64,000 nt of DNA from Candidatus Binatia bacterium (GCA_963666515.2 OY762897.2:1088001-1152000), one strand, 5' to 3'; positions 1-64,000 are shown, counted from the stretch's first letter. The notes: a model not told the origin generated them from the sequence alone. Numbers and translations: made by a program.

Positions 1-2456
1 GGGGCGAGCCCGTCCTGATCCTGCTGGACGAGTTGTCCGTCTATCTGCGCAAGGTGCGGCAGTTCGATGATGCCCACGACCAGTTGACGGCGTTTCTGAC
101 GTCCCTGTTCAAGGCCGTGGAGGGAGCGCCCAATGCCGCTCTCGTCTACACCCTCGCCATCGGCAAGGACGGCCGCGCCACCGACGCCTATACTGCGGAG
201 AACCAGTTCATTGCCGACCGCATGGCCGAGGCCGAGAGCGTCTCCGCGAGGAAGGCGACCCTGCTCAATCCCACCGAAGAAGACGAGACCGCACAGGTGC
301 TGCGCCGCCGCCTGTTCGAGGGCATCGACGATTCCCAGGCGGCATCGGTGGTGGCCGCCTACCGCGACCTCTGGGCCGCTGCCGGCGAAGCCCTGTCGGG
401 AGAGGCTGGCCGTCCCGAAACGACCGAGGCGTTTCTCGCCAGCTACCCCCTGCATCCTGAGGTGTTGGGCACCCTGACGGCCAAGACCGCAACCCTGGGA
501 AACTTCCAGCGCGTGCGCGGAATGCTGCGGCTCCTGGCCCGCACCATCGCCCATCTCTGGCAAGAACGGCCCGCGGACGCCACCGCGATCCATCTCCACC
601 ACATCGACCCGGGCTACGAGCCCATCCGGCAGGAGATCGTCACCCGTCTCGGCCAGACAGCCTACCTGCCGGCCATCGCCAATGACGTGGCCGGTACGGA
701 GAAGAACGCGCTTGCCGGAGAGATCGACGCCGAGCATCACCGCGGCCTGCCGCCTTACGCCACGTACGTCGCGCGCACGATCTTCATGCACAGCCTAGCC
801 TTCAACGACCCGCTGAAGGGCCTGTCTCCTCATCAACTGCGCTACTCGGTGCTGGCCCCGGCCACGGACATGAGCTTCATCGAGGAGGCGCGCCAGAAGT
901 TCGTCGCCGAGTCGGCCTATCTCGACGACCGGCCCGGCGCGCCCATGCGCTTTCTCGCCGAAGCCAACCTCAGCCAGATCATCCGCCGCGAGGAGCAGCA
1001 CGTCGATGCCGGCGAGACCCGCGCGCACCTGGACGACTGCATTCGCGGCATCTTCAGCGGCGGCGCGGGCGGGACCTTCGAGGCCATACCCTTTCCCGGC
1101 GGCCCCTTCGACGTGCCGGACGAGGTCGGCGACGGCCGCCCCAGGCTGATCGTGCTCGCCTACGACGGCGTCGCCATCGGCAGCGCCGTGGAGAGCGTTC
1201 CCGAGCTGATCGCCCGCATCCATTCCCGGAAGGGTTCGGAAGGCTCGGCCCTGCGGGCGCTGCGCAACAACCTGGTGTTCCTGGCCGCTGAGGATGCGCG
1301 CAAGGAGGAGATGCGGCGCAAGGCGCAGCGGCGGCTGGCGTTGCAGGACCTCAAGAAGCCCGAACGGCTGGTGGACCTGGCCGAGCACCAACAGGACAAG
1401 ATCCGCGAGCTCGAAGCCCGCTCCGAGCAGGAATTGGCGATAGCCGTCCAGCAGTGCTACCGCCACGTCTTCTACCCGTCGCGGAACCGCATCGGCGGGA
1501 GTGATGTCGATCTGGCCCACACGGCCATCGACGTCCAGTCGACGTCGGACCGGCCCGGCTCGGGGCAACGGCAGGTGGTGCGGGCGCTCCGCGACCTGTC
1601 GAAGCTCCGCCTGTCCGAGGACGAGCCCGACTCACCGGCCTACGTGCGCGACCGTACGCCGCTCCGCAAGGGCCAGATCACGACCCTCGCCTTGCGTGAG
1701 GAGTTCCGTCGCGACCCCGCGCTCCCCATGCTGTGCGGCGACGACATCTTCATCCGCGGCATCCTGCGGGGCATCGAGCGGGAGGAGTACGTCTACCAGC
1801 GCGGCGACCTGTTGTGCGGTCCGGGCGATCCATTGCCCACTATCGTCACCGACGAGCAGTCCGCGGTCTTCACCATGGCCTACGCCAGGAACAAGGGGCT
1901 CTGGCCGCGAAAGCCACCGGAGCCGCCCGGCGGAGGGACGAGCTACGTCGAGCCCATTGACGAGGGCGGAGGTCAGGTCATGGAGCGGCCGCCCGACGAG
2001 CCACCTCCACCCGGCGCGCTGTCGGCAGAAGGTCTGCTCACCGAAGCCCTGGCCAGACTCTGGGAACAGGCCCGCGACCGCAACATCGGGAAGATCGCCG
2101 TCCTCACCATCCGCCTGTTCGAGGCCGGCGACGCCTTCCGCCTGCTCGGAGCCGTGGGTTCGGTTCCCGGAGCCGACAAGCTCGTCACCCTGTCCGGCGG
2201 CTACGAGACCCGCGACCAAGGCTCGTTCGAGCTGGAGTTCCGGGGACCGGTGCCCGACGCCCAACCGGTTCGGGAGTTCCTGGAACCGCAGCTTCGCGAC
2301 GCCGTCTCACAGACGCTGGAGGTCGGCTTCACGCTGACCTTCACCGAAGGATTGCCCATGCAGGGCGACGCCGCGGAGAAGATGACCGAGCGGCTGTCGC
2401 GATTCGCCAGCGGCGCCGCGTTCGTCATGGCCACGGCCAGGGAGGCCGGAAGCTGA
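1..2456 (+). CDS. DUF499-family AAA+ ATPase (5'-truncated by window), core gene of restriction-like/BREX-related defence operon
   Basis: Frame is open from the window start (GEPVLILLDEL, Walker B). Contains LRRRLF, SYPLHP and FQRVRGMLRLLA motifs typical of DUF499. Same operon as DUF1156 and SNF2 genes. Confidence 0.85.
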   Translation, partial: GEPVLILLDELSVYLRKVRQFDDAHDQLTAFLTSLFKAVEGAPNAALVYTLAIGKDGRATDAYTAENQFIADRMAEAESVSARKATLLNPTEEDETAQVLRRRLFEGIDDSQAASVVAAYRDLWAAAGEALSGEAGRPETTEAFLASYPLHPEVLGTLTAKTATLGNFQRVRGMLRLLARTIAHLWQERPADATAIHLHHIDPGYEPIRQEIVTRLGQTAYLPAIANDVAGTEKNALAGEIDAEHHRGLPPYATYVARTIFMHSLAFNDPLKGLSPHQLRYSVLAPATDMSFIEEARQKFVAESAYLDDRPGAPMRFLAEANLSQIIRREEQHVDAGETRAHLDDCIRGIFSGGAGGTFEAIPFPGGPFDVPDEVGDGRPRLIVLAYDGVAIGSAVESVPELIARIHSRKGSEGSALRALRNNLVFLAAEDARKEEMRRKAQRRLALQDLKKPERLVDLAEHQQDKIRELEARSEQELAIAVQQCYRHVFYPSRNRIGGSDVDLAHTAIDVQSTSDRPGSGQRQVVRALRDLSKLRLSEDEPDSPAYVRDRTPLRKGQITTLALREEFRRDPALPMLCGDDIFIRGILRGIEREEYVYQRGDLLCGPGDPLPTIVTDEQSAVFTMAYARNKGLWPRKPPEPPGGGTSYVEPIDEGGGQVMERPPDEPPPPGALSAEGLLTEALARLWEQARDRNIGKIAVLTIRLFEAGDAFRLLGAVGSVPGADKLVTLSGGYETRDQGSFELEFRGPVPDAQPVREFLEPQLRDAVSQTLEVGFTLTFTEGLPMQGDAAEKMTERLSRFASGAAFVMATAREAGS

Positions 2457-2932
2457 TGGCGCGTCTCAAGCGGGTCGCCCAGATCGACACACCGGAGTCG
2501 GCGCCGCGTTACGAGCTTCGCATTGCGCGCCACGGTCCCGCCGACACGGAATACGAAATCTGGCAGATGCCGGGTCCGGCCACCCCGCATCTGAGCGCGG
2601 CGGCTCGGGTCGCGGGCCTGAAGGGCCGCAACCTGCAACTCGTGGAGCACCGGGTGCTGAAGCGGTTGTCACAGGCGGGCGTGAAGCCGATCCTCGGGGA
2701 CCAGCGGAAGCACGGCTATGCCGTCTCCGAAGATCTGGCGCTGACGCTCGGCCTTCTGTTCCGCACCCTCGCCCCCATGCGAAGCCGCGACAACATGCGC
2801 GCCGTTGCCGAAGGCATCGAGGCCATGGGACGCGAGGAAGCAGCCTACTGGCTCGGCATGGCCATGCACCGCAGACACCCGCGCCGGGTGCTGACGGCGC
2901 TTCGCTTCTTGCTGACGGAGCCGAAGCGGTGA
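2456..2932 (+). CDS. Small DUF3780-like protein of the DUF499/DUF1156 system
   Basis: 158 aa, TGATG-coupled to the DUF499 gene. C-terminal MGREEAAYWLGM...RRVLTALRFLL resembles the small subunit of these operons. Confidence 0.7.
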   Translation: MARLKRVAQIDTPESAPRYELRIARHGPADTEYEIWQMPGPATPHLSAAARVAGLKGRNLQLVEHRVLKRLSQAGVKPILGDQRKHGYAVSEDLALTLGLLFRTLAPMRSRDNMRAVAEGIEAMGREEAAYWLGMAMHRRHPRRVLTALRFLLTEPKR

Positions 2933-3017
2933 CTTCTATTGACAGTTGCCGGGTTTTTTCTAACAGTTGCTTTTGGCAACAGTACTGGCGTGGTCAAATG
3001 GGGAAGGAGGTCCAGGG

Positions 3018-3209
3018 GTGCAGACTGCAAAGGAGTCCGCTCGTCAGGCCATCGACCGGCTGTCGGATCAGGCGACCTGGGAAGACATCATGTACGAACT
3101 ATATGTGAAGCAGAAAGTCGACGCGGGAATTGAGGCGGTCGCAGAAGGTCGTACGATCCCTCACGAGGAAATGAAACGGCGGTTGCTCGCCAAGAAGCGC
3201 CACGTATGA
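3018..3209 (+). CDS. Putative antitoxin of RelE/ParE module
   Basis: GTG start after AGGAGG. 63 aa, with C-terminal GIEAVAEGRTIPHEEMKRRL typical of ParD/RelB-like partners. ATGA overlap with the toxin gene. Confidence 0.75.
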   Translation: MQTAKESARQAIDRLSDQATWEDIMYELYVKQKVDAGIEAVAEGRTIPHEEMKRRLLAKKRHV

Positions 3210-3517
3210 AGCTCTTTTGGTCGGATGTCGCCGAGGCCGATCTCGACAATATCTACGACCACATTGCCCGCGACGTGCCCTACTACGCCGAACTCTTCAT
3301 AGATAGACTCATTGAAGCCACAAACAAGCTCCAAGACCATCCAAGAATCGGACGGCAGGTGCCCGAAGCTGGTTATCGGGATGACATCCGGGAGATTATC
3401 CTGCAAGGGTACCGGATCATCTATCGGATCACCGCAGAAGGGATATACATCCTGACAGTCATCCACGGTAGCCAGGACTTGGCACGACGGTCGTCTGTTC
3501 CTTGGGAGGATAACTGA
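3206..3517 (+). CDS. RelE/ParE-family toxin
   Basis: 103 aa with WSDVAEADLDNIYDHI, HPRIGRQVPE, YRIIYRI and ILTVIHGSQD. Confidence 0.9.
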   Translation: MKLFWSDVAEADLDNIYDHIARDVPYYAELFIDRLIEATNKLQDHPRIGRQVPEAGYRDDIREIILQGYRIIYRITAEGIYILTVIHGSQDLARRSSVPWEDN

Positions 3518-3529
3518 TATGGCAGTGGA

Positions 3530-3600
3530 CCGTTGCCGAAGGCATCGAGGATCCCCGCCGAATGCTGACGGCGCTACGCTTCCCGTTCACTGAACCGAAG
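3530..3600 (+). repeat. Degenerate, internally deleted copy of the 3' end of the DUF3780-like gene
   Basis: 3530-3550 is identical to 2802-2822 (21 bp). 3553-3600 resembles 2878-2926. Translates VAEGIE-D-PRRMLTALRFPFTEPK versus VAEGIE...HPRRVLTALRFLLTEPK. Confidence 0.85.
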
Positions 3601-3660
3601 GCGCCGAGAACCCCTACGCTGCAATGATGGACTCTGCCCTTAGCTCGGAGGGATGGGATC

Positions 3661-4938
3661 ATGAAGCTGAAAGCCGTCGAGATCGAGAACTTCCGCGCCA
3701 TCGTGAAGCTCACCCTGCCGCTCGATCCTCAGCTAACGGTGCTGCATGGCACCAACGCCCACGGCAAGACTAGCGTGCTGAGCGCGATCGCGGTGGGGCT
3801 CGGCGCCATTCCTACTCGGCTACCCGGTGTTTCGGGCATCAGTTTCCGCAAAACCGATCTGCGTGAGGGTGCGCAATCGGCGCGGGTCACATTGACACCA
3901 GTCGGCGGACATCCCTGGAATCGGATTCGAACCAAGCAGGGTAGCGCACAGGGGGGAGCGAGCGGATTGAAGTGGTTGAGGGAACAGACTGGAAGGGTCG
4001 TCGACGCTGAGAGGGAAGGACCGCCGATCGATCTGCCTATCGTCGCCCTCTACGACACAGACCGAGTCGTGTTCGATTTGCCGCAGCGACGACGCGGGTT
4101 CAGTAAGGAGTTTCCCCGTTTTGCTGCGTTGGAGGGGGCACTTTCCGCCCGGACGAATTTTCGGACGCTCTTTCAGTGGTTCTATTTCAAGGAAAACGAA
4201 GAGTTGAGAGAACAAAAGAAGCAGCGCGACTTCGGGTATCGTCGGAGGGATCTGTCCGCTGTCCGCGATGCAATGTCGGCCATGCTTGACGACGTGTCTG
4301 ATCCTCATATCGAGGTGAATCCCCTTCGGTTCGTAGTGACTCTCGACACGGGACAGAATGGCGAGAAGCTGGCTCTCGACCAGTTGAGTGGCGGCTATCG
4401 CGCAGTGCTTGCTCTCGCGGCCGATTTGGCGTGGCGGATGGCCCAGGGAAACCCGCACCTTGACGACCCGCTCCGAGCCGAGGCGGTCGTCCTGATCGAC
4501 GAGATCGAGTTGCATCTCCATCCCTCGTGGCAGCAGCGGATACTGGACGACCTTACGCGGACGTTTCCGAACGCACAATTCATCGTTTCCACCCACAGTC
4601 CACAGGTGCTGACCACCGTGGAGCCGAAACACATTCTGGAACTCTCTCGGAAGGATGGGCGCATCGTTGCCGGATCTCCAGCGGGATGGACCTACGGGGC
4701 CGAAGCGGGTGATGTGCTGTCGGCGGTGATGGGCGTTAACGAGCGACCCGACAACCCCTTTACCGAGGCACTGGCCCGGTACGGCCATCTGGTAAGTGAG
4801 GGCCGGGGTGAATCCGAGGAAGCTCGGACCCTGCGGGAGACTCTCGATGATTTCTCTCCCGAGGACCCCGCCCTTGCCAGTGCCGACCTTGAAATCAGGC
4901 AACGCAAGTTGTTCAAGCGGATGGCGGAATCAAAATGA
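3661..4938 (+). CDS. ABC/SMC-type ATPase, Septu PtuA-like
   Basis: N-terminal IENFRAI, Walker A GTNAHGKTS, signature LSGGY, Walker B LIDEIELHLHP, H-loop STHSP. Followed by an HNH gene. Confidence 0.85.
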   Translation: MKLKAVEIENFRAIVKLTLPLDPQLTVLHGTNAHGKTSVLSAIAVGLGAIPTRLPGVSGISFRKTDLREGAQSARVTLTPVGGHPWNRIRTKQGSAQGGASGLKWLREQTGRVVDAEREGPPIDLPIVALYDTDRVVFDLPQRRRGFSKEFPRFAALEGALSARTNFRTLFQWFYFKENEELREQKKQRDFGYRRRDLSAVRDAMSAMLDDVSDPHIEVNPLRFVVTLDTGQNGEKLALDQLSGGYRAVLALAADLAWRMAQGNPHLDDPLRAEAVVLIDEIELHLHPSWQQRILDDLTRTFPNAQFIVSTHSPQVLTTVEPKHILELSRKDGRIVAGSPAGWTYGAEAGDVLSAVMGVNERPDNPFTEALARYGHLVSEGRGESEEARTLRETLDDFSPEDPALASADLEIRQRKLFKRMAESK

Positions 4939-5705
4939 AGCGCATCAGGGAATTGGAGGACGCCCCACTTGGCTTTGCCGAATTCCGCCATGCCGAGGGT
5001 GACAACGCGCCCTGGAGTAGATTTCGCTCTCGCAGATGGCGTGCTGAGGGCCGCGAACTCCAGGATGCTTTGGCGGGAAACCAACATGGACTTTGCGCCT
5101 ATTGCGAAATCGATATCTACGAACCGGGTCGGCCGAACAGATCGCGCCGTCAGATTGAGCATGTGATTCCGAGGAGTGCTGCCGACAGGGCACTCGACCC
5201 TACCAACATGGTTGCCTGTTGCATGGGCGGTACAGTGCGAGCCCTTGATGAGGAGGAAGATGGGGGCGAGGGCCATTTTCGGGAACCCATAGCGGACAAC
5301 ATGAGCTGTGGCCAAGCAAAGGGCGACCGGAACGATCCGGCTTTTGTGGACCCGCGGACACTACCAGATTTACCATCGCTCACGAGAGTGGGTGACGACG
5401 GATCGATTGAAACGGACGAGGGTGCGTGCCAGTCTGCCGGGTTTTCGCCTGAGGGGATGAACCGCACCCTCAAAATCCTTAACCTGAACGCCGAACGCCT
5501 CCGGTTGGCGAGGAGGAAATGGCGGAATGCCCTCGTCGAACAGTCGCGCGATATTGACGGTCCCGATCAGATGGATGTTTGGATACGGTCCGTCTTGACA
5601 CCGGACGCGGATGGCCGACTGCTTCGATTCTTCACCACGAGCCGGTGCTTCTTCTCTCCACTGAGTGAACGTATTCTCAAAGAGTACCCTCAGACGTGGA
5701 TCTGA
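4935..5705 (+). CDS. HNH endonuclease, Septu PtuB / retron-associated HNH-like
   Basis: CAYCE, IEHVIPRS, NMVACC, SCGQAKG, ILNLN motifs. ATGA overlap with the ATPase gene. Confidence 0.85.
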   Translation: MKRIRELEDAPLGFAEFRHAEGDNAPWSRFRSRRWRAEGRELQDALAGNQHGLCAYCEIDIYEPGRPNRSRRQIEHVIPRSAADRALDPTNMVACCMGGTVRALDEEEDGGEGHFREPIADNMSCGQAKGDRNDPAFVDPRTLPDLPSLTRVGDDGSIETDEGACQSAGFSPEGMNRTLKILNLNAERLRLARRKWRNALVEQSRDIDGPDQMDVWIRSVLTPDADGRLLRFFTTSRCFFSPLSERILKEYPQTWI

Positions 5706-5712
5706 CTACTGG

Positions 5713-5824
5713 ATTGGCAACCTTTCAGTCTGCAACAAATCTGCTGGCAATACCCCTTGACACCCATCTGATCTTCCACTAAATTTGCTGGCAGCAATTC
5801 TGTTGGCAATCGTCTTGTTGGAGA
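5713..5824 (+). promoter_or_regulatory. Sigma70-type promoter with repeated TG(C/T)TGGCA boxes
   Basis: TTGACA (5757-5762), 17 bp, TAAATT (5780-5785). Boxes at 5742, 5786, 5801 and 5817 (last degenerate). Palindrome TTGCTG-G-CAGCAA at 5785-5797. Confidence 0.65.
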
Positions 5825-5831
5825 TTGGATC

Positions 5832-7106
5832 ATGACCCTCAGGAAAGCCGGGTCCAATTGGGTCGAGGGGGATCGGTTCTTTGACCGGGACGCCGAGATT
5901 AGAACTCTCACGGAGCGGATCCGGGAGGGGACCCATACATTGCTGACCGCCCAGCGTCGAATGGGCAAGACGAGTCTGGTTCGGGAGACACTACGCCGCT
6001 TGGGTGAAGATGGTCGCTTCGAGACGATATTCGTCGATCTGGAGAGCGCTAGCACCCCGGCGGACGCCATCGCCGAGATCGTGCTCCAGTCGAGGTCAGC
6101 GCGGGGAATATGGCAGCGACTCAAATCCTGGTTCGCCAACATCCCCGATGCGGTTGGTGCTCGGCTCGATACCCTTGGCGTTCCCTTCTTGCGATTGAAG
6201 CTGAGAGGCGGGATCGATGCCGGAAACTGGCGACAAAAGGGTGATCAGGTCTTCGCGGCCTTGGCGGAAAACGATCGGCCGGTAGTACTCGCAATCGACG
6301 AGTTGCCGATTCTCGTCAATCGCCTGCTCAAGGGGGACGACGACCTCACCACACCGGAGCGAAGGCAGGAAGCTGAAATTTTCCTGAGCTGGCTTCGAAA
6401 GAACGGTCAAGAACATCAAGGACGGGTCTGTATGATCCTTTCCGGCAGCGTAGGTCTTGGCCCGATCCTGCGGCATGCAGGACTCAGTGCCCAAGCGAAC
6501 ATCTATTCCCCTTTCGATCTGAAACCCTGGAACGAGCAGACGGCCGTCGCCTGCCTTGGCGCGCTGGCGGAGACGTATGATCTGGACCTTTCCCTTGCCG
6601 TGCTGCGGGACATGTGCCGTCGGCTGCGGTGTCAGGTTCCCCATCACGTACAGCTATTCTTCGACAATCTTCACGAAGACCTGCGCCAACTCGGCCGGCG
6701 TGAAGCCTCACTGGAAGATGTGGATCGCGTGTACACCGGTGCGATGCTTGGCGCCGGGAGAGAGATGGTTCTGAAGCACTATGAGAGCCGACTGAAGATG
6801 GTGCTCGGGAAGGAAGGGTATGGGATCGCCATTGAGTTACTGACCGAGGCAGCGGTCAACTGCGGTCGGCTGCGCCATGATGCCATCGGCCGTTATCGAA
6901 GGTATTTCCTGGCCAAGATTTCGACGCCAAGTCAGGACGAAGCCGGCATCGTTCCGATAGAGGAAGTGCTCCATGTGCTCGAACACGACGGATATCTGGT
7001 GAGGCGTGGCGCCGACGGTTACCGATTCGTGTCGGGTCTCCTCGAGGACTGGTGGCGAGGGCGGCACGGCCAGTCCTTTGTCCCCATCGGCCAGCGTCGG
7101 GTTTGA
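5832..7106 (+). CDS. P-loop ATPase (STAND/archaeal-ATPase-like), function unknown
   Basis: FFDRDAE pre-motif, Walker A AQRRMGKTS, Walker B VLAIDELP. C-terminal wHTH-like LEHDGYLV...YRFVSGLLEDWW. Confidence 0.8.
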   Translation: MTLRKAGSNWVEGDRFFDRDAEIRTLTERIREGTHTLLTAQRRMGKTSLVRETLRRLGEDGRFETIFVDLESASTPADAIAEIVLQSRSARGIWQRLKSWFANIPDAVGARLDTLGVPFLRLKLRGGIDAGNWRQKGDQVFAALAENDRPVVLAIDELPILVNRLLKGDDDLTTPERRQEAEIFLSWLRKNGQEHQGRVCMILSGSVGLGPILRHAGLSAQANIYSPFDLKPWNEQTAVACLGALAETYDLDLSLAVLRDMCRRLRCQVPHHVQLFFDNLHEDLRQLGRREASLEDVDRVYTGAMLGAGREMVLKHYESRLKMVLGKEGYGIAIELLTEAAVNCGRLRHDAIGRYRRYFLAKISTPSQDEAGIVPIEEVLHVLEHDGYLVRRGADGYRFVSGLLEDWWRGRHGQSFVPIGQRRV

Positions 7107-7121
7107 ACGGGGACTGGAACG

Positions 7122-10100
7122 ATGGCCGTAACCGCAAGGAAATACAACCCGGGGTTCCTCACCGACGACGAGTTGGTGGCGTCGTTCTGCGTGCGGACGA
7201 GCGAGTTCGAGTCGATGGTCGAGATGCTGCGCGATTGCACCGGAAGCTCGAACCCGCATCAGATCGTGACCGGCCCCCGCGGCAGCGGAAAGACGAGCCT
7301 GCTCCTGCGCATTGCGGCCGAGGTGCGCAGGGATTCCGAGTTGTCGTCCCGCTTCTTCCCGATCGTTTTTGCAGAGGAGAGCTACGAGGTCGCCACCGCC
7401 GGGGAGTTCTGGCTCGAATGCCTGTCCCGCCTAGCGGCGCAGGCACCCAGCCGAGAGGGCGGCCCTGATCTGCAACGGACTGTCGAAGAGCTGCGAACCC
7501 ATCGTGACGACCGAACTCTAGCCGAGCGTTGTCTTGTCTCCCTGCTGGACTTCTCGGACAGGGAAGACAAGCGGCTGGTGCTGATGGTCGAGAACCTGAA
7601 CATGATGTTCCGAGACATGGCGGACGCGGACACGGGGTGGCGGTTGCGGCACACCCTCCAGAACGAGCCCCGGATACTCATGCTTGCCAGCGCCACCAGC
7701 CGTTTCGACGAGATCGACAACCCGGAGCATGCACTTTACGACCTCTTCAGGGTACACACCCTGCGCCCCCTCAACACGAAAGAGTGCGCTGTTCTTTGGG
7801 AAACCGTATCCGGTCGATGCCCCGCACCGAAGACGATCCGGTCGTTGGAGATTCTCACCGGCGGAAGCCCGCGACTGCTCACCATCGTCGCCCGCTTCGG
7901 CGCGGTCCGGTCCTTTCGTGAACTTATGGCCGATCTTCTCGACTTGGTCGACGACCATACGGAGTATTTCAAGAGCCATATCGAATCGCTTCCGCCGCAG
8001 GAACGTCGGGTCTACCTTGCACTTGCGGAACTATGGAAGCCAGCGACCACAAGGGAAGTCGCGGATCGATCCCGGCTGGAGACAAGCAAGTGCAGCGCCC
8101 AGCTCGCGCGCCTCATCGAACGGGGCGTCGTCCAGATAAAGGGCGGCACGGCTAGGCGCAAGCAGTACTACCTGACCGAGCGCCTGTACAACATCTATTA
8201 CCTGATGCGGCGCTCCCGCGGGGCTAGTGGCTTGGTGGAAGCGCTTATCCAGTTTATGGCGTCGTACTACTCACCTTCTGAGCTCAAGGATTTGAGTACT
8301 CGCGTTGCCCGTGATGCGCTGGTCTCTGACCCAGAGACACAGCCGTTACATCGGGCCGCTCTAGTGTCCTTGATGGCGTTGCCTGCATTGGCTGGATATC
8401 GCAGGGAGCTACTTGCCATGATTCCGTCGGACCTCGCCGAGGTCCTCGATTTGGCCCGTCTGGGTGCAGCGAAACCGGATCACTATCGAGACGATCAGTT
8501 TGACGAACAGCCGGAGGCGGCTTCAGCGAAGGCTCTCTTGGAGGAGGCGGTTGCACTTGATGCACAGAACCGGCCTGAGGAGGCCGTAGCAGCCTATGAT
8601 GCGGTCATACAGAGATGCGTAGGTAATGAGACTTCGACTATTCTCGAACTGGTAGCGGCGGCCCTGGTAAACAAAGGGGCCATGCTACTAATCAGGTTGA
8701 ATCGACCGGAGGCCGCATTGGCCGTCTTTGACGAGGTGACACGTCGATTCGCGAGTAGTGGGAATCCAAATCTCTGGAGATCGGTCGCGGTTTCGTTCCT
8801 CAACAAGAGCGCAGCCCTCAGCGTATTGAATCGCACCGAGGAAGCGTTGACAGCTTTTGACGAGGTAGTGCAACGGTTCGGAAGCAGCGAAACGACAATC
8901 CTCCTCGAACAAGTCGCAGTGGCCCTCGTGAACAAGGGAGCCATGCTTGGAGAGTTGGGCCGACCGGAGGAAGCCCTGACTGCCTGCGATGAAGTGGTGC
9001 GTCGATTTGGTAGGAATGGTGCGCCGGCGTTTTGCAGGCCGGTCGCGAAGGCTTTCGTCAACAAAGGTATGGCCCATAAAGTGTTGAATCGGATGGAAGA
9101 CGCACTGGCGGCCTTTGATGAGGTAGTGTGTCGGTTCGGTCACAGCGAGTCGTCAGCCTTCCTCGATGAATTTGCGACGGCTCTCGTCGAAAAAGGGATT
9201 GCACTAGGCAGACTGGATCGCCCCCTGGAGGCACTGGCGACCTTCGACACGGCAGTGCGTCGATTCAGAGATGGCAAGGACCCCAGCCTCCTTAGGCAAG
9301 TCGTAAAGGCCCTCGTCAATCAAGGCGTCGTACTTGCCGAGTTGAACCGTCCAGAGGATGCACTGGCCGCTCTCGACGAGGCGGTGAATCGATTTGGGTC
9401 TGACGACACACCGGCCTTTCGAGATCTAGTCGCAAAGGCATTCGTCAGCAAAGGGGCCGTACTAAGCCGGCTGAATCTGTGGGATGAAGCCGTGGTTGCT
9501 TATGACGAGGTAGTGCGCCGATTCGGAAGTAGCGGAGAGCCAGCCCTCCTTGAGTTGGTAGCGACCGCGCTTGTCAACAAAGGATTGACGCTCGGAATAC
9601 TCAACAGGCAAGAGGAGGCACTGGCCACTTTCGACGAGGTGACTCGCCGATTTGGGACCAGCAAGGAGCCTGCTCTTCTTAAGTTGATCGCGGCTGCGCT
9701 CGTGGCTCGGGGGGTGGCACTGGACGCGTCAAATAGATCAGACCAAGCGCTAACTGGTTGGGATGAAGTGGTGCATCAATTTGCCGCGAGTGACGTACCC
9801 GCGGTTCTTGAGCAAGCCGCAATAGCGCTCGTCAACAAAGCGTCCGTGCTCCTCAGGTTGAACCGGCCGGAGGAAGCACTGATCGTCTGTGACGAGTTGG
9901 TGAATCGATTCGAGGCAAGTGAGACGCCAGACATGTCCGAACAAGTTGCCAGCGCATTCCTTGACAAGGGGGCTGCACTCGACACTCTGGATCGGCCAGA
10001 GGACGCACTGGCCGCCTATGACGAGGTAGTGCGTCGCTTCGGAGCCAGTGAGACGCTTGGCCTCCTTGAATCAGTCGCTAAGGCACTCGTCAACAGCGGG

Positions 10101-10847
10101 TCGATACTGAGTGGGCTAAACCGGACCGAGGAAGCACTGGCCGTGTACGATGAGGTGGTGCGTCGATTCAATGACACCGAAGGGCCGGTTATTCTTGAAG
10201 AGGTCGTAACAGCTTTCGTCTGCAAGGGATACGAGCTCGGTAACTTGAACCGTCCAGACGAAGCATTGGCCACCTGTGACGAAGTGGAGCAGCGATTCGG
10301 AAACAGCGACTATGTCCCTATCCGCGGACTGACCGAGGACGCGCTCTTAGTGAAAGCGAATATTGAGTTGAAGGATCAGAGATACAGGGCCGCAATCGAC
10401 ACGGCTGGTCACGTACTTGACCAGCACCGCACGGAATCGCCAGAGAACCGATTGGCAGGTCACCAAATCCGCGCAGTGGCGGCCCTTGCGACCGGCAATT
10501 TGTCCGGATGCGAGCAGGACATCAAGGCGATCCTTGCAATTCTTCCGGAAGTTACGTCTCTCTCGAAGCCGATATTCAACACGTTGATGGCCTTCAGCAT
10601 CGAGCTCGGTCCGTCGCGTATGCGGCAAATCATCCAGGCATCGCCATCCGCCAAGTTGCTGTTGCCTCTCACCACAGCTTTGGAACGTGAGCTTGGAATT
10701 GAGTCCCGGGTCGCACGCGAGGTTGAGGAAGTGGCCCAGGACATCCAGCGGGACTTGGCGAAGTTGAGAGAAGACTGGACGATGGCAACGAGTGGGGAGA
10801 AGTTGGCGAGTCCCGCGTCAGTGCATACGGATCCGAAGAATGGCTGA
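7122..10847 (+). CDS. NTPase-wHTH-TPR repeat protein (STAND-like architecture)
   Basis: Walker A GPRGSGKTS, atypical Walker B LVLMVENLN, ILTGGSPR, HTH-like TTREVADRSRLETSKCSAQLARLIERGVV, then 14 TPR-like repeats. Confidence 0.85.
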   Translation: MAVTARKYNPGFLTDDELVASFCVRTSEFESMVEMLRDCTGSSNPHQIVTGPRGSGKTSLLLRIAAEVRRDSELSSRFFPIVFAEESYEVATAGEFWLECLSRLAAQAPSREGGPDLQRTVEELRTHRDDRTLAERCLVSLLDFSDREDKRLVLMVENLNMMFRDMADADTGWRLRHTLQNEPRILMLASATSRFDEIDNPEHALYDLFRVHTLRPLNTKECAVLWETVSGRCPAPKTIRSLEILTGGSPRLLTIVARFGAVRSFRELMADLLDLVDDHTEYFKSHIESLPPQERRVYLALAELWKPATTREVADRSRLETSKCSAQLARLIERGVVQIKGGTARRKQYYLTERLYNIYYLMRRSRGASGLVEALIQFMASYYSPSELKDLSTRVARDALVSDPETQPLHRAALVSLMALPALAGYRRELLAMIPSDLAEVLDLARLGAAKPDHYRDDQFDEQPEAASAKALLEEAVALDAQNRPEEAVAAYDAVIQRCVGNETSTILELVAAALVNKGAMLLIRLNRPEAALAVFDEVTRRFASSGNPNLWRSVAVSFLNKSAALSVLNRTEEALTAFDEVVQRFGSSETTILLEQVAVALVNKGAMLGELGRPEEALTACDEVVRRFGRNGAPAFCRPVAKAFVNKGMAHKVLNRMEDALAAFDEVVCRFGHSESSAFLDEFATALVEKGIALGRLDRPLEALATFDTAVRRFRDGKDPSLLRQVVKALVNQGVVLAELNRPEDALAALDEAVNRFGSDDTPAFRDLVAKAFVSKGAVLSRLNLWDEAVVAYDEVVRRFGSSGEPALLELVATALVNKGLTLGILNRQEEALATFDEVTRRFGTSKEPALLKLIAAALVARGVALDASNRSDQALTGWDEVVHQFAASDVPAVLEQAAIALVNKASVLLRLNRPEEALIVCDELVNRFEASETPDMSEQVASAFLDKGAALDTLDRPEDALAAYDEVVRRFGASETLGLLESVAKALVNSGSILSGLNRTEEALAVYDEVVRRFNDTEGPVILEEVVTAFVCKGYELGNLNRPDEALATCDEVEQRFGNSDYVPIRGLTEDALLVKANIELKDQRYRAAIDTAGHVLDQHRTESPENRLAGHQIRAVAALATGNLSGCEQDIKAILAILPEVTSLSKPIFNTLMAFSIELGPSRMRQIIQASPSAKLLLPLTTALERELGIESRVAREVEEVAQDIQRDLAKLREDWTMATSGEKLASPASVHTDPKNG
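8574..10382 (+). repeat. 14 tandem ~129-bp (43-aa) TPR-like coding repeats
   Basis: Consensus PEEALAAFDEVVRRFG-x(8)-EQVAKALVNKGxxLxxLNR, counted 14 times in the translation. Boundaries are approximate. Confidence 0.9.
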
Positions 10848-13815
10848 CACGCGCCTGATCGAACGGTGGTTGCCGATTGCGGAGATCGGTATCGAGAGCA
10901 TTCGTGAGCGGACTCCGATGACGCCGTTCCCTGCACCGAACCGACTCCACGTCTGGTGGGCGCGGCGTCCGCTGGTGGCGTCCCGGGCGGCGGTTCTGGC
11001 GTCCCTGCTGCCGAAGGATGCGGACCGAAGTCGGTTTCTGCATGTGCTTGGAATTCACGGCGATCCGGTGGCGGTCAAGCAGACACTCAACAAGGCGAAA
11101 CGTAGCGGGGAAAATCTAGGACCGAATCCATATGGCTATGGACGTGCTTTCAGCTATGTGCCGGATAACGAAGACAAGGGTTGGTTAGCGGATGCCACAG
11201 GAAGGTCTTTATCGCGCACGTCGGTGCTTGATCCGACCTCTGGCGGTGGCAGCATCCCCATGGAAACTGTACGGCTCGGGCTTGCGCCAGTAGCGAACGA
11301 CCTGAATTCTGTCGCTACGTTGATTCTCAAGGCGACTGTCGATTGGCCGTTCCGGCATTCCTCCGAAATGCTGGAATCCTTCCAGACATTGAGTCGTGAG
11401 TTCGTTCGCCGGGCGGAGCCGAAGTACGAAGGCGTGTTTCCCGCTGAGCACGACGGCACTCGGATCGTCGGTTATCTTTGGGCGCGAACTATCGTCTGCC
11501 CGTACTGTGAAGGGCTGGTGCCGCTGTCGCCCAACTGGCGGTTGGCACCCAGCGGGACGGGCATCCGCTTGAAGCCTGTCCTCGGTGCCGGGCCGGGGTC
11601 ACCGGGGCGTGTGTGTTCATTCGAGATTGTCGAGGACCTTGCAGAGCAGTCGCCCGGCACAGTGTCACGCGGGTCGGGTGACTGTCCTTATCCGGACTGT
11701 CGGCGAATCATCGACGGCGATACGATCAAAGCCCAGGGGCAGGCCGGAAGGATGGGCGAGCAGCTTTACGCTGTCGTCTACAAGCAGCGAGTCGAGTACG
11801 AGACGAAGACGGGCCAGATTCGAGTGAAGTGGGTGCGCGGCTACCGGGCGCCGTGTCTGGAGGATGACAACGATGTGGATGTCCGGGCGCGACTCGATGA
11901 GAAGCTGGTTGAGTGGGATGCTTTCGACATCGTGCCGACCGAAGACTATGACCATATGTACAGCGACCGGTCGAGAATCTATGGTGTCAACAAATGGCGC
12001 GACCTGTTTTCGCCCCGCCAACTCCTTTGCCACGGCACGAGCGTGGAAATCTTCCGGGAAATGCTCGACGCGGATCGGGCCGCCGGCCATCTCGACGGGG
12101 TTCGGAAGGCTGCCTACGGGTATCTTGCGCTGGCCCTGGACAAGCTGCGCGATTACAACTCCAGGATGACCCGGTGGCATGCGAATCGCCAAGTGATGGT
12201 CAATACCTTCGACCGGCATGATTTCGCGTTCAAGTGGTCCTACGCCGAGATGGCGCCCTTGATTACCGGCCTTGGGTACGACTGGGCCATCAAGCAGACC
12301 GCCAAGTGCATCAGCGAGCTTGTCGCCCTCGTCCGTCCTGACGCCCGCGTCAATGCCGCCGACCCCGGTCTTTTCGACCGGGTTGACGAGGAGGCCGATC
12401 GACCTCCGCCGCCACCCTCGGTCACCATCACCTGCAAGCCGGGCGACAGCCTCGACCACATCCGCGACGCATCCATCGACGCCGTGGTGATGGACCCACC
12501 GTACTATGACAACGTGATGTACGCTGAGCTTTCGGACTTCTTCTACGTTTGGTTGAAGCGCACCGCCGGTCACGTCTTTCCCGAGCTGTTCCGCCGCCAG
12601 CTTACGGACAAGGAGAACGAGGCGGTGGCCAATCCGGCCAAGTTCCAGGGAGAGAAGGGGGCGCGGGCGCGCGCCGGTCAGGACTACCAGGAGCGCATGG
12701 CGGCCATCTTCGCGGAGTGCCGCCGGGTCCTGAAGTCCGACGGCATCATGACCCTCATGTTCACCCACAAGGCCACGGGGGCCTGGGACGCGCTCACCAA
12801 GGGGTTGATAGAGGCGGGTTTCACCATCACCGCCTCCTGGCCCATCAATACGGAGGCGGAAGGGAGCCTGCACATCAAGGACAAGGCCGCGGCCAACAGC
12901 ACCATCTTCCTGGTGTGCCGCCCGCGCGTCCGTGATCCGTTCCTGGTTCGGGATGAGCCGGAACTTTACTGGGAAGACGTGGAGCCGCGGGTCGCATCCG
13001 CAGTGCGTTCGCGGGTCTGCGAGTTCCAGGAGGCGGGCATTGCCGGGGTCGATCTCTACCTTGCCTCGTTCGGGCCGGCCCTGGAGGAGTTCTCCCGTCA
13101 CTGGCCGATCAAGCGGGGCACGCCGCGCGAGCTTCCCGTCGAACGCCGTCGCCGGCGCCAGCACGTGCTTTTCGAGGAGGAATGGGACCCCTACGTCGCC
13201 ACGCCCGAAGACGCCCTCGGGGTCGCCCGGCGGGAGGTCAAGCGCTGGCGTCTGGAGCAGTTGACTCATCTCAAGGCCAACGCCGATTTGGATGCCGCGA
13301 CGGCGTTCTTCGTGCTTGCCTGGGATGCGTTCAAGGCGCCCGTGTTCTCTTACGACGAGGCGCTCAGGCTCGCGCACGCCGTGGGCGTTGATCTTGATAG
13401 TGACGTGGTCGGCCGGCTGGCCGAGAAGAAGGGGAGCGACATCCGGCTCTGGGACAGCGCGCGGCGTGCCGCCAAGGGGGCGCTCGGTCCGCCTGACGGC
13501 TCCCGCGGCATGATCGACGCGATCCATCACGCGGCCAATCTGGCGCGTCTTCGATCCCTGGACGCGGCGCGGGAGTTGCTGGCCACGACCCTGGTGGACA
13601 AGGACCCGCGCTTCTTCGCCTCCCTCGAAGCGGTGCTGGAGGTGCTGCCCGTCTCTCGTGCCTTCACGGGGATCGAGTTGACAGGGGAGGCCGCAGCGTC
13701 GGGTACGGACTTCGAGACGCTCTACAATCTTTCCCGCCTTGCGTACCGCGACCGCATCGACGAGCCTGAGCAGTTGAAGGAACAGTTGAAGCTGTGGCAG
13801 GACGGCGATAGCTGA
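10840..13815 (+). CDS. DUF1156-domain adenine-specific DNA methyltransferase
   Basis: RLIERWLP and LHVWWARRPL (DUF1156), DPTSGGGSIP (SAM binding), CPYC...CPYPDC, DPPYY catalytic motif. ATG at 10840 overlaps the previous stop. Confidence 0.92.
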   Translation: MADTRLIERWLPIAEIGIESIRERTPMTPFPAPNRLHVWWARRPLVASRAAVLASLLPKDADRSRFLHVLGIHGDPVAVKQTLNKAKRSGENLGPNPYGYGRAFSYVPDNEDKGWLADATGRSLSRTSVLDPTSGGGSIPMETVRLGLAPVANDLNSVATLILKATVDWPFRHSSEMLESFQTLSREFVRRAEPKYEGVFPAEHDGTRIVGYLWARTIVCPYCEGLVPLSPNWRLAPSGTGIRLKPVLGAGPGSPGRVCSFEIVEDLAEQSPGTVSRGSGDCPYPDCRRIIDGDTIKAQGQAGRMGEQLYAVVYKQRVEYETKTGQIRVKWVRGYRAPCLEDDNDVDVRARLDEKLVEWDAFDIVPTEDYDHMYSDRSRIYGVNKWRDLFSPRQLLCHGTSVEIFREMLDADRAAGHLDGVRKAAYGYLALALDKLRDYNSRMTRWHANRQVMVNTFDRHDFAFKWSYAEMAPLITGLGYDWAIKQTAKCISELVALVRPDARVNAADPGLFDRVDEEADRPPPPPSVTITCKPGDSLDHIRDASIDAVVMDPPYYDNVMYAELSDFFYVWLKRTAGHVFPELFRRQLTDKENEAVANPAKFQGEKGARARAGQDYQERMAAIFAECRRVLKSDGIMTLMFTHKATGAWDALTKGLIEAGFTITASWPINTEAEGSLHIKDKAAANSTIFLVCRPRVRDPFLVRDEPELYWEDVEPRVASAVRSRVCEFQEAGIAGVDLYLASFGPALEEFSRHWPIKRGTPRELPVERRRRRQHVLFEEEWDPYVATPEDALGVARREVKRWRLEQLTHLKANADLDAATAFFVLAWDAFKAPVFSYDEALRLAHAVGVDLDSDVVGRLAEKKGSDIRLWDSARRAAKGALGPPDGSRGMIDAIHHAANLARLRSLDAARELLATTLVDKDPRFFASLEAVLEVLPVSRAFTGIELTGEAAASGTDFETLYNLSRLAYRDRIDEPEQLKEQLKLWQDGDS

Positions 13816-13818
13816 ATC

Positions 13819-16800
13819 ATGCTTCGGGACCGCAACTGGAAGCTCAAGTACACGCCTGACGACGGTGATCTCGTCCGGCTTTTCTACGTTCCGGCCCTGG
13901 AAGACGCAGAGCGCTACGACCGTCTGACCGGCTACTTCAACGCCGGCGCTCTCGCGCTGGCGGCGCGCGGCATCGAGGGCTTGGTGCGCAACCGTGGGCG
14001 CATGCGGCTCATCGTCGGCTGCACCCTGGCGCCGCCCGAGATCGAGGCCATCGAGCGGGGCGAGGAACTGCGCACGCGGGTCGAGCAGCGTCTGGCGGAC
14101 CTGCCTCTGGCGCCCCCGGACGCGGAGGCCTACGGTGCTCTTGAGTTGCTGGCCTGGATGGTGGCCCGCGGCCATCTCGACGTGAAGGTGGCGGTGCCTT
14201 GCGACGCGAGCGGTAAGCCGGTGAGCGACGACGGCATCTTCCACGAGAAGGCCGGCATCATCGAGGACCGCACGGGCGAAAAGATCGCCTGGAACGGCAG
14301 CCTGAACGAGACCGCGGCCGGCTGGCGCACCAACTGGGAGAGCATCAACGTCTATACGAGTTGGGGACCGCAACCCGAGCGGGCCGTGGCCGAGGAGACG
14401 AACTTCGCGCGCATTTGGGCCAACCGCAGTCCGCGTCTTTCGGTGTTGGACGTGCCGGACGCGGTGCGGCGGGACCTGTTGCGTTTCCTGCCTGCCGACG
14501 ATGCGCTGCCGGAACGATTGAAAGGGGTGGTGGAGGGGACGGCGGAGGTAACGCATGCCGATCCGGTCCCTGAACTGCTGGCAGTCCCGTCAGCCGATTG
14601 GCGGACCCGTGTGTGGGCTTTCATCCGGCGCGCGCCGACCCTTTCGGGTGGCGGCGCACGTGTCGGCGAGGCTACCGCGGCGGTCACGCCGTGGCCGCAT
14701 CAGGTACGCGCCTTCGAGCGCCTCTACGGCAATTGGCCCCCGAAGCTGCTGATCGCCGACGAGGTGGGGCTCGGCAAGACCATCCAGGCCGGGCTGCTCT
14801 TGCGGCAGGCGTGGCTCGCGGCCCGCGCGCAACGCATTCTCGTCCTGGCGCCCAAGGCCGTGCTGGGGCAATGGCAGATCGAGCTGCGCGAGAAGTTCAA
14901 CCTCAACTGGCCGATCTACGACGGGCGCAAGCTCACTTGGTATCCGTCGCCGGCGCAACGCGGCCGCCACGAACGCGAGGTGAGCCGCTCTGACTGGCAC
15001 CATGAGCCGGCCGTCATCGCCTCGAGCCAGCTCATGCGGCGGCACGACCGCGCCGACGCGCTGCTGGCGGAAGCCGAGCCTTGGGATCTCGTGGTGCTCG
15101 ACGAAGCGCACCATGCCCGCAGGCGCGGGGCGGGAAGCCAGAGCGAAGGCGGGCCGAACGCCCTGCTTCAGCTCATGCGCGGGTTGAAGGAGCGCACTCG
15201 GGGTTTGGTGCTGCTGACCGCGACCCCCATGCAAGTGCACCCGGTAGAGGTCTGGGACCTGTTGGATCTCCTGGGTCTCCCGCCGGAATGGACTGCGGAA
15301 GCGTTCCTCAGTTTCTTCGACGATCTGGAGCAGCCGAGCCCTTCGACAGACGCCATGGAGCGCATGGCGCGGCTGTTCCAGGCGGTGGAGCGCGGCTACG
15401 GCCCGATCACGGCGGAGGACGCGCGAGGTCTGGCCGACCTGTCGCGCCTCAAGGCCAACAAGGTTCTCCGGGCGTTGCGCGACGGTTCCAGCATCCCGCG
15501 CAGGCAGTTGGAGACGCCGGAGCGCCGGGCCGCGGTGCGGATCGTGCAGGCGCATACTCCGATTCGGCGGCTGGTCTCGCGCCATACGCGGGAGCTGTTG
15601 CGCCGTTACTTCAAGGCCGGAACCCTGACGACCCCCATCGCCGACCGCAAGGTCGAAGATCGCTTCGTGACGATGAGCGCCGGCGAGCGCTCACTCTACG
15701 AGGCGGTGGAAGAGTACATTTCGGGGACCTACAACCAGGCCGCGGCGGCCGAGCGAAACGCCGTGGGCTTCGTCATGACCATCTATCGCCGCCGGCTGGC
15801 CAGCAGCTTCCGCTCGCTCGGCAGCACGCTCCAGCGGCACATGGACACCATTGCCTCGGGCCAGGGATTGATGTCGCTGGACGAGGACGCCCCGGACGAC
15901 GAGACGCTCGACGAAGCGCCGGACACCGAAGAAATGGCCGCCATGGAGCGGCAGGCGCTAGCCATGGAAGAAACCGGCGACATCCAGGGCCTGCTCGACA
16001 GCATCGGCCGTCTTCCCCCGGACAGCAAGCTGGCCAGTCTCAAGCAGGCGCTCGACGCGTTGCGCGGCGACGGCTACCGGCAGGTCATGGTGTTCACCCA
16101 ATATACGGACACCATGGATTTTCTTCGCGAGGAACTCGGCAAGGACCCGAATCTGCGGTTGCTGTGCTTCTCGGGCCGCGGCGGGGAGGTCGCCGGAGCC
16201 GATGGCGTGTGGCGGCGAATCGGCCGGGACGACGCCAAGCGCCGATTCCGAGACGGCGAGGCAGACTTGCTGCTCTGCACGGACGCCGCGGCCGAGGGGT
16301 TGAACTTCCAGTTCTGCGGCGCCCTGGTCAACTACGACATGCCGTGGAACCCCATGCGCGTGGAGCAGCGCATCGGCCGCATCGACCGCCTTGGGCAGCA
16401 CCATTCGGTGATCCGCATCATCAATCTGCATTACGAAGGCACGGTCGAGACCGATGTCTACCGCGCCTTGCGCCAACGCATCGGGCTGTTCGAAACGGTG
16501 GTGGGACGCCTGCAACCGATCCTGGCGCGGCTCCCGCACGCCATCACCGGCGCCGTGCTCGCCGGTCGGGAACGAGAGCGCGTGGAGGTCGTCGAAACCA
16601 TCGAGCAACAGGCAAGCGCCGCCGAACGCGGCGGCTTCGACCTGGATGCAGTGTTGGACGAGGATGTCGTCATGCCGCAACGGCCGCCGTCTCCGGTTCT
16701 CATGGAAGACCTGGATCGGGTCATTTCCTCTGAGGACTTGATGCCTCCGGGCACCGAGATTCAGCCGATGGCGAACCGGGAATACAGCCTGCTGGCGCCC

Positions 16801-16980
16801 GGAATGACCGAGCGCCTGCGAGTGACGACCGACCCAGCGTACTACGAGGAACACGCCGAAAGTGTCGAGTTATGGTCTCCGGGGAGTCCGTTGTTCAAGG
16901 CTCCCGAATTCGTTGCCCCACATGATGAGGATCTTCCCGAAGGCCGGACTTTGAAGGATGTCCTCGATGGACAAAGATGA
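13819..16980 (+). CDS. PLD-like nuclease fused to SNF2-family helicase
   Basis: HEKAGIIED...NGSLNET (HKD/PLD), ADEVGLGKT, DEAHH, LLTATP, AEGLNFQ, PWNPMRVEQRIGRIDRLGQ. Confidence 0.92.
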   Translation: MLRDRNWKLKYTPDDGDLVRLFYVPALEDAERYDRLTGYFNAGALALAARGIEGLVRNRGRMRLIVGCTLAPPEIEAIERGEELRTRVEQRLADLPLAPPDAEAYGALELLAWMVARGHLDVKVAVPCDASGKPVSDDGIFHEKAGIIEDRTGEKIAWNGSLNETAAGWRTNWESINVYTSWGPQPERAVAEETNFARIWANRSPRLSVLDVPDAVRRDLLRFLPADDALPERLKGVVEGTAEVTHADPVPELLAVPSADWRTRVWAFIRRAPTLSGGGARVGEATAAVTPWPHQVRAFERLYGNWPPKLLIADEVGLGKTIQAGLLLRQAWLAARAQRILVLAPKAVLGQWQIELREKFNLNWPIYDGRKLTWYPSPAQRGRHEREVSRSDWHHEPAVIASSQLMRRHDRADALLAEAEPWDLVVLDEAHHARRRGAGSQSEGGPNALLQLMRGLKERTRGLVLLTATPMQVHPVEVWDLLDLLGLPPEWTAEAFLSFFDDLEQPSPSTDAMERMARLFQAVERGYGPITAEDARGLADLSRLKANKVLRALRDGSSIPRRQLETPERRAAVRIVQAHTPIRRLVSRHTRELLRRYFKAGTLTTPIADRKVEDRFVTMSAGERSLYEAVEEYISGTYNQAAAAERNAVGFVMTIYRRRLASSFRSLGSTLQRHMDTIASGQGLMSLDEDAPDDETLDEAPDTEEMAAMERQALAMEETGDIQGLLDSIGRLPPDSKLASLKQALDALRGDGYRQVMVFTQYTDTMDFLREELGKDPNLRLLCFSGRGGEVAGADGVWRRIGRDDAKRRFRDGEADLLLCTDAAAEGLNFQFCGALVNYDMPWNPMRVEQRIGRIDRLGQHHSVIRIINLHYEGTVETDVYRALRQRIGLFETVVGRLQPILARLPHAITGAVLAGRERERVEVVETIEQQASAAERGGFDLDAVLDEDVVMPQRPPSPVLMEDLDRVISSEDLMPPGTEIQPMANREYSLLAPGMTERLRVTTDPAYYEEHAESVELWSPGSPLFKAPEFVAPHDEDLPEGRTLKDVLDGQR

Positions 16981-17034
16981 CAGAACCGCCCCGGGTTTAC
17001 CGCGCTCAACGAATGAGACGGTCCCGCCGGGCCA

Positions 17035-18276
17035 TTATCGCTCCAGCGTCTCCTTCGCAACGAACGCCAGCAGCAGGGCAGACAGCCATAGAACGGGAGT
17101 GAGGGCAAGGAACGGGATTCCGGGGTTGAACGCATTGGCGAGTATGCCGCCGCCCGCGGGCGCGCCCAGGCCTATCAGGTCTGCGATGGTGCGGCGCATG
17201 GCCTGGAGGCGGCCCCGGGCGTGTTGCGGCGCCAGGTCATAGGTGGTGGTGGCGAGACAGCCCAGGGAAAGTCCGTTGGCGATCCCCATCAGTGACACCA
17301 GCACGGCCAGCTCGGCAAAGGTGTCGGCGAACGGGATAAGGAGAAACACCACGGCCGGAATCAGATTGCTGGGCACGGTGGCCCACTTCCTGCCCACCTT
17401 GTCGAGCACGAATCCCGCGGGCACGATCATGAAGAACACCACCACCCCGGAGATGGAGAACAGCGCGCCCACCTCCACCGGGCTGAACCCGAGGTATCCG
17501 CCGGCATAGAGGGGCAGCATGCTCTGGAGGGTGAGCCGGCACATCAGGCTGGCGGTGGTGGCGACCACGAGGACCGCGTAGGTGCGGCGAAGCGCCGGCG
17601 CCACCTCGCGGTACAGCGCGACGACGCGGCCCGTCCAGTAACCGAGTCGGAAGCGCCGGACCGCGGTTCGCGCGGAAGGCCGCGGCATCCCCGCGCCGGA
17701 CGGGCGGTCCACCGCGAGGCCGCAAAGCGCCGCGAGAGCTGCAACCAGGGCATAGGCGACGAACACGTAGCGAAAGCCCGCCGACACGGTGAGGAAGCCG
17801 CCCACCAGCGGTCCCAGAGTCATCCCGGCGCTGTGGACGCCGTGGAAACCGCTCATGACACGCCCCCGCTGGTTCTGCGAAGCGAGGTCGATGCCCGCCA
17901 CCTCACGGCCCAGGTTCCATGAGGGCTCCACCACGCCGACGACGAACAGCGCCATCAGCAGCCACACGAAGTCGGGGCTTGCGAACGCCGCGATGGCGGC
18001 TACGGCCGTGACCGCGGCGCCAACGACCATCATCACGCGCGGCTCGGTGCGGTCGAGCACGATGCCGCTCACCGGCGTGCCGACGAAGCGGCCCGCGGCC
18101 CAGGCCGTGACCGTCTGGGCAGCGGCCCCCAGGGATACGTCGAAGGAGGCCGCCAGCACCGGGATGGTGGGCAGGACCATGCCCCAGCCGAGTCCGGAGA
18201 ACAGCGTGCTGCCGTACAGAAACAGGAAGTTCCGCAGCACGCGCGGTCCGAGGAAAGGGGTCCGGGCCACCGTCAA
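17035..18276 (-). CDS. MFS transporter
   Basis: About 12 hydrophobic segments. MFS motif A-like GFVLDKVGRK. Confidence 0.88.
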   Translation of the reverse strand: MTVARTPFLGPRVLRNFLFLYGSTLFSGLGWGMVLPTIPVLAASFDVSLGAAAQTVTAWAAGRFVGTPVSGIVLDRTEPRVMMVVGAAVTAVAAIAAFASPDFVWLLMALFVVGVVEPSWNLGREVAGIDLASQNQRGRVMSGFHGVHSAGMTLGPLVGGFLTVSAGFRYVFVAYALVAALAALCGLAVDRPSGAGMPRPSARTAVRRFRLGYWTGRVVALYREVAPALRRTYAVLVVATTASLMCRLTLQSMLPLYAGGYLGFSPVEVGALFSISGVVVFFMIVPAGFVLDKVGRKWATVPSNLIPAVVFLLIPFADTFAELAVLVSLMGIANGLSLGCLATTTYDLAPQHARGRLQAMRRTIADLIGLGAPAGGGILANAFNPGIPFLALTPVLWLSALLLAFVAKETLER

Positions 18277-18319
18277 AGGTTCCTTGCCGGAATCGGGGCG
18301 CCGGTGAACTCGCCGCGGT

Positions 18320-19201
18320 TCATCCGGGCGCTCCTCCCAAAGTGATGGCCAGGGTCCCGGCCACCACCGCCAGACTGCCGCTCACGGTCCGCACCGTCAC
18401 CATCTCGATGCTGCGGAGAAACACCACGGTGAAGATCAGCACCCACATGGGCTGGGTGGCCACCATGGGCGTCACGATCACCACCGGACCCACGCTGAGG
18501 GCGGTGTTGAACAGGAGGAACCCCAGGTTCTCCAGGACCGCGGCCGCCAGGAACGGTTTCATGGCGCGCCGGTCCCACACGGGGCGGCCGAATCCGCGCG
18601 GCAGCGCCAGGAAGCCGGCGAAGGTCACCAGCGACACCGCCCCGACGACGGCCGCGAACAGGATGGGATAGGCCGCGGACTTGAGCGAGAAACGGGCGAT
18701 GTTGTGGACCACGGCCGCGGTAAAGGCCGCGGAGAGCGAATACGCCCCGTGCCACCAGCGCGCCGTGGAGAGCCGCTGCTCCTCCCGCCAGGAGATCAGC
18801 ACGATGCCCGCCACCACCAGGCCGATTCCGGCCAGCAGGGCCGCGCCGGCGGTCTCGCCCAGGAACGTCAGCGCCAGCAGGGCGCTGAAGAGGGGATGGG
18901 TGGAACGCAGCGCCGTGCCCCGCGCCGCGCCGATCCTCGCGATGCCCGTGTAGGTGAGCCAGCGCAGCACCGGCATCAGCAACCCGACGATCGCCGCCGC
19001 CCACAGGAACCCCGTGCCGACCTCGGGAACGCCGGTGACGGCCCCCACGATGCTCCACAGGATCACCGTCTGGGACATCAGCGACAGCAGGGTGACCGTG
19101 CTGGCGTTGGAGTACTGGAGGCCCCGGCGCGCCGAGATGATGCTGATGCCGTAGGTCCACGCCGTCAGGAGGCCGATGGCCTGTGGCAGCAGTTGCGTCA
19201 T
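18320..19201 (-). CDS. DMT/EamA-family transporter
   Basis: Two 5-TM repeats. PLFSALLALTFLGE motif. Confidence 0.85.
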   Translation of the reverse strand: MTQLLPQAIGLLTAWTYGISIISARRGLQYSNASTVTLLSLMSQTVILWSIVGAVTGVPEVGTGFLWAAAIVGLLMPVLRWLTYTGIARIGAARGTALRSTHPLFSALLALTFLGETAGAALLAGIGLVVAGIVLISWREEQRLSTARWWHGAYSLSAAFTAAVVHNIARFSLKSAAYPILFAAVVGAVSLVTFAGFLALPRGFGRPVWDRRAMKPFLAAAVLENLGFLLFNTALSVGPVVIVTPMVATQPMWVLIFTVVFLRSIEMVTVRTVSGSLAVVAGTLAITLGGAPG

Positions 19202-19216
19202 GGGCGCGGCGTCGCG

Positions 19217-20278
19217 CTAGTTTCGGATGTCCTGCTGGAACCACTCCAGCGGCAGCTCGTGGCCGAGGCCGTTCTCCTTCGCGTAGCGGTAGACCAGGTA
19301 GCCCACCGCGGCGAACTGGATGCCGGCCGAGAAGTTGTGGTGCAGGGTGGTCTGGGCGTCGTCCTCCCGGCCAGCGGCCTCGCCAGTCAGCACCTCGGAC
19401 AGGGTGGTGTGGTTCCGGTTGGTGTAGCGCCGCATGTAGTTGTCGTCGATGGGGCGCCGGTCGCGTTCCTCCTGCGTCCCCAGGGCATAGTTGAGCACGG
19501 CCTGGTTCGAGGTGCCGATGACCACGTCGGCCTTCTCGTAGGTGTCGGCTTCCAGCTCCTCGGGGCGCACGTCCACCACGTGCATGCCGCTCTGGAGCCA
19601 GTCGCCCTGGAACAGCGGGACGCGCGAGTCCGTGCAGGTGGCGCCGATGTCGACGCCGCTCATGGCTTCGCGGCCGGAGTTGACCGCGGTGACCTTGATT
19701 CCCAGCGTTTCCGCCATCTTCTCCGCGTATTTCTCCCGGTTGGCCTGGGTGGGGCTGAAGATCTTGATGTGCTCGATGGGCCGGACCGCGCACGTGGCCA
19801 TGGCGTAGGTGCGGGCCATGGCGCCGGAGCCCAGGACTCCCATCACCTTGGAATCGGCGCGGGAGAGGTGCTTGACGCCGACGCCCGCGGTGGCGCCCAC
19901 GCGGTAGCTCTGGAGGTAGCCGTCGTTCATGATGCACAGCAGCTCGCCGGTGCGCGTGTCCACCAGCAGGATGATGCCGCAGTACTTGCCGGGCTCGACG
20001 TTGAACCAGTGTTCGGTGACCGCGCCGTTGTATTCCTGCCAAGTCATGATGTCGAGCTTGAAGCGGAACGCCAGCACCGGCGGGTCCTTGATGGCGCCCA
20101 GCAGCGAGCCCCAGCGGAAATAGTCGCCGACGGTGGCGGTGGGAGACCACAGGTCGGTCCGGGGCTGGTAGACGGCGTCGCCCTCGGCGAGCTGCCGGAG
20201 CGCGCTCTCCATGGCGCCGATGGCGTCCTCCATGTTGAGCGCCTGCTTGGCGATTTTGTTGTCGATCATCAGCGGCAT
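19217..20278 (-). CDS. Ornithine cyclodeaminase/mu-crystallin family protein
   Basis: LLVDTRTGELLCIM, YRVGATAGVGVKHLSR, GVLGSGAMA, AGIQFAAVG. Confidence 0.88.
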   Translation of the reverse strand: MPLMIDNKIAKQALNMEDAIGAMESALRQLAEGDAVYQPRTDLWSPTATVGDYFRWGSLLGAIKDPPVLAFRFKLDIMTWQEYNGAVTEHWFNVEPGKYCGIILLVDTRTGELLCIMNDGYLQSYRVGATAGVGVKHLSRADSKVMGVLGSGAMARTYAMATCAVRPIEHIKIFSPTQANREKYAEKMAETLGIKVTAVNSGREAMSGVDIGATCTDSRVPLFQGDWLQSGMHVVDVRPEELEADTYEKADVVIGTSNQAVLNYALGTQEERDRRPIDDNYMRRYTNRNHTTLSEVLTGEAAGREDDAQTTLHHNFSAGIQFAAVGYLVYRYAKENGLGHELPLEWFQQDIRN

Positions 20279-20563
20279 GTGGGTTCTCCGATGGCTTGAA
20301 AGGGTTGGTGGAACTTTGTGCTAGCAGCTTTTCGTTGCGAGTGTCCACCCTGGACCCCTGGTTCCTGCAGCCTGTCCCTGACGGCAACGGTTGTGAAACG
20401 GTTGCTGACCGCCATGGCACAACTTATACTAATGTTTTTGCCGTGTTTGATGACCCTGGGCCTTTCTGGAGGGGCTGTGGCGATACTCAATCGGCGGCCT
20501 TCCCTGGCCCATCGGACCGATCTAGCGTCCTGACCGGTTCGCTTGGGAAAGCAAGGGTCCTAC

Positions 20564-21922
20564 ATGCTCGGATTCCTCAAGAAGCTGCTCATAGTGGTGC
20601 CCGTCGGTCTCGGCGTGCTGGCGGTGATGTTCGCCATGAAGTCGCGGGAAGAGCCGAAGCGGCTCCCGTCCGAGGAACGGACGGCGCTCGTGCGCGTGGT
20701 GGAGGCGAAGTCGCTGGCGGTGGTGCCCCGGGCGGTGGGCTACGGCAGCGTGAAGCCGGGGAAGGTGTGGGAGGCCGTCGGGGAGGTGAGCGGCACGGTG
20801 GTTTTCCGGCACCCCGAGCTGCAGCGCGGCGCCATCCTACAGGCCGGCACCGTGCTGTTGCGCATCGATCCCGCGGACTACCGCCTGGCGGCGGCCGAGA
20901 TCGAAGCCAACATCCGCGCGGTGGACGCCCAGATCGCCTTGCTCGACGTGCGCGCCCGCAATACGAAACGCTCCCTGGCCATCGAGGAACGAAGCCTGGC
21001 GCTCGGCCGCAAACAGCTAGAGCGGACGCGGGAGCTGCTGCGCCGCGGCGCCGTTTCCCAGTCCAACGCGGATCGCGAAGAGCGCTCGGTGCTGGCCGGT
21101 GAGCAGGCGGTGCAGAACCTCCGTAACGCCGTGAGGCTTTTCCCCGCGGAGCGCTCGGTGCAGCAGGCTCAGCGAGACCGTCTCAAGCACCAGTTGGAGA
21201 CCGCCCGGCGGAACCTGAGCCGCACCACTATCGTGGCGCCGTTCACCTGCCGCATCGCCGCGGTGAACGTCGAGATGGCGCAGTACGCCGTCAAGGGTCA
21301 GGTGCTGGTGCAGGCCGACAGCCTCGACGTGGCCGAGGTCGTCGCCGAGGTGCCCATCGGCAGGGCGCTGGCCCTGTTGCCTCCGGGCGTGGAGCATCTG
21401 CGCCGCGTGGACGCCGTCATGTCGCAGTTGAGGGAGGAGATCCGGGCGGTGGTGCGCCTGCGTTCCGGTGACGTGGATATCGAGTGGCCGGCGCGGTTCG
21501 CACGGGTGAGTGACAGGATGGATCCGCGCACCCGTACGGTGGGCGTCATCGTCGCGGTGGACAAACCCTACCGGCAGGCACCGGCGGCCCGCAGGCCGCC
21601 GCTGGTCAAGGACATGTACGTCGAGGTCGAGCTCCGGGGGCCGCCGCGGCCCGAGGCGGTGGTGATTCCCCGGGCGGCGTTGCTGAACGGCAGCCGGGTT
21701 CATGTGGTGGACGCCGGCGAGCGGCTGGAGTTCCGCGACGTGGAGGTGAACTTCTCCCAGGCCGACTTCGTGGTGCTGCGCTCGGGGCTTGAAGCGGGCG
21801 AGCGCGTGGTGATTTCCGACCTGCCGTTCGCGGTCGAAGGCATGCGACTGGGCGCGGAAACCGACCAGGCGGCGTCGGCGAACCTCGTGGCCCAGGCCGG
21901 CGGCGCGGCGCCGGTTCAGTGA
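20564..21922 (+). CDS. RND-type efflux periplasmic adaptor (membrane fusion protein)
   Basis: N-terminal TM, GEVSGTV, LLRIDPADY, coiled coil, TTIVAPFTCRI, DPRTRT, GLEAGERVV. Confidence 0.88.
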   Translation: MLGFLKKLLIVVPVGLGVLAVMFAMKSREEPKRLPSEERTALVRVVEAKSLAVVPRAVGYGSVKPGKVWEAVGEVSGTVVFRHPELQRGAILQAGTVLLRIDPADYRLAAAEIEANIRAVDAQIALLDVRARNTKRSLAIEERSLALGRKQLERTRELLRRGAVSQSNADREERSVLAGEQAVQNLRNAVRLFPAERSVQQAQRDRLKHQLETARRNLSRTTIVAPFTCRIAAVNVEMAQYAVKGQVLVQADSLDVAEVVAEVPIGRALALLPPGVEHLRRVDAVMSQLREEIRAVVRLRSGDVDIEWPARFARVSDRMDPRTRTVGVIVAVDKPYRQAPAARRPPLVKDMYVEVELRGPPRPEAVVIPRAALLNGSRVHVVDAGERLEFRDVEVNFSQADFVVLRSGLEAGERVVISDLPFAVEGMRLGAETDQAASANLVAQAGGAAPVQ

Positions 21923-22320
21923 GGCTGCGCTATCCTGACCATCGTGGGGTGATGATGCACAGAGACCGTATGATCGGAACGTGGCGCCTGCGCGAGTTTC
22001 GCTTCACCGACGCCGAAGGCAACGCCGGATCGGGCGAAGACGCTCCCGTGGTGGGCCGGATGGAATACACTGCGGACGGCCACATGGCCACCGCCACCCG
22101 ACGGCCCGACGGTTCCTATTTCAGCTACTTCGGGGAGTTCGAGCTCCAGGGCGATGTGGTGCTGCATCACATCGAGTTCGCGGCCGACCCCCGCCTGGAC
22201 GGCACCACCACGCGGCGGGAAGTCTCCTTCGAGGGGGACTGGCTGGTGTTGACCGCGGCGCCCCCGGTCATGGGCGGACCGGGCAGCCGGGCGTCGCTCA
22301 TCTGGGAAAGGGTATCCTGA
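21919..22320 (+). CDS. Lipocalin-like domain protein
   Basis: IGTWRL, YTADGHM, FSYFGEF, LIWER. The true start may be ATG near 21952. Confidence 0.75.
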   Translation: MRLRYPDHRGVMMHRDRMIGTWRLREFRFTDAEGNAGSGEDAPVVGRMEYTADGHMATATRRPDGSYFSYFGEFELQGDVVLHHIEFAADPRLDGTTTRREVSFEGDWLVLTAAPPVMGGPGSRASLIWERVS

Positions 22321-22322
22321 CC

Positions 22323-23420
22323 ATGGCAAGACAGACCGCGATTCCCTGTACGATGATGCGCGGCGGCACCTCGCGCGGCCCGTATTTCCTGGCCGGCGAC
22401 CTGCCGGAGGACGCCGCGACGCGCGACCAAGTGCTGCTGGCGGCCATGGGGTCCCCGGACCACCGGCAGATCGACGGCGTGGGCGGCGCCACCACCCTCA
22501 CCAGCAAGGTCGCCATCGTTTCGCCGTCGGACCACGCCTGGGCGGACGTCGACTACCTCTTCGCCCAGGTGTCGGTGGACCAGGCCTTCGTGGACTACAG
22601 CCCCACCTGCGGCAACATGCTGGCGGGCATCGGCCCCTTCGCCATCGAGCACGGGCTCGTGCCGTCGGACGATCCCCGGACCGTAGTGAACATCCGCAAC
22701 GTGAACACCGACTCGCTCATCGAGGCGCTGGTGCAAACCCCGGGCGGCGACGTCGAGTACGATGGCGATACCGCCATCGACGGGGTCCCCGGCACCGCGG
22801 CGCCGATCCTGCTCAACTTCATGGACGTCATCGGCTCCAAGACCGGCGCGTTGTTCCCCACGGGGCAGCGCAAGGAGATCATCGAGGGCGTGGAGGTGAG
22901 TTGCGTGGACGTGGCCATGCCCATGGTGCTGACGACCGCGGAGAGCATGGGCGTCCGGGGCGACGAGAGCAAGGCCGAGCTGGACGCCAACCGGGAGTTG
23001 CTGGAGCGGCTGGAAGCGGTCCGGGTCGTCGCCGGCGAGAAGATGGGCCTCGGTGACGTGCGCGGCAAGGTCATTCCCAAGTTCGGCATCCTCTCCCGGC
23101 CGCGCCGCGGCGGCGCGCTCACCTCGCGCTACTTCGTGCCCACGGACTGCCATGCCGCCCACGCGGTGTCCGGCGCCATCTGCGTCGGAAGTTGCGCCTT
23201 GGTGCCTGGGACCGTCGCCGAAGGCATTGCCGAGACCGGGAGCGGCTTCTCCGAGCTGGTGGAGATCGAGCATCCCAGCGGCTCCATCACCGTGGCCTTC
23301 GAGTTGAGCGGGGTGGGAGATGATTTCGCGCTGGAGAAGGCGGGGGTGGTCCGCACCACCCGCAAGCTTTTCCAGGGACAGATCTACGTGCCGGGGCGGG
23401 TGTGGAGCCCGCGGATGTGA
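22323..23420 (+). CDS. PrpF/FldA-family isomerase (4-oxalomesaconate tautomerase-like)
   Basis: MRGGTSRG, QIDGVGG, TSKVAIV, CGNM, CHAAHAVSG, IEHPSG. Confidence 0.9.
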   Translation: MARQTAIPCTMMRGGTSRGPYFLAGDLPEDAATRDQVLLAAMGSPDHRQIDGVGGATTLTSKVAIVSPSDHAWADVDYLFAQVSVDQAFVDYSPTCGNMLAGIGPFAIEHGLVPSDDPRTVVNIRNVNTDSLIEALVQTPGGDVEYDGDTAIDGVPGTAAPILLNFMDVIGSKTGALFPTGQRKEIIEGVEVSCVDVAMPMVLTTAESMGVRGDESKAELDANRELLERLEAVRVVAGEKMGLGDVRGKVIPKFGILSRPRRGGALTSRYFVPTDCHAAHAVSGAICVGSCALVPGTVAEGIAETGSGFSELVEIEHPSGSITVAFELSGVGDDFALEKAGVVRTTRKLFQGQIYVPGRVWSPRM

Positions 23421-23436
23421 GCCGGCGGAATGGCGT

Positions 23437-23529
23437 CCTTCGACTTCGCTTCGCTACGCTCAGGGCGAACGGTTGATGGGGCCGAACCAAACCCCGTTCG
23501 CCCTGAGCGTAGCGAAGCGAAGTCGAAGG
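23437..23529. repeat. Perfect 36-bp inverted repeat (REP-like doublet)
   Basis: CCTTCGACTTCGCTTCGCTACGCTCAGGGCGAACGG (23437-23472) and its reverse complement (23494-23529), 21-bp spacer. Confidence 0.9.
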
Positions 23530-23574
23530 GCGCATCATCATGCAAATTCGTGGGCAAGACGCTTGCGGTGACAC

Positions 23575-24747
23575 ATGTACGTGACGTTTCTGGAATGTTC
23601 GAGGTGCGGAATACGGCATGAACGCGGGAAGCTTCACAACCTCTGCCGGGAGTGCGCCAGTCCGCTTCTGGTGCGCTACGACCTGGCGCGGGCCGGGAAG
23701 ACCCTGACGCGCGACAGCCTGCGGGAACGGGTAGCGAGCCTGTGGCGCTACCGTGAGGTGCTTCCGGTGGCCGACGACGCGGCGATCACGACCCTGGGGG
23801 AGGGGTGGACGCCGCTGGCCCATGCGCGCCGGCTGGGCCAACGGCTCGGCATGCCGAGCCTCCTCGTCAAGGACGAGGGCCTCAATCCCACCGGCTCGTT
23901 CAAGGCCCGCGGCATGACCGTCGCCGTATCCATGGCGCGGGAGCTGGGGGTGGAACGTCTGGCGGTGCCCTCCGCCGGGAATGCGGCCGGAGCGCTGGCC
24001 GCCTACGCCGCCAGGGCGGGTCTGGAGGCCCACATCTACATGCCCCGCGACGCACCCCGCGCAAATTTTATTGAATGCATTCAATATGGCGCAGAAGTAA
24101 TTGAGATTGATGGATTTATCAGCGATTGCGGCCGTATCATTGGGGAGAGAAAGGAACGCGAGGGGTGGTTCGATGTGTCGACGCTGAAGGAGCCCTACCG
24201 GGTCGAGGGCAAGAAGACCATGGGCTACGAGTTGGCGGAGCAGATGAACTGGACGCTGCCGGACGTGCTGGTATACCCCACCGGCGGCGGGACGGGTTTG
24301 ATCGGCATGTGGAAGGCCTTCGATGAGATGGAAGAGCTGGGCTGGATCGATTCGCGGCGGCCGCGCATGGTCTCGGTCCAGGCCGAAGGCTGCGCCCCCA
24401 TCGTCCACGCGTTCGAGGCCGGGGCCGACACCGCACAGGAGGTCGCCGAGCCGGCCACCGTGGCCGCAGGTCTGCGGGTGCCGGGTGCCATCGGCGACTT
24501 CATGATTCTGCGCGTCCTGCGGCGGAGCGGCGGCTGTGCCGTCGCCGTGTCGGATGCGGAGATCCTCGACGGCGTCCGGGAGATGGGGAGCGCGGAGGGG
24601 ATCTTCGCCTGCCCGGAAGGCGCCGCCTGCGTGGCCGGGCTGCGCCGGCTCCTGGACGACGGTGTGGTGGGCCGGGACGAGCGGGTGGTGCTGTTCAATA
24701 CGGGGACCGGTCTCAAGTACCTGCACCTCTGGAGCGATCTTCCTTGA
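23575..24747 (+). CDS. thrC: Threonine synthase-like PLP enzyme
   Basis: TLGEGWTPL, KDEGLNPTGSFKARG (PLP lysine), PSAGNA, PTGGGTG, NTGTGLKY. Confidence 0.85.
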   Translation: MYVTFLECSRCGIRHERGKLHNLCRECASPLLVRYDLARAGKTLTRDSLRERVASLWRYREVLPVADDAAITTLGEGWTPLAHARRLGQRLGMPSLLVKDEGLNPTGSFKARGMTVAVSMARELGVERLAVPSAGNAAGALAAYAARAGLEAHIYMPRDAPRANFIECIQYGAEVIEIDGFISDCGRIIGERKEREGWFDVSTLKEPYRVEGKKTMGYELAEQMNWTLPDVLVYPTGGGTGLIGMWKAFDEMEELGWIDSRRPRMVSVQAEGCAPIVHAFEAGADTAQEVAEPATVAAGLRVPGAIGDFMILRVLRRSGGCAVAVSDAEILDGVREMGSAEGIFACPEGAACVAGLRRLLDDGVVGRDERVVLFNTGTGLKYLHLWSDLP

Positions 24748-25496
24748 AGACCTTCGTCGGCACCAGCGGGTTCGCCTACAAGCCCTGGAAGGGGAAGTTC
24801 TATCCCGCCGCACTGCCGGACAAGGAGATGCTGCCGTTCTATGCCGCGCGCTTCGACACGGTGGAGATCAACAACACCTTCTACCGAATGCCGGCGGACC
24901 CGGTGCTGGCGCGCTGGCGCGAGCAGGTGCCGGAGGGCTTCTCCTTCTCCATCAAGGCGTCCCGCGCCATCACCCATTTCAGCCGGTTGAAGGAGGCCGG
25001 CGACGCCGTCCGTTTCTTGTTCCAGCGGCTGGAATCGCTGGGAGACACCCTCGGCCCGGTGCTGTTCCAGTTGCCGCCCAACCTGAAGCTGGACCTGCCG
25101 CGGCTGCGGGACTTCCTCGCCACGCTTCCCGCTGGGCGCCGTGTCGCCGTGGAGTTCCGCCACCTTTCCTGGTTCGACGACACGGTGTTCGACATGTTGC
25201 GCGAGCACGACGCGGCGCTGTGCGTGGCCGACGGTGAGCTGGAAGGCGAGGCGCCCTTCGTGTCCACGGCCGGTTGGGGCTATCTTCGCCTGCGCGCGGT
25301 GGACTATACTGACGAGGCCATCGGCGCTTGGGCGGACCGGGTGCGCGAACAGCGGTGGGAGCGCGGCTATGTCTTCTTCAAGCACGAGGACGAGGCCACC
25401 GGCCCGAAGCTCGCGGCCCGCTTCATCGAGCTTCTGAACGAACCCGGGGCCGGCGGCTCGGAGCATGGACCTGGGAGCGGGTCCGAGCGAGGGTAG
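24744..25496 (+). CDS. DUF72 domain protein
   Basis: VGTSGF, TVEINNTFY, LFQLPP, AVEFRH, YLRLR. Confidence 0.9.
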   Translation: MKTFVGTSGFAYKPWKGKFYPAALPDKEMLPFYAARFDTVEINNTFYRMPADPVLARWREQVPEGFSFSIKASRAITHFSRLKEAGDAVRFLFQRLESLGDTLGPVLFQLPPNLKLDLPRLRDFLATLPAGRRVAVEFRHLSWFDDTVFDMLREHDAALCVADGELEGEAPFVSTAGWGYLRLRAVDYTDEAIGAWADRVREQRWERGYVFFKHEDEATGPKLAARFIELLNEPGAGGSEHGPGSGSERG

Positions 25497-25520
25497 GGGC
25501 GACCGGCCGGTCACCCCTAC
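25493..25520. repeat. GTAG-type REP-like palindrome
   Basis: GTAGGGGCGACCGGCCGGTCACCCCTAC, near-perfect palindrome. Related copies at 37635-37708. Confidence 0.75.
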
Positions 25521-25560
25521 GGAGATCCATCACAATACAGGGCCGAGGGGAGGGGAGAGA

Positions 25561-26376
25561 GTGTCAAACATCGAGAAATGGCCCGACGGCGCCAAGGTGG
25601 CGGTGCTGGTGACGCCCATGTTCGAGACCTGGTCAGTGGGCAAGGCGCCGTCGTACTCGCCCATGTCGTCGCCGCTCAAGCCGGGGGTGGTGGACCGCCT
25701 AGGGGTCTCGTGGTCGGAATACGGCGGGCGCACCGGGGTCTGGCGCTTCATGAAGATCTTCCGGGAGTTCGAGGTCCCGGCCACCGTATGTGTCAGCGGC
25801 CGCTCGGCGGAGCTTTTTCCCGACGCGGTGAAGGCCCTGCACGAGAACGGCCACGAACTGGCCGGCCACTCGTACACGCAGGATACGTTCCTCACCGATC
25901 TCTCCGCGGACGAAGAGAAGGAGGTCATCGGCCGCTGCTTCGATCTCATCGAGGGCGTGGCCGGAGTGCGGCCGGTGGGCTGGCTGAGCCCCAGGGCCAC
26001 CCCCACCGAGCACACGGCCGGTTTCCTGGCGGAAGCCGGCTGCGTCTGGCACGGGGACTACAACGACACCGACGTCCCGTACACGATCCCCACCGGGTCC
26101 GGGAGCATCGTCGCCATCCCCCACAGCGACTTCGCCGACAACCGGGTGCTGCGGGGCAGCCCCCGCGACTTCCTGAACGTCTACAAGGACACCTTCGACT
26201 TCCTGTACCGGTCCGAAGTCCCGGAAATGATCAATCTCACCGTGCACGCCCACTTCGGCGGTCGCCCCATGATGGCCGCGGTGCTGACGGAGATCCTCCG
26301 CTACATGAAGGGCTTCTCCAGGGTGTGGTTCGCGCGCCACGACGAGGTGGCGCGCTGGGTGCTGGAGCAGGGGTAG
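25561..26376 (+). CDS. Polysaccharide deacetylase / PuuE-like hydrolase
   Basis: WPDGAKVAV, EYGGRTGVWR, GHELAGHSY, RPVGWLSP, HAHFGGRP, VWFA. Confidence 0.85.
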   Translation: MSNIEKWPDGAKVAVLVTPMFETWSVGKAPSYSPMSSPLKPGVVDRLGVSWSEYGGRTGVWRFMKIFREFEVPATVCVSGRSAELFPDAVKALHENGHELAGHSYTQDTFLTDLSADEEKEVIGRCFDLIEGVAGVRPVGWLSPRATPTEHTAGFLAEAGCVWHGDYNDTDVPYTIPTGSGSIVAIPHSDFADNRVLRGSPRDFLNVYKDTFDFLYRSEVPEMINLTVHAHFGGRPMMAAVLTEILRYMKGFSRVWFARHDEVARWVLEQG

Positions 26377-26399
26377 GCTGGGCAGCGACGCCCCGAATT

Positions 26400-26428
26400 C
26401 GTCATTCCGGGCTTGACCCGGAATCCAG
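26400..26428. repeat. GTCATTCC-type REP-like palindrome
   Basis: CGTCATTCCGGGCTTGACCCGGAATCCAG. Related copies at 38596-38624 (reverse) and 54593-54620. Confidence 0.8.
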
Positions 26429-27016
26429 GCGGGGAGGGGTGGTCGCCAAGGGCACGGCCGCGCCGTTGAGGGTAAGCTCCGGCACCACCTCCACCGGGCG
26501 CCGCAGGGTGTTGGTGGTGTAGCACGACCGTTCCAGCGCCTCGGCGAACTCGACGATGCGGTCGCGGTTGTCGGGGCTTTGCAGGTCGAGCCGGTAGACC
26601 AGACGGGTGCACGCCGACGGCACGTCCGACAGCCCGAACTTGCCCTTCTGGTCGAACTCGCCCCGTACCGACATCTCCGCGCGCTCGATACGGATGTCCA
26701 TGAATGACGCCAACTGCGTCACTTGGCTGAGCATTCAGAAGCCGATGGAGGCGACGAAATACTGGAGCGGGGCCGCGCCCTTGCCGGTGCCGCCGCGCGA
26801 CTCCGGCTCGTCGCACAGGATGGTGTAGCCTTCCGAGGTCTTGGCCTCTTTCAGGTGGTCGTTGACCAGACGGATGCACGCCTCGTGCACCGTGACCGCC
26901 TTGGACGGATCTTCCCGGTAGACTTCCCGGCGGCGCTCGAACACCGCCTTGTGGTGGCTGTAGTCGATAGAGCAGCAGCCGGGATCGTCGAGTTCCCGTT
27001 CTTCGTCAATGGCCAT
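26402..27016 (-). CDS. OsmC-like selenoprotein (in-frame UGA = Sec at 26735-26737)
   Basis: Two track ORFs are in the same frame separated by one TGA. DEPESRGGTGKGAAPLQYFVASIGF-U-MLSQ places U at the OsmC catalytic Cys position. Second Cys in ERSCYTTNTL. Hairpin follows the UGA. Confidence 0.85.
26704..26722 (-). promoter_or_regulatory. Bacterial SECIS-like hairpin
   Basis: GUGACGC-AGUUG-GCGUCAU begins 12 nt after the UGA. G then U early in the apical loop. Confidence 0.75.
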
Positions 27017-27132
27017 GTTTCCTCCGTTTCCGTTGCGTCCGTCCCTGATTCTTCGCCGGAAACCCCGCCGTGTGTCAAACCGGCGGCAACGATCCCTTGC
27101 CTGTCGCGGAATTCCCGAGTAACAGGTGACCC

Positions 27133-28482
27133 ATGTCGCAGGACCTCAGAAGTTATCTGGAGTTGGTGGAAGCGAAGGACGAGCTGGTCAGGGTCGCCGA
27201 CCCCGTGGACCCGCGCTACGAGGTGAGCGCACTGGTGGCGAAGCTGGCGCGGGAACGCCGCCGCCGGCCGGTGCTGCTGCTGGAGAACGTCAAGGGCAGC
27301 GCGCTCCCGGTGGTGACCAACCTTCACGCCAGCCGGCGGCGCATGGCGCTGGCCATGAACTCCGAGCCGCGGGAGGTACAGCGGGCCTTCCTGAAAGCCA
27401 TGGAGCGCCCGGTGGCGCCGGTGGTGGTGGACGCCGGACCGGTCAAGGAGGTGGTGCGAACAGGCGCGGACGTCGATCTGCTGGCCCTGCCGCAGATCGT
27501 CCACCACGATGCGGATGCGGGCGCCTACATCACCGCGGCCATCTCGTTCGCGAAGGATCCCGAGGACGGCACCTGGAACTGTGCCTACAACCGTCTGATG
27601 ATCATGGGGAAGGACCGGACCTCCATCCATATCACGGCGTCGAAGCACCTGTGGGAGTTCTACCAGAAGGCGGAGGCCAGAGGCGAGGTGCTGCCCGTGG
27701 CCTTTGCCGTGGGGGTCCACCCCGCCATCGGCCTGGGAGCGCTGGCCATCGGCTCCATCGACGAGGACGAGCGCGCCATCATGGGCGGGGTCTTGGGGAA
27801 GCCGCTGGAGCTGGTGCGTTGCGAGACCTCGGACCTGCTGGTGCCGGCCCACGCGGAGATCGTGCTGGAAGGCGAGATCCTGCCGGGCGAGCGTACGCCC
27901 GAGGGGCCGTTCAGCGAGTTCACCGGCTACAGCCTGGGCGAGCGCCAGCGCGAGGTGGTGCGCTACAACGCCGTGACCATGCGGGAAGGAGCGCTGTTCC
28001 ACGATATCTCGGTGGCGCAGGTGGACCACCTGCTCTTGTCCACCATTCCCATGGAGGCGAACCTCTACCGCGCCGTGCGCGCCATCGTGCCGTCGGTGAC
28101 CGCGGTGCGCGTGCCCGCCCCCTATAGCTGCTACGTCGCCATCGAGCAGCGGGTCTCCGGGCAGGCCAAGAACGCCATCCTCGCGGTGCTGGGAGCCGAC
28201 ATGTACATCAAGCGGGTGGTGGTGGTGGACCACGACGTCAACATCTTCGACGACCGGGAGGTGGCTTGGGCGTTGGGAACGAGATGTCAGGCGGACCGCG
28301 ACATCACGGTCATCTCCAACACCCGCGGCTCAGACCTCGACCCCTCCACGGACTCCGACGGCTACACAGCCAAGTGGGGCGTCGACGCCACCGCCAAGCC
28401 TTCCCTCGCGAAGTACACGCCTCGCAACCGTATCCCCCAAGACGTTCTGGAGCACATCGACCTGGACAAGCTGGGGTTTTAA
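27133..28482 (+). CDS. UbiD-family (prFMN-dependent) decarboxylase
   Basis: DLRSYLE, DAGAYIT, NCAYNRL, VPAHAEIVLEG, EGPFSEFTGY, VVVDHDVNIFD, KWGVDAT. Confidence 0.92.
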   Translation: MSQDLRSYLELVEAKDELVRVADPVDPRYEVSALVAKLARERRRRPVLLLENVKGSALPVVTNLHASRRRMALAMNSEPREVQRAFLKAMERPVAPVVVDAGPVKEVVRTGADVDLLALPQIVHHDADAGAYITAAISFAKDPEDGTWNCAYNRLMIMGKDRTSIHITASKHLWEFYQKAEARGEVLPVAFAVGVHPAIGLGALAIGSIDEDERAIMGGVLGKPLELVRCETSDLLVPAHAEIVLEGEILPGERTPEGPFSEFTGYSLGERQREVVRYNAVTMREGALFHDISVAQVDHLLLSTIPMEANLYRAVRAIVPSVTAVRVPAPYSCYVAIEQRVSGQAKNAILAVLGADMYIKRVVVVDHDVNIFDDREVAWALGTRCQADRDITVISNTRGSDLDPSTDSDGYTAKWGVDATAKPSLAKYTPRNRIPQDVLEHIDLDKLGF

Positions 28483-28532
28483 GCGCCTGCGTCGCAATGT
28501 CTTGGGCGGATTTGGCTTCTCCCTGGCCGCAT

Positions 28533-29036
28533 TCATTCGCGGTGCCGCGCCCCCAGCAAGTACTTGAACCGAGGCACCCAGGAGCATTTCCGAAACTCTT
28601 TCGGGAACACGTCCTCGAACGCCGTGAACTCCGTCGAGTGCCGTCTTCCCTGGTTTCCCGGGAACAACACCACCGGGAGGGACCTCAACTTCGGGGACCC
28701 GGGGTTGTCGTGCCGGTCCGCGTCCCAGATGCGCAGGCAGCACCCCAACAACCGGACCCGCATCTTCGCATCCGGTGTCGATGGATCCTGGAACAGGATG
28801 TACAGCCGCGTCCGACCCTTTCCCTCCCTGATGCCGACCTCGAACAGCAGGTCGGCTTCGTTTTCCAGCGGGGCGCCGTCCAGGAATGTTCCCTCAATGA
28901 GTCTGAGGCTGTTCCAGTCAATCTCGTCGCTGACGTGCCGGGGCAGGACTGAACGGAGAAGGCCGGCGGCTTCCGCGGCGTTGGAGAAGTCTCTGCGGAA
29001 CAACCGGTCATGGGGGTGTTCGATGTCTTCGGCCAT
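28533..29036 (-). pseudogene. Truncated Rpn/YhgA-like recombination-promoting nuclease (transposase_31-like)
   Basis: PHDRLFR, IDWNSL, ADLLF, LYILF motifs, but the usual EHQS reads QDPS and the ORF stops at 167 aa. Confidence 0.7.
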
Positions 29037-29192
29037 GTTTCAATCTCCCGAATGTAAACAAGAGTGGCGGGGAGTGGGAACATCCCGGTCCTATAGACAG
29101 GAATCGGCGCGGCGCCACGAAACTTTAGCTTTTTGCCCCGGCCGACTCGTCCAGGGGTGCCGTTGCCTCTGAACACTCTCTCGGCGACCGCG

Positions 29193-29220
29193 GGGCCTAG
29201 CCGTGGGCCCTTCTTTTTTT
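29193..29220 (+). terminator. Intrinsic terminator-like hairpin with U-tract
   Basis: GGGCCTA-GCCG-TGGGCCC followed by TTCTTTTTTT. Confidence 0.6.
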
Positions 29221-29262
29221 CCGGATTCACATGCGGCATTATTCCGTTCTTCGGCGACCCAT

Positions 29263-30732
29263 ATGACGCCTTCTGAACCTATTGCGCCTACGCGTAACTT
29301 CGTCTGCCTGCTGGAGGAAACCGCGGCGCGCTTCCCGGACAAGCCCGCGCTGGTCTGTCCTGACGAGACGCTCACGTACCGCGCGCTGCATCAACGCGCG
29401 GCCGGGTTTGCGCGGGGACTCGCGGACGAGGGCATCGCGCCCGGCCACCGAGTGGCGTTGGTGCTGCCTAACCACTGGACCTTCGTAGTGGCGCTGTTGG
29501 GCATCTGGAAACTCGGCGCCACAGCGGTGCCGTTGAGCCCGTTGCTGAAGCCCGAGGAGCGGGCGGCGATCCTGGCGGACGTGGACCCGGCTTGGGTGGT
29601 GGAGCGTGTGGAGGCGGGGGCCGGCCTGTGGACCACGGCGGCGGACGGCGCCGCGCCGTCTCATTTCGGCTACAGCTCCGGCAGCACCGGCCGGCCCAAG
29701 GGCGCCGTGTTCAGCCACGCGGCCCTGACCTTCGCGAACCACTCATGGGCGGACATGATGGCGGTGGTGCCCGAAGACGTGGTCTTGTCGGTGCTGCCGC
29801 TGCCCCATTCCTTCGGTCTGAACGGCTCTCTGCTGGCTCCGCTGCTCAGGGGCGCTACCGTGGTGCTGCCCGGTGGATTCGCACCGGACAAGGTGCTCGC
29901 GGCCTTCCCAGAGCACCGCGTCACCCTGTTCCTGGGCGTCGCTACCATGTTCCGGCGGCTGTTGAGCGCGCCGGAGTTCGCCGGCGCGGACCTGTCTTCG
30001 TTGCGCCTGTCGGTGTCGGGCGCCGCGCCCTGTCCGTGGGACCTGGCGTCGGAGTGGCGCCGCCGTGCCGGCCACCGCATCCTCCGGGGTTACGGCATGA
30101 CCGAGTTGTTCCGGCCCATCTCGTACCTGGCGTCGGAACCGGAGGACCGGCCGGAATGCATCGGGCGCGCGGTTCCGGGCGTCGATGTCCGGGTGGTGGC
30201 GGACGAGGGCGCGGAGTCCGGGGAAGGGGACACGGGGGAACTCTGGATCAGGACGCCGGCGGCGCTGCAAGGGTACTGGAACGATCCCGCGCCGGTGCTG
30301 GAGGACGGTTGGTTCCGCACCGGCGATCTCGCCCGGATCTCGGCTGGCGGGTTCGTGGAGATCACCGGGCGCTTGAGGGAGCGCATCCTGCGGGGCGGCT
30401 ATTCGGTCTTCCCCCAGGAAGTCGAGGCGGTGCTGGCCGAGCACCCGGATGTTGCCGAGGCCGCGGTGTCGGGGGTGCCGCACCCGGAACTGGGCGAGGA
30501 GGTGGCGGCTTTCGTGGTGGCGAAACCGGGTACGAGCCCGGGAGCGGACAGCCTTGCGGCCTGGTGCGCGGAGCGTCTCGCTCGCTTCAAGTACCCCCGG
30601 CACGTCCGTTTCGTGCCCGAGCTGCCCAAGGGGGCCACCGGGAAGGTGCTGAAGGCGGAGCTTCTGCGGGGTTGGGGCGCGGAGAAAGGGAAGGGAGAGG
30701 AGCCGCAGGCTCCCCGCCCCTCCCTCAAATGA
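29263..30732 (+). CDS. AMP-binding acyl/aryl-CoA ligase
   Basis: YSSGSTGRPKG, GYGMTE, WFRTGDL, PKGATGKV. Confidence 0.92.
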   Translation: MTPSEPIAPTRNFVCLLEETAARFPDKPALVCPDETLTYRALHQRAAGFARGLADEGIAPGHRVALVLPNHWTFVVALLGIWKLGATAVPLSPLLKPEERAAILADVDPAWVVERVEAGAGLWTTAADGAAPSHFGYSSGSTGRPKGAVFSHAALTFANHSWADMMAVVPEDVVLSVLPLPHSFGLNGSLLAPLLRGATVVLPGGFAPDKVLAAFPEHRVTLFLGVATMFRRLLSAPEFAGADLSSLRLSVSGAAPCPWDLASEWRRRAGHRILRGYGMTELFRPISYLASEPEDRPECIGRAVPGVDVRVVADEGAESGEGDTGELWIRTPAALQGYWNDPAPVLEDGWFRTGDLARISAGGFVEITGRLRERILRGGYSVFPQEVEAVLAEHPDVAEAAVSGVPHPELGEEVAAFVVAKPGTSPGADSLAAWCAERLARFKYPRHVRFVPELPKGATGKVLKAELLRGWGAEKGKGEEPQAPRPSLK

Positions 30733-30736
30733 TGAC

Positions 30737-31786
30737 CTACTTGTTCGACTTCCTGACCAGGAAGGACAGGCTCTCCCGCACGTGCTGCGGCATGTTGATG
30801 ATCCCGTCCACGAGCTTCTCCACCTCGGCGCCCGAGACAGGGGTGATCAGGATCTTCGACTTCTTGGCCTCGGCCAGCAGGTTCGGGTCCTTCAGGGTCT
30901 TCGCGTAGGCCGTCCGCAGGATCTTCACGCGGTCCTTGGGTGTGCCCGGCGGCAGCGCGAGCATCCGCTGGAACGCCATCTGGAACGCCCACGAGTTGTA
31001 GAGCTGGAGGGCTTCCTTGTTCAGCACGTCCTTGAACAGCGGTATGTTCTGAATCTCCGGGTCAGGGTAGGTGTGACTGTCGATGACGAAGGGGACCAGC
31101 TTCTGGTCGCCCTCGGCGTCCAGCATGCTCCGGGCGGTGACCCGCATGGATTCCCACTGGGAGCAGAAGCCGTCCACCTCGCGTCCCTCCAGCGCCAGCC
31201 GTATGGTCGCCGTCCCCCGGTAACCGGTGACGATCTTGAACTTGGTGCCCATGGCCTTGTTCAGGATCGCCGGGATGTCGTGGCCGGTGGAGCCCGCCCG
31301 GGTGGCGCCGATCTTGATGGGCTCCTTGGAATTGATGACGTCCTTCCAGGTGGTCTTGCCGGAGAAGGCCATCATCATGCACACGATCTCGCCCTTGCTG
31401 GGGGCGCCCGCCCATTCCATCTTGTCGAACGGCACCGCGCCGGCCTTCTTGTCGCCCAATGCCGACTGCACGATGAGGGAGTTGTTGAAAACCGCGCCGG
31501 AGAGGCCGTCGGGTTTGGCCCGCCGGCCGATGTAGGTGGCCGAGATCAGGCTTCCGGCCCCGGTCATGTTCTGCACGAGCGTGGTGGGGTTGCCGGGAAC
31601 GTACTTGCCGAAGTAGCGGGCGATCAGCCGGGTGTAGGTGTCGTAGCCGCCTCCGGGGGAGAAGCCGACGATGAAGCGGAACGTCTTGTTCTTGTAGAAG
31701 TCCTCGGCGTGCGCCGCGCTACCCGCGAACACCGCGGATCCCAGGATGATGGCCGCGGCCAGGGAACGTAAACCCTTGCGTGTCAT
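30737..31786 (-). CDS. TctC/Bug-family tripartite tricarboxylate transporter binding protein
   Basis: Signal peptide, IVGFSPGGGYD, VQNMTGAGS, VTGYRG, LALEGREVDG, LPPGTP. Confidence 0.88.
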   Translation of the reverse strand: MTRKGLRSLAAAIILGSAVFAGSAAHAEDFYKNKTFRFIVGFSPGGGYDTYTRLIARYFGKYVPGNPTTLVQNMTGAGSLISATYIGRRAKPDGLSGAVFNNSLIVQSALGDKKAGAVPFDKMEWAGAPSKGEIVCMMMAFSGKTTWKDVINSKEPIKIGATRAGSTGHDIPAILNKAMGTKFKIVTGYRGTATIRLALEGREVDGFCSQWESMRVTARSMLDAEGDQKLVPFVIDSHTYPDPEIQNIPLFKDVLNKEALQLYNSWAFQMAFQRMLALPPGTPKDRVKILRTAYAKTLKDPNLLAEAKKSKILITPVSGAEVEKLVDGIINMPQHVRESLSFLVRKSNK

Positions 31787-31872
31787 GGATGTCCCTCCGT
31801 TCTGTGTTTTGCGGCGTCATCGACACCGAGCCCCTTCGCTACAGAAGTGACGCGGCCATGTCAAGACGCTCG

Positions 31873-31901
31873 TTGAGAAACGCCCGCGCCGGTGCTATGA
31901 A
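31873..31901 (+). promoter_or_regulatory. Sigma70-type promoter for the glutaredoxin-like gene
   Basis: TTGAGA, 17 bp, TATGAA, preceded by TG (extended -10). GGAGG RBS before ATG 31921. Confidence 0.55.
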
Positions 31902-31920
31902 ACCAACCACGGAGGCACAC

Positions 31921-32154
31921 ATGGCAGAATCCATCGTCCTGTTCACGCAGCCCGGTTGACCGCCTTGTCATCGAGAGAAGGAGTATCTTTCTCAAAAAGG
32001 CGTCGATTTCGTTGAGAAGAACATTCGCGAGGACCAGGAGGCCCTGAAGGACCTGCTGGCGCGAGGGTTCCAGAGCACACCCGTGGTCATCATCGACGGG
32101 GAGGCAGTGGTCGGCTTCGATCAGGAGCGGATCGACTCGCTACTCGGGCTCTGA
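31921..32154 (+). CDS. Glutaredoxin/NrdH-like selenoprotein, 77 aa, UPPC motif (UGA at 31957-31959); absent from ORF track
   Basis: Translated by hand: MAESIVLFTQPG-U-PPCHREKEYLSQKGVDFVEKNIREDQEALKDLLARGFQSTPVVIIDGEAVVGFDQERIDSLLGL. Has the cis-Pro STP motif, VGF and an RBS. Confidence 0.9.
31961..32002 (+). promoter_or_regulatory. Bacterial SECIS-like hairpin
   Basis: Upper stem GAGAAGG/CUUUCUC with loop AGUAU 22 nt after the UGA. Lower stem CGCCUU/AAGGCG. Confidence 0.8.
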
Positions 32155-32157
32155 CAC

Positions 32158-32179
32158 GGAGGCCGCGCCCGCGGCCTCC
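32158..32179. terminator. GC-rich hairpin between convergent genes
   Basis: GGAGGCCGC-GCCC-GCGGCCTCC directly after the glutaredoxin stop. No clear U-tract. Confidence 0.45.
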
Positions 32180-32280
32180 GGACTCACAGACGACGTACTC
32201 TCTTTCCGGCGCGTCCCCGGCGGCCATGCCTTGGTGCGCGCATGGCGCGGCGTCACCGCGGCGCGGGTTCCGGCTCGCCG

Positions 32281-34509
32281 CTACGGCCGTGGCCGGGCCT
32301 TCAACGCCCGGACGATCTTCTCCGGCGTGATCGGGAGGTCGTGGATGCGGACTCCGACGGCGTCGGCGACCGCGTTGGCGACGACCGCGGGCGGCGGAAT
32401 GATGGGCGGCTCGCCCACGCCCTTGGCGCCTAGCGGACCCGTTGCGCACGGATGCTGGATCAGGTGTACCTCCACCGGCGGCGCGTCCAGCGCGCTGAAG
32501 ATCTTGTAGTCGAGCAGGTTGGGATTGTCCATCTTGCCGTCGGTGAAGGTGCAGGCCTCGCTCAGGGCCTGTCCGAGCCCCTGCATGACCCCTCCCTCGA
32601 TCTGCCCCCGCACCGACAGGGGATTGACCGCGGTCCCCACGTCCTGCACCGCCACGTAGCGAAGGACGCGCACGCGGCCCGTCTCGGGATCCACGGCCAC
32701 CTCGGCCGCGTGGGCCGCCACCGCGGGGTGGGGGATGAGCCGGGACACCGACTGCGTGCTCACGATGGGGCCGCGTTCATGCTCCAGGGCCTTGCTGCCC
32801 ACCTCCCGCAGGGATACGGACCGGTCCGGGCTGCCCTTGACGAAGACCTTGTTGCCGTCCAGTTCGAGATCCGCGGGGTCGGCTTCGAGCGTGTCCGCGG
32901 CCACCTGCTGGATCTGCTTCTTCACCTCCCGTGCCGCCAGCAGCACCGCGCCGCCCATGCTCTTCAGGGCCTGGCTGCCGGCGCTGATGGTGGAGTGGGG
33001 CGCGAAGTCGGTATCCGCGGTGCGCACGTGGACGTCGTCGAGAGACACTCCCAGCACTTCCGCGGCGATCTGCGCCAGCGAGGTGCTGGCCCCGCTCAGG
33101 TCCACGACGCCAGTGAGGATGGCGACGGTGCCGTCTTCGTTGAGCTTGACGCCGGCGCTGGACGCCTGGCCCCCGACGAGCCAGTGGGCCGCGGCCATCC
33201 CGCGCCCTACATGGTCTCCGGCCGCCCTGGGGACGGCCTCCATCGCCTCCGCCGCCTTGACCAGCGTCTCCCTGGCGTGAACGTCCTCCAGCCGGGCGCC
33301 GGCGGGCGTCTCGTCGCCTTCCTCCATGACGTTCCGCAGGCGCATCTCCACGGGGTCGATGCCCAGCTCCCGGGCGATGATGTCGATCTGCGACTCGGAG
33401 GCGAAGGTGAGCTGGGGTCCGGCGGGGCCCCGGTAGGCGCCGCAGGTGGAGGTGTTGGTGTAGACGCAGTAGCTGTCGATCTTGAGGTTGGGGATGCGGT
33501 AGGGGCCCGGCGCCCGTACCGCCGCACCCTGGCTGATCATCACGCCGGAGCCGGCGGAGAAACCCGTCCCCAGCACCACCTCGATCTCCCGCGCCGTGAT
33601 GGTGCCGTCGAGCTTGACGCCGGTCTTGTAGCGCAGGTGGAACGGGTGCCTGGGGTTGGTGGTCTGGAAGTCCTCGCCGCGGCTCATGACGATGCGCACC
33701 GGCCGGCGCGCCTTGCGCGCCAGCGCCACTGCCGCAGGCTCGATGGTCGGCGAGATCTTGCCGCCGAAACCTCCGCCGATCTCGGTGGGGATGACCCGCA
33801 CCTTGGTCATGGGCATTCGCAGTATCTGCGCGATGGCGGCGCGCAACGGGAACTGGGCCTGAGTCGGGACCCATACGGTGGCCTTGCCCGACGCGTCGAA
33901 GCGCGCCAGCGCGGTGTGGGGCTCGATATAGGTCTGGTGCACCATCGGCACGTGGAAGCGGTGCTCGAAGACTTGGTCCGCCTCCGCGAAGCCCTGCTCC
34001 AAGTCGCCGCGTACGATCTGCCGGTGGCCGCAAATGTTCCCGCGCCGGTTGAGATCCGGTTGCGACCAGTACTCGTCGGAGTCTTCATGGAGCAGAGGCG
34101 CGTCCGGCGCCATGGCTTCCAATCCCGACGTGACCGCGGGAAGCACCTCGTAGTCCACCTCGACGAGACGCGCCGCTTCCTCCGCGGTCTCCTCGTCCAC
34201 CGCGGCCACCGCAGCGACGCGGTCGCCCACGTAGCGTACCTTGCCGCTGGCGAAGTATTCCTCGTCGCGGACGAACCGCCCGTAGCGTACGGCCGGGAAG
34301 TCGGCCGCGGTGACCACGGCCCGGACGCCCGGAAGCCGCTCGGCCCGCTCGGTGCGGACGGCAACGATGCGGGCGTGGGCGTGGGGGCTCAGCACCATCT
34401 TGCCGCAGAGGACCCGGCCTCCCGGCTCGACGTCCGCGCCGAACACCGACTGCCCGGTGACCTTCTCGAGGATCTCGACCCGGGGTAGCTCCTGACCGAC
34501 GACTTTCAT
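32281..34509 (-). CDS. Xanthine dehydrogenase/CoxL-family molybdopterin-binding large subunit
   Basis: IGGGFGGK, AYRGPAGPQ, DPVEMRLRN, GQIEGGVMQGLG, GAKGVGEPP. Start MKVVGQ at 34509. Confidence 0.92.
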   Translation of the reverse strand: MKVVGQELPRVEILEKVTGQSVFGADVEPGGRVLCGKMVLSPHAHARIVAVRTERAERLPGVRAVVTAADFPAVRYGRFVRDEEYFASGKVRYVGDRVAAVAAVDEETAEEAARLVEVDYEVLPAVTSGLEAMAPDAPLLHEDSDEYWSQPDLNRRGNICGHRQIVRGDLEQGFAEADQVFEHRFHVPMVHQTYIEPHTALARFDASGKATVWVPTQAQFPLRAAIAQILRMPMTKVRVIPTEIGGGFGGKISPTIEPAAVALARKARRPVRIVMSRGEDFQTTNPRHPFHLRYKTGVKLDGTITAREIEVVLGTGFSAGSGVMISQGAAVRAPGPYRIPNLKIDSYCVYTNTSTCGAYRGPAGPQLTFASESQIDIIARELGIDPVEMRLRNVMEEGDETPAGARLEDVHARETLVKAAEAMEAVPRAAGDHVGRGMAAAHWLVGGQASSAGVKLNEDGTVAILTGVVDLSGASTSLAQIAAEVLGVSLDDVHVRTADTDFAPHSTISAGSQALKSMGGAVLLAAREVKKQIQQVAADTLEADPADLELDGNKVFVKGSPDRSVSLREVGSKALEHERGPIVSTQSVSRLIPHPAVAAHAAEVAVDPETGRVRVLRYVAVQDVGTAVNPLSVRGQIEGGVMQGLGQALSEACTFTDGKMDNPNLLDYKIFSALDAPPVEVHLIQHPCATGPLGAKGVGEPPIIPPPAVVANAVADAVGVRIHDLPITPEKIVRALKARPRP

Positions 34510-34979
34510 GATTCCTTCGCCGCCTCCATGACCGCCTGGATGATGGTGCCGTAGCCGGTGCAGCGGCACAGGTTGCCGGCAATGCCGTGGACGACCTCTT
34601 CGCGAGTGGGCGAGGGGTTCCGGTCCAGCAGGGACTTGCAGGCCATGAGCATGCCCGGGGTGCAGTAGCCGCACTGGGCCGCTCCGGTTGCGGCGAAGGT
34701 CCGCTGGAGCGGGTGCAGGTCTTCGCCGTCGGCCAGCCCCTCCACGGTCTCCACGCTTCGTCCGTCTGCCTCCGCGGCGAAGATCAGGCAGGCGTCCACC
34801 AGACGCCCGTCGAGGATCACCGCGCAGGCGCCGCACTCCCCTTCGCTGCATCCTTCCTTGGTGCCGGTGAGGCCCAGGTCGTCGCGCAGGAAATCGAGGA
34901 GGGAGCGCGTGGCCGGCACTTCCTCCCGGAAGGGTTCGCCGTTCACCGTCACCGTGATCGCGATGCGTTCTGCCGCCAT
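34506..34979 (-). CDS. 2x[2Fe-2S] small subunit (CoxS-like)
   Basis: GTKEGCSEGECGAC, AQCGYCTPG, GNLCRCTGY. Confidence 0.95.
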   Translation of the reverse strand: MAAERIAITVTVNGEPFREEVPATRSLLDFLRDDLGLTGTKEGCSEGECGACAVILDGRLVDACLIFAAEADGRSVETVEGLADGEDLHPLQRTFAATGAAQCGYCTPGMLMACKSLLDRNPSPTREEVVHGIAGNLCRCTGYGTIIQAVMEAAKES

Positions 34980-35854
34980 CAGGACTCGCCTCCCGCGCGC
35001 TGACACGCGTCTTCGATGGCCCGGCGTGTGAGCACACGGACCATCTCCGTCCGGTAATCGGCGCCGGCGCGCACGTCGTCGATGGGTTGCGCGTCATCCG
35101 CGGCGGCTTCCGCGGCCTCCGCGGCGAGGTCGGGGCCTGGCCGCCGGCCCACGAGGCGGCTTTCCGCGGAGGCCGCCCGTAGCGGCGTCGGCCCCACCGC
35201 GCCCAGGGCGATGCGCGCCTCCCCGATGAGGCCGTCTTCGTCCAGCCGCACGAAGGCCGCGCAGTTCACCACCGCGATGTCCATGGCGGTGCGCACACAA
35301 CGCTGAAAGGCGCTTGCGGCGCGGGCGGGCATGGCCGGGATGAGGATTGCCGTCAGGAGTTCGCCGTGCCGGAGCGCGGTCCTGCCGGGGCCCAGGAAGA
35401 GCTGGTCGACCGGCATCTCCCGGGTTCCGCTGGCGTCCGCGGCTTCCACCGAGGCGCCCAGCGCCAGCAATGGGGTCGCCGTGTCCGCGGCGGGGGAGGC
35501 GTTGGCCAGGTTGCCGCCGATGGTGGCGCGGTTCCGGGTCTGGGTCGAGCCCACCACCCGCGCGGACCGGGCCAGGGCGTCGTACTGGTTGGCGATCATC
35601 GAGGAGGCGCTCAGGCGGTCCATGAGAGCAAGCGCGCCGATGCGAACTCCGCCGTCCGCCGCCTCGATCCGGTCCAGTCCAGGAATCCGTTTCAGATCGA
35701 CCACCGTGTCCGGCTGCGTTTGCCGGCGCTCCATCTTGAGAAACAGATCCGTTCCTCCGGCCAGGGGAACGGCCTGGGGCGTCAGCAATGAAAGGGCTTC
35801 GTCGAGGCGGCGCGGAGCCAGGTAGTGGAAGGGCCTCATGGTTTCAGCGGCCAT
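34979..35854 (-). CDS. FAD-binding medium subunit (CoxM-like)
   Basis: LAGGTDL, RNRATIGGNLANASPAAD, PIDDVRAGADYR. Confidence 0.93.
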   Translation of the reverse strand: MAAETMRPFHYLAPRRLDEALSLLTPQAVPLAGGTDLFLKMERRQTQPDTVVDLKRIPGLDRIEAADGGVRIGALALMDRLSASSMIANQYDALARSARVVGSTQTRNRATIGGNLANASPAADTATPLLALGASVEAADASGTREMPVDQLFLGPGRTALRHGELLTAILIPAMPARAASAFQRCVRTAMDIAVVNCAAFVRLDEDGLIGEARIALGAVGPTPLRAASAESRLVGRRPGPDLAAEAAEAAADDAQPIDDVRAGADYRTEMVRVLTRRAIEDACQRAGGES

Positions 35855-36061
35855 TCATCGCACTTTTTGGCGGGTGATGCAATTCAGCCAAGGTTTCGGA
35901 AGCGGATGGGGAACCGGCGTCAGTCCAATAAGGAGAGCAAAGGGTGCTTGCGCGGCCCGTATCTTGGCGGGCGCCGGCCTTTCCTGATAGTTCTTGGGCT
36001 GTCGACGCGCGGGCCGCTGGATCGAGGGCGCTGTCTTGGCGCGTGAGGAAGAAAGGGGAAG

Positions 36062-36589
36062 ATGACCATGAACAAGGTATGCTTGCGGGCGGTTCTTCTG
36101 CTGCTGTTGATTCCGATGGCTGCCCATGCCGCGCCGCCGGACCTGAAGACGCCCGCGCCGGTGATCTACCTCGCCGACAACCTCGATGAAAAGGACAAGC
36201 TGGGTTGGTGCATCGACACGGTCGGACGGGGGTTCGGCGAGCGGTTGCATGCCCACTCGTGCAAGCCGCGGGGCGGCGACGTGCAGTTCCGCTATGACAA
36301 GGACGCGCGGCGGATCGCCTCGGCCACGTACGACGGCAAGTGCGCCACGCTGACGGCGCCGCCGGCGGCCGGCGGTTCGCTCGGGCTGGTGGATTGCTCG
36401 AAGGACTCGGCCGCGCAGGACTTCTACTACGACGGCGGGACCATGGAGTTCCGGCCCGGGGCCGACCGGACCCTCTGTCTCGCGGCGGGCGCCGCAAGCA
36501 GGAGCGCGGGTCCGTACATGTCCCGCAATCTCGAGCTGGCTCCATGCGCCTCCACCGACGCCGCGCTCAAGCAGTGGCGCATCAAGTGA
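36062..36589 (+). CDS. Secreted ricin-type beta-trefoil domain protein
   Basis: Signal peptide, three Cys-paired repeats (WCID..HSC, KCAT..VDC, LCLA..APC), terminal QW. Confidence 0.65.
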   Translation: MTMNKVCLRAVLLLLLIPMAAHAAPPDLKTPAPVIYLADNLDEKDKLGWCIDTVGRGFGERLHAHSCKPRGGDVQFRYDKDARRIASATYDGKCATLTAPPAAGGSLGLVDCSKDSAAQDFYYDGGTMEFRPGADRTLCLAAGAASRSAGPYMSRNLELAPCASTDAALKQWRIK

Positions 36590-37638
36590 AACGGGTGCCG
36601 AAGGCCGGCATCGGTGGGCGCGGGAGCAGCCGGAACCCCCATAACCGCTTCGAGCCCCTCGCCTTCGTCCCGGACGGCGCTCCCGTGGGGCCGGCCACCC
36701 GTTTCCTCAAGGATACCTCCCGGTCCATCATCGCCTACAATGACAGCCCCGACGTGGGCTTCGAGGCCAGCGTCAATCCGTACCGGGGCTGCGAGCACGG
36801 CTGCATCTACTGCTACGCCCGGCCCACCCACGAATACCTGGGCTTCTCCGCGGGCCTGGACTTCGAGTCCCGGATCCTGGTGAAGGAGGAAGCGCCGGAG
36901 CTTCTGAGAAAGGAGCTGGCGTCGCCCCGGTGGAAGCCGCAGGTGATCGCGCTGTGCGGCGTGACCGATCCCTATCAGCCCGTGGAACGGCGCCTGGAAC
37001 TGACGCGGGATTGCCTGAAGGTGCTGGCGGCATTTCGCAATCCGGTAGCTATCGTCACCAAGAACCACCTGGTGACGCGGGACGTGGACATCCTGAAGGA
37101 GTTGGCCGACCGGGACGCGGCCGTAGTGTTCATCTCGGTCACCACGCTGGACGGCGACCTGTGCGGCCGCATGGAGCCGCGGACCTCCCAGCCTCATCTG
37201 CGCCTCGACGCCATCCGCGCCCTGAGCGAGGCCGGCATACCCGTGGGGGTCCTGGTGGCGCCGGTGATCCCGGCGCTGACCGACCACGAGATGCCGGCGA
37301 TCCTGGCCGCCGCGGCCGAAGCGGGCGCGGGATGCGCCGGCTACGTGCTCATGCGGCTGCCGTTCGCCGTCAAGGAGCTGTTCGAGACATGGCTGGAGGA
37401 GCACTTCCCCGACCGCAAGGAGAAGGTGCTGAACCGCATCCGGGAGATCCGCGGCGGCAGGCTCAACGACCCCGGTTTCGGGACGCGGATGAAGGGGGAG
37501 GGGATCTTCGCCGAGCAGGTGGAGGCGATGTTTCGCGCCACCTGCCGGAAGCTCGGTCTGACGCGCAGAAGCTGGAGTCTTTCGACCGCTTCATTCCGCG
37601 CCGACCGCGATCAGCTTTCCCTGTTCGGGGACGCGTAG
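36586..37638 (+). CDS. Radical SAM protein (PA0069 / spore-photoproduct-lyase-like family)
   Basis: NDSPDVGF, NPYRGCEHGCIYCYARPTH (CxxxCxxC), TDPYQPVE. GTG start at 36586. Confidence 0.92.
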   Translation: MKRVPKAGIGGRGSSRNPHNRFEPLAFVPDGAPVGPATRFLKDTSRSIIAYNDSPDVGFEASVNPYRGCEHGCIYCYARPTHEYLGFSAGLDFESRILVKEEAPELLRKELASPRWKPQVIALCGVTDPYQPVERRLELTRDCLKVLAAFRNPVAIVTKNHLVTRDVDILKELADRDAAVVFISVTTLDGDLCGRMEPRTSQPHLRLDAIRALSEAGIPVGVLVAPVIPALTDHEMPAILAAAAEAGAGCAGYVLMRLPFAVKELFETWLEEHFPDRKEKVLNRIREIRGGRLNDPGFGTRMKGEGIFAEQVEAMFRATCRKLGLTRRSWSLSTASFRADRDQLSLFGDA

Positions 37639-37708
37639 GGCCACCGCGGGTCGCCCCTACTGGGTTCATCGCTGGGTATGTGTAGGGGCGACCCGCGGTC
37701 GCCCCTGC
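37635..37708. repeat. GTAG-type REP doublet
   Basis: 37635-37660 and 37682-37708 are near-identical palindromes (GTAGGGGCGACCCGCGGTCGCCC) in inverted orientation between convergent genes. Confidence 0.8.
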
Positions 37709-37716
37709 GATACTCC

Positions 37717-38481
37717 TCACGGCATCAACTCGCCGCCGTTCACTCCCACCACCTGCCCGGTCATGTAGCTGCTGGCAGGGCTCAGCAGGAAGACGGCCAG
37801 GTCGGCCACCTCGCTCGGCTCGCCCAGCCGCCCCATGGGGACGATCTTCGAACGGTCCGACTTGCGCTTCTCCAGCGCTTCGCCGGTGAGGCCGCGGCGC
37901 CACATGGGCGTGTCGATGGGTCCCGGCGCCAACGCGTTGATGCGGATGCCGTGCCCGGCCACCTCGCGGGCCACCGCCTTGGTGAGGGCCGCGATGCCGG
38001 CCTTGGCCGCGGAGTAGTGGGACGCCCATTCCTGGCCCTTGAGACCGTGCATGGAGGACAGGCTCGCGATGACGCCGAAGCCGGCTTCCATCATCAACGG
38101 CAGGGCCGCGCGTATGCAGTAGAAGGTTCCGTTCAGGTGCACGTCTATCATGCGCGCCCAGTCCGCGTCGCTGATTTCGTGCACGGGCTTCTGCTGGGAT
38201 ATCCCGGCTACGTTCATGAGGTAGGCGAGGCTGCCGAACTCGGCGCGGGTCCTGGCGATAGCGTCGTTCACCTGGTCCGAGCGGGTGACATCCAACTCCA
38301 GGGGCAGGGCGGCGCCTCCGTTGGCGCTGATGCGCGCGGCGGTCCCCTGGGCCTTGGCCGCGTCCACGTCGGCCACGGCCACCTTGACTCCCGCCTCGCC
38401 CAGCTTGAGCGCGATGGCCTGGCCGATGCCGCTGCCGCCGCCGGTTACGAATGCGCTGTCACGTTCCATGTCCCACTGCAT
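37717..38481 (-). CDS. Short-chain dehydrogenase/reductase
   Basis: TGGGSGIG, NVAG, YSAAK, INALAPG. Confidence 0.93.
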   Translation of the reverse strand: MQWDMERDSAFVTGGGSGIGQAIALKLGEAGVKVAVADVDAAKAQGTAARISANGGAALPLELDVTRSDQVNDAIARTRAEFGSLAYLMNVAGISQQKPVHEISDADWARMIDVHLNGTFYCIRAALPLMMEAGFGVIASLSSMHGLKGQEWASHYSAAKAGIAALTKAVAREVAGHGIRINALAPGPIDTPMWRRGLTGEALEKRKSDRSKIVPMGRLGEPSEVADLAVFLLSPASSYMTGQVVGVNGGELMP

Positions 38482-38595
38482 GAGGGCCTCCGGTTTTCAT
38501 ATGGTTGAGGCGAGGACAGTAGCAGCCGCCCATCGGGCCGGTCAAACAATCAGACGGACGGGCCGCCTGCCTGTCGCGACCCGCTGCCTCCCGTC

Positions 38596-38624
38596 CTGGA
38601 TCCCGGGTCAAGCCCGGGATGACG
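38596..38624. repeat. GTCATTCC-type REP-like palindrome (reverse copy)
   Basis: CTGGATCCCGGGTCAAGCCCGGGATGACG matches the reverse complement of 26400-26428 with 2 differences. Confidence 0.8.
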
Positions 38625-38699
38625 AAGAGGGGGTTCCTGTCGCGCCTCCCGGACCGATCTGGTAAACATCACGTCACCCAACGCAACGGGAGGTTCTCC

Positions 38700-39638
38700 G
38701 TGGAGTATCGTCAGCTTGGAACGTCCGGGGTCCGTGTTTCCGCCATCGGCCTCGGCACCAACCGGTTCGGCTCGGCGGCGTTGCCGCAGGACGGCGTGAC
38801 CGCCATCATCGACGCGGCCGTGGACCTCGGCATCAATTTCATCGACACGTCCAACAGCTACCAGGAAGGCCGCTCCGAGGAAACGCTGGGGAACGCATTG
38901 AAGGGACGGCGGGACCGTTTCGTGGTGGCCACCAAGTTCTTCTTTCCCACGGGTGACGGCGCCAACGACCGGGGCACGTCGCGCTACCATCTCATGAACG
39001 CGGTGGAGGGAAGTCTCCGGCGGCTGCAAAGCGATCACATCGACCTCTACTACATCCACCGGTGGGACGACGCCACTCCCATCCAGGAGACCCTGCGGGC
39101 GCTGGACGACCTCATCCGGCAGGGCAAGGTCCGCTACATCGGCGGCTCCGACTTTGCCTCGTGGCAACTGGCCCACGCCAACGTCCTGGCCGAGTTCCGC
39201 GGCTGGACCGCGTTCGCCGTGATGCAGTCCCACTACCACATGCTGGAAAGAGACGTGGAGCGCGAGATGCTGCCCTATTGCCGCGCCCACGGCGTTGGCT
39301 TCGTCCCCTATTTCCCGCTGGCCGGCGGGTTCCTCACCGGCAAGTACGTCAGGGGCGAGAAACCGCCGCCCGGGTCCCGCGGCGAGAGCGCTCCGTACGT
39401 GCAGAAGTACATGACCGACGCCAACTACGACGTGGTGGAGCGCCTGACGGCATGGGCCGCGGCGCGGGGACGGGGGCTGAACGAGCTTGCGCAATGCTGG
39501 CTGCTGGCGCAGCCGCGGGTCTGTTCGGTCATTTCGGGCGCGACCCGGCTTTCGCAGGTCCAGGACAATGCCGGGGCGGCGGAATGGGAGATGACGCCGT
39601 CGGAGTTGACGGAGGTCGGCGAGATGCTGGGCGTGTGA
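38700..39638 (+). CDS. Aldo/keto reductase
   Basis: YRQLGTSG, IDTSNSY, ATKF, IDLYYIH, GKVRYIG, YFPLAGGFLTGKY. Confidence 0.93.
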   Translation: MEYRQLGTSGVRVSAIGLGTNRFGSAALPQDGVTAIIDAAVDLGINFIDTSNSYQEGRSEETLGNALKGRRDRFVVATKFFFPTGDGANDRGTSRYHLMNAVEGSLRRLQSDHIDLYYIHRWDDATPIQETLRALDDLIRQGKVRYIGGSDFASWQLAHANVLAEFRGWTAFAVMQSHYHMLERDVEREMLPYCRAHGVGFVPYFPLAGGFLTGKYVRGEKPPPGSRGESAPYVQKYMTDANYDVVERLTAWAAARGRGLNELAQCWLLAQPRVCSVISGATRLSQVQDNAGAAEWEMTPSELTEVGEMLGV

Positions 39639-39666
39639 CGCCGCGGTCGCGAAGAGGTTGGGCGGG

Positions 39667-40146
39667 TCAGTGCAGGACCCGTACGAAGGGCTTGATCTCG
39701 ATGATGTCCACGCCGCCGGCGTCCTCGGCCGCGGTTTCCCGCTTCCGTCTGTGCGAGGACTCGTTCAGCAGCAGCACCACCATGCGCCACAGTTCCTGTT
39801 TCTCCACCGGCAGGTGCAGGAACAGGTCGGCGCCGACAGCCAGACCCCTGCGATGGTCCGATATGAGATGACCCGAGAGCATCAGGATGATGGGGGTGTG
39901 CTGGTGGGCGTCCAGACGTCGGAGGGCTCGACAGAGGTCGAACCCGTTCAACGGTCCCTTGAGAAAACCGTTCACGAGGAACAGGTTCACTTCTCGCGCG
40001 GTGGTCTCGGACAATGCCTCTCGACCCTCCGCGGCCCTGAGCACCTCGATGGCAGGCGAGAGTTCCTTCAGATGTCCTGACAGCGTCTCGGTGTGGCTCC
40101 TGTAGCTTTCCGCGATCAGTATCCTGGGTTGTACGCTCTGTGCCAT
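39667..40146 (-). CDS. Atypical single-domain response regulator (pseudo-receiver)
   Basis: Receiver fold (NGFDLCRALR, TPIILMLS, GLAVGADLFL), but the acidic pocket, phospho-Asp and Lys positions are substituted. Start is uncertain. Confidence 0.65.
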   Translation of the reverse strand: MAQSVQPRILIAESYRSHTETLSGHLKELSPAIEVLRAAEGREALSETTAREVNLFLVNGFLKGPLNGFDLCRALRRLDAHQHTPIILMLSGHLISDHRRGLAVGADLFLHLPVEKQELWRMVVLLLNESSHRRKRETAAEDAGGVDIIEIKPFVRVLH

Positions 40147-40313
40147 AACGCTTCCGTCACTAGCAAGTTTCATCGCCGCCGAGCCGGGGACGTGCCCCGT
40201 TTTCGAGCCCGGCTCAAGCCCTGCAAGGCTTTCTCCTCCCAAGGAGAAGAGCAAAGACCGCATTCAATAATGCCGATCAAGCGGAGTCAAGACCTGCCGG
40301 CGAAAAAATTTCG

Positions 40314-41126
40314 TCAGTCGACGCGCGCCAGGAAGCGCCGGACGGCGGCGTGTGCGGCCTCCGGATTGGCGAAGAAGTAGCTGTGCCGTTCGCCCGGCAG
40401 CACTACCAGTTCCGCGCCCGGTATGCCGTTTTCGAGGATCCCCGATGAGGTGCGATGGTTCATGTCGCTGGTGACGTTGCGGTCGTCCTCGCCGACGAGT
40501 ATCAGGGCAGGGACGCGGATCTCGCCCAGCCGGCCACTGGTGTCGTGTCCCTGCCGGGCCAGCAGGTGGCGGAAATAGAACTCCACCGGCCCCATGTTGG
40601 CCATGCGCACGCGCAGGTAGTTCTCAACCCGGTCGGGGTGTCGCGCCGCGAACTCGTCGGTGAAGCCCACCAGGATGGAGTGGTCGCGGACGTACTTCTC
40701 GTAGCCCCACTCCACCATCTCCGTGGCGATCTTGAGGGGGATGCCCTTGGTGTCGGGAAACGAGGCTCCCGTGGATGCCAGGACCAGGGCCTTGATCCGC
40801 GAGGGATGGTCCAGGGCCATGAGCTGAGCCACGCGGCCGCCCATGGAGTGGCCGCAGACGACGGCCTCGGGCGCGTCCAGATGGTCGAGCAGCGTCATGG
40901 CGTCGTCGGCGAACATCTGCGTGGTGTAGGGGATCGCCGGCTTGCCCGACCGGCCGGTGCCCCGGTAGTCCATGATGATGACCCGGTGGTCCCGGGAGAA
41001 CTCCGGCACCTGGTGGATCTTCCAGACCTCGCCGTCACAGTGGGTCTCGCTGAGGAACAGGAACGGGTCTCCCTGGCCGTGGACCTCGTAGTACAGTTCG
41101 GTGTCGTTGACCTTGAGCAGGGGCAT
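40314..41126 (-). CDS. Alpha/beta-fold hydrolase
   Basis: LYYEVHGQG, DYRGTGRS, GHSMGG, LVGEDD, catalytic His region ERHS. Confidence 0.9.
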   Translation of the reverse strand: MPLLKVNDTELYYEVHGQGDPFLFLSETHCDGEVWKIHQVPEFSRDHRVIIMDYRGTGRSGKPAIPYTTQMFADDAMTLLDHLDAPEAVVCGHSMGGRVAQLMALDHPSRIKALVLASTGASFPDTKGIPLKIATEMVEWGYEKYVRDHSILVGFTDEFAARHPDRVENYLRVRMANMGPVEFYFRHLLARQGHDTSGRLGEIRVPALILVGEDDRNVTSDMNHRTSSGILENGIPGAELVVLPGERHSYFFANPEAAHAAVRRFLARVD

Positions 41127-41163
41127 GGAACCTCCGGGGGATGTCGGGTGCGGATGGCGGGCG

Positions 41164-42345
41164 CTAGTCGAAGTACCCGGTCTCCAGCGCCCACAGCCAA
41201 GCGTAGGCGATCTTCTCGTTGTAGAGCGCCCAGTGGCCCATGTGGGTGTACTTGGGCACCAGCCCCACGTGTATGTCCGACCCGGCCGCGGCGTACTTCC
41301 CCGCCATGAACATCTCGCGCTTGTCGCCCAGGCTCTCGCCGCCGATCCAGTGGCCGTGGTCGTTCTCGCCCACCATCAGCAGGACCTTGAGGCCGGCGAG
41401 CCATTCCGCGGGCGGGTCCTGCAGGTGGTCGAAGTACTCCTCCCGGGGCAGCCCGGTCACCCGGACGTATTCTTCCAGCCTTTCGGGGAAGACGTTGTGC
41501 TGGTTGTCCCGCAGTCCGATCTTGATCTGAGGCCGGGTCTTTTCGGTGAGTCGGAAGAAGTCCTCCATGCGGCCCCACGGCGTCAGCTCCGGCAGGTCCT
41601 CGTAGTGGGACCTCCGGTACGCCTCCACCGTGCGCCGGGAGATCTGCGTGAGCCCGTAGGGCTTGGGCGACTCCATCCCGGTGGCTTCCCGCCATTCCCT
41701 GCGCCAGCCGTCCGGCCCGCCGCTGCCCCAGCCGACGATGCCGATGACTTCCGCCTCCCGGGTGAAGCGGGTGATGTGGGCCGCCATGGGTCCGCCGGTG
41801 GAATGGCCGAAGGAGATCAGCCGCCGCCCTCGCAGCAGCCGGTCGGTGAGTTGCCCGGCGCCCTGGAGGATGACGTTGAAGGTGCACTTGAGCAGCCGGT
41901 CCTGAAGCTCCTCCTCGCCGGTCTCCACGTCGAGCAAGTAGACGGGCACGCGCTCCGCGATGGGCTTGTCCCATTCTCCGCCCGGCGGCCACAGCCCCGG
42001 GTAGCTCAGCGTCAGCACCGTGAAGCCCTGCGCGGCCAGCCGTCGGGCCAGTCCGGGGCGGCCGTCGGGGGTCACGTCCATGACCTTCTCGTTGGCGCCG
42101 CCGCCGTGGAACACGACGAAGGCCGGCCGGTCGTCCCGTTCCGTCGCGGGAGTGTAGAGGGAGCCGTGCATGTCCCACTCGTAGCCGTTGCGCCGGTAGC
42201 GCTCCACCACCTCGGTGACGGAGTAAGCGCCGTCGTCATGGGGCGGCGGCATGGCGAGCCAGTCGTCCCAACCGATGGGCACGAGGGTCTGGTCACCATC
42301 GAGGCCCCGGGTGAAGGCCCGGGTTCCGGCGGGTGCTTCGGGCAT
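41164..42345 (-). CDS. Divergent alpha/beta hydrolase-fold protein
   Basis: FHGGG, LAAQGFTVL, GHSTGG, MVGEND, THMGH. Confidence 0.65.
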   Translation of the reverse strand: MPEAPAGTRAFTRGLDGDQTLVPIGWDDWLAMPPPHDDGAYSVTEVVERYRRNGYEWDMHGSLYTPATERDDRPAFVVFHGGGANEKVMDVTPDGRPGLARRLAAQGFTVLTLSYPGLWPPGGEWDKPIAERVPVYLLDVETGEEELQDRLLKCTFNVILQGAGQLTDRLLRGRRLISFGHSTGGPMAAHITRFTREAEVIGIVGWGSGGPDGWRREWREATGMESPKPYGLTQISRRTVEAYRRSHYEDLPELTPWGRMEDFFRLTEKTRPQIKIGLRDNQHNVFPERLEEYVRVTGLPREEYFDHLQDPPAEWLAGLKVLLMVGENDHGHWIGGESLGDKREMFMAGKYAAAGSDIHVGLVPKYTHMGHWALYNEKIAYAWLWALETGYFD

Positions 42346-42507
42346 GTTATTCTCCTGTGACGCAATGGGGGTCCGCGCGGGCCCGTGGGGCCACGCCGGT
42401 CAGGCTGCGATATAGCGGTTACCGCAACGGAAGACAACGAACGTGGCGGCCTGCAACGTCCGGATTCCCGATCTGGACGGTACAGGCCACCTGAGGCGGA
42501 ATGCATC

Positions 42508-43380
42508 ATGGAGATGGGTCTTTCCCTGTTTTCGACGGAGCAGTCGGGTCCCGTAGGCGATATCGCCAGGGAGGCGGAGCGGCTGGGCTTCGAGTCCCTG
42601 TGGTTCCCGGAGCACATGCTGATCCCGGTGCACTACCAATCCCGCTACAAGCGCAGGGCGGACGGCAAGGTGCCCGAGTCCTTCGCGCACCTGCCGGATC
42701 CCTTCATCGCTGCGGCGATGGCGGCCCAGGCCACCGAGCGCCTGCGGGTGGCCACCGGCATCTGCATCCTGCCGCAGCGCGACATCATCGCCACCGCCAA
42801 GGCCGCGGCCACCCTGGACCTTCACAGCGGCGGCCGTTTCATCATGGGGGTGGGCGCCGGGTGGTTCCCGGAGGAGGCGGAGATCCTGGGAGTTCCGTTC
42901 AAACGCCGCTGGAAGATGCTGCGCGAGGGGGTCGAGGCCATGAAGCTGCTGTGGAGCGAGGACGAGGCCTCCTATGAGGGCGAGTTCGTCCACTTCCCGC
43001 CCGTTCGGGTCTTCCCCAAGCCGGTGCAGCAGCCCTACCCGCCGATCTATCTGGGCATACACGACCCCAAGTATGCCCCGGCGCGCGTGGCCCGCTACGC
43101 TGACGGCTGGTGTCCGGGCGACCTCGCGCCGGACGCCGCCGCCGATGCCGTGGCGAGCGTGCGGCGGGCGGCGCAGCAACAAGGGCGCGACCCCGACGAG
43201 ATAGAGTTTTCGGCGCTGCTGACTCCGAACGCGGGTTTTCCCGCCCTCGACGACATGGCACGGTACCGCGCCGCCGGTATGCGCCGCATCATCCTGCGGG
43301 TGACCGTCCTCCCCACCGAAAGCGGGATCGAGGCGGTCCGGCGGCTCGAACCGTTTCTCCGGCAGGCCGAACGCCTGTAG
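42508..43380 (+). CDS. LLM-class (luciferase-like, possibly F420-dependent) oxidoreductase
   Basis: AERLGFESLWFPEH, DPFIA, ATLDLHSGGR, GVGAGW, PKPVQQP, YADGW. Confidence 0.9.
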   Translation: MEMGLSLFSTEQSGPVGDIAREAERLGFESLWFPEHMLIPVHYQSRYKRRADGKVPESFAHLPDPFIAAAMAAQATERLRVATGICILPQRDIIATAKAAATLDLHSGGRFIMGVGAGWFPEEAEILGVPFKRRWKMLREGVEAMKLLWSEDEASYEGEFVHFPPVRVFPKPVQQPYPPIYLGIHDPKYAPARVARYADGWCPGDLAPDAAADAVASVRRAAQQQGRDPDEIEFSALLTPNAGFPALDDMARYRAAGMRRIILRVTVLPTESGIEAVRRLEPFLRQAERL

Positions 43381-43406
43381 AGCTCAAGAAGAGTTAGCGG
43401 CGGCCC

Positions 43407-44228
43407 TTACCCGGACAGGCCGGTAACCGCCAGCACCGCGACCCCGAGACCCCAGCAATAGCAGGCGAACCACGTGAGCCGCCGCGACAGCAGCACCTTC
43501 AGCAGCACGCCGATGCTGAGGTAGCCGGTGGCGAAGGCGGCGAGAAAGGCCAGCCCGTAGCCGGCAATGTTCACCTCCCGCGCTCCGTCGAGGCCGTGGG
43601 TCGCCAACTGGAGCACGAATGCACCGAAGATGGCGGGTATGGAAAGCAGGAAGGAGTAGCGCAGGGCAAGCTCGCGTCCAATCCCCGAGAAGACCCCGGC
43701 GGCGACGGTGGCCCCCGATCGGGAGATGCCGGGGACGATGGCCAAGCCCTGGACGATGCCTATGAGGATGGCATGGGTTCCGCGCATTCGCTCAATCGCG
43801 CTGGTCCGTTCCCTCGCACGGTCGGTGGCGAAGAGCAGCGCCCCAGTGACCAGCAGCATGCCCGCCGCGGTGGAGACGCTGGAGAACAGGCTTTCGAGCG
43901 TGTCCCTGAAGAGCAGGCCGATCAGCGCCGTGGGAACGGTGCCGAGGGCCACGAGCCAGAGAAGACGGGCGGTGGCCGGGTCGGCCTTTCGAGGCATGAT
44001 CGCGGCGCGGGCGAGAGCCGCGACGTCGTGCCGGAAAAACAGAAGAACGGCGCCCATAGTCGCCAGATGCACGGTCACATGGAACAGCACGCCCGGCTCG
44101 TGGAACCCCGGGAGCAGGGCCTGGAGGATCACCAAGTGGCCGGAACTGCTGACCGGGAGGAACTCGGTGAGCCCCTGCAGAATTCCGAGCGCGGTGAGGG
44201 TCAGGGTGGGAGTCACGCCTGCCTGCAT
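43407..44228 (-). CDS. uppP: Undecaprenyl-diphosphate phosphatase (BacA/UppP)
   Basis: GILQGLTEFLPVSSSGHL, PGISRSGAT, YSFLLSIP. Start approximate. Confidence 0.93.
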   Translation of the reverse strand: MQAGVTPTLTLTALGILQGLTEFLPVSSSGHLVILQALLPGFHEPGVLFHVTVHLATMGAVLLFFRHDVAALARAAIMPRKADPATARLLWLVALGTVPTALIGLLFRDTLESLFSSVSTAAGMLLVTGALLFATDRARERTSAIERMRGTHAILIGIVQGLAIVPGISRSGATVAAGVFSGIGRELALRYSFLLSIPAIFGAFVLQLATHGLDGAREVNIAGYGLAFLAAFATGYLSIGVLLKVLLSRRLTWFACYCWGLGVAVLAVTGLSG

Positions 44229-44364
44229 GACAGGTCCGGGTGAGAAGGTCCAGCGGTGCGGGCCTCGACCGTTTGTCTGACGTTGCATTCTGTCGCCCGG
44301 TTGACCTTCTCCGCGAACAGGTTCCACAATGGGTGTGTTCGAAACCTCGCGACGAGAAAGTATC

Positions 44365-45444
44365 ATGGCGGCATTCGACGGCAGGCTCAGCCTCCAGTTC
44401 GTCACCCATCTGGCGAACCACTACACGGTCAACCGGTTCGTGGAGCTGGCCGCGCTGGCCCATGAACGGGGGTTCCAACGGATATGGCTTAACGACAACG
44501 CGCGCTACCGGAGCCAGGTGGTGGTGCTCTCGGCCATCGCTGCGCGCGTCCCCATCGGAATCGGCACGGCCGTCCTGGTGCCCTATTTCCACCATCCCAT
44601 CGAGGTGGTGGACTCGCTGGCGGCCCTTTCCGAGCTGAGCGAAGGGCGTGAGGTGGGCTTCGGACTGGCGCGCGGCTCCCTCACCCAGACGCCGCAGCAC
44701 GTCATCATGCACAAGCCCCTCGCGCTGGTGCGGGAACTGGCCCTGTTCGTTTCCCGGGCGCTGGCCGGGGAGCGCGTGGCCTACCGGGATTTCCCGGTGC
44801 TGTGCGAGCACTACCACTTCAATCCGGAGGGCGCGTTCGAACTGGCGTTCACGCCCAAGTCCCCGGTGGTGGTCTATTCGGGCGGCAACGGCCCCCGGTC
44901 GCTGCGCATGGGCGGCGAGGTCATGGACGGCCTCATCAGCTCGGGGACGTTCATCCCCATGCTGCGCGCGGGCCGGCTCAAGGGGATGCTCGCCATGGCC
45001 GAGGCCGGCGCCCGCAGCGTCGACCCGAACAAGACCCTGCGCAAGATGGTCGAGTTGAACGTCTCGGTTTCCCGCGACCGGGATGCGGCCCTGGAGTTTC
45101 CCAGGCGCCAAGTGGCGCACTCGATCCCTCAGTGGGAGTCGCTCGGGTTCACCCCGGAGGAGTACGCCCGGCTCGGCGTGGAACGGCGGAAGGTGCTGGA
45201 CCTGAAAGACGCTTTCGCCCAGGGCGCCACCATCGAGGAGGCCGCGGCCCTGGTGGACGAGCGCATGGTCCTGTCCTATTACGTCGCCGGCACCCCGGCC
45301 GAGGTGGCCGACCAGGTCGTGGAACTGGCCGGCCAGGCTCAGGCGCTGGGCTATGACGAGATCGCTTTCGCCAAGCTCGGGCCGGACTACGAGGAAGCCA
45401 TCGAGATGCTGGCGGAAAGCGTGATGCCGCGGCTCACCGGGTAG
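44365..45444 (+). CDS. LLM-class flavin-dependent oxidoreductase (paralog 1)
   Basis: GFQRIWLND, IGTAVLVPY, GFGLARG, GPRSLRMGGEVMDG. Confidence 0.85.
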   Translation: MAAFDGRLSLQFVTHLANHYTVNRFVELAALAHERGFQRIWLNDNARYRSQVVVLSAIAARVPIGIGTAVLVPYFHHPIEVVDSLAALSELSEGREVGFGLARGSLTQTPQHVIMHKPLALVRELALFVSRALAGERVAYRDFPVLCEHYHFNPEGAFELAFTPKSPVVVYSGGNGPRSLRMGGEVMDGLISSGTFIPMLRAGRLKGMLAMAEAGARSVDPNKTLRKMVELNVSVSRDRDAALEFPRRQVAHSIPQWESLGFTPEEYARLGVERRKVLDLKDAFAQGATIEEAAALVDERMVLSYYVAGTPAEVADQVVELAGQAQALGYDEIAFAKLGPDYEEAIEMLAESVMPRLTG

Positions 45445-45483
45445 GCCCGGGGTCCGGTTTCATTACAACGGAGAAACAATCTC

Positions 45484-46563
45484 ATGGCAGCATTCGACGG
45501 CACGCTCGGTCTCCAGTTCGTTATCCACTTGGCGAATCGCTACACGGTGAACCAGCTCGTGGAGCTGGCCGGGTTGGCGCACCGGCGCGGCTTCGAGCGC
45601 GTCTGGGTCAACGACAACGCCCGCTATCGGAGTCAGGTGGTGGTGCTGTCCGCCATCGCGGCGCGGGTGCCCGTCGGCATCGGCACCGCCATCCTGGTGC
45701 CGTATCTGCACCATCCCATCGAGGTGGTGGATTCCCTGGCGGCGCTGTCCGAGTTGAGCGAGGGGAAGGAGGTCGGCTTCGGGCTCGCCCGCGGCGACCT
45801 GGCGCAGACGCCGCAACACGTCGAGGTGCGCAAACCCATCGCGCTGGTGCGGCAGTTGGCCGTGTTCGCACGACGCGCGCTCGCTGGCGAGCGTGTCTCC
45901 TATGGCGATTTCCCCGTGCTCTGCGAATACTACCACCTGAACCCGGCCGGCAGCTTCCAGTTGGCCTTCGAGCCGAGGTCTCCCGTGGTGATGTATTCCG
46001 GCGGCAACGGCCCCCAGTCCCTGCGCATGGGAGGCCAAGTGATGGACGGGCTCATCAGCTCCGGCACCTTCATCCCCATGCTCCGGGCGGGCCGCCTGAA
46101 GGAAATGCACGAGATGATCGAGGCGGGCGCCCGCAGCGTCGATCCGAACAAGAGACTGCGCAAGATGGTGGAGTTGAACGTGTCGGTGTCGCGGGACCGT
46201 GACGCCGCCATCGAGTTCCCCAAGCGCCAGGTGTCCCATTCGATCCTGCAATGGGAAGCGCTCAAGTTCACGCCCGAGGAATATGACCGCCTCGGTGTGG
46301 AGCGGGATAAGGTTCTTCAGCTCAAGCAGGCGTTCGCCCGCGGCGCCACCGTCGAGGAAGCGGCGGAGATGGTGACCGAGGAGATGGTGTTGAACTACTA
46401 CGTCGCCGGGCGTCCGGAGGAGGTGGCGGACCAGATCGTCGATCTGGCGGTGCAGGCCCAGGAGATGGGCTACGACGAGATCGCGTTCGCCAAGCTCGGC
46501 CCCGATTACGAGGAGGCCATCAACATGCTGGCGGACAGCGTGGTGCCTCGGTTGAGGGGGTAG
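45484..46563 (+). CDS. LLM-class flavin-dependent oxidoreductase (paralog 2)
   Basis: Same length and colinear with the preceding gene, with long identical peptide blocks. Confidence 0.85.
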   Translation: MAAFDGTLGLQFVIHLANRYTVNQLVELAGLAHRRGFERVWVNDNARYRSQVVVLSAIAARVPVGIGTAILVPYLHHPIEVVDSLAALSELSEGKEVGFGLARGDLAQTPQHVEVRKPIALVRQLAVFARRALAGERVSYGDFPVLCEYYHLNPAGSFQLAFEPRSPVVMYSGGNGPQSLRMGGQVMDGLISSGTFIPMLRAGRLKEMHEMIEAGARSVDPNKRLRKMVELNVSVSRDRDAAIEFPKRQVSHSILQWEALKFTPEEYDRLGVERDKVLQLKQAFARGATVEEAAEMVTEEMVLNYYVAGRPEEVADQIVDLAVQAQEMGYDEIAFAKLGPDYEEAINMLADSVVPRLRG

Positions 46564-46566
46564 GGG

Positions 46567-47118
46567 TTACAACGAGCGCTTCTTCTGCTGCTCCCGCAAC
46601 GCCTCCAGGTTCTGCCGCGCCCCCTCGGCGAAGGGATGCACGGCCAGGGTCGCCTCGAAGGCGCTGATGGCGGCCTCTTCATTGCCCATGGCCGCCATGA
46701 TGAGCCCCAGGCCGGACAGCGCGCCGAAGTGGCGCGGTTCGAGTTCCAGGGTCTTGTCGATGTCCTTGACCGACGCGCGGTAGTCGCCCATCAGATAGTA
46801 GACCGTGGCGCGCTTGTTCCAGGCCTCGGCGAAACCGGGTTCGAGGTCGATGATTTCACCGAAGGTTTGGATTGCGGCCGGGTAGTCCCGGGCCGACATC
46901 TGCACCAAGCCCCGGCGCATCAACTCGTTGATCCGGTCGTCATCGGATCGATGCCAGATGGCCCAAATGAGATTCGTCACCCGGGCCGCGTCGTCGGTGT
47001 CGTCGGTGGTCTGCAGGCGGTTGAACAGGGCGTCCAGCCGCGGGTCTGTCTGATCGGCCATGGGGTTCAGCGGTGCGCTTAGCAGCAACGCGACGATAAC
47101 GGCAGCCACATTTCGCAC
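46567..47118 (-). CDS. Exported TPR protein
   Basis: Signal-like N-terminus, PGFAEAWNKRATVYY, LEPRHFGALSGLG. Start inferred at GTG 47118. Confidence 0.8.
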   Translation of the reverse strand: MRNVAAVIVALLLSAPLNPMADQTDPRLDALFNRLQTTDDTDDAARVTNLIWAIWHRSDDDRINELMRRGLVQMSARDYPAAIQTFGEIIDLEPGFAEAWNKRATVYYLMGDYRASVKDIDKTLELEPRHFGALSGLGLIMAAMGNEEAAISAFEATLAVHPFAEGARQNLEALREQQKKRSL

Positions 47119-47202
47119 GGTTGCAGCATATAACGCGGTCGTCCTGATCGAGTCAAACTCCCCGTCTTGGCACGATGGGAAGAATTTGCTAATTTTCCCG
47201 GA

Positions 47203-47227
47203 AACAAGGATATAGTGAATCCTTGTT
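47203..47227 (+). promoter_or_regulatory. Inverted-repeat operator over the -10 box of the TA operon
   Basis: AACAAGGAT-N7-ATCCTTGTT overlapping TATAGT (47211-47216). Confidence 0.6.
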
Positions 47228-47284
47228 CCCTTGTTTTCTTGGCTTATTTTCGTTGGCTTGCTTTGTTTCCGTGGGGAGTGGCCG

Positions 47285-47509
47285 ATGCTCGCAAAACTTA
47301 CCTCCAAGAATCAGTTGACGTTGCCGAAAGCCATGTTGGCCGGTCTCCAGGGCTGCGAGTACTTCGACGTCACCAGGGAGACGGGCCGCATCGTCCTGAC
47401 ACCGGTGCGGGTGACCCGCGCTGACGCCGTACGCGCCAAGTTGGCCGAACTGGGCGTGGAGGAAGACGATGTGGCCGAGGCGGTGGCGTGGGCGCGCCGG
47501 CCCGGATGA
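47285..47509 (+). CDS. AbrB/MazE-type antitoxin
   Basis: MLAKLTSKNQLTLPK...GRIVLTPV. ATGA overlap with the PIN gene. Confidence 0.88.
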   Translation: MLAKLTSKNQLTLPKAMLAGLQGCEYFDVTRETGRIVLTPVRVTRADAVRAKLAELGVEEDDVAEAVAWARRPG

Positions 47510-47928
47510 CCGCCCCGCGTCTCGTGCTCGACAGCAACGTCGTGTTGTCGGCCTTGCTGTTTCCTGACGGATCGCTTTCCTGGCTGCGCCGCCGGTGGCA
47601 GGCCGGGGAAGTCGTGCCGCTGGCGGGCCGGGATACCACACTGGAGCTGATCCGAGTGCTGTCATACCCGAAATTTGCTCTGACCTCCGTTGAGCAGGAA
47701 GATCTGCTGGCCGACTACCTCCCCTGGTGCGAGACGGTCGTCGTGTCGAAGCAGCCTTCGGTGCCGCATTGCCGCGACCCCTTCGATCGTCCGTTTCTTG
47801 AGTTGGCGCTGGCAGCGCGGGCCGACGCGCTGGTCACCGGCGATGCTGATCTGCTGGCGTTGGCGCCGGCGTTCTCCGTTCCCATCATCACGCCCAAGGC
47901 CCTGAGAGATCAACTGGACGCGCGATGA
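47506..47928 (+). CDS. PIN-domain (VapC-like) toxin
   Basis: VLDSNVVLSALL, CRDPFDRPFLELA, LVTGDADLL. Confidence 0.9.
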   Translation: MTAPRLVLDSNVVLSALLFPDGSLSWLRRRWQAGEVVPLAGRDTTLELIRVLSYPKFALTSVEQEDLLADYLPWCETVVVSKQPSVPHCRDPFDRPFLELALAARADALVTGDADLLALAPAFSVPIITPKALRDQLDAR

Positions 47929-48093
47929 GACCGCGCCACCGCTGTAGCGGCCGGTGTCCGGCCTCTGGTTCGGTTGCGGTCCGCGAATGCCCGGGTTGCA
48001 AATCGGTTTGATGTATCTCATATCAAGCGCAATAGACGGCAGTTGACCGGGATGGTGCCCGGTGACCCTCAAACCGAAGGGAGCCAAGCGATC

Positions 48094-49041
48094 ATGGGAA
48101 CCACACTGATCACGGGAGTGGGCCTTGTCGGCACGTCTTTCGCCCAATGCGCCCTCAAGCGGAACGAGAAGCTGGTCTTCTACGACTTCATGCCGCGCAC
48201 GGAGTACCTGCACCGTAAGCTCGGCACCGCGGACGTGGCGGTGGTGCAGAAGGACATCCGCGACCTGCCGGCGCTCACCGAGACGATGCAGCGCTACCGC
48301 CCCGAGACCGTCGTCCACACCGCCGGACTCATCGGCGGACGGGTGCAGGAGTCGCTCTACAACGGGCTCCAGATCAACGTCATGGGGACCATCAACGTGC
48401 TGGAGGCGGCGCGGCTCACCGGGGTAAAGCGTTTCGTGCTGATCAGCACCTTCGGCGCCTATGACCGGCGGCGCCAGGGGGACAAGCCCACCCACGAGGA
48501 CATGCCCCGTGGTCCGGGAGCCGGCTACGGCAACTCCAAGGCCACCAAGGAGCTGATGGCCGAGGCGTACCAGCGGCTGTACGGCTTCGAGCTGTTGACG
48601 CTGCGGCTGGCCAACGCCTACGGGCTCGGGCACTTCTGGGGCGGCTCCGGCGGCGGCGAGAAGGTGCAGATGCTGCTGGAGGCGGGCATCCGCGGCGAGG
48701 TCGCCCGGATCCCCCAGGCCCAGACCATGACCTTCGAGTACGTCTACGCCAAGGACGTGGGGCGCGCCGTGGACCTGGCAACCACGGTCCCGGTGCCCGA
48801 GAAGACCACCTTCAACATCGGCGTGGGCGAGGTGACGACCTTCGACGACCTCGTGGCCGCGGTGGAACGGCAGTTTCCCAAGCTGGAGGTGGAGGTGATT
48901 CCCGGCAAGCCGCCGGACGTGGCCGTCAGCGTGCCGCTGGACATATCGCGGGCGAAGCAATACCTGGGCTGGGAGCCGGAATACACCATGGACGCCGCGT
49001 TCGAGGACTACGTCAGGGACCTCCGGGCGGTCATGGAGTGA
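48094..49041 (+). CDS. NAD-dependent epimerase/dehydratase
   Basis: ITGVGLVG, VHTAG, NVMGT, YGNSK. Confidence 0.88.
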   Translation: MGTTLITGVGLVGTSFAQCALKRNEKLVFYDFMPRTEYLHRKLGTADVAVVQKDIRDLPALTETMQRYRPETVVHTAGLIGGRVQESLYNGLQINVMGTINVLEAARLTGVKRFVLISTFGAYDRRRQGDKPTHEDMPRGPGAGYGNSKATKELMAEAYQRLYGFELLTLRLANAYGLGHFWGGSGGGEKVQMLLEAGIRGEVARIPQAQTMTFEYVYAKDVGRAVDLATTVPVPEKTTFNIGVGEVTTFDDLVAAVERQFPKLEVEVIPGKPPDVAVSVPLDISRAKQYLGWEPEYTMDAAFEDYVRDLRAVME

Positions 49042-49709
49042 GCATGGAACTGCTTCACTGCGTGTACGAGCCCGAGGGCGAGGGTCCTCATCCGACCATC
49101 CTGGCGCTGCACGGCCGGGGCGCCAACGCCATGGACCTGCTGGGCCTGGCGCCGCACCTGTGCGCCGGTGCGTTCCGGGTCATCTGCCCCCAGGCGCCGC
49201 TTGAGGTGGCCGTCGGCCCGGGCATGATGGGCTACGCTTGGTTCCCCATGTCCACGGGCGGCGACATCGACACCGCGGCCTTCCTTTCCGCGCGTGACCG
49301 GCTGCGCACGTTCGTGGACCAGTGCGCCGGACGGTACCCCCTGGGAGGCCGCAAGCTCGTCCTGCTGGGCTTCAGCCAGGGCGGCGGCATGGCCTACAGC
49401 CTGGGATTGTCCGAGCCGGACCGTTTCGCCGGCATGTGCGTCCTGAGTTCCTGGCTGCGGGAGGGGACGTTGAGCGCTCTCGGCGTGGCCGACCGCGTGG
49501 ATTCCCTGCCGACCCTCGTGCACCACGGCAGGCGCGACGAGCTGATCGAGCTGGAGCGGGCCAAGCACTCCATAACCCTGCTCAAGAAGCTGCACGTCCC
49601 GGTGGACTACACCGAGTACGACATGGGCCACGAGATCACCTCCCAGAGCCTCGCCGACCTGTCCAAGTGGCTCCAGGAGAAAGTGCTGCCGGAGCCGATC
49701 CTGCTGTAG
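49038..49709 (+). CDS. Phospholipase/carboxylesterase
   Basis: LHGRGAN, GFSQGG, HGRRD, MGHEI. Confidence 0.9.
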   Translation: MSMELLHCVYEPEGEGPHPTILALHGRGANAMDLLGLAPHLCAGAFRVICPQAPLEVAVGPGMMGYAWFPMSTGGDIDTAAFLSARDRLRTFVDQCAGRYPLGGRKLVLLGFSQGGGMAYSLGLSEPDRFAGMCVLSSWLREGTLSALGVADRVDSLPTLVHHGRRDELIELERAKHSITLLKKLHVPVDYTEYDMGHEITSQSLADLSKWLQEKVLPEPILL

Positions 49710-49783
49710 GGCCGCCTCGCCCATCCGTCATTGTAAAACTCTTCTCGTTGTCGGGGGGTTCGGCCAAGGGCTATACTGGGGCC

Positions 49784-51364
49784 ATGCGCTTCTTCAACAC
49801 GACCGGCCCCGTCGTTCCCGCGGACCACTACTGCATCCCGCCCCTGGAGCGGCTGGATCTCGACGACGTGCTGGGCTTGATTCGCGACAAGCGCTATTTC
49901 GTGCTGCATGCGCCCCGGCAGACCGGCAAGACCTCGACGCTGCTGGCGTTGCGAGACCTGCTGAACAGCGGCGCCGCGGGCGGTTACCGTTGCGTGTACG
50001 TCAACGTCGAGGCCGGACAGGCGGCGCGCGAAGATGTGGGGCAGGCCATGCGCGCCATTCTGAGCGCGCTGGCCACCTGGGCGCGCTCGACTTTGCACGA
50101 CGAGTTCCCGGGCAAGGCTTGGCGCGGCATTCTGAGCGAGTCCGGTCCGCACGGTGCTCTGGGCGAGGCTCTGACCCGCTGGTCCGAGGCTGACCCGAAG
50201 CCGCTGGTGCTGCTGATCGACGAGATCGACGCGCTGGTGGGCGACACCCTGCTGTCGGTGCTGCGCCAGCTCCGGGCGGGATACGTCCTGCGCCCGCAGG
50301 GCTTTCCACAGAGCGTCATCCTGTGCGGCGTGCGCGACGTGCGCGACTACCGCATCCATTCCAGCGCCGAGAAGCAGGTCGTTTCAGGCGGGAGCGCGTT
50401 CAACGTCAAGGCTCGCTCGCTGCGCCTTGGGGATTTCTCCGGCGAGGAGGTTCCCTCGCTGCTCGCGCAGCACACCGCGGAGACGGGGCAGGCGTTCATG
50501 GAAGAGGCTCTGGAGGCGGTGTGGACGCAAACCCAGGGGCAACCGTGGCTGGTCAATGCGCTGGCTGACGAGATATGTTTCCGCCACAGACCGGGCCGTG
50601 ACCGCAGCCGGCCCGTCAGTGCGGACGCGGTGATCGAAGCCCGGGAACGGCTGATCGGGCGCCGGGAGACCCACCTGGACCAGTTGGCCGACAAGCTCCA
50701 GGAGGACCGCGTGCGCCGGGTGGTGGAGCCGTTGCTGAGCGGCGGCGACGAGCGCGAGTTCTCGGCGCGGGACCTCGAATACGTCCGCGACCTTGGACTG
50801 GTGGCGGGGGATGCCCCGCTACGCATCGCCAATCCCATCTACGCCGAGGTGGTGCCGCGGGAGCTGACCTTTGCGGCCCAGGCCGGGCTGGTGCAGGACG
50901 TGGCCTGGTACGTGGACGCGGTCGGCGGACTGGAGGTGGGCAGGCTGCTCAGAGCCTTCCAGGAGTTCTTCCGTGAACACTCCGAGCACTGGGTGGCGCG
51001 ATTCGACTACCAGGAGGCCGGGCCGCAACTCCTGTTGCAGGCGTTCCTGCAACGGGTGGTGAACGGCGGCGGCCGCATCGAGCGGGAATACGGCCTGGGG
51101 CGGGGCCGTACCGACCTGCTCATCGTCTGGCCCCAGGGGGAGCGGACGCGCAAGTTCGTGATCGAGTGCAAGGTGCTGCGCAGGACCCTGAACCGCACCA
51201 TCACCGACGGCCTTGAGCAGACCGCGGCCTACATGGACTGTTGCGCCGCGGAGGCGGGCCACCTGGTCATCTTCGACCGGGACGCGGGCAAGACCTGGGA
51301 GGAGAAGGTGTTTCACCGCCGGGAGCCGGTCGGGAGCGTCGAGATCGACGTGTGGGGCATGTGA
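49784..51364 (+). CDS. AAA-like ATPase fused to C-terminal PD-(D/E)XK nuclease-like domain
   Basis: MRFFNTTGP, Walker A APRQTGKTS, Walker B LLIDEID, C-terminal EREYGLGRGRTDL...FVIECK. Confidence 0.85.
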   Translation: MRFFNTTGPVVPADHYCIPPLERLDLDDVLGLIRDKRYFVLHAPRQTGKTSTLLALRDLLNSGAAGGYRCVYVNVEAGQAAREDVGQAMRAILSALATWARSTLHDEFPGKAWRGILSESGPHGALGEALTRWSEADPKPLVLLIDEIDALVGDTLLSVLRQLRAGYVLRPQGFPQSVILCGVRDVRDYRIHSSAEKQVVSGGSAFNVKARSLRLGDFSGEEVPSLLAQHTAETGQAFMEEALEAVWTQTQGQPWLVNALADEICFRHRPGRDRSRPVSADAVIEARERLIGRRETHLDQLADKLQEDRVRRVVEPLLSGGDEREFSARDLEYVRDLGLVAGDAPLRIANPIYAEVVPRELTFAAQAGLVQDVAWYVDAVGGLEVGRLLRAFQEFFREHSEHWVARFDYQEAGPQLLLQAFLQRVVNGGGRIEREYGLGRGRTDLLIVWPQGERTRKFVIECKVLRRTLNRTITDGLEQTAAYMDCCAAEAGHLVIFDRDAGKTWEEKVFHRREPVGSVEIDVWGM

Positions 51365-51365
51365 C

Positions 51366-52223
51366 TCACGCCAGGTAGATGGCGACGATCCCCGTGATCA
51401 CGAACAGCGTGGCGACGCCGGTGCGGAGGTTCACCTGCTCGATGTCGCGGGAGAAGAGCAGGGTGCCCAGCAGCACCCACAGCGGCGCCACGCACACGAT
51501 GGGTCCCACCACCACCACGTTGCCGATGCCCAGCGCCTTCACCAGCGACCAGATCCCCACTGCCTCGAAGACGCCGGTGACCAGGAAATAGGGCATGGCG
51601 CGCCGGTCGAACACGATGTTCGCCCTGGCGCGCGGGTTCATCAGGTTGAACACCATGGGGCTTAACGCCGATATCCCCATGACCGCGCTCAGGAACAGCG
51701 GCTCGTTGGCGAGGGTCAGCCCGTAGCGGCGGATGGGGTGGTTCACGCCGGCGGTGAGGGCGGCCGCCAACGGGAAGATGAGTTCCCAGGTGCGGTAGGT
51801 CGTCTGCTGCTGGGGTTTCCACGAAAGCTGCACGATGCCGAACACCACCGAGCCGGTGCCGAACAGCAGCAGCGGGGTCACCGTCTCGTGCAGGAAGATC
51901 ACCGCCAGCGCGGTGCCGAACAGGGGGTTGGTGGCCTGGACCGTGCTGGTGACACTGGCGCCGAGGCGCGCCACGCCGTGATAGGCGAACATCCGCGTGC
52001 CGAGCTGGATCCATCCGCCGGCCACGAAGCAGGCGGTGGCCAGCAGCGGAATGGCCGGGATGCCGCCGGTCATGAAGACGATGGCCCACAGGATGGCGCT
52101 GTTGACGGTCAACGCCACGTAGGCCGCGGTCGCCGGCGTGGAGTACACCAGCCCCCGCCGGGTGGCCAGAAAACAGCCGGCGTAGAAGAACGAGGTTACC
52201 AGGGCGAGGAACTGTGGCGACAT
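51366..52223 (-). CDS. DMT/EamA-family transporter
   Basis: About 10 TM segments, PLFGTALAVIFLHE. Resembles 18320-19201. Confidence 0.85.
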   Translation of the reverse strand: MSPQFLALVTSFFYAGCFLATRRGLVYSTPATAAYVALTVNSAILWAIVFMTGGIPAIPLLATACFVAGGWIQLGTRMFAYHGVARLGASVTSTVQATNPLFGTALAVIFLHETVTPLLLFGTGSVVFGIVQLSWKPQQQTTYRTWELIFPLAAALTAGVNHPIRRYGLTLANEPLFLSAVMGISALSPMVFNLMNPRARANIVFDRRAMPYFLVTGVFEAVGIWSLVKALGIGNVVVVGPIVCVAPLWVLLGTLLFSRDIEQVNLRTGVATLFVITGIVAIYLA

Positions 52224-52341
52224 GGACGGCCCGTCATCCTTCTTGACACCCAATCCAAGGGTTCGTTAACTAGTGCTGGTGTGCGGGGTAAAGGAAGATA
52301 CCGGTTTCGAGTCTAGGTGAATTCTGCCGAGGAGACAAATC

Positions 52342-53430
52342 ATGGCACGGAACGGACACCCTCTGGTGGTGGATGCCGACGCCCACGTCATCGAGACGGA
52401 GCGGACCTGGGACTACCTTGAAGGCTCCGACAAGAAGCACCGGCCCGCGCTGTTCGGCGGTCCGGACGTGGACCGGCAGTACTGGGTCATGGACGGAAAG
52501 ATCCGCGGGGTGCGGTTGCCCACCCTGAACGAACAGCAGCTCGAGGAGTTGTCGGAAAAGACCGGCCGCAGGCTCACCACCCCGCAGGCGTCCCGCGAGC
52601 TTGACGACGTGGACCTGCGCGTGGCCCAGCTCGACGAGCTGGGAGTGGACGTCCAGGTCATGCACAACACGCTCTGGATCGAGCGCGTGGCGGACCGGGA
52701 GGACGCCGAAACCGCGCTGTGCCAGGCGTGGAACCGCTGGATGGCCGACGTCTGGAAGGCCGGGAAGGGAAGGCTGCGGTGGTCCTGCGTCATCCCGGCC
52801 ATGACCCTGAGCGAGGCGCTGCCGCAGATCCGCTTCGCGCGCGAGCACGGCGCGGTGGCGGTGTGCCTGCGTCCGTTCGAGGGCGACCGGCACCTGGTGG
52901 ACCCGTACTTCTACCCCGTGTTCGAGTTGGCGCAGGAACTGGACATGGCCATCGGCGTGCACATCGCCAACGGCAGCGCCGGGCTGATCTCCCACTTCCG
53001 GCCCCGCTACGACCGGACCGGCGGCTTCGCGCCGTTCCGCGTGCCCACGGTGCTCACCTGCCTCCAGCTCATCATGAGCGAGGTGCCGCAGGTCTTTCCG
53101 AAGCTCCGCTGGGGTTTCATCGAGTCCTCGGCCCAGTGGGTCCCCTGGATCGTCAACGAGGCGAGGCGGCGCGCAGGCGCTGCCGACTACCCCGACAATC
53201 CCCTGAAGGCGTTCAACATCTATGTCACGGCGCAGACCGACGACGACTTCCCGTTCGTCCTGAAATACGCGGGCGAGGACAACCTCGTCATCGGCACGGA
53301 CTACGGCCACATGGACGCCTCCAGCGAGGTGGACGCCATCACCCGGTTCAGGGCGGATACGACGGTGGAAGACGAATCCAAGCGCAAGATCCTGAGCGAC
53401 AATCCCATGGCGCTCTACGGCATCGAATAG
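52342..53430 (+). CDS. Amidohydrolase_2-family protein (paralog 1)
   Basis: VDADAHVIE, DPYFYPVF, GVH, FPKLRWGFIES, IGTDYGH. Confidence 0.88.
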   Translation: MARNGHPLVVDADAHVIETERTWDYLEGSDKKHRPALFGGPDVDRQYWVMDGKIRGVRLPTLNEQQLEELSEKTGRRLTTPQASRELDDVDLRVAQLDELGVDVQVMHNTLWIERVADREDAETALCQAWNRWMADVWKAGKGRLRWSCVIPAMTLSEALPQIRFAREHGAVAVCLRPFEGDRHLVDPYFYPVFELAQELDMAIGVHIANGSAGLISHFRPRYDRTGGFAPFRVPTVLTCLQLIMSEVPQVFPKLRWGFIESSAQWVPWIVNEARRRAGAADYPDNPLKAFNIYVTAQTDDDFPFVLKYAGEDNLVIGTDYGHMDASSEVDAITRFRADTTVEDESKRKILSDNPMALYGIE

Positions 53431-53459
53431 CGGCGGGCAGGGACGAAAGGAGAACGGCA

Positions 53460-54548
53460 ATGTCCGGCAACGGAACGCACATGGTAGTGGACTCGGACGC
53501 CCACGTGGTGGAGACCGAGCGCACGTGGGACTATCTGGATGCTTCGGAGAAGAAATTTCGCCCGCAGCTCTTCGGCGCCCCGGAGGATTTGACCACGCAG
53601 TACTGGGTGCTGGACGGCAGGGTGCTGGGATTCCGTTTCCAGAGCCTGAGCGAGAAGCAGCTCGACGAGGTGTCGGCCAAGGCCGGGAGGCAGATGCAGA
53701 CGCCGCAGGACGCCCGGGAACTGCGCGACGTGCAGTTGCGTCTCGATCACCTCGACGAACTCGGCATCGATGTCCAGATACTCTACAACACCATGTGGAT
53801 CGAGCAGGTGACGGACCACGCCGACGCCGAGATCGCCCTGTGCGGGAGCTGGAACCGCTGGATGGCGGACGTGTGGAAGCAGGGCGGCGGACGCCTCCGG
53901 TGGGTCTGCGTAGTGCCGGCCATGACCATGAGCGAGGCCCTGGAGCAGATCCGCTTCTCCAGGGAGAACGGCGCCGTGGGCGTCTGCCTTCGCCCCTTCG
54001 AAGGCGACCGGCACCTGGTGGACCCGTACTTCTACCCCATCTTCGACGAGGCCCAGCGTCTCGACATGATGATGGGCATCCACATCGCCATCGGCAGCCC
54101 CAGGATGGCGACGCAGTTCCGGCCCCGCTACGACAGCGGCGGCGGATTGCCGGTGTTCCGCATCCCCACCGTCTCCCAGTGCTTCACGGTGATGATGAGC
54201 GAGGTGCCCAAGGTATTTCCGGACCTGCGCTGGGGCTTCATCGAGTCCTCCGCCCAGTGGGTGCCGTGGGTGGTGAACGAGACCATCCGGCGGTCGGGGA
54301 CCGCGGAATACCCCGACAACCCCATGAAGGCGTTCAACATCTACGTGTCGGCCCAGACCGACGACGACTTCCCCTACGTTCTCAAGTACGCGGGCGACGA
54401 CAACATCGTCATCGGCACCGACTACGGCCACACCGACGCCTCCAGCGAGGTGGACGCGTTCACGATCTTCAACGGCAACGACACCATTTCGGCCGAACAG
54501 AAGCGGAAGATACTGAGCGACAACGCCAAGACGCTTTACGGGCTGTAG
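53460..54548 (+). CDS. Amidohydrolase_2-family protein (paralog 2)
   Basis: Colinear paralog of the preceding gene. ATG 53460 follows AAAGGAG. Confidence 0.88.
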   Translation: MSGNGTHMVVDSDAHVVETERTWDYLDASEKKFRPQLFGAPEDLTTQYWVLDGRVLGFRFQSLSEKQLDEVSAKAGRQMQTPQDARELRDVQLRLDHLDELGIDVQILYNTMWIEQVTDHADAEIALCGSWNRWMADVWKQGGGRLRWVCVVPAMTMSEALEQIRFSRENGAVGVCLRPFEGDRHLVDPYFYPIFDEAQRLDMMMGIHIAIGSPRMATQFRPRYDSGGGLPVFRIPTVSQCFTVMMSEVPKVFPDLRWGFIESSAQWVPWVVNETIRRSGTAEYPDNPMKAFNIYVSAQTDDDFPYVLKYAGDDNIVIGTDYGHTDASSEVDAFTIFNGNDTISAEQKRKILSDNAKTLYGL

Positions 54549-54592
54549 GGCGTGTCGAGACCCCGCTCAGCCAAGGTAAAGGACACCGCACC

Positions 54593-54620
54593 CGTCATTC
54601 CGGCGGAAGCCGGAATCCAG
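54593..54620. repeat. GTCATTCC-type REP-like palindrome
   Basis: CGTCATTCCGGCGGAAGCCGGAATCCAG between convergent genes. Confidence 0.75.
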
Positions 54621-54654
54621 AGGTGGGGAAGGGGGGTGTCGGCGTTTTACATCA

Positions 54655-55218
54655 TCAGCCCTTGAACGGGCTCGTCACTTGGTAGCAGAAGCTGCTGAAA
54701 AGCGGGCTCGTGCTCAGTCCTGTCCAGACGAACAGCTTGCCTTCGGCGAAGAAGATGTGCATGCCGCAGTCGAACACCAGCACGACCCCGGCCAGCACGG
54801 CTACGGTGATGCCGATGACCGCCGACCACCTCTCGCCGGCGCACTTGAGATAGAGCAGCGTCACCAACCCGATTCCGAACTGGAAACCCACCAGCCAGAT
54901 GGACGCGGCGAAACCCAGGATCCAGCCGATGATGCTGGCCGTCCGGCGCCGTTCCTCGGCCGGGTCCATGGCTTCGGCAGCCTGCTGGTTCAACAGCGCG
55001 GCCCCGAAAGGGTCTTCGTCGCCATCGCGGGCGGCCGCGTCCGTTCGTCCGAGGATCTCCCGAACGAGTTGCAGCGCCAGCAGCGTCGCGGTGGGCAGGC
55101 CGATGAGCCAGGCCATGAGGCTTGCCTGGATGTCCCAGGCGCTGGCTTCCCACAGCGCCCAGGCCATGAGCAGGAACAGCGCGCCGGTGAAGACGGCGGA
55201 ATAGCCGCGAAAGCTCAT
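54655..55218 (-). CDS. TctB-like small membrane subunit
   Basis: Hydrophobic 187-aa protein downstream of the tctA-like gene. Confidence 0.75.
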   Translation of the reverse strand: MSFRGYSAVFTGALFLLMAWALWEASAWDIQASLMAWLIGLPTATLLALQLVREILGRTDAAARDGDEDPFGAALLNQQAAEAMDPAEERRRTASIIGWILGFAASIWLVGFQFGIGLVTLLYLKCAGERWSAVIGITVAVLAGVVLVFDCGMHIFFAEGKLFVWTGLSTSPLFSSFCYQVTSPFKG

Positions 55219-55249
55219 GGGATCGTCTCCAAGGCGCGGTCGTGGAAGC

Positions 55250-56851
55250 TCATGAGCCTCCCTCCGAAGCCCGGCGGCGCAAGCGGGCGCTCACCGCCGG
55301 GTAGAAGATGCTGGCCAGGATGACGCACAGGATGATGAGCACCCCGGGGCGCGTGAGGAAGCCGAAGTCGTAGCGCGAGTAGGTGATCCACAGGTAGTTG
55401 TCGGCCAGCCGGCCCAGCACCAGGCCCAGCAGCAGCGCCGGCCGGGACCAGTCGAACACCACCATGAGCCAGCCCAGGGCGCCGAAGACCAGCGTGACGA
55501 GGATGTCGCCGAAGCTGTTGGTGTGGGTGTAGGAGCCCAGGTAGATGAACAGCAGCAGCGGCGGTATCAGCAGCGTTCCCTTGATGCGCGTGAGGCGGGC
55601 CAACTGGTTCAGGAACAGGAAGCACACCGAAACGGTGATGACGTTGGACACCACCAGCACCCACACCAGCGAGAAGGTCACGTCCAGGTCCTTGGTCAGC
55701 ATGGAGGTGCCGGGGCGCAAGCCCAGGATCAGGAACGCCCCCAGCAGGATGGCGGTGGTGACGTTGCCCGGGATGCCGAAGGCGATGGTGGGGATGAGCG
55801 CGCCGCCCAGCGTGGAGTTGTTGGCCGCGCCCGGCCCCACCACGCCCTCGATGACGCCGGTGCCGACCTTGTCCTGCTTGCCCGATGATTGCATGGCCAA
55901 GGCGTAGGCCACCCACTGGGACACCGGCCCGCCCATGCCCGGGATGATGCCGATGTAGGTGCCCACGGCGCTGCACCGCGCCACCAGCCACCAGTGCCGA
56001 AACGCGTCCTTGACGCCCTGGAACACACCCCCGAGCCGGCCCACCTGGGCCTGGGCGATGCTGCCTCCCTTGGTGGCGAGGTCGATGATCTCGGGGATGG
56101 CGAAAAGCCCCACCGTGGCCGGCACCAGCCCGATGCCGGCGCCGCCGGTCTCGCCTCCGCCCCAGAGGTACATGGTGCCGAAGGTGTAGCGTTCGGTGGC
56201 GGTCTGCATGTCCATGCCCACCAGCGAGAAGATGAAGCCGAGTCCGCCCGCGGCCAGCCCCTTGACCACGCTGCCGCCGCTCAGGGCGCCGACGAAGGTG
56301 ACCCCGGCGACGGTGAGCATGAAGAATTCCGGCGTGCCCAGGGCCAGCACCAGCGGCGTGACGATGGGGATGGCCACGGCGATGGCGCCGGCGCCGATGA
56401 TGGCGCCCATGAGCGAACTCATGAGCGAGGCGCCCAAAGCCCGGCCAGCCTCCCCCTTCTTGGCCATGGGGTGGCCTTCGACGATGGTGGAGGCCGTGGA
56501 CCCTTCGCCCGGGATGCCGAACAGGATGGAGGTGATGTCGCCGGTGGTGGCGGTGACGGCCATCATGCCCAGCAGGAAGGAAAAGGCCTCCACCGCGTCC
56601 ATCTTGAGCTGGAACGCGAAGCCGAGCATGAGGGCCATGGTGACGGGGCCGCCCAGGCCCGGCAGCATGCCCACGGCGAAGCCGATGGCGTTGCCCAGCA
56701 GCAGGTAGCCGAAGGCCGGCCAGGAGAAGACCCGCACCAGCCCCTCCACCGAGGCGGCGCCGATCTTCCCGGCCATCCCCTGGGCCAGGAAGATCCACAC
56801 CGCCAGGACCGTGAGCAGGGCGAGCCAGCCCAGGCTTCGTTTGAGGGTCAC
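55250..56851 (-). CDS. TctA-family tripartite tricarboxylate transporter permease
   Basis: GMLPGLGG, SILFGIPG, EGHPMAKKGEAGRAL, AANNS, AFGIPG. Confidence 0.92.
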   Translation of the reverse strand: MTLKRSLGWLALLTVLAVWIFLAQGMAGKIGAASVEGLVRVFSWPAFGYLLLGNAIGFAVGMLPGLGGPVTMALMLGFAFQLKMDAVEAFSFLLGMMAVTATTGDITSILFGIPGEGSTASTIVEGHPMAKKGEAGRALGASLMSSLMGAIIGAGAIAVAIPIVTPLVLALGTPEFFMLTVAGVTFVGALSGGSVVKGLAAGGLGFIFSLVGMDMQTATERYTFGTMYLWGGGETGGAGIGLVPATVGLFAIPEIIDLATKGGSIAQAQVGRLGGVFQGVKDAFRHWWLVARCSAVGTYIGIIPGMGGPVSQWVAYALAMQSSGKQDKVGTGVIEGVVGPGAANNSTLGGALIPTIAFGIPGNVTTAILLGAFLILGLRPGTSMLTKDLDVTFSLVWVLVVSNVITVSVCFLFLNQLARLTRIKGTLLIPPLLLFIYLGSYTHTNSFGDILVTLVFGALGWLMVVFDWSRPALLLGLVLGRLADNYLWITYSRYDFGFLTRPGVLIILCVILASIFYPAVSARLRRRASEGGS

Positions 56852-56864
56852 GATTCAGGCGCGG

Positions 56865-57944
56865 TCACGGCTTCTGCGCCATGCCCTTGAGGATCTCCAG
56901 GGCTTCGGGGTCGCGCTTCTGGATCTCCACCACCTTGTCGATGATGGCCTGGGCCGCGGGCGCGTTCAGTGACACGAGCTGGAAGCCGATGGCCTTCTTG
57001 AAATGGGCGATCATCTCCTTGTCCTTCAGGAACCGGTCGAAGCTCGCCGCCATGGTGTTGAAGACGTCCTTGGGGACCCGCGCCGCGTAGACCCAGCCGC
57101 GGCGGACGCCGCCCAAGTAGGCCAGCAGTTCCATGGCGCGGTAGTTGGGGTCCTTCCGGATGGATTCGCCCTTGAGCTCCAGGACGATCTCGTAATAGGT
57201 GGGCAGGTCCGGCAGCCGCGGGTCGCGGACGATCTTGCCGTCCTGGACGGTGCCTTCCTGGGCGATGGGCACCACAGCGCCTTCCTCCACCATGGGCAGC
57301 ACCGCGGCGAAGTAGCCGCTCTGGCTGTCGTTGGTCATGTTCAGTTCGCCCCGGCGGATGGCCGCGCGCATGTCGCCGCTGCTGCCGTAGCCGGTCACCA
57401 GCTTGTGGTCCTTGCCCAGGATCTTCAGCAGCAGCCGCGGGATCATGGAGCGCGGGCTCTGGATCGACGTGGTGCCGAAGAAGAGCTTCTTCTTGACGGC
57501 GCCCAGCTCGGTGCCCTTGGTGATGCCCAGGTCCTTGCTGACGAACGTGACGGTGGTCTCGCGCACGCCCCCCAGCCACTGGAGCTTGGCCAGCTCGAAC
57601 TTGACCTTCTTGGGCTTGAAGATGGTGTCCGTCACCGAAGTGGAGAACTGTCCGATGATGGTGCCGTCCGCGGGCGCGGAGTTGTACACCCAGTTCTCGC
57701 CCACGATGCCGCCGCCGCCGGGCATGTTCTTGATGATGGTGGTGGGGTTGCCGGGGATCTGCTTGCCGATGAACGGCAGCATCTGCCGCGCCATGATGTC
57801 GGCGGCGCCGCCCACGGAGTAGGGGATCAGGATGGCGACGGTCTTGCCCTTGAAGGAGACGTCGGCGGCCCCCGCGGTTGCGGCTCCGAAGGCGAGGCAC
57901 AGGGTAACGACTGCGGCTGCGAAAGTTGCGGAACGTCGGTTCAT
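56865..57944 (-). CDS. TctC/Bug-family binding protein
   Basis: Signal peptide, IPYSVGGAAD, KNMPGGGG, APADG, VTGYGS. Start MNRRS at 57944. Confidence 0.88.
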   Translation of the reverse strand: MNRRSATFAAAVVTLCLAFGAATAGAADVSFKGKTVAILIPYSVGGAADIMARQMLPFIGKQIPGNPTTIIKNMPGGGGIVGENWVYNSAPADGTIIGQFSTSVTDTIFKPKKVKFELAKLQWLGGVRETTVTFVSKDLGITKGTELGAVKKKLFFGTTSIQSPRSMIPRLLLKILGKDHKLVTGYGSSGDMRAAIRRGELNMTNDSQSGYFAAVLPMVEEGAVVPIAQEGTVQDGKIVRDPRLPDLPTYYEIVLELKGESIRKDPNYRAMELLAYLGGVRRGWVYAARVPKDVFNTMAASFDRFLKDKEMIAHFKKAIGFQLVSLNAPAAQAIIDKVVEIQKRDPEALEILKGMAQKP

Positions 57945-58151
57945 GGCGTGCTCCTTCCTGGGTTGGTCCAATGTTCGGGTGTCGTGTTCGGTATCGACCG
58001 TAGGCCCACTACTTATTGCGGGCGGACTCCGCCTGTCAACCGCAAATGCCCGCGCCCGCGCCGGTTTGACAACCTCCGGTGCTTCGGCTAAGAACCCGGA
58101 AACTTCAGAGAATCCCGCAGACAACCCAACACATCGCGAGAGAGGTGACAC

Positions 58152-59597
58152 ATGCCCAAGAGCCTGGGATCGTTTCTGGAAGACTGCCGCCGGGAGATTC
58201 CCAACGAGGTGGTCCACGTGACCAAGCAGGTGGACCCGGCCCACTACGACGTGAGCGCGCTCATCAAGCACCTGGATGAGCTGCGGAAGTTCCCCATCCT
58301 GGTCTTCGACAACCCGCTGAACCTTCACGGACAGCCGTCCGACATCAAGCTGACCATGAACTGCGAGATCTCCCAGGGCAAGACCCAGGTGGCCCTCGGC
58401 CTGGACAAGGACACGAGCCGGGAGGTCATGACCGACATCTGCCTGGAGCGCGAGGAGCACCGCATCGAGCCGGTGGTCATCGAGCGCGACCAGGCGCCGG
58501 TGATGCAGAACGTCCAGACCGGCAAGGACGTGGACATCTATCAGATCCCGGTGATGCGGCACCACTACATGGACGGCGGCCCCTACATCGTCATGTCCAC
58601 CGTCACCAAGGAGCGGACCTCCGGCATCTACAACTGCTCGTACCACCGGATGGAGGTCAAGTCGCCGCAGAGCACCGCGCTCTACGCCTCGCCGCGCCAC
58701 CTGTGGAAGATCTTCAGGGACTACGAAGACAACAACATGGAGTGTCCCGTGGCCACCGTGCTGGGACACCACCCGGCCTACCACATGGGCGCGTGCTACA
58801 GCGGCGCGTTCGAGGTGAGCGAATTCGACATCATCGGCGGCTACATGCAGGAGCCGCTACGGCTCACGCCGTCCTCCACCTGGGGCGACAACTTCCTCAT
58901 CCCGGCGGACGCCGAGGTGGTCATCGAGGGGTTGCTCCAGCCCAACAAGCGGGTGGTGGAAGGCCCCTTCGGCGAGGCCCCCGGCTACCTCGGGCCGCAG
59001 CGCTACACCACCTGCGTAGAGTACAAGGTCACCGCCATGAACTGGCGCAAGGGCGCCATGTTCCAGTCCATCATCACGCCGGAAGGCGACAAGCCGTGGA
59101 TGGACCTGCCGCGGGAAGGCGCCTACCTCCGGCGCTGCCGCGAGGCCGTGCCCGGCGTGACCGCGGTGTGCAAGATGGGCCGCCACGCCCACTACAACGT
59201 GTTCATCGCCATGAAGAAGCTGTCCGAGGGCGATCCCGGCCGGGCGGCGGCCGCGGCCCTCACTTTCGACCACACCAAGAACGTCTTCGTCTTCGACGAC
59301 GACATCAACGTGTACAATCCCACGGACATCCTGTGGGCGCTGGCCACGCGCGTGCAGCCGCACCGCCAAGTGTCGATCCTGAAGCCGCTCTTCCGCGGCA
59401 ACTTCCTGGATCCCTCGCTGGTGGACGAGATCAAGACCTCCGGGATGATCGTGGACGCCACGCGTCCGCTGGACCGGCCGTTCTCGCCGGTTTCCAAGGT
59501 GCCCGACGAGGCCATGGAACGGATCAAGGTCGAGGATTTCATCCCTGGAGAGATTCTCTCGCACATTCCCATCGACCGGACCACGTACTGGTCGTAG
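58152..59597 (+). CDS. UbiD-family decarboxylase (second)
   Basis: DGGPYI, NCSYHRM, IPADAEVVIEG, EGPFGEAPGY, VFDDDINVYN, WALATR, IVDAT. Confidence 0.92.
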   Translation: MPKSLGSFLEDCRREIPNEVVHVTKQVDPAHYDVSALIKHLDELRKFPILVFDNPLNLHGQPSDIKLTMNCEISQGKTQVALGLDKDTSREVMTDICLEREEHRIEPVVIERDQAPVMQNVQTGKDVDIYQIPVMRHHYMDGGPYIVMSTVTKERTSGIYNCSYHRMEVKSPQSTALYASPRHLWKIFRDYEDNNMECPVATVLGHHPAYHMGACYSGAFEVSEFDIIGGYMQEPLRLTPSSTWGDNFLIPADAEVVIEGLLQPNKRVVEGPFGEAPGYLGPQRYTTCVEYKVTAMNWRKGAMFQSIITPEGDKPWMDLPREGAYLRRCREAVPGVTAVCKMGRHAHYNVFIAMKKLSEGDPGRAAAAALTFDHTKNVFVFDDDINVYNPTDILWALATRVQPHRQVSILKPLFRGNFLDPSLVDEIKTSGMIVDATRPLDRPFSPVSKVPDEAMERIKVEDFIPGEILSHIPIDRTTYWS

Positions 59598-59621
59598 CCG
59601 TCGTAGTGAAAGGAGGCATCC

Positions 59622-59768
59622 ATGGGTCAGGCTGTTGAAGTGACGTGTCCGAAATGCCCTGAGAAGTTCGTGGTGAACCCGCACATGCTGGGTTCCGGCA
59701 TGCTGTTCCACTGTCCCTTCTGTGACGTTTATTTCCCCGAGGAAGAAAGCCCCAGGATCTGGAAATAG
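59622..59768 (+). CDS. 48-aa zinc-ribbon protein (CxxC-x18-CxxC); absent from ORF track
   Basis: Strong RBS AAGGAGG. MGQAVEVTCPKCPEKFVVNPHMLGSGMLFHCPFCDVYFPEEESPRIWK. Confidence 0.8.
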   Translation: MGQAVEVTCPKCPEKFVVNPHMLGSGMLFHCPFCDVYFPEEESPRIWK

Positions 59769-59870
59769 GAGGCCTCGTCGCGGCACGACTTTTTCGACCT
59801 TGGGCGCCTCTTCGGTTTCCGTGAGGCGCTGGAGCGCGTTGAGGCCGCGGCGGCGCCCGAGGCCGTCCTC

Positions 59871-60737
59871 GTGGCCGGTCCGGACCGCATCGGAGGCGGC
59901 CGGGTAGGCATTCTTCCGGGCTCCTTCAATCCGCCCACCATCGCCCACACCGACCTGGCCGCCGCCGCCAAGCGCCGGTTCGAGTTGGACTGCGTCGTAT
60001 ATTCCCTGAGCAGCGTCATCGTCGACAAGGAGCGGGTGGAAGGCCTCTGCCGCGAGGACCGGCTGCTCTTGCTGTCGCTGCTCGCCCGCGACCACCCGTG
60101 GCTGGAGGTGGCGGTGGTGAACCGCGGGCTGTACTCCGAACAGGCGCCGGGGTTTCGCGCGAGATTCGGCGGCGACCCGGACCTCCGGTTCATCGTCGGC
60201 ATGGACAAGGTGCTGCAGATCTTCGATCCGAAATACTACGATGACCGTGAGCGGGCGCTGGACGCCCTGTTCGCCCACGTGCGGCTCGTGGCCGCCAACC
60301 GCGAGGATTGGGGCGCCGCCGAGCTGCGGGCGCTGCTGGACCAACCCGCCAACACACCCTACCGCGACTGCGTCGAACCCTTGACGCTTGCCGCCCACCT
60401 GAAGGACCAGTCCTCGAGCGCGGTGCGGCGCGGCGTCGAGGGGGGGGCGTCCTGGGACGGCGACGTTCCCGAGGTGGTCCAGGCATTCGTCGCCGCCACG
60501 GGCGCGTTCCGGGACCCCTATGACCTGCGGGTGGCGGCCATCGATACGCTGTATCCCGTGCGGCAATGGGCGGGAACGGAGGTCTCGCTTGAGACCTTGC
60601 TGGCCCGGGCGGCGGAACCAGGTGAGGTCGGGGAGCCGGTGCGCAGTCTGTTGCACACCCGGATGGCCCCGCAGGCTCTCAAGGACCGCCTCCGAGACCT
60701 CGGTCTGACGCGCTCGGGTGGGCTCAGAAGGCCGTGA
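59871..60737 (+). CDS. NadD-like nucleotidyltransferase
   Basis: ILPGSFNPPTIAH, FIVGMDK, VAANR, SSSAVR. The true start is probably further upstream. Confidence 0.75.
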   Translation: MAGPDRIGGGRVGILPGSFNPPTIAHTDLAAAAKRRFELDCVVYSLSSVIVDKERVEGLCREDRLLLLSLLARDHPWLEVAVVNRGLYSEQAPGFRARFGGDPDLRFIVGMDKVLQIFDPKYYDDRERALDALFAHVRLVAANREDWGAAELRALLDQPANTPYRDCVEPLTLAAHLKDQSSSAVRRGVEGGASWDGDVPEVVQAFVAATGAFRDPYDLRVAAIDTLYPVRQWAGTEVSLETLLARAAEPGEVGEPVRSLLHTRMAPQALKDRLRDLGLTRSGGLRRP

Positions 60738-61578
60738 TCGGCTGTTCCCCCTCCATGATGTAGCAGACGGGCATCTCCTCGGCGTTGTGGGCGTATCCGA
60801 CCGCGCCGGACCGGTCCGCCAGGATGACACCGCCCCGGCCGCCGGTTTCGCGCGCCAGCAGCGCCACGGCCTGACGGGCCGCTTCCCCGGGCCCGATTCC
60901 CGACTCCAGCAGATCCAGCGACGTCCTGGCCAGCAATACCTTGATGATGGCCTCGCCCTCTCCGGTGCACGAAGCGGCGCCCGCGGGATTGGCGTAGGTG
61001 CCGCAGCCGATGAGCGGGCTGTCGCCGACGCGGCCGGGAAGCTTGCCCATGATCCCGCCGGTGGAGGTGCCGGCGGCGATGCGGCCTTGCCGGTCCACCG
61101 CCACGCAACCCACCGTGCCGTGGCTCTCTTCCCAGCGTTCCTGTTGGTCAGCGGTGACGAGGGTTTCGGGAGGGACCGGAGGAATTTCCGCCTGCCGGGC
61201 GAAATCGCGGGCTCCCGGTCCCGCCAGCAACACGTGGCGGCCGTCCTCCAGCACCTTTCGCGCGAGCCGGATGGGATTGCGGATCCCCGAGACCGCGGCT
61301 ACCGCCCCGGCCTGAAGGTCGCCGGACATCAGCGCGGCGTCCATCTCCACCTTCCCGTCCCGATTCAGCGACGATCCGGTGCCGGCGTTGAAGAGCGGGT
61401 CGTCCTCCAGCGCCGCCACCGCGGCTTCCACGGCGTCCAGCGCCGGCCCCCCGGCCTGAACGACCTTCCATCCGACAAGGGCGGCCTCCCTGCATCCGGC
61501 GAGCCGCGCCTCCCGCCGCTCTCCGGAGCCGCGGCCGGCGCCGCCGTGGACGATGATGGCGGGTCGATGACTCACCAT
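60724..61578 (-). CDS. Isoaspartyl peptidase/L-asparaginase (Ntn hydrolase)
   Basis: IVHGGAG, LEDDPLFNAG, HG-TVGCVA (nucleophile Thr), GTSTGG, GRVGDSP, TGEGE. Confidence 0.92.
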   Translation of the reverse strand: MVSHRPAIIVHGGAGRGSGERREARLAGCREAALVGWKVVQAGGPALDAVEAAVAALEDDPLFNAGTGSSLNRDGKVEMDAALMSGDLQAGAVAAVSGIRNPIRLARKVLEDGRHVLLAGPGARDFARQAEIPPVPPETLVTADQQERWEESHGTVGCVAVDRQGRIAAGTSTGGIMGKLPGRVGDSPLIGCGTYANPAGAASCTGEGEAIIKVLLARTSLDLLESGIGPGEAARQAVALLARETGGRGGVILADRSGAVGYAHNAEEMPVCYIMEGEQPITAF

Positions 61579-62645
61579 GCCGCCAGCTCCCCGCCGTGGC
61601 CGGCGGTGATGTGTCCCAGGTCGTAGCGCGGGCCGTCCGCGGTATACCCGCCGAGCACCGGGTCCTCCGCGAGCAGCATGGGGGTGTCGAGGTCGATCCA
61701 CCGGAAGGCGCCGGTGCCCGCGGCCAGATGCGCGCTGAACCCCATGGCCAGACGCGTCTCCACCATGCCGCCGATCATGAGGCCGAGGCCGGAGGCGCGG
61801 GCGATGGCGATGATCTCCAGGGCCTGCGCCACGCCGCACTTGGCCACCTTGATGTTGATGACGTGGGCGAGGCGGTCCCGGGCGATGTGCGCGGCGTCCG
61901 CGGAAGAGCGGCAGGATTCATCGGCGGCCACGGGCACGCCTGCTTCGCGCACCAAGCGGGCCTGTCCGTCCCAGTCTTCGCGCGGGAGCGGCTGCTCCAG
62001 AAGAGCCGGTTCCAGCGCCTTGCGGCGAAGGGTCTGCAGCACCTCGATGGTCTGCGGCACGTCATAGCCCTCGTTGGCGTCGAGGATGAGGTCGCTCGTG
62101 GGGTGGCCTTCACGGATGGCCTTGATGCGCTCGATGTCGGCGTCCACGTCCGCGCCGACCTTGGTCTTGAGGGTGACGAAACCCCGGCCCCGATACTCGG
62201 CGGCGAGCCGGCGGGCTTCTTCAGCCGCGCAGATGGGGATCGTGATGTCGGTGACGACGCGGTCGGCGGCGCCGCCGAAGAATGTGAGGAGGGGGATGTT
62301 CCAGTTGCGCGCGAGGGCGTCGAACAATGCCATCTCCATGCCGGCACGCACCGTCGGCGTCGCCGGCAGGCTGCCGGCCAGCTCTTCCACCAGCGGCCGC
62401 CACCGCCCCGCGTCCCGCCCGGTCCATGCCTCCGCCGCCTGCCGCGTTGCCTCCAGCGCCGTGTCCTGGTCCTCCGGCGTCACCGTGGGCAGGGTCGGGA
62501 TCTCGCCCCAGCCGCTGGCGCCGCCGTCGAGGTCGAGCCGCACGGCGACGTTGCGCACCGCATCCAGCCGGGTTCCGGCGATGGTGAAGGGAGCCTTGAG
62601 CGACGCGTTCAGGACGCGTGCTTCGATGCGGGTGATCTGCGGCAA
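61572..62645 (-). CDS. Dipeptide (L-Ala-D/L-Glu) epimerase, enolase superfamily
   Basis: LKTKVG, LDANEG, EQP, ADES, INIK, DLD motif. Confidence 0.9.
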   Translation of the reverse strand: MPQITRIEARVLNASLKAPFTIAGTRLDAVRNVAVRLDLDGGASGWGEIPTLPTVTPEDQDTALEATRQAAEAWTGRDAGRWRPLVEELAGSLPATPTVRAGMEMALFDALARNWNIPLLTFFGGAADRVVTDITIPICAAEEARRLAAEYRGRGFVTLKTKVGADVDADIERIKAIREGHPTSDLILDANEGYDVPQTIEVLQTLRRKALEPALLEQPLPREDWDGQARLVREAGVPVAADESCRSSADAAHIARDRLAHVINIKVAKCGVAQALEIIAIARASGLGLMIGGMVETRLAMGFSAHLAAGTGAFRWIDLDTPMLLAEDPVLGGYTADGPRYDLGHITAGHGGELAAW

Positions 62646-62821
62646 GGTCGGTTTTCCCGGAAGACGACGCGCTTGCGAATGGATTACGACAGGACACTAG
62701 CGCGAATGCGCGAAATAGACCAGCGGGGCGCGTCTGTCGTCGCTTCATCCGGTTCGATCTGCTACGTTTCCGGCAAGGTGCGCCGGGCGCGCGCCGTCAA
62801 GGTCCTGAAGGAGGGTTGGAC

Positions 62822-63619
62822 ATGATATCCGAAGTCGAGTTCGCTCCGGGCAAGAAGGGCTTTCTGGCAAGAGCGGGGGAGAACGGCCGCGCACCGGTCG
62901 TGGTCCAGCTCCACGAGCGCTACGGCATCGTCCAGCACACCACGGACATCGCCGAACGGCTGGCCGCGAACGGCTACGTGACCCTGGCCCCCGACATGTT
63001 CTCGCGGTTCACCGGGGATCGGGAGGCTCTCGCCGCAGGCGACGTGGGCGTGGGTATCCGCGACGACGAGGCGCTGGTGGACCTGGACGAGTGCATCACC
63101 TACCTGCGGGGCCTGGACTACGTGGACGGCGACCGCATCGCGGTGATGGGGGTGTGCCAGACCGGGCGCCAGCCGCTGCTGGCCGCGGCCCACCGGGACG
63201 ACCTGCGCTGCGCCGTGGTGTTCTACGGCGGCATCTACCAGCGGGACTGGGAGCCTCACGAGGAACGCCCGACCCCGGTGGGCGAGTTCATCAGGCGGTT
63301 GTCCTGCCCGGTGCTGGGGGTGTTCGGCGACAACGACCACATCATCTCGGTGGACGACGTGCTGCGCTTCCGGCGCGCGCTGGAGGAGTCCTGGAAGAGC
63401 TACTCCATCCGCATCTTCCGGGACGCCCCTCACGGCTGGCTCAACGACACCATGCCCGGCCGCTACCGGCCCGAGGCCTCCGAAGCGGCCTGGACGCTGC
63501 TGTTCCGGTTCCTCAAGGAGCACCTCGACGGGGACGGAAACGGGCCGCGGGTAGCATGGGAATTCGAGGGCGACGTCCCGCGGGACTACGACTTCTCGAA
63601 GATGGTGAGGCTCGCCTGA
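62822..63619 (+). CDS. Dienelactone hydrolase family protein
   Basis: HERYG, LAPDMF, GVCQTG (Cys nucleophile), FYGG, FGDND, APHGW. Confidence 0.88.
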   Translation: MISEVEFAPGKKGFLARAGENGRAPVVVQLHERYGIVQHTTDIAERLAANGYVTLAPDMFSRFTGDREALAAGDVGVGIRDDEALVDLDECITYLRGLDYVDGDRIAVMGVCQTGRQPLLAAAHRDDLRCAVVFYGGIYQRDWEPHEERPTPVGEFIRRLSCPVLGVFGDNDHIISVDDVLRFRRALEESWKSYSIRIFRDAPHGWLNDTMPGRYRPEASEAAWTLLFRFLKEHLDGDGNGPRVAWEFEGDVPRDYDFSKMVRLA

Positions 63620-63693
63620 CGCGGCGCCGCGCCCGGATGCTCGTGGATTGGATTCACAAGGATTATCACTTACATTGGCGGTGTCGGGGAGTC

Positions 63694-64000
63694 ATGGGGC
63701 AAACACTTGCGGAGAAGAAGGGGGCGCGCGGAAGTTCCACGCGCCGGTGGCTCTCCACGGTCCTGGTGGCGGCGGCTTGCCTCGCGTCGACGGCAGCGGC
63801 GGCCGAGGGTCCCCGGCGCGAGATCGAGAAGGCATTGCGGCTCGGCGTCTCGATCCTCGGCGATCCGAAGCTGGGAGAGGAGGCCAGATTCGACCGCCTT
63901 CGGGCCGCGGTCCTGCCGCTCTTCGACTTTCCCGAGATGGCCCGCCGGTCGCTGGGCGCCCACTGGCGCCGCCGGACCCCGGAGCAGCGCGAAGAGTTCA
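63694..64000 (+). CDS. MlaC/Ttg2D phospholipid-binding protein (3'-truncated by window)
   Basis: Translated by hand: signal peptide, then FDFPEMARRSLGAHWRRRTPEQREEF. Confidence 0.8.
   Translation, partial: MGQTLAEKKGARGSSTRRWLSTVLVAAACLASTAAAAEGPRREIEKALRLGVSILGDPKLGEEARFDRLRAAVLPLFDFPEMARRSLGAHWRRRTPEQREEF

What the first reader, a model, noticed from the sequence alone, without database searches (positions are those of the whole stretch)
5706..10847. Candidate undescribed defence system: ATPase + NTPase-wHTH-TPR14 pair with no obvious effector
Seen: two P-loop NTPase genes 15 bp apart behind their own promoter, inside a defence operon next to Septu-like and TA genes. The second has an intact Walker A, an atypical Walker B (MVEN rather than hhhhDE), a wHTH and 14 TPR-like repeats. 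Known: Avs/STAND proteins sense phage proteins through TPR arrays but normally carry an N-terminal nuclease, protease, SIR2 or TIR effector. I see none here. Inference: a split sensor/helper system in which the TPR protein senses a phage product and pairs with the catalytically intact 424-aa ATPase, acting by NTP depletion, DNA binding, or activation of neighbouring nucleases. I cannot match the pair to a named system from memory.
Basis: partly seen in the sequence, partly recalled or inferred. Interest (0 to 1): 0.85.

Follow-up and report, generated by a model that had tools for sequence, protein, structure and literature searches.

The report
Mobile two-ATPase sensor cassette, unnamed
Two neighbouring ATPase genes, one carrying a long variable repeat array, form a self-contained, self-regulated cassette that has spread between distant bacterial phyla and sits here in a known cargo slot for anti-phage genes, so it is a credible but untested new defence candidate with no recognisable killing domain.

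Summary
ORF1 (5832-7106, 424 aa) and ORF2 (7122-10847, 1241 aa) lie 15 nt apart behind the only sigma-70-like promoter of the region. ORF2 has a Walker A, an E-N Walker B, a wHTH and 14 repeats of about 43 aa.

The pair is a strictly conserved module. ORF2 follows ORF1 in 80 of 80 loci from seven phyla and in 16 of 17 loci of the genus. Distant plasmid copies (21-26% identity) keep the layout. The E-N Walker B is invariant in 91 of 91 homologues. No third gene is conserved.

The cassette carries its own operator-like array of palindromic GTTGSCAAC boxes at 15-nt spacing. ORF1 folds like archaeal Orc1/Cdc6. The C-terminus of ORF2 is only helical repeats, so no effector domain was found.

It sits in a variable slot that elsewhere holds Septu and Menshen. 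Embedding of defence genes in Hma is published.

No PADLOC, NCBIfam or specific Pfam model names the pair.

Verdict: an autonomous candidate defence cassette of the NTPase-plus-repeat-sensor kind. Its mechanism is inferred and its function is untested.

The parts
5713..5751 (+). Two upstream copies of the box (ATTGGCAAC 5713-5721; GCTGGCAAT 5743-5751), 30 nt apart
   Evidence: Sequence; one search lists 5713-5721. Single boxes are not above chance in the window (10 found, 11.5 expected). Their meaning rests on conservation across loci.
5757..5785 (+). Sigma-70-like promoter, TTGACA-17-TAAATT
   Evidence: the only match in 2300-18500. TTGAC lies in the equivalent place in 70 of 80 related loci.
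5787..5825 (+). Three operator-like boxes at 15-nt spacing (GCTGGCAGC 5787-5795, GTTGGCAAT 5802-5810, GTTGGAGAT 5817-5825), between the -10 and the ribosome-binding site. They are degenerate copies of the palindrome GTTGSCAAC.
   Evidence: Sequence. Across loci, 76 of 80 have at least one box and 43 of 80 have at least two at 15 nt. 52 of 54 spacings equal 15. In control windows 2 of 1156 have at least two boxes. Boxes are confined to the 100 nt before ORF1.
5832..7106 (+). ORF1, 424 aa: ORC/Cdc6-like AAA+ ATPase with lid and C-terminal winged helix. Walker A res 42-48 (nt 5955-5975). Walker B D156-E157 (nt 6297-6302).
   Evidence: Alignment A2 (34 sequences) shows K46, D156 and E157 invariant. 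AlphaFold2 pLDDT 88.3. Top Foldseek hits are 2qby_A, 1w5t, 2v1u and 1fnn, E 2e-9 to 8e-8.
7122..8501 (+). ORF2 N-terminal module (res 1-460): P-loop NTPase with Walker A res 51-58 (nt 7272-7295) and E157-N158 Walker B (nt 7590-7595); wHTH res 293-349 (nt 7998-8168); helical linker.
   Evidence: E-N in 91 of 91. Alignment A3.
8577..10385 (+). ORF2 array of 14 TPR-like units of about 43 aa (res 486-1088); variable in number between homologues
   Evidence: TPR_1 3e-37 and others. (14 units). (ORF2 length 508-1431 aa, median 967, in 79 complete homologues). (array 26-72% identical, against 57-84% for the N-terminal module).
10386..10847 (+). ORF2 C-terminal helical cap with the conserved motif SPSA-LLLPLTTALE-ELG-RVA-EVEEVA-DI
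   Evidence: A6, 41 sequences. AlphaFold2 pLDDT 93, all helices. Only TPR-like PDB matches, none at E <= 0.001. No Pfam match.
3..2932 (+). Context: DUF499 ATPase (5' end cut by the window) and DUF7680 gene (2456-2932), the upstream half of the Hma / Type-2 BR-like host system
   Evidence: DUF499 1e-23; DUF7680 2e-43.
2967..3517 (+). Context: putative antitoxin (2967-3209, no family match) plus ParE toxin (3206-3517); cargo cassette
   Evidence: ParE_toxin 4e-21.
3529..3646 (+). Duplicated remnant of the DUF7680 3' end (junction scar) in front of Septu
   Evidence: tblastn of DUF7680 res 116-157 at 3529-3600 (45% identity, E 6e-4). blastn 3553-3646 is 86% identical to the DUF7680 end region of L009.
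3661..5705 (+). Context: Septu PtuA (3661-4938) and PtuB (4935-5705); cargo cassette
10840..16980 (+). Context: DUF1156 N6-methylase (ATG 10840, 8-nt overlap with ORF2, to 13815) and PLD-SNF2 helicase (13819-16980), the downstream half of the host system
   Evidence: HmaB 4e-70; phospholipD_antiphage 2.5e-107, below NCBIfam's cut-off.

Best explanation
ORF1 and ORF2 form an autonomous, horizontally mobile two-gene cassette with its own promoter and operator.

ORF2 is read as the sensor. It has an ATP-binding but hydrolysis-impaired (Walker B E-N) ORC/Cdc6-like NTPase, a winged helix, a variable array of about 43-aa TPR-like repeats and a conserved helical cap. ORF1 is read as the catalytically intact ORC/Cdc6-like AAA+ partner with its own winged helix.

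Proposed course of events. The pair represses its own promoter through the GTTGSCAAC boxes. A foreign (phage or plasmid) protein bound by the repeat array drives ATP-dependent assembly of an ORF1-ORF2 heteromer. The output is at the level of DNA binding (a block of replication or transcription of the invader, or of the host) and not an enzymatic effector, because neither protein has one.

In this window the cassette is cargo, together with ParDE and Septu, in the variable slot between DUF7680 and the methylase of an Hma / Type-2 BR system.

Shown here: pair conservation, mobility, the cis-element, the folds, the absence of effector domains, and the embedding. Inferred: defence role, trigger, heteromer, autoregulation and output.
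For: Pairing: ORF2 lies directly after ORF1 in 80 of 80 loci and 16 of 17 genus loci. Plasmid copies at 21-26% identity in Clostridium and Moraxella keep an overlapping second gene that is homologous to ORF2-N (E 3e-18 and 2e-36). A Segatella copy keeps an overlapping 298-aa ATP-binding gene whose homology was not tested.

Autonomy: no conserved third gene was found. Hma genes flank the pair on both sides (nested) in 7 of 80 loci; L067 has a distant system upstream only. DNA homology to other loci starts 58-100 nt upstream of ORF1, and junction scars are present.

Cis-element.

Mobility: 57-73% identity across 7 phyla. The ORF1 tree needs 12 phylum changes, where 6 is the minimum and shuffles give about 36.

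Folds and motifs.

Defence context: the same Hma slot holds Septu here and Menshen NsnABC in L012 (PADLOC E 7e-116, 6e-99, 2e-104). The published 'guilt-by-embedding' study found 7 of 9 Hma-embedded candidates protective (10.1101/2024.01.29.577857, passages). The Moraxella plasmid copy sits beside QatD and an N6-methylase, and the Segatella copy beside DUF262 and WYL genes.

Receptor-like variation: ORF2 length ranges from 508 to 1431 aa. Some genomes hold two ORF1 matches (G001, G022, G024). Broken copies occur (L017, L025, L050, L062; ORF1 stops in L060 and L084).

Heteromer: 'weak support' only. Score 0.58 (runs 0.55, 0.62, 0.58); best of 3 controls 0.00; contacts agree in at least 78%; partner pLDDT at least 78. 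The mark was reached by 58 of 80 solved complexes and 2 of 110 mismatched pairs. At 0.60 or under it was reached by only 7 of those 80 and by both passing mismatches. My own alignments were used, so these counts hold only roughly.
Against: There is no experiment and no expression data. No protein in the family carries a name in the sources searched.

Most neighbours of the pair are ordinary or unknown genes. Among 127 distinct near-neighbour clusters the commonest Pfam families reach only 2-3 members each (ResIII 3, AAA_21 3, N6_Mtase 2, AbiEii 2, Phage_integrase 2), and many neighbours are metabolic.

The near-versus-far PADLOC comparison gave 252 models matched by 127 proteins against 112 models by 142. 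It counts models, not proteins, is inflated by many-model families, and has no genome-wide background.

No effector was found, so the output step is speculation. In this window and in L009 the methylase start overlaps the ORF2 stop, so functional coupling to the host system here cannot be excluded. ATP-sensing wHTH-TPR proteins are also ordinary transcription regulators.
Confidence: 0.5

Rival explanations
1. The pair is a ligand-sensing transcription-regulator module of the MalT / large ATP-binding regulator type. ATP and a small molecule or protein bound by the TPR array switch a wHTH complex on promoters. The role would not be immunity (for example stress, or host-symbiont signalling).
For: wHTH domains occur in both proteins. 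A conserved palindromic box array sits exactly at the cassette's own promoter. There is no effector domain. Atlas look-alike clusters carry MarR and HTH_24 labels.
Against: No tandem box pair occurs elsewhere in the genome (0 matches with up to 2 mismatches), so no regulon is visible. No conserved target gene lies next to the pair. Cross-phylum transfer, variation in array length, several copies per genome, frequent decay and residence in a defence-cargo slot fit immunity better.
Confidence: 0.2
2. The pair is an accessory sensor or regulator of the Hma / Type-2 BR system. It controls or targets the DUF1156 methylase and PLD-helicase downstream.
For: There is an 8-nt overlap between the ORF2 stop and the methylase start, and the same tight junction in L009, L034 and L042. 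The pair lies between DUF7680 and the methylase in 9 distinct loci: window, L009, L013=L037, L029, L031, L034, L041, L042, L052. DUF499 is described as an ORC/Cdc6-clade ATPase (PMC12839542, passages), like ORF1.
Against: In 72 of 80 loci no full-length DUF499 or DUF1156 gene lies within 10 kb; four of these hold short fragments (L027, L032, L035, L036). The cassette has its own promoter. Duplicated DUF7680-3' and methylase-5' fragments mark it as inserted cargo. Other cargo (Septu, Menshen, ParDE) occupies the same slot. The BR survey does not mention Septu or tetratricopeptide, and its only 'Menshen' is a reference (term search of the main text only; its supplements were closed).
Confidence: 0.12
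3. The pair is a remnant replication or maintenance module of a mobile element: an ORC/Cdc6-like initiator with iteron-like direct repeats next to its gene.
For: The top structural matches are Orc1/Cdc6 bound to origin DNA. There are 2-5 direct repeats at fixed 15-nt spacing next to the gene.
Against: The repeats lie between the -35 and the ribosome-binding site, as an operator does. No other element genes are conserved around the pair. The pair is nearly absent from plasmids (5 of 72,556 records, all distant) and from phages (1 partial hit in 50,697 records; 1 weak hit in IMG/VR). A hydrolysis-impaired, TPR-bearing second subunit is not a known initiator feature (recalled knowledge).
Confidence: 0.05
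4. This is a classical Avs/STAND pattern-recognition receptor whose effector is supplied in trans by a neighbouring nuclease (PtuB HNH or the PLD-helicase).
For: The NTPase-wHTH-TPR order resembles Avs. Septu lies next to the pair in the window, L012, L013/L037, L027, L029, L031 and L034, and there is a PtuA fragment in L039.
Against: There is no Avs model match in PADLOC. The fold is nearest Orc1/Cdc6. Septu or Hma is absent from most loci. Avs families described in PMC13581612 depend on their own effector domains (passages only).
Confidence: 0.05

Closest known systems
Avs / AVAST STAND antiviral receptors (NTPase plus TPR-like sensor)
   Same: P-loop NTPase followed by a winged helix and a long, variable helical-repeat sensor. 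Horizontal spread. Defence-island context. Degenerate ATPase motifs occur in some members (KpAvs8; PMC13581612, legend passage).
   Different: Avs proteins are single polypeptides with a fused effector domain. Here there is no effector, there are two NTPase genes, no PADLOC Avs model matches, and the ORF1 fold is nearest Orc1/Cdc6.
Archaeal Orc1/Cdc6 initiators (for example the 2qby heterodimer on origin DNA)
   Same: AAA+ core with a helical insert after strand 2, a lid and a C-terminal winged helix. Two paralogous subunits. Repeated DNA boxes next to the gene.
   Different: Sequence identity is only 12-16%. The second subunit carries a TPR array and an E-N Walker B. There is no link to replication genes. 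The cassette is mobile.
Hma / DUF499-centred Type-2 BREX-related system, and 'Hma-embedded candidates' (HEC)
   Same: The pair sits in the slot where embedded defence cassettes are found. 62.7% of 1,485 Hma systems hold embedded genes (10.1101/2024.01.29.577857, passages).
   Different: The pair is not a core Hma gene and matches none of the HEC or PDC models in PADLOC-DB v2.0.0 at E <= 0.01. HEC-01 to HEC-09 are ABC-ATPase, GmrSD, RelE, HEPN and NYN types.
MalT-type STAND transcription regulators
   Same: ATP-dependent switch, helical-repeat sensor, DNA-binding domain and probable promoter binding.
   Different: MalT has a LuxR-type HTH and a known regulon (recalled knowledge). Here no target other than the cassette's own promoter is visible, and a second ATPase is obligatory.
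Plant sensor/helper NLR pairs
   Same: The idea of two NTPase proteins, one sensing and one executing, encoded side by side.
   Different: This is an analogy only. The helper here has no executing domain, and no homology was tested.

Membership tests
Avs / AVAST | Match to Avs profile models | tested here: not met
   At E <= 0.01 PADLOC-DB v2.0.0 gives only mad8 (P-loop stretch), SoFic and CARF3 for ORF1 and ORF2.
Avs / AVAST | Fused effector domain (nuclease, protease, SIR2, TIR and others) | tested here: not met
   Pfam and PADLOC find none. The ORF1 model is fully explained by AAA+, lid and WH. ORF2 starts with the NTPase (Walker A at res 51-58). The C-terminal 230 aa of ORF2 are helical repeats only. 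ORF2 res 350-485 (linker) was not modelled.
Avs / AVAST | C-terminal repeat sensor after NTPase and WH | tested here: met
   There are 14 TPR-like units at res 486-1088.
ORC/Cdc6-clade AAA+ ATPases | AAA+ core, lid and C-terminal winged helix, with a helical insert after strand 2 | tested here: met
   ORF1: AlphaFold2 pLDDT 88.3. Helices 76-145 lie between strands 64-69 and 151-156. The C-terminus has a helix plus a two-strand wing. Top Foldseek hits are 2qby_A at 2e-9, 1w5t, 2v1u and 1fnn, with TM 0.43-0.57. ORF2: only a partial Pfam ORC-CDC6-like match of 25.5 bits against a cut-off of 27; its fold was not modelled.
ORC/Cdc6-clade AAA+ ATPases | Role in replication initiation | not testable with these tools
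   No replication genes are conserved nearby.
Pfam ATPase_2 (PF01637) / AAA_16 (PF13191) | Score at or above Pfam's gathering cut-off | tested here: inconclusive
   ORF1: ATPase_2 30.3 against 33.2, and AAA_16 29.1 against 32.6, both below cut-off. ORF2: AAA_16 36.7 against 32.6, above cut-off; ATPase_2 21.7, below. Many ORF1 homologues carry precomputed PF01637, and P0151 scores 39.0.
Hma / Type-2 BREX-related system (core component) | Consistent presence with DUF499, DUF1156 methylase and PLD-helicase | tested here: not met
   Hma genes flank the pair (nested) in 7 of 80 loci, and in 2 of 17 genus loci plus one adjacent case.
PADLOC HEC / PDC embedded candidates | Match to any HEC or PDC model | tested here: not met
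   There was no such hit at E <= 0.01.
MADS (mad8 ATPase) | Full-length match to the mad8 profile (314 positions) | tested here: not met
   Only positions 18-69 and 25-75 are matched, at E 2e-4 and 5e-5; this is the P-loop region.
DefenseFinder systems | Match to any DefenseFinder model | not testable with these tools
   That library is not on hand.

The most novel reading that the evidence does not exclude
A widespread, so far unnamed class of effector-less immune module. A heteromeric ORC/Cdc6-like AAA+ pair has a hydrolysis-dead subunit that reads foreign proteins through a fast-varying TPR array. Once triggered, the complex acts directly on DNA through its two winged helices, silencing or blocking replication of the invader without any nuclease, NADase or pore. 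The cassette autoregulates through conserved 15-nt-spaced palindromic boxes. It travels between phyla as cargo of defence-system slots.
Probability: 0.2. Interest if true: 0.85.

Novelty: new variant of a known kind. Interest (0 to 1): 0.62.

Why it matters
If the cassette protects against phages, it would add a common two-gene system that current annotation tools do not report. At least 460 confirmed loci were found among 185,579 species genomes. The representative library holds 936 clusters at E <= 1e-10.

It would also raise a mechanistic question: how does an NTPase-plus-repeat sensor defend a cell without a recognisable effector? The invariant E-N Walker B next to an intact partner ATPase, and the conserved operator, give direct handles for experiments.

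The locus is also a clear example of cassette exchange inside an Hma / BR-type system, with junction scars that show how the cargo is swapped.

Tried and rejected
Named system: PADLOC, NCBIfam and Pfam gave no specific family for either protein. PDB sequence searches gave nothing below E 0.01.

Paralogy of ORF1 and ORF2: BLASTP shows no significant similarity (best E 0.67).

Hidden effector: the C-terminal 230 aa of ORF2 show only TPR-like folds. The extra roughly 290-aa C-terminal extension in L033 and L063 has no Pfam match. No longer fused ORF1 forms were found; the tool itself calls this weak evidence. Among four atypical-length relatives, one (P0159) is an ORF1-like NTPase fused to TPRs and none has an enzyme domain.

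Flanking recombination sites: the box motif is absent from the 300 nt after ORF2 in 64 of 75 loci, so it is not a terminal repeat.

DNA tandem repeats in the TPR array: none.

Phage carriage: 1 weak partial hit in IMG/VR and 1 partial hit in 50,697 phage records.

Expression: no RNA holder was listed.

Laying Logan contigs of 4 DNA runs showed identical contigs across 3334-7191 and 8168-10911. It also showed extra depth over conserved stretches and a joint at 8222->10632. That joint has a short side (21 letters) at 90% likeness, so it may come from other organisms. I draw no conclusion from it.

Literature searches that did not name the pair:
- 'PF01637' + 'defense': 1 irrelevant paper.
- 'Cdc6' + 'tetratricopeptide' + 'anti-phage' + 'STAND': 0 papers.
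- The STAND / TPR / conflict-systems search, followed by passages of PMC7159879 and PMC13581612, which showed no matching two-gene system.
Supplements were closed. Tables of STAND clades, PDC candidates or BR-embedded genes could still list this family.

Atlas look-alikes gave only generic AAA, MarR and HTH labels.

The pdb_via and pdb_via_wide libraries were not on the machine.

Full report
**1. What is in the window**

The plus strand of 1-17,000 carries one gene train:
- A DUF499 ATPase (3-2456, cut by the window edge) and a DUF7680 gene (2456-2932).
- A small ORF plus a ParE toxin (2967-3517).
- Septu PtuA and PtuB (3661-5705; PADLOC E 7e-118 and 2e-51).
- ORF1 (5832-7106, 424 aa) and ORF2 (7122-10847, 1241 aa).
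- A DUF1156 N6-methylase and a PLD-SNF2 helicase (13819-16980).

The methylase ATG at 10840 overlaps the ORF2 stop by 8 nt (ATGGCTGA). An MFS transporter follows on the other strand.

G+C falls from about 68% to 57-60% between roughly 2500 and 12000.

DUF499, a small protein, a DUF1156 methylase and a PLD-helicase make up the 'Hma' system of PADLOC. A 2026 survey renamed it the DUF499-centred Type-2 BREX-related (BR) system (PMC12839542, passages). That paper names DUF3780 as the small protein; here the small protein is DUF7680. The finding therefore sits inside another defence system.

**2. The observation**

- The gap between the ORFs is 15 nt.
- ORF1 has Walker A and Walker B (K46, D156-E157).
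- ORF2 has Walker A (K57) and an LVLMVEN Walker B.
- ORF2 has a TrmB-type wHTH (27.3 bits against a cut-off of 25.6).
- ORF2 has 14 units of about 43 aa.

The sigma-70-like match at 5757-5785 is the only one in 16 kb.

In an alignment of 91 ORF2 homologues, E157 and N158 are invariant. Plasmid relatives at about 20-25% identity have IVEN (Clostridium) or LIDN (Moraxella). Asparagine in place of the catalytic glutamate is therefore an old, selected feature. By standard knowledge of Walker B chemistry it predicts ATP binding with poor hydrolysis. In ORF1 the D-E pair is invariant in 34 of 34 sequences.

**3. The pair is a unit**

ORF1 has matches in 19 of 41 related genomes, including the window's own. 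In 17 fetched loci of the genus, ORF2-N follows ORF1 in 16. The exception, L017, has a broken ORF1.

The best 80 are 57-70% identical by best segment. By their record titles they come from Pseudomonadota, Acidobacteriota, Chloroflexota, Latescibacterota, Gemmatimonadota, Binatota and Spirochaetota.

ORF2-N follows ORF1 in 80 of 80 loci. Clustering 1,680 crude ORFs from all loci found no third gene that travels with the pair. The commonest companions are the alternate-frame artefacts of my gene caller. After these come DUF499 (12 loci) and a CoxLMS-type dehydrogenase that flanks the site in Binatia.

Five plasmid records hold full-length relatives at 21-26% identity, and I annotated four of them. 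In Clostridium estertheticum, Moraxella osloensis and Segatella copri a second gene overlaps the first by 4-11 nt. In the first two it is homologous to ORF2-N. In Clostridium it is annotated 'tetratricopeptide repeat protein'. The Methylomonas record has no annotation.

The family is sizeable. 2,217 proteins reach E <= 1e-3 among the 8,000 scored. In the 50%-identity library there are 1,774, 936 and 232 clusters at 1e-3, 1e-10 and 1e-30. None bears a name beyond 'hypothetical' or 'ATP-binding'.

**4. A conserved cis-element**

The 100 nt before ORF1 hold a palindromic box, GTTGSCAAC, in 76 of 80 loci. In 43 of 80 there are two or three boxes. 52 of 54 box-to-box distances are exactly 15 nt. 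In random 110-nt windows of the same loci, 2 of 1,156 have two boxes.

The boxes lie downstream of a TTGAC(A) (70 of 80 loci) and run into the ribosome-binding site. L036 has five copies.

Along 21-kb loci the motif occurs 218 times in that one 100-nt bin, against about 7 per bin elsewhere. It is absent after ORF2 in 64 of 75 loci.

The window's own copy is degenerate: 5787-5795, 5802-5810 and 5817-5825, plus two boxes upstream. Single boxes are not above chance in the window. No tandem pair occurs elsewhere in the genome.

I read this as an operator for one of the two winged helices, that is, autoregulation. This is inference.

DNA homology between the window and distant loci begins 58-100 nt before ORF1, so promoter and boxes travel with the genes.

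**5. Folds**

ORF1 models well (pLDDT 88.3, pTM 0.86). The model has a P-loop core with a large helical insert between strands 2 and 3, a lid and a C-terminal winged helix. The best Foldseek matches are archaeal Orc1/Cdc6 (2qby_A 2e-9; 1w5t, 2v1u, 1fnn), followed by eukaryotic ORC1, RuvBL and RuvB. No NB-ARC or NACHT protein is among the rows shown.

The last 230 residues of ORF2 (pLDDT 93) are ten helices. Their matches are kinesin-light-chain-type TPRs, with none at E <= 0.001. This region ends in a motif (SPSA-LLLPLTTALE-ELG-RVA-EVEEVA-DI) that is recognisable even in pairs only 30-45% identical elsewhere.

I found no enzyme, pore or signalling domain. ORF2 residues 350-485 and the N-terminal module itself were not folded.

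The complex test of ORF1 with ORF2(1-460) returned 'weak support':
- Score 0.58 (three runs: 0.55, 0.62, 0.58); best of three controls 0.00.
- Contacts agree in at least 78%; partner pLDDT at least 78.
- The mark was reached by 58 of 80 solved complexes and 2 of 110 mismatched pairs.
- At 0.60 or under it was reached by only 7 of those 80 and by both mismatches that passed.
- My own alignments were used, so the counts hold only roughly.

**6. Cargo in a defence slot**

The pair lies between DUF7680 and the methylase in the window, L009, L013 (=L037), L029, L031, L034, L041, L042 and L052. These come from Binatia, Alphaproteobacteria and Gammaproteobacteria.

The same slot also holds other cargo:
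- Septu: window, L013, L031, L034.
- Menshen NsnABC: shown by PADLOC for L012 (E 7e-116, 6e-99, 2e-104). The same three gene clusters recur in L013/L037, and two of them in L052.
- ParDE: the window.
- A metallo-beta-lactamase-fold gene: L041, L042.

Scars mark the exchanges:
- The DUF7680 3' end is duplicated at window 3529-3646, in front of Septu.
- In L012 the pair carries the first 66 nt or so of the methylase gene behind ORF2.
- In L034 a methylase 5' fragment lies between PtuB and ORF1.
- In the Latescibacterota loci L027 and L036 a short DUF7680 fragment precedes the pair although no DUF499 is near.

Embedding of defence genes in Hma is in print. In that study 62.7% of 1,485 Hma systems held embedded genes, 22.8% of embedded genes belonged to known systems, and 7 of 9 tested 'Hma-embedded candidates' protected E. 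coli (10.1101/2024.01.29.577857, passages). The nine candidates are ABC-ATPase, GmrSD, RelE, HEPN and NYN types. None resembles this pair, and no HEC or PDC model matches it.

**7. Evidence that tempers the defence reading**

In 72 of 80 loci no full-length DUF499 or DUF1156 gene is within 10 kb (four of them hold short fragments). Most neighbours there are unrelated.

Among 127 distinct near-neighbour clusters (the two nearest ORFs of 150 aa or more within 3 kb, drawn at random from 259 to fit the size limit) Pfam finds 220 families. The most frequent are ResIII 3, AAA_21 3, SWI2_SNF2 2, N6_Mtase 2, AbiEii 2 and Phage_integrase 2. Many are metabolic enzymes.

PADLOC models matched at E <= 1e-10 number 252 for these 127 proteins, against 112 for 142 proteins lying more than 6 kb away (drawn from 174). 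This counts models, not proteins. It has no genome-wide background, and both sets contain defence genes. I treat it as a hint only.

My gene calls were crude: greedy longest ORFs weighted by GC3.

**8. Spread**

A FastTree tree of 78 ORF1 sequences was built after dropping three loci with internal stops (L050, L060, L084). It needs 12 changes of phylum; the minimum is 6 and shuffles give about 36.

Well-supported cross-phylum placements include a Binatia copy inside a proteobacterial clade (support 97), a Bryobacterales copy inside an alphaproteobacterial clade (100), and a Gemmatimonas copy with Binatia (99).

The labels are the submitters' and the genomes are bins, so single cases may be mis-binned. 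Even so, 57-73% identity across seven phyla cannot be vertical descent.

ORF2 length runs from 508 to 1431 aa (median 967) in 79 copies that keep both end motifs. The N-terminal module is 57-84% identical and the array 26-72%.

Some genomes hold two ORF1 matches (G001, G022, G024), and L030 has two ORF2-like genes. Broken copies occur: L017, L025, L050, L062; ORF1 stops in L060 and L084; split ORF2 in L080 and L105.

**9. Mechanism and verdict**

What is shown: a conserved, mobile, promoter-bearing pair of ORC/Cdc6-like NTPases. One is catalytically intact. The other is hydrolysis-impaired and carries a variable repeat sensor. Neither has an effector domain. The pair sits here in a slot used by defence cassettes.

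What I infer: the repeat array binds a foreign protein; ATP-bound ORF2 recruits ORF1; the two winged helices shift from the operator to another DNA target; and the block is exerted on DNA.

My probabilities are about 0.6 for a role in defence against phages or other mobile DNA, about 0.5 for the statement as a whole, and about 0.2 for the DNA-level, effector-less output.

The rivals, scored in their own section, are:
- A MalT-like regulator without an immune role.
- An accessory of the Hma system.
- A relic replication module.
- An Avs-like sensor that uses neighbouring nucleases.

The pair is best filed as a new variant of the NTPase-plus-repeat-sensor kind, unnamed in every library I could search. 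DefenseFinder and the supplements of the papers were not available.

Noticed in passing
window 1-16980: A complete Hma / Type-2 BREX-related-like system (DUF499, DUF7680, DUF1156 methylase, PLD-SNF2 helicase) is split by about 7.9 kb of cargo (ParDE, Septu, the ATPase pair). G+C drops from about 68% to 57-60% across 2500-12000, and the drop extends into the first 1 kb or so of the methylase gene.
   Followed up: partly
window 3529-3646; L012:9584-9913; L034:9636-9755: Junction scars are present: a duplicated DUF7680 3' end in front of Septu, and methylase 5' fragments carried next to the pair in other genomes. They suggest cassette exchange by recombination at the DUF7680|methylase junction.
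   Followed up: partly
L012:13797-17017 (also L013/L037, L052): In related genomes a full Menshen system (NsnA, NsnB, NsnC) occupies the same Hma slot.
   Followed up: yes
L033:15116-15982 and L063 (equivalent part): Two ORF2 homologues (1571 and 1572 aa) carry an extra C-terminal domain of roughly 290 aa after the conserved end motif. It has no Pfam match. It could be a rare fused output domain.
   Followed up: partly
L030:11248-19775: In one gammaproteobacterial genome two ORF2-like genes (1008 aa and 1745 aa, on opposite strands) lie next to each other. The longer one has near-identical tandem TPR units.
   Followed up: no
window 2967-3209: An 80-aa ORF overlaps the start of the ParE gene by 4 nt and has no family match. 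It is presumably the antitoxin.
   Followed up: no
window 7009-8176, 12265-12848, 14601-15184: In the four DNA runs that hold the window, summed contig depth is several times higher over the conserved parts of ORF2-N, the methylase and the helicase than over the rest. This is as expected if other organisms in the same samples carry related copies.
   Followed up: no
L010:10123-13439, L011, L021-L024, L038, L046, L063: A CoxL/CoxM/CoxS-type molybdenum dehydrogenase operon repeatedly lies next to the pair in Binatia and some other genomes. It is probably a conserved chromosomal flank of the insertion site.
   Followed up: partly
L109 (Moraxella osloensis pNP7-2): A distant copy of the pair lies between a QatD/QueC-like remnant plus a protein kinase on one side, and a dUTPase and an N6-methylase on the other, among transposases.
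   Followed up: no
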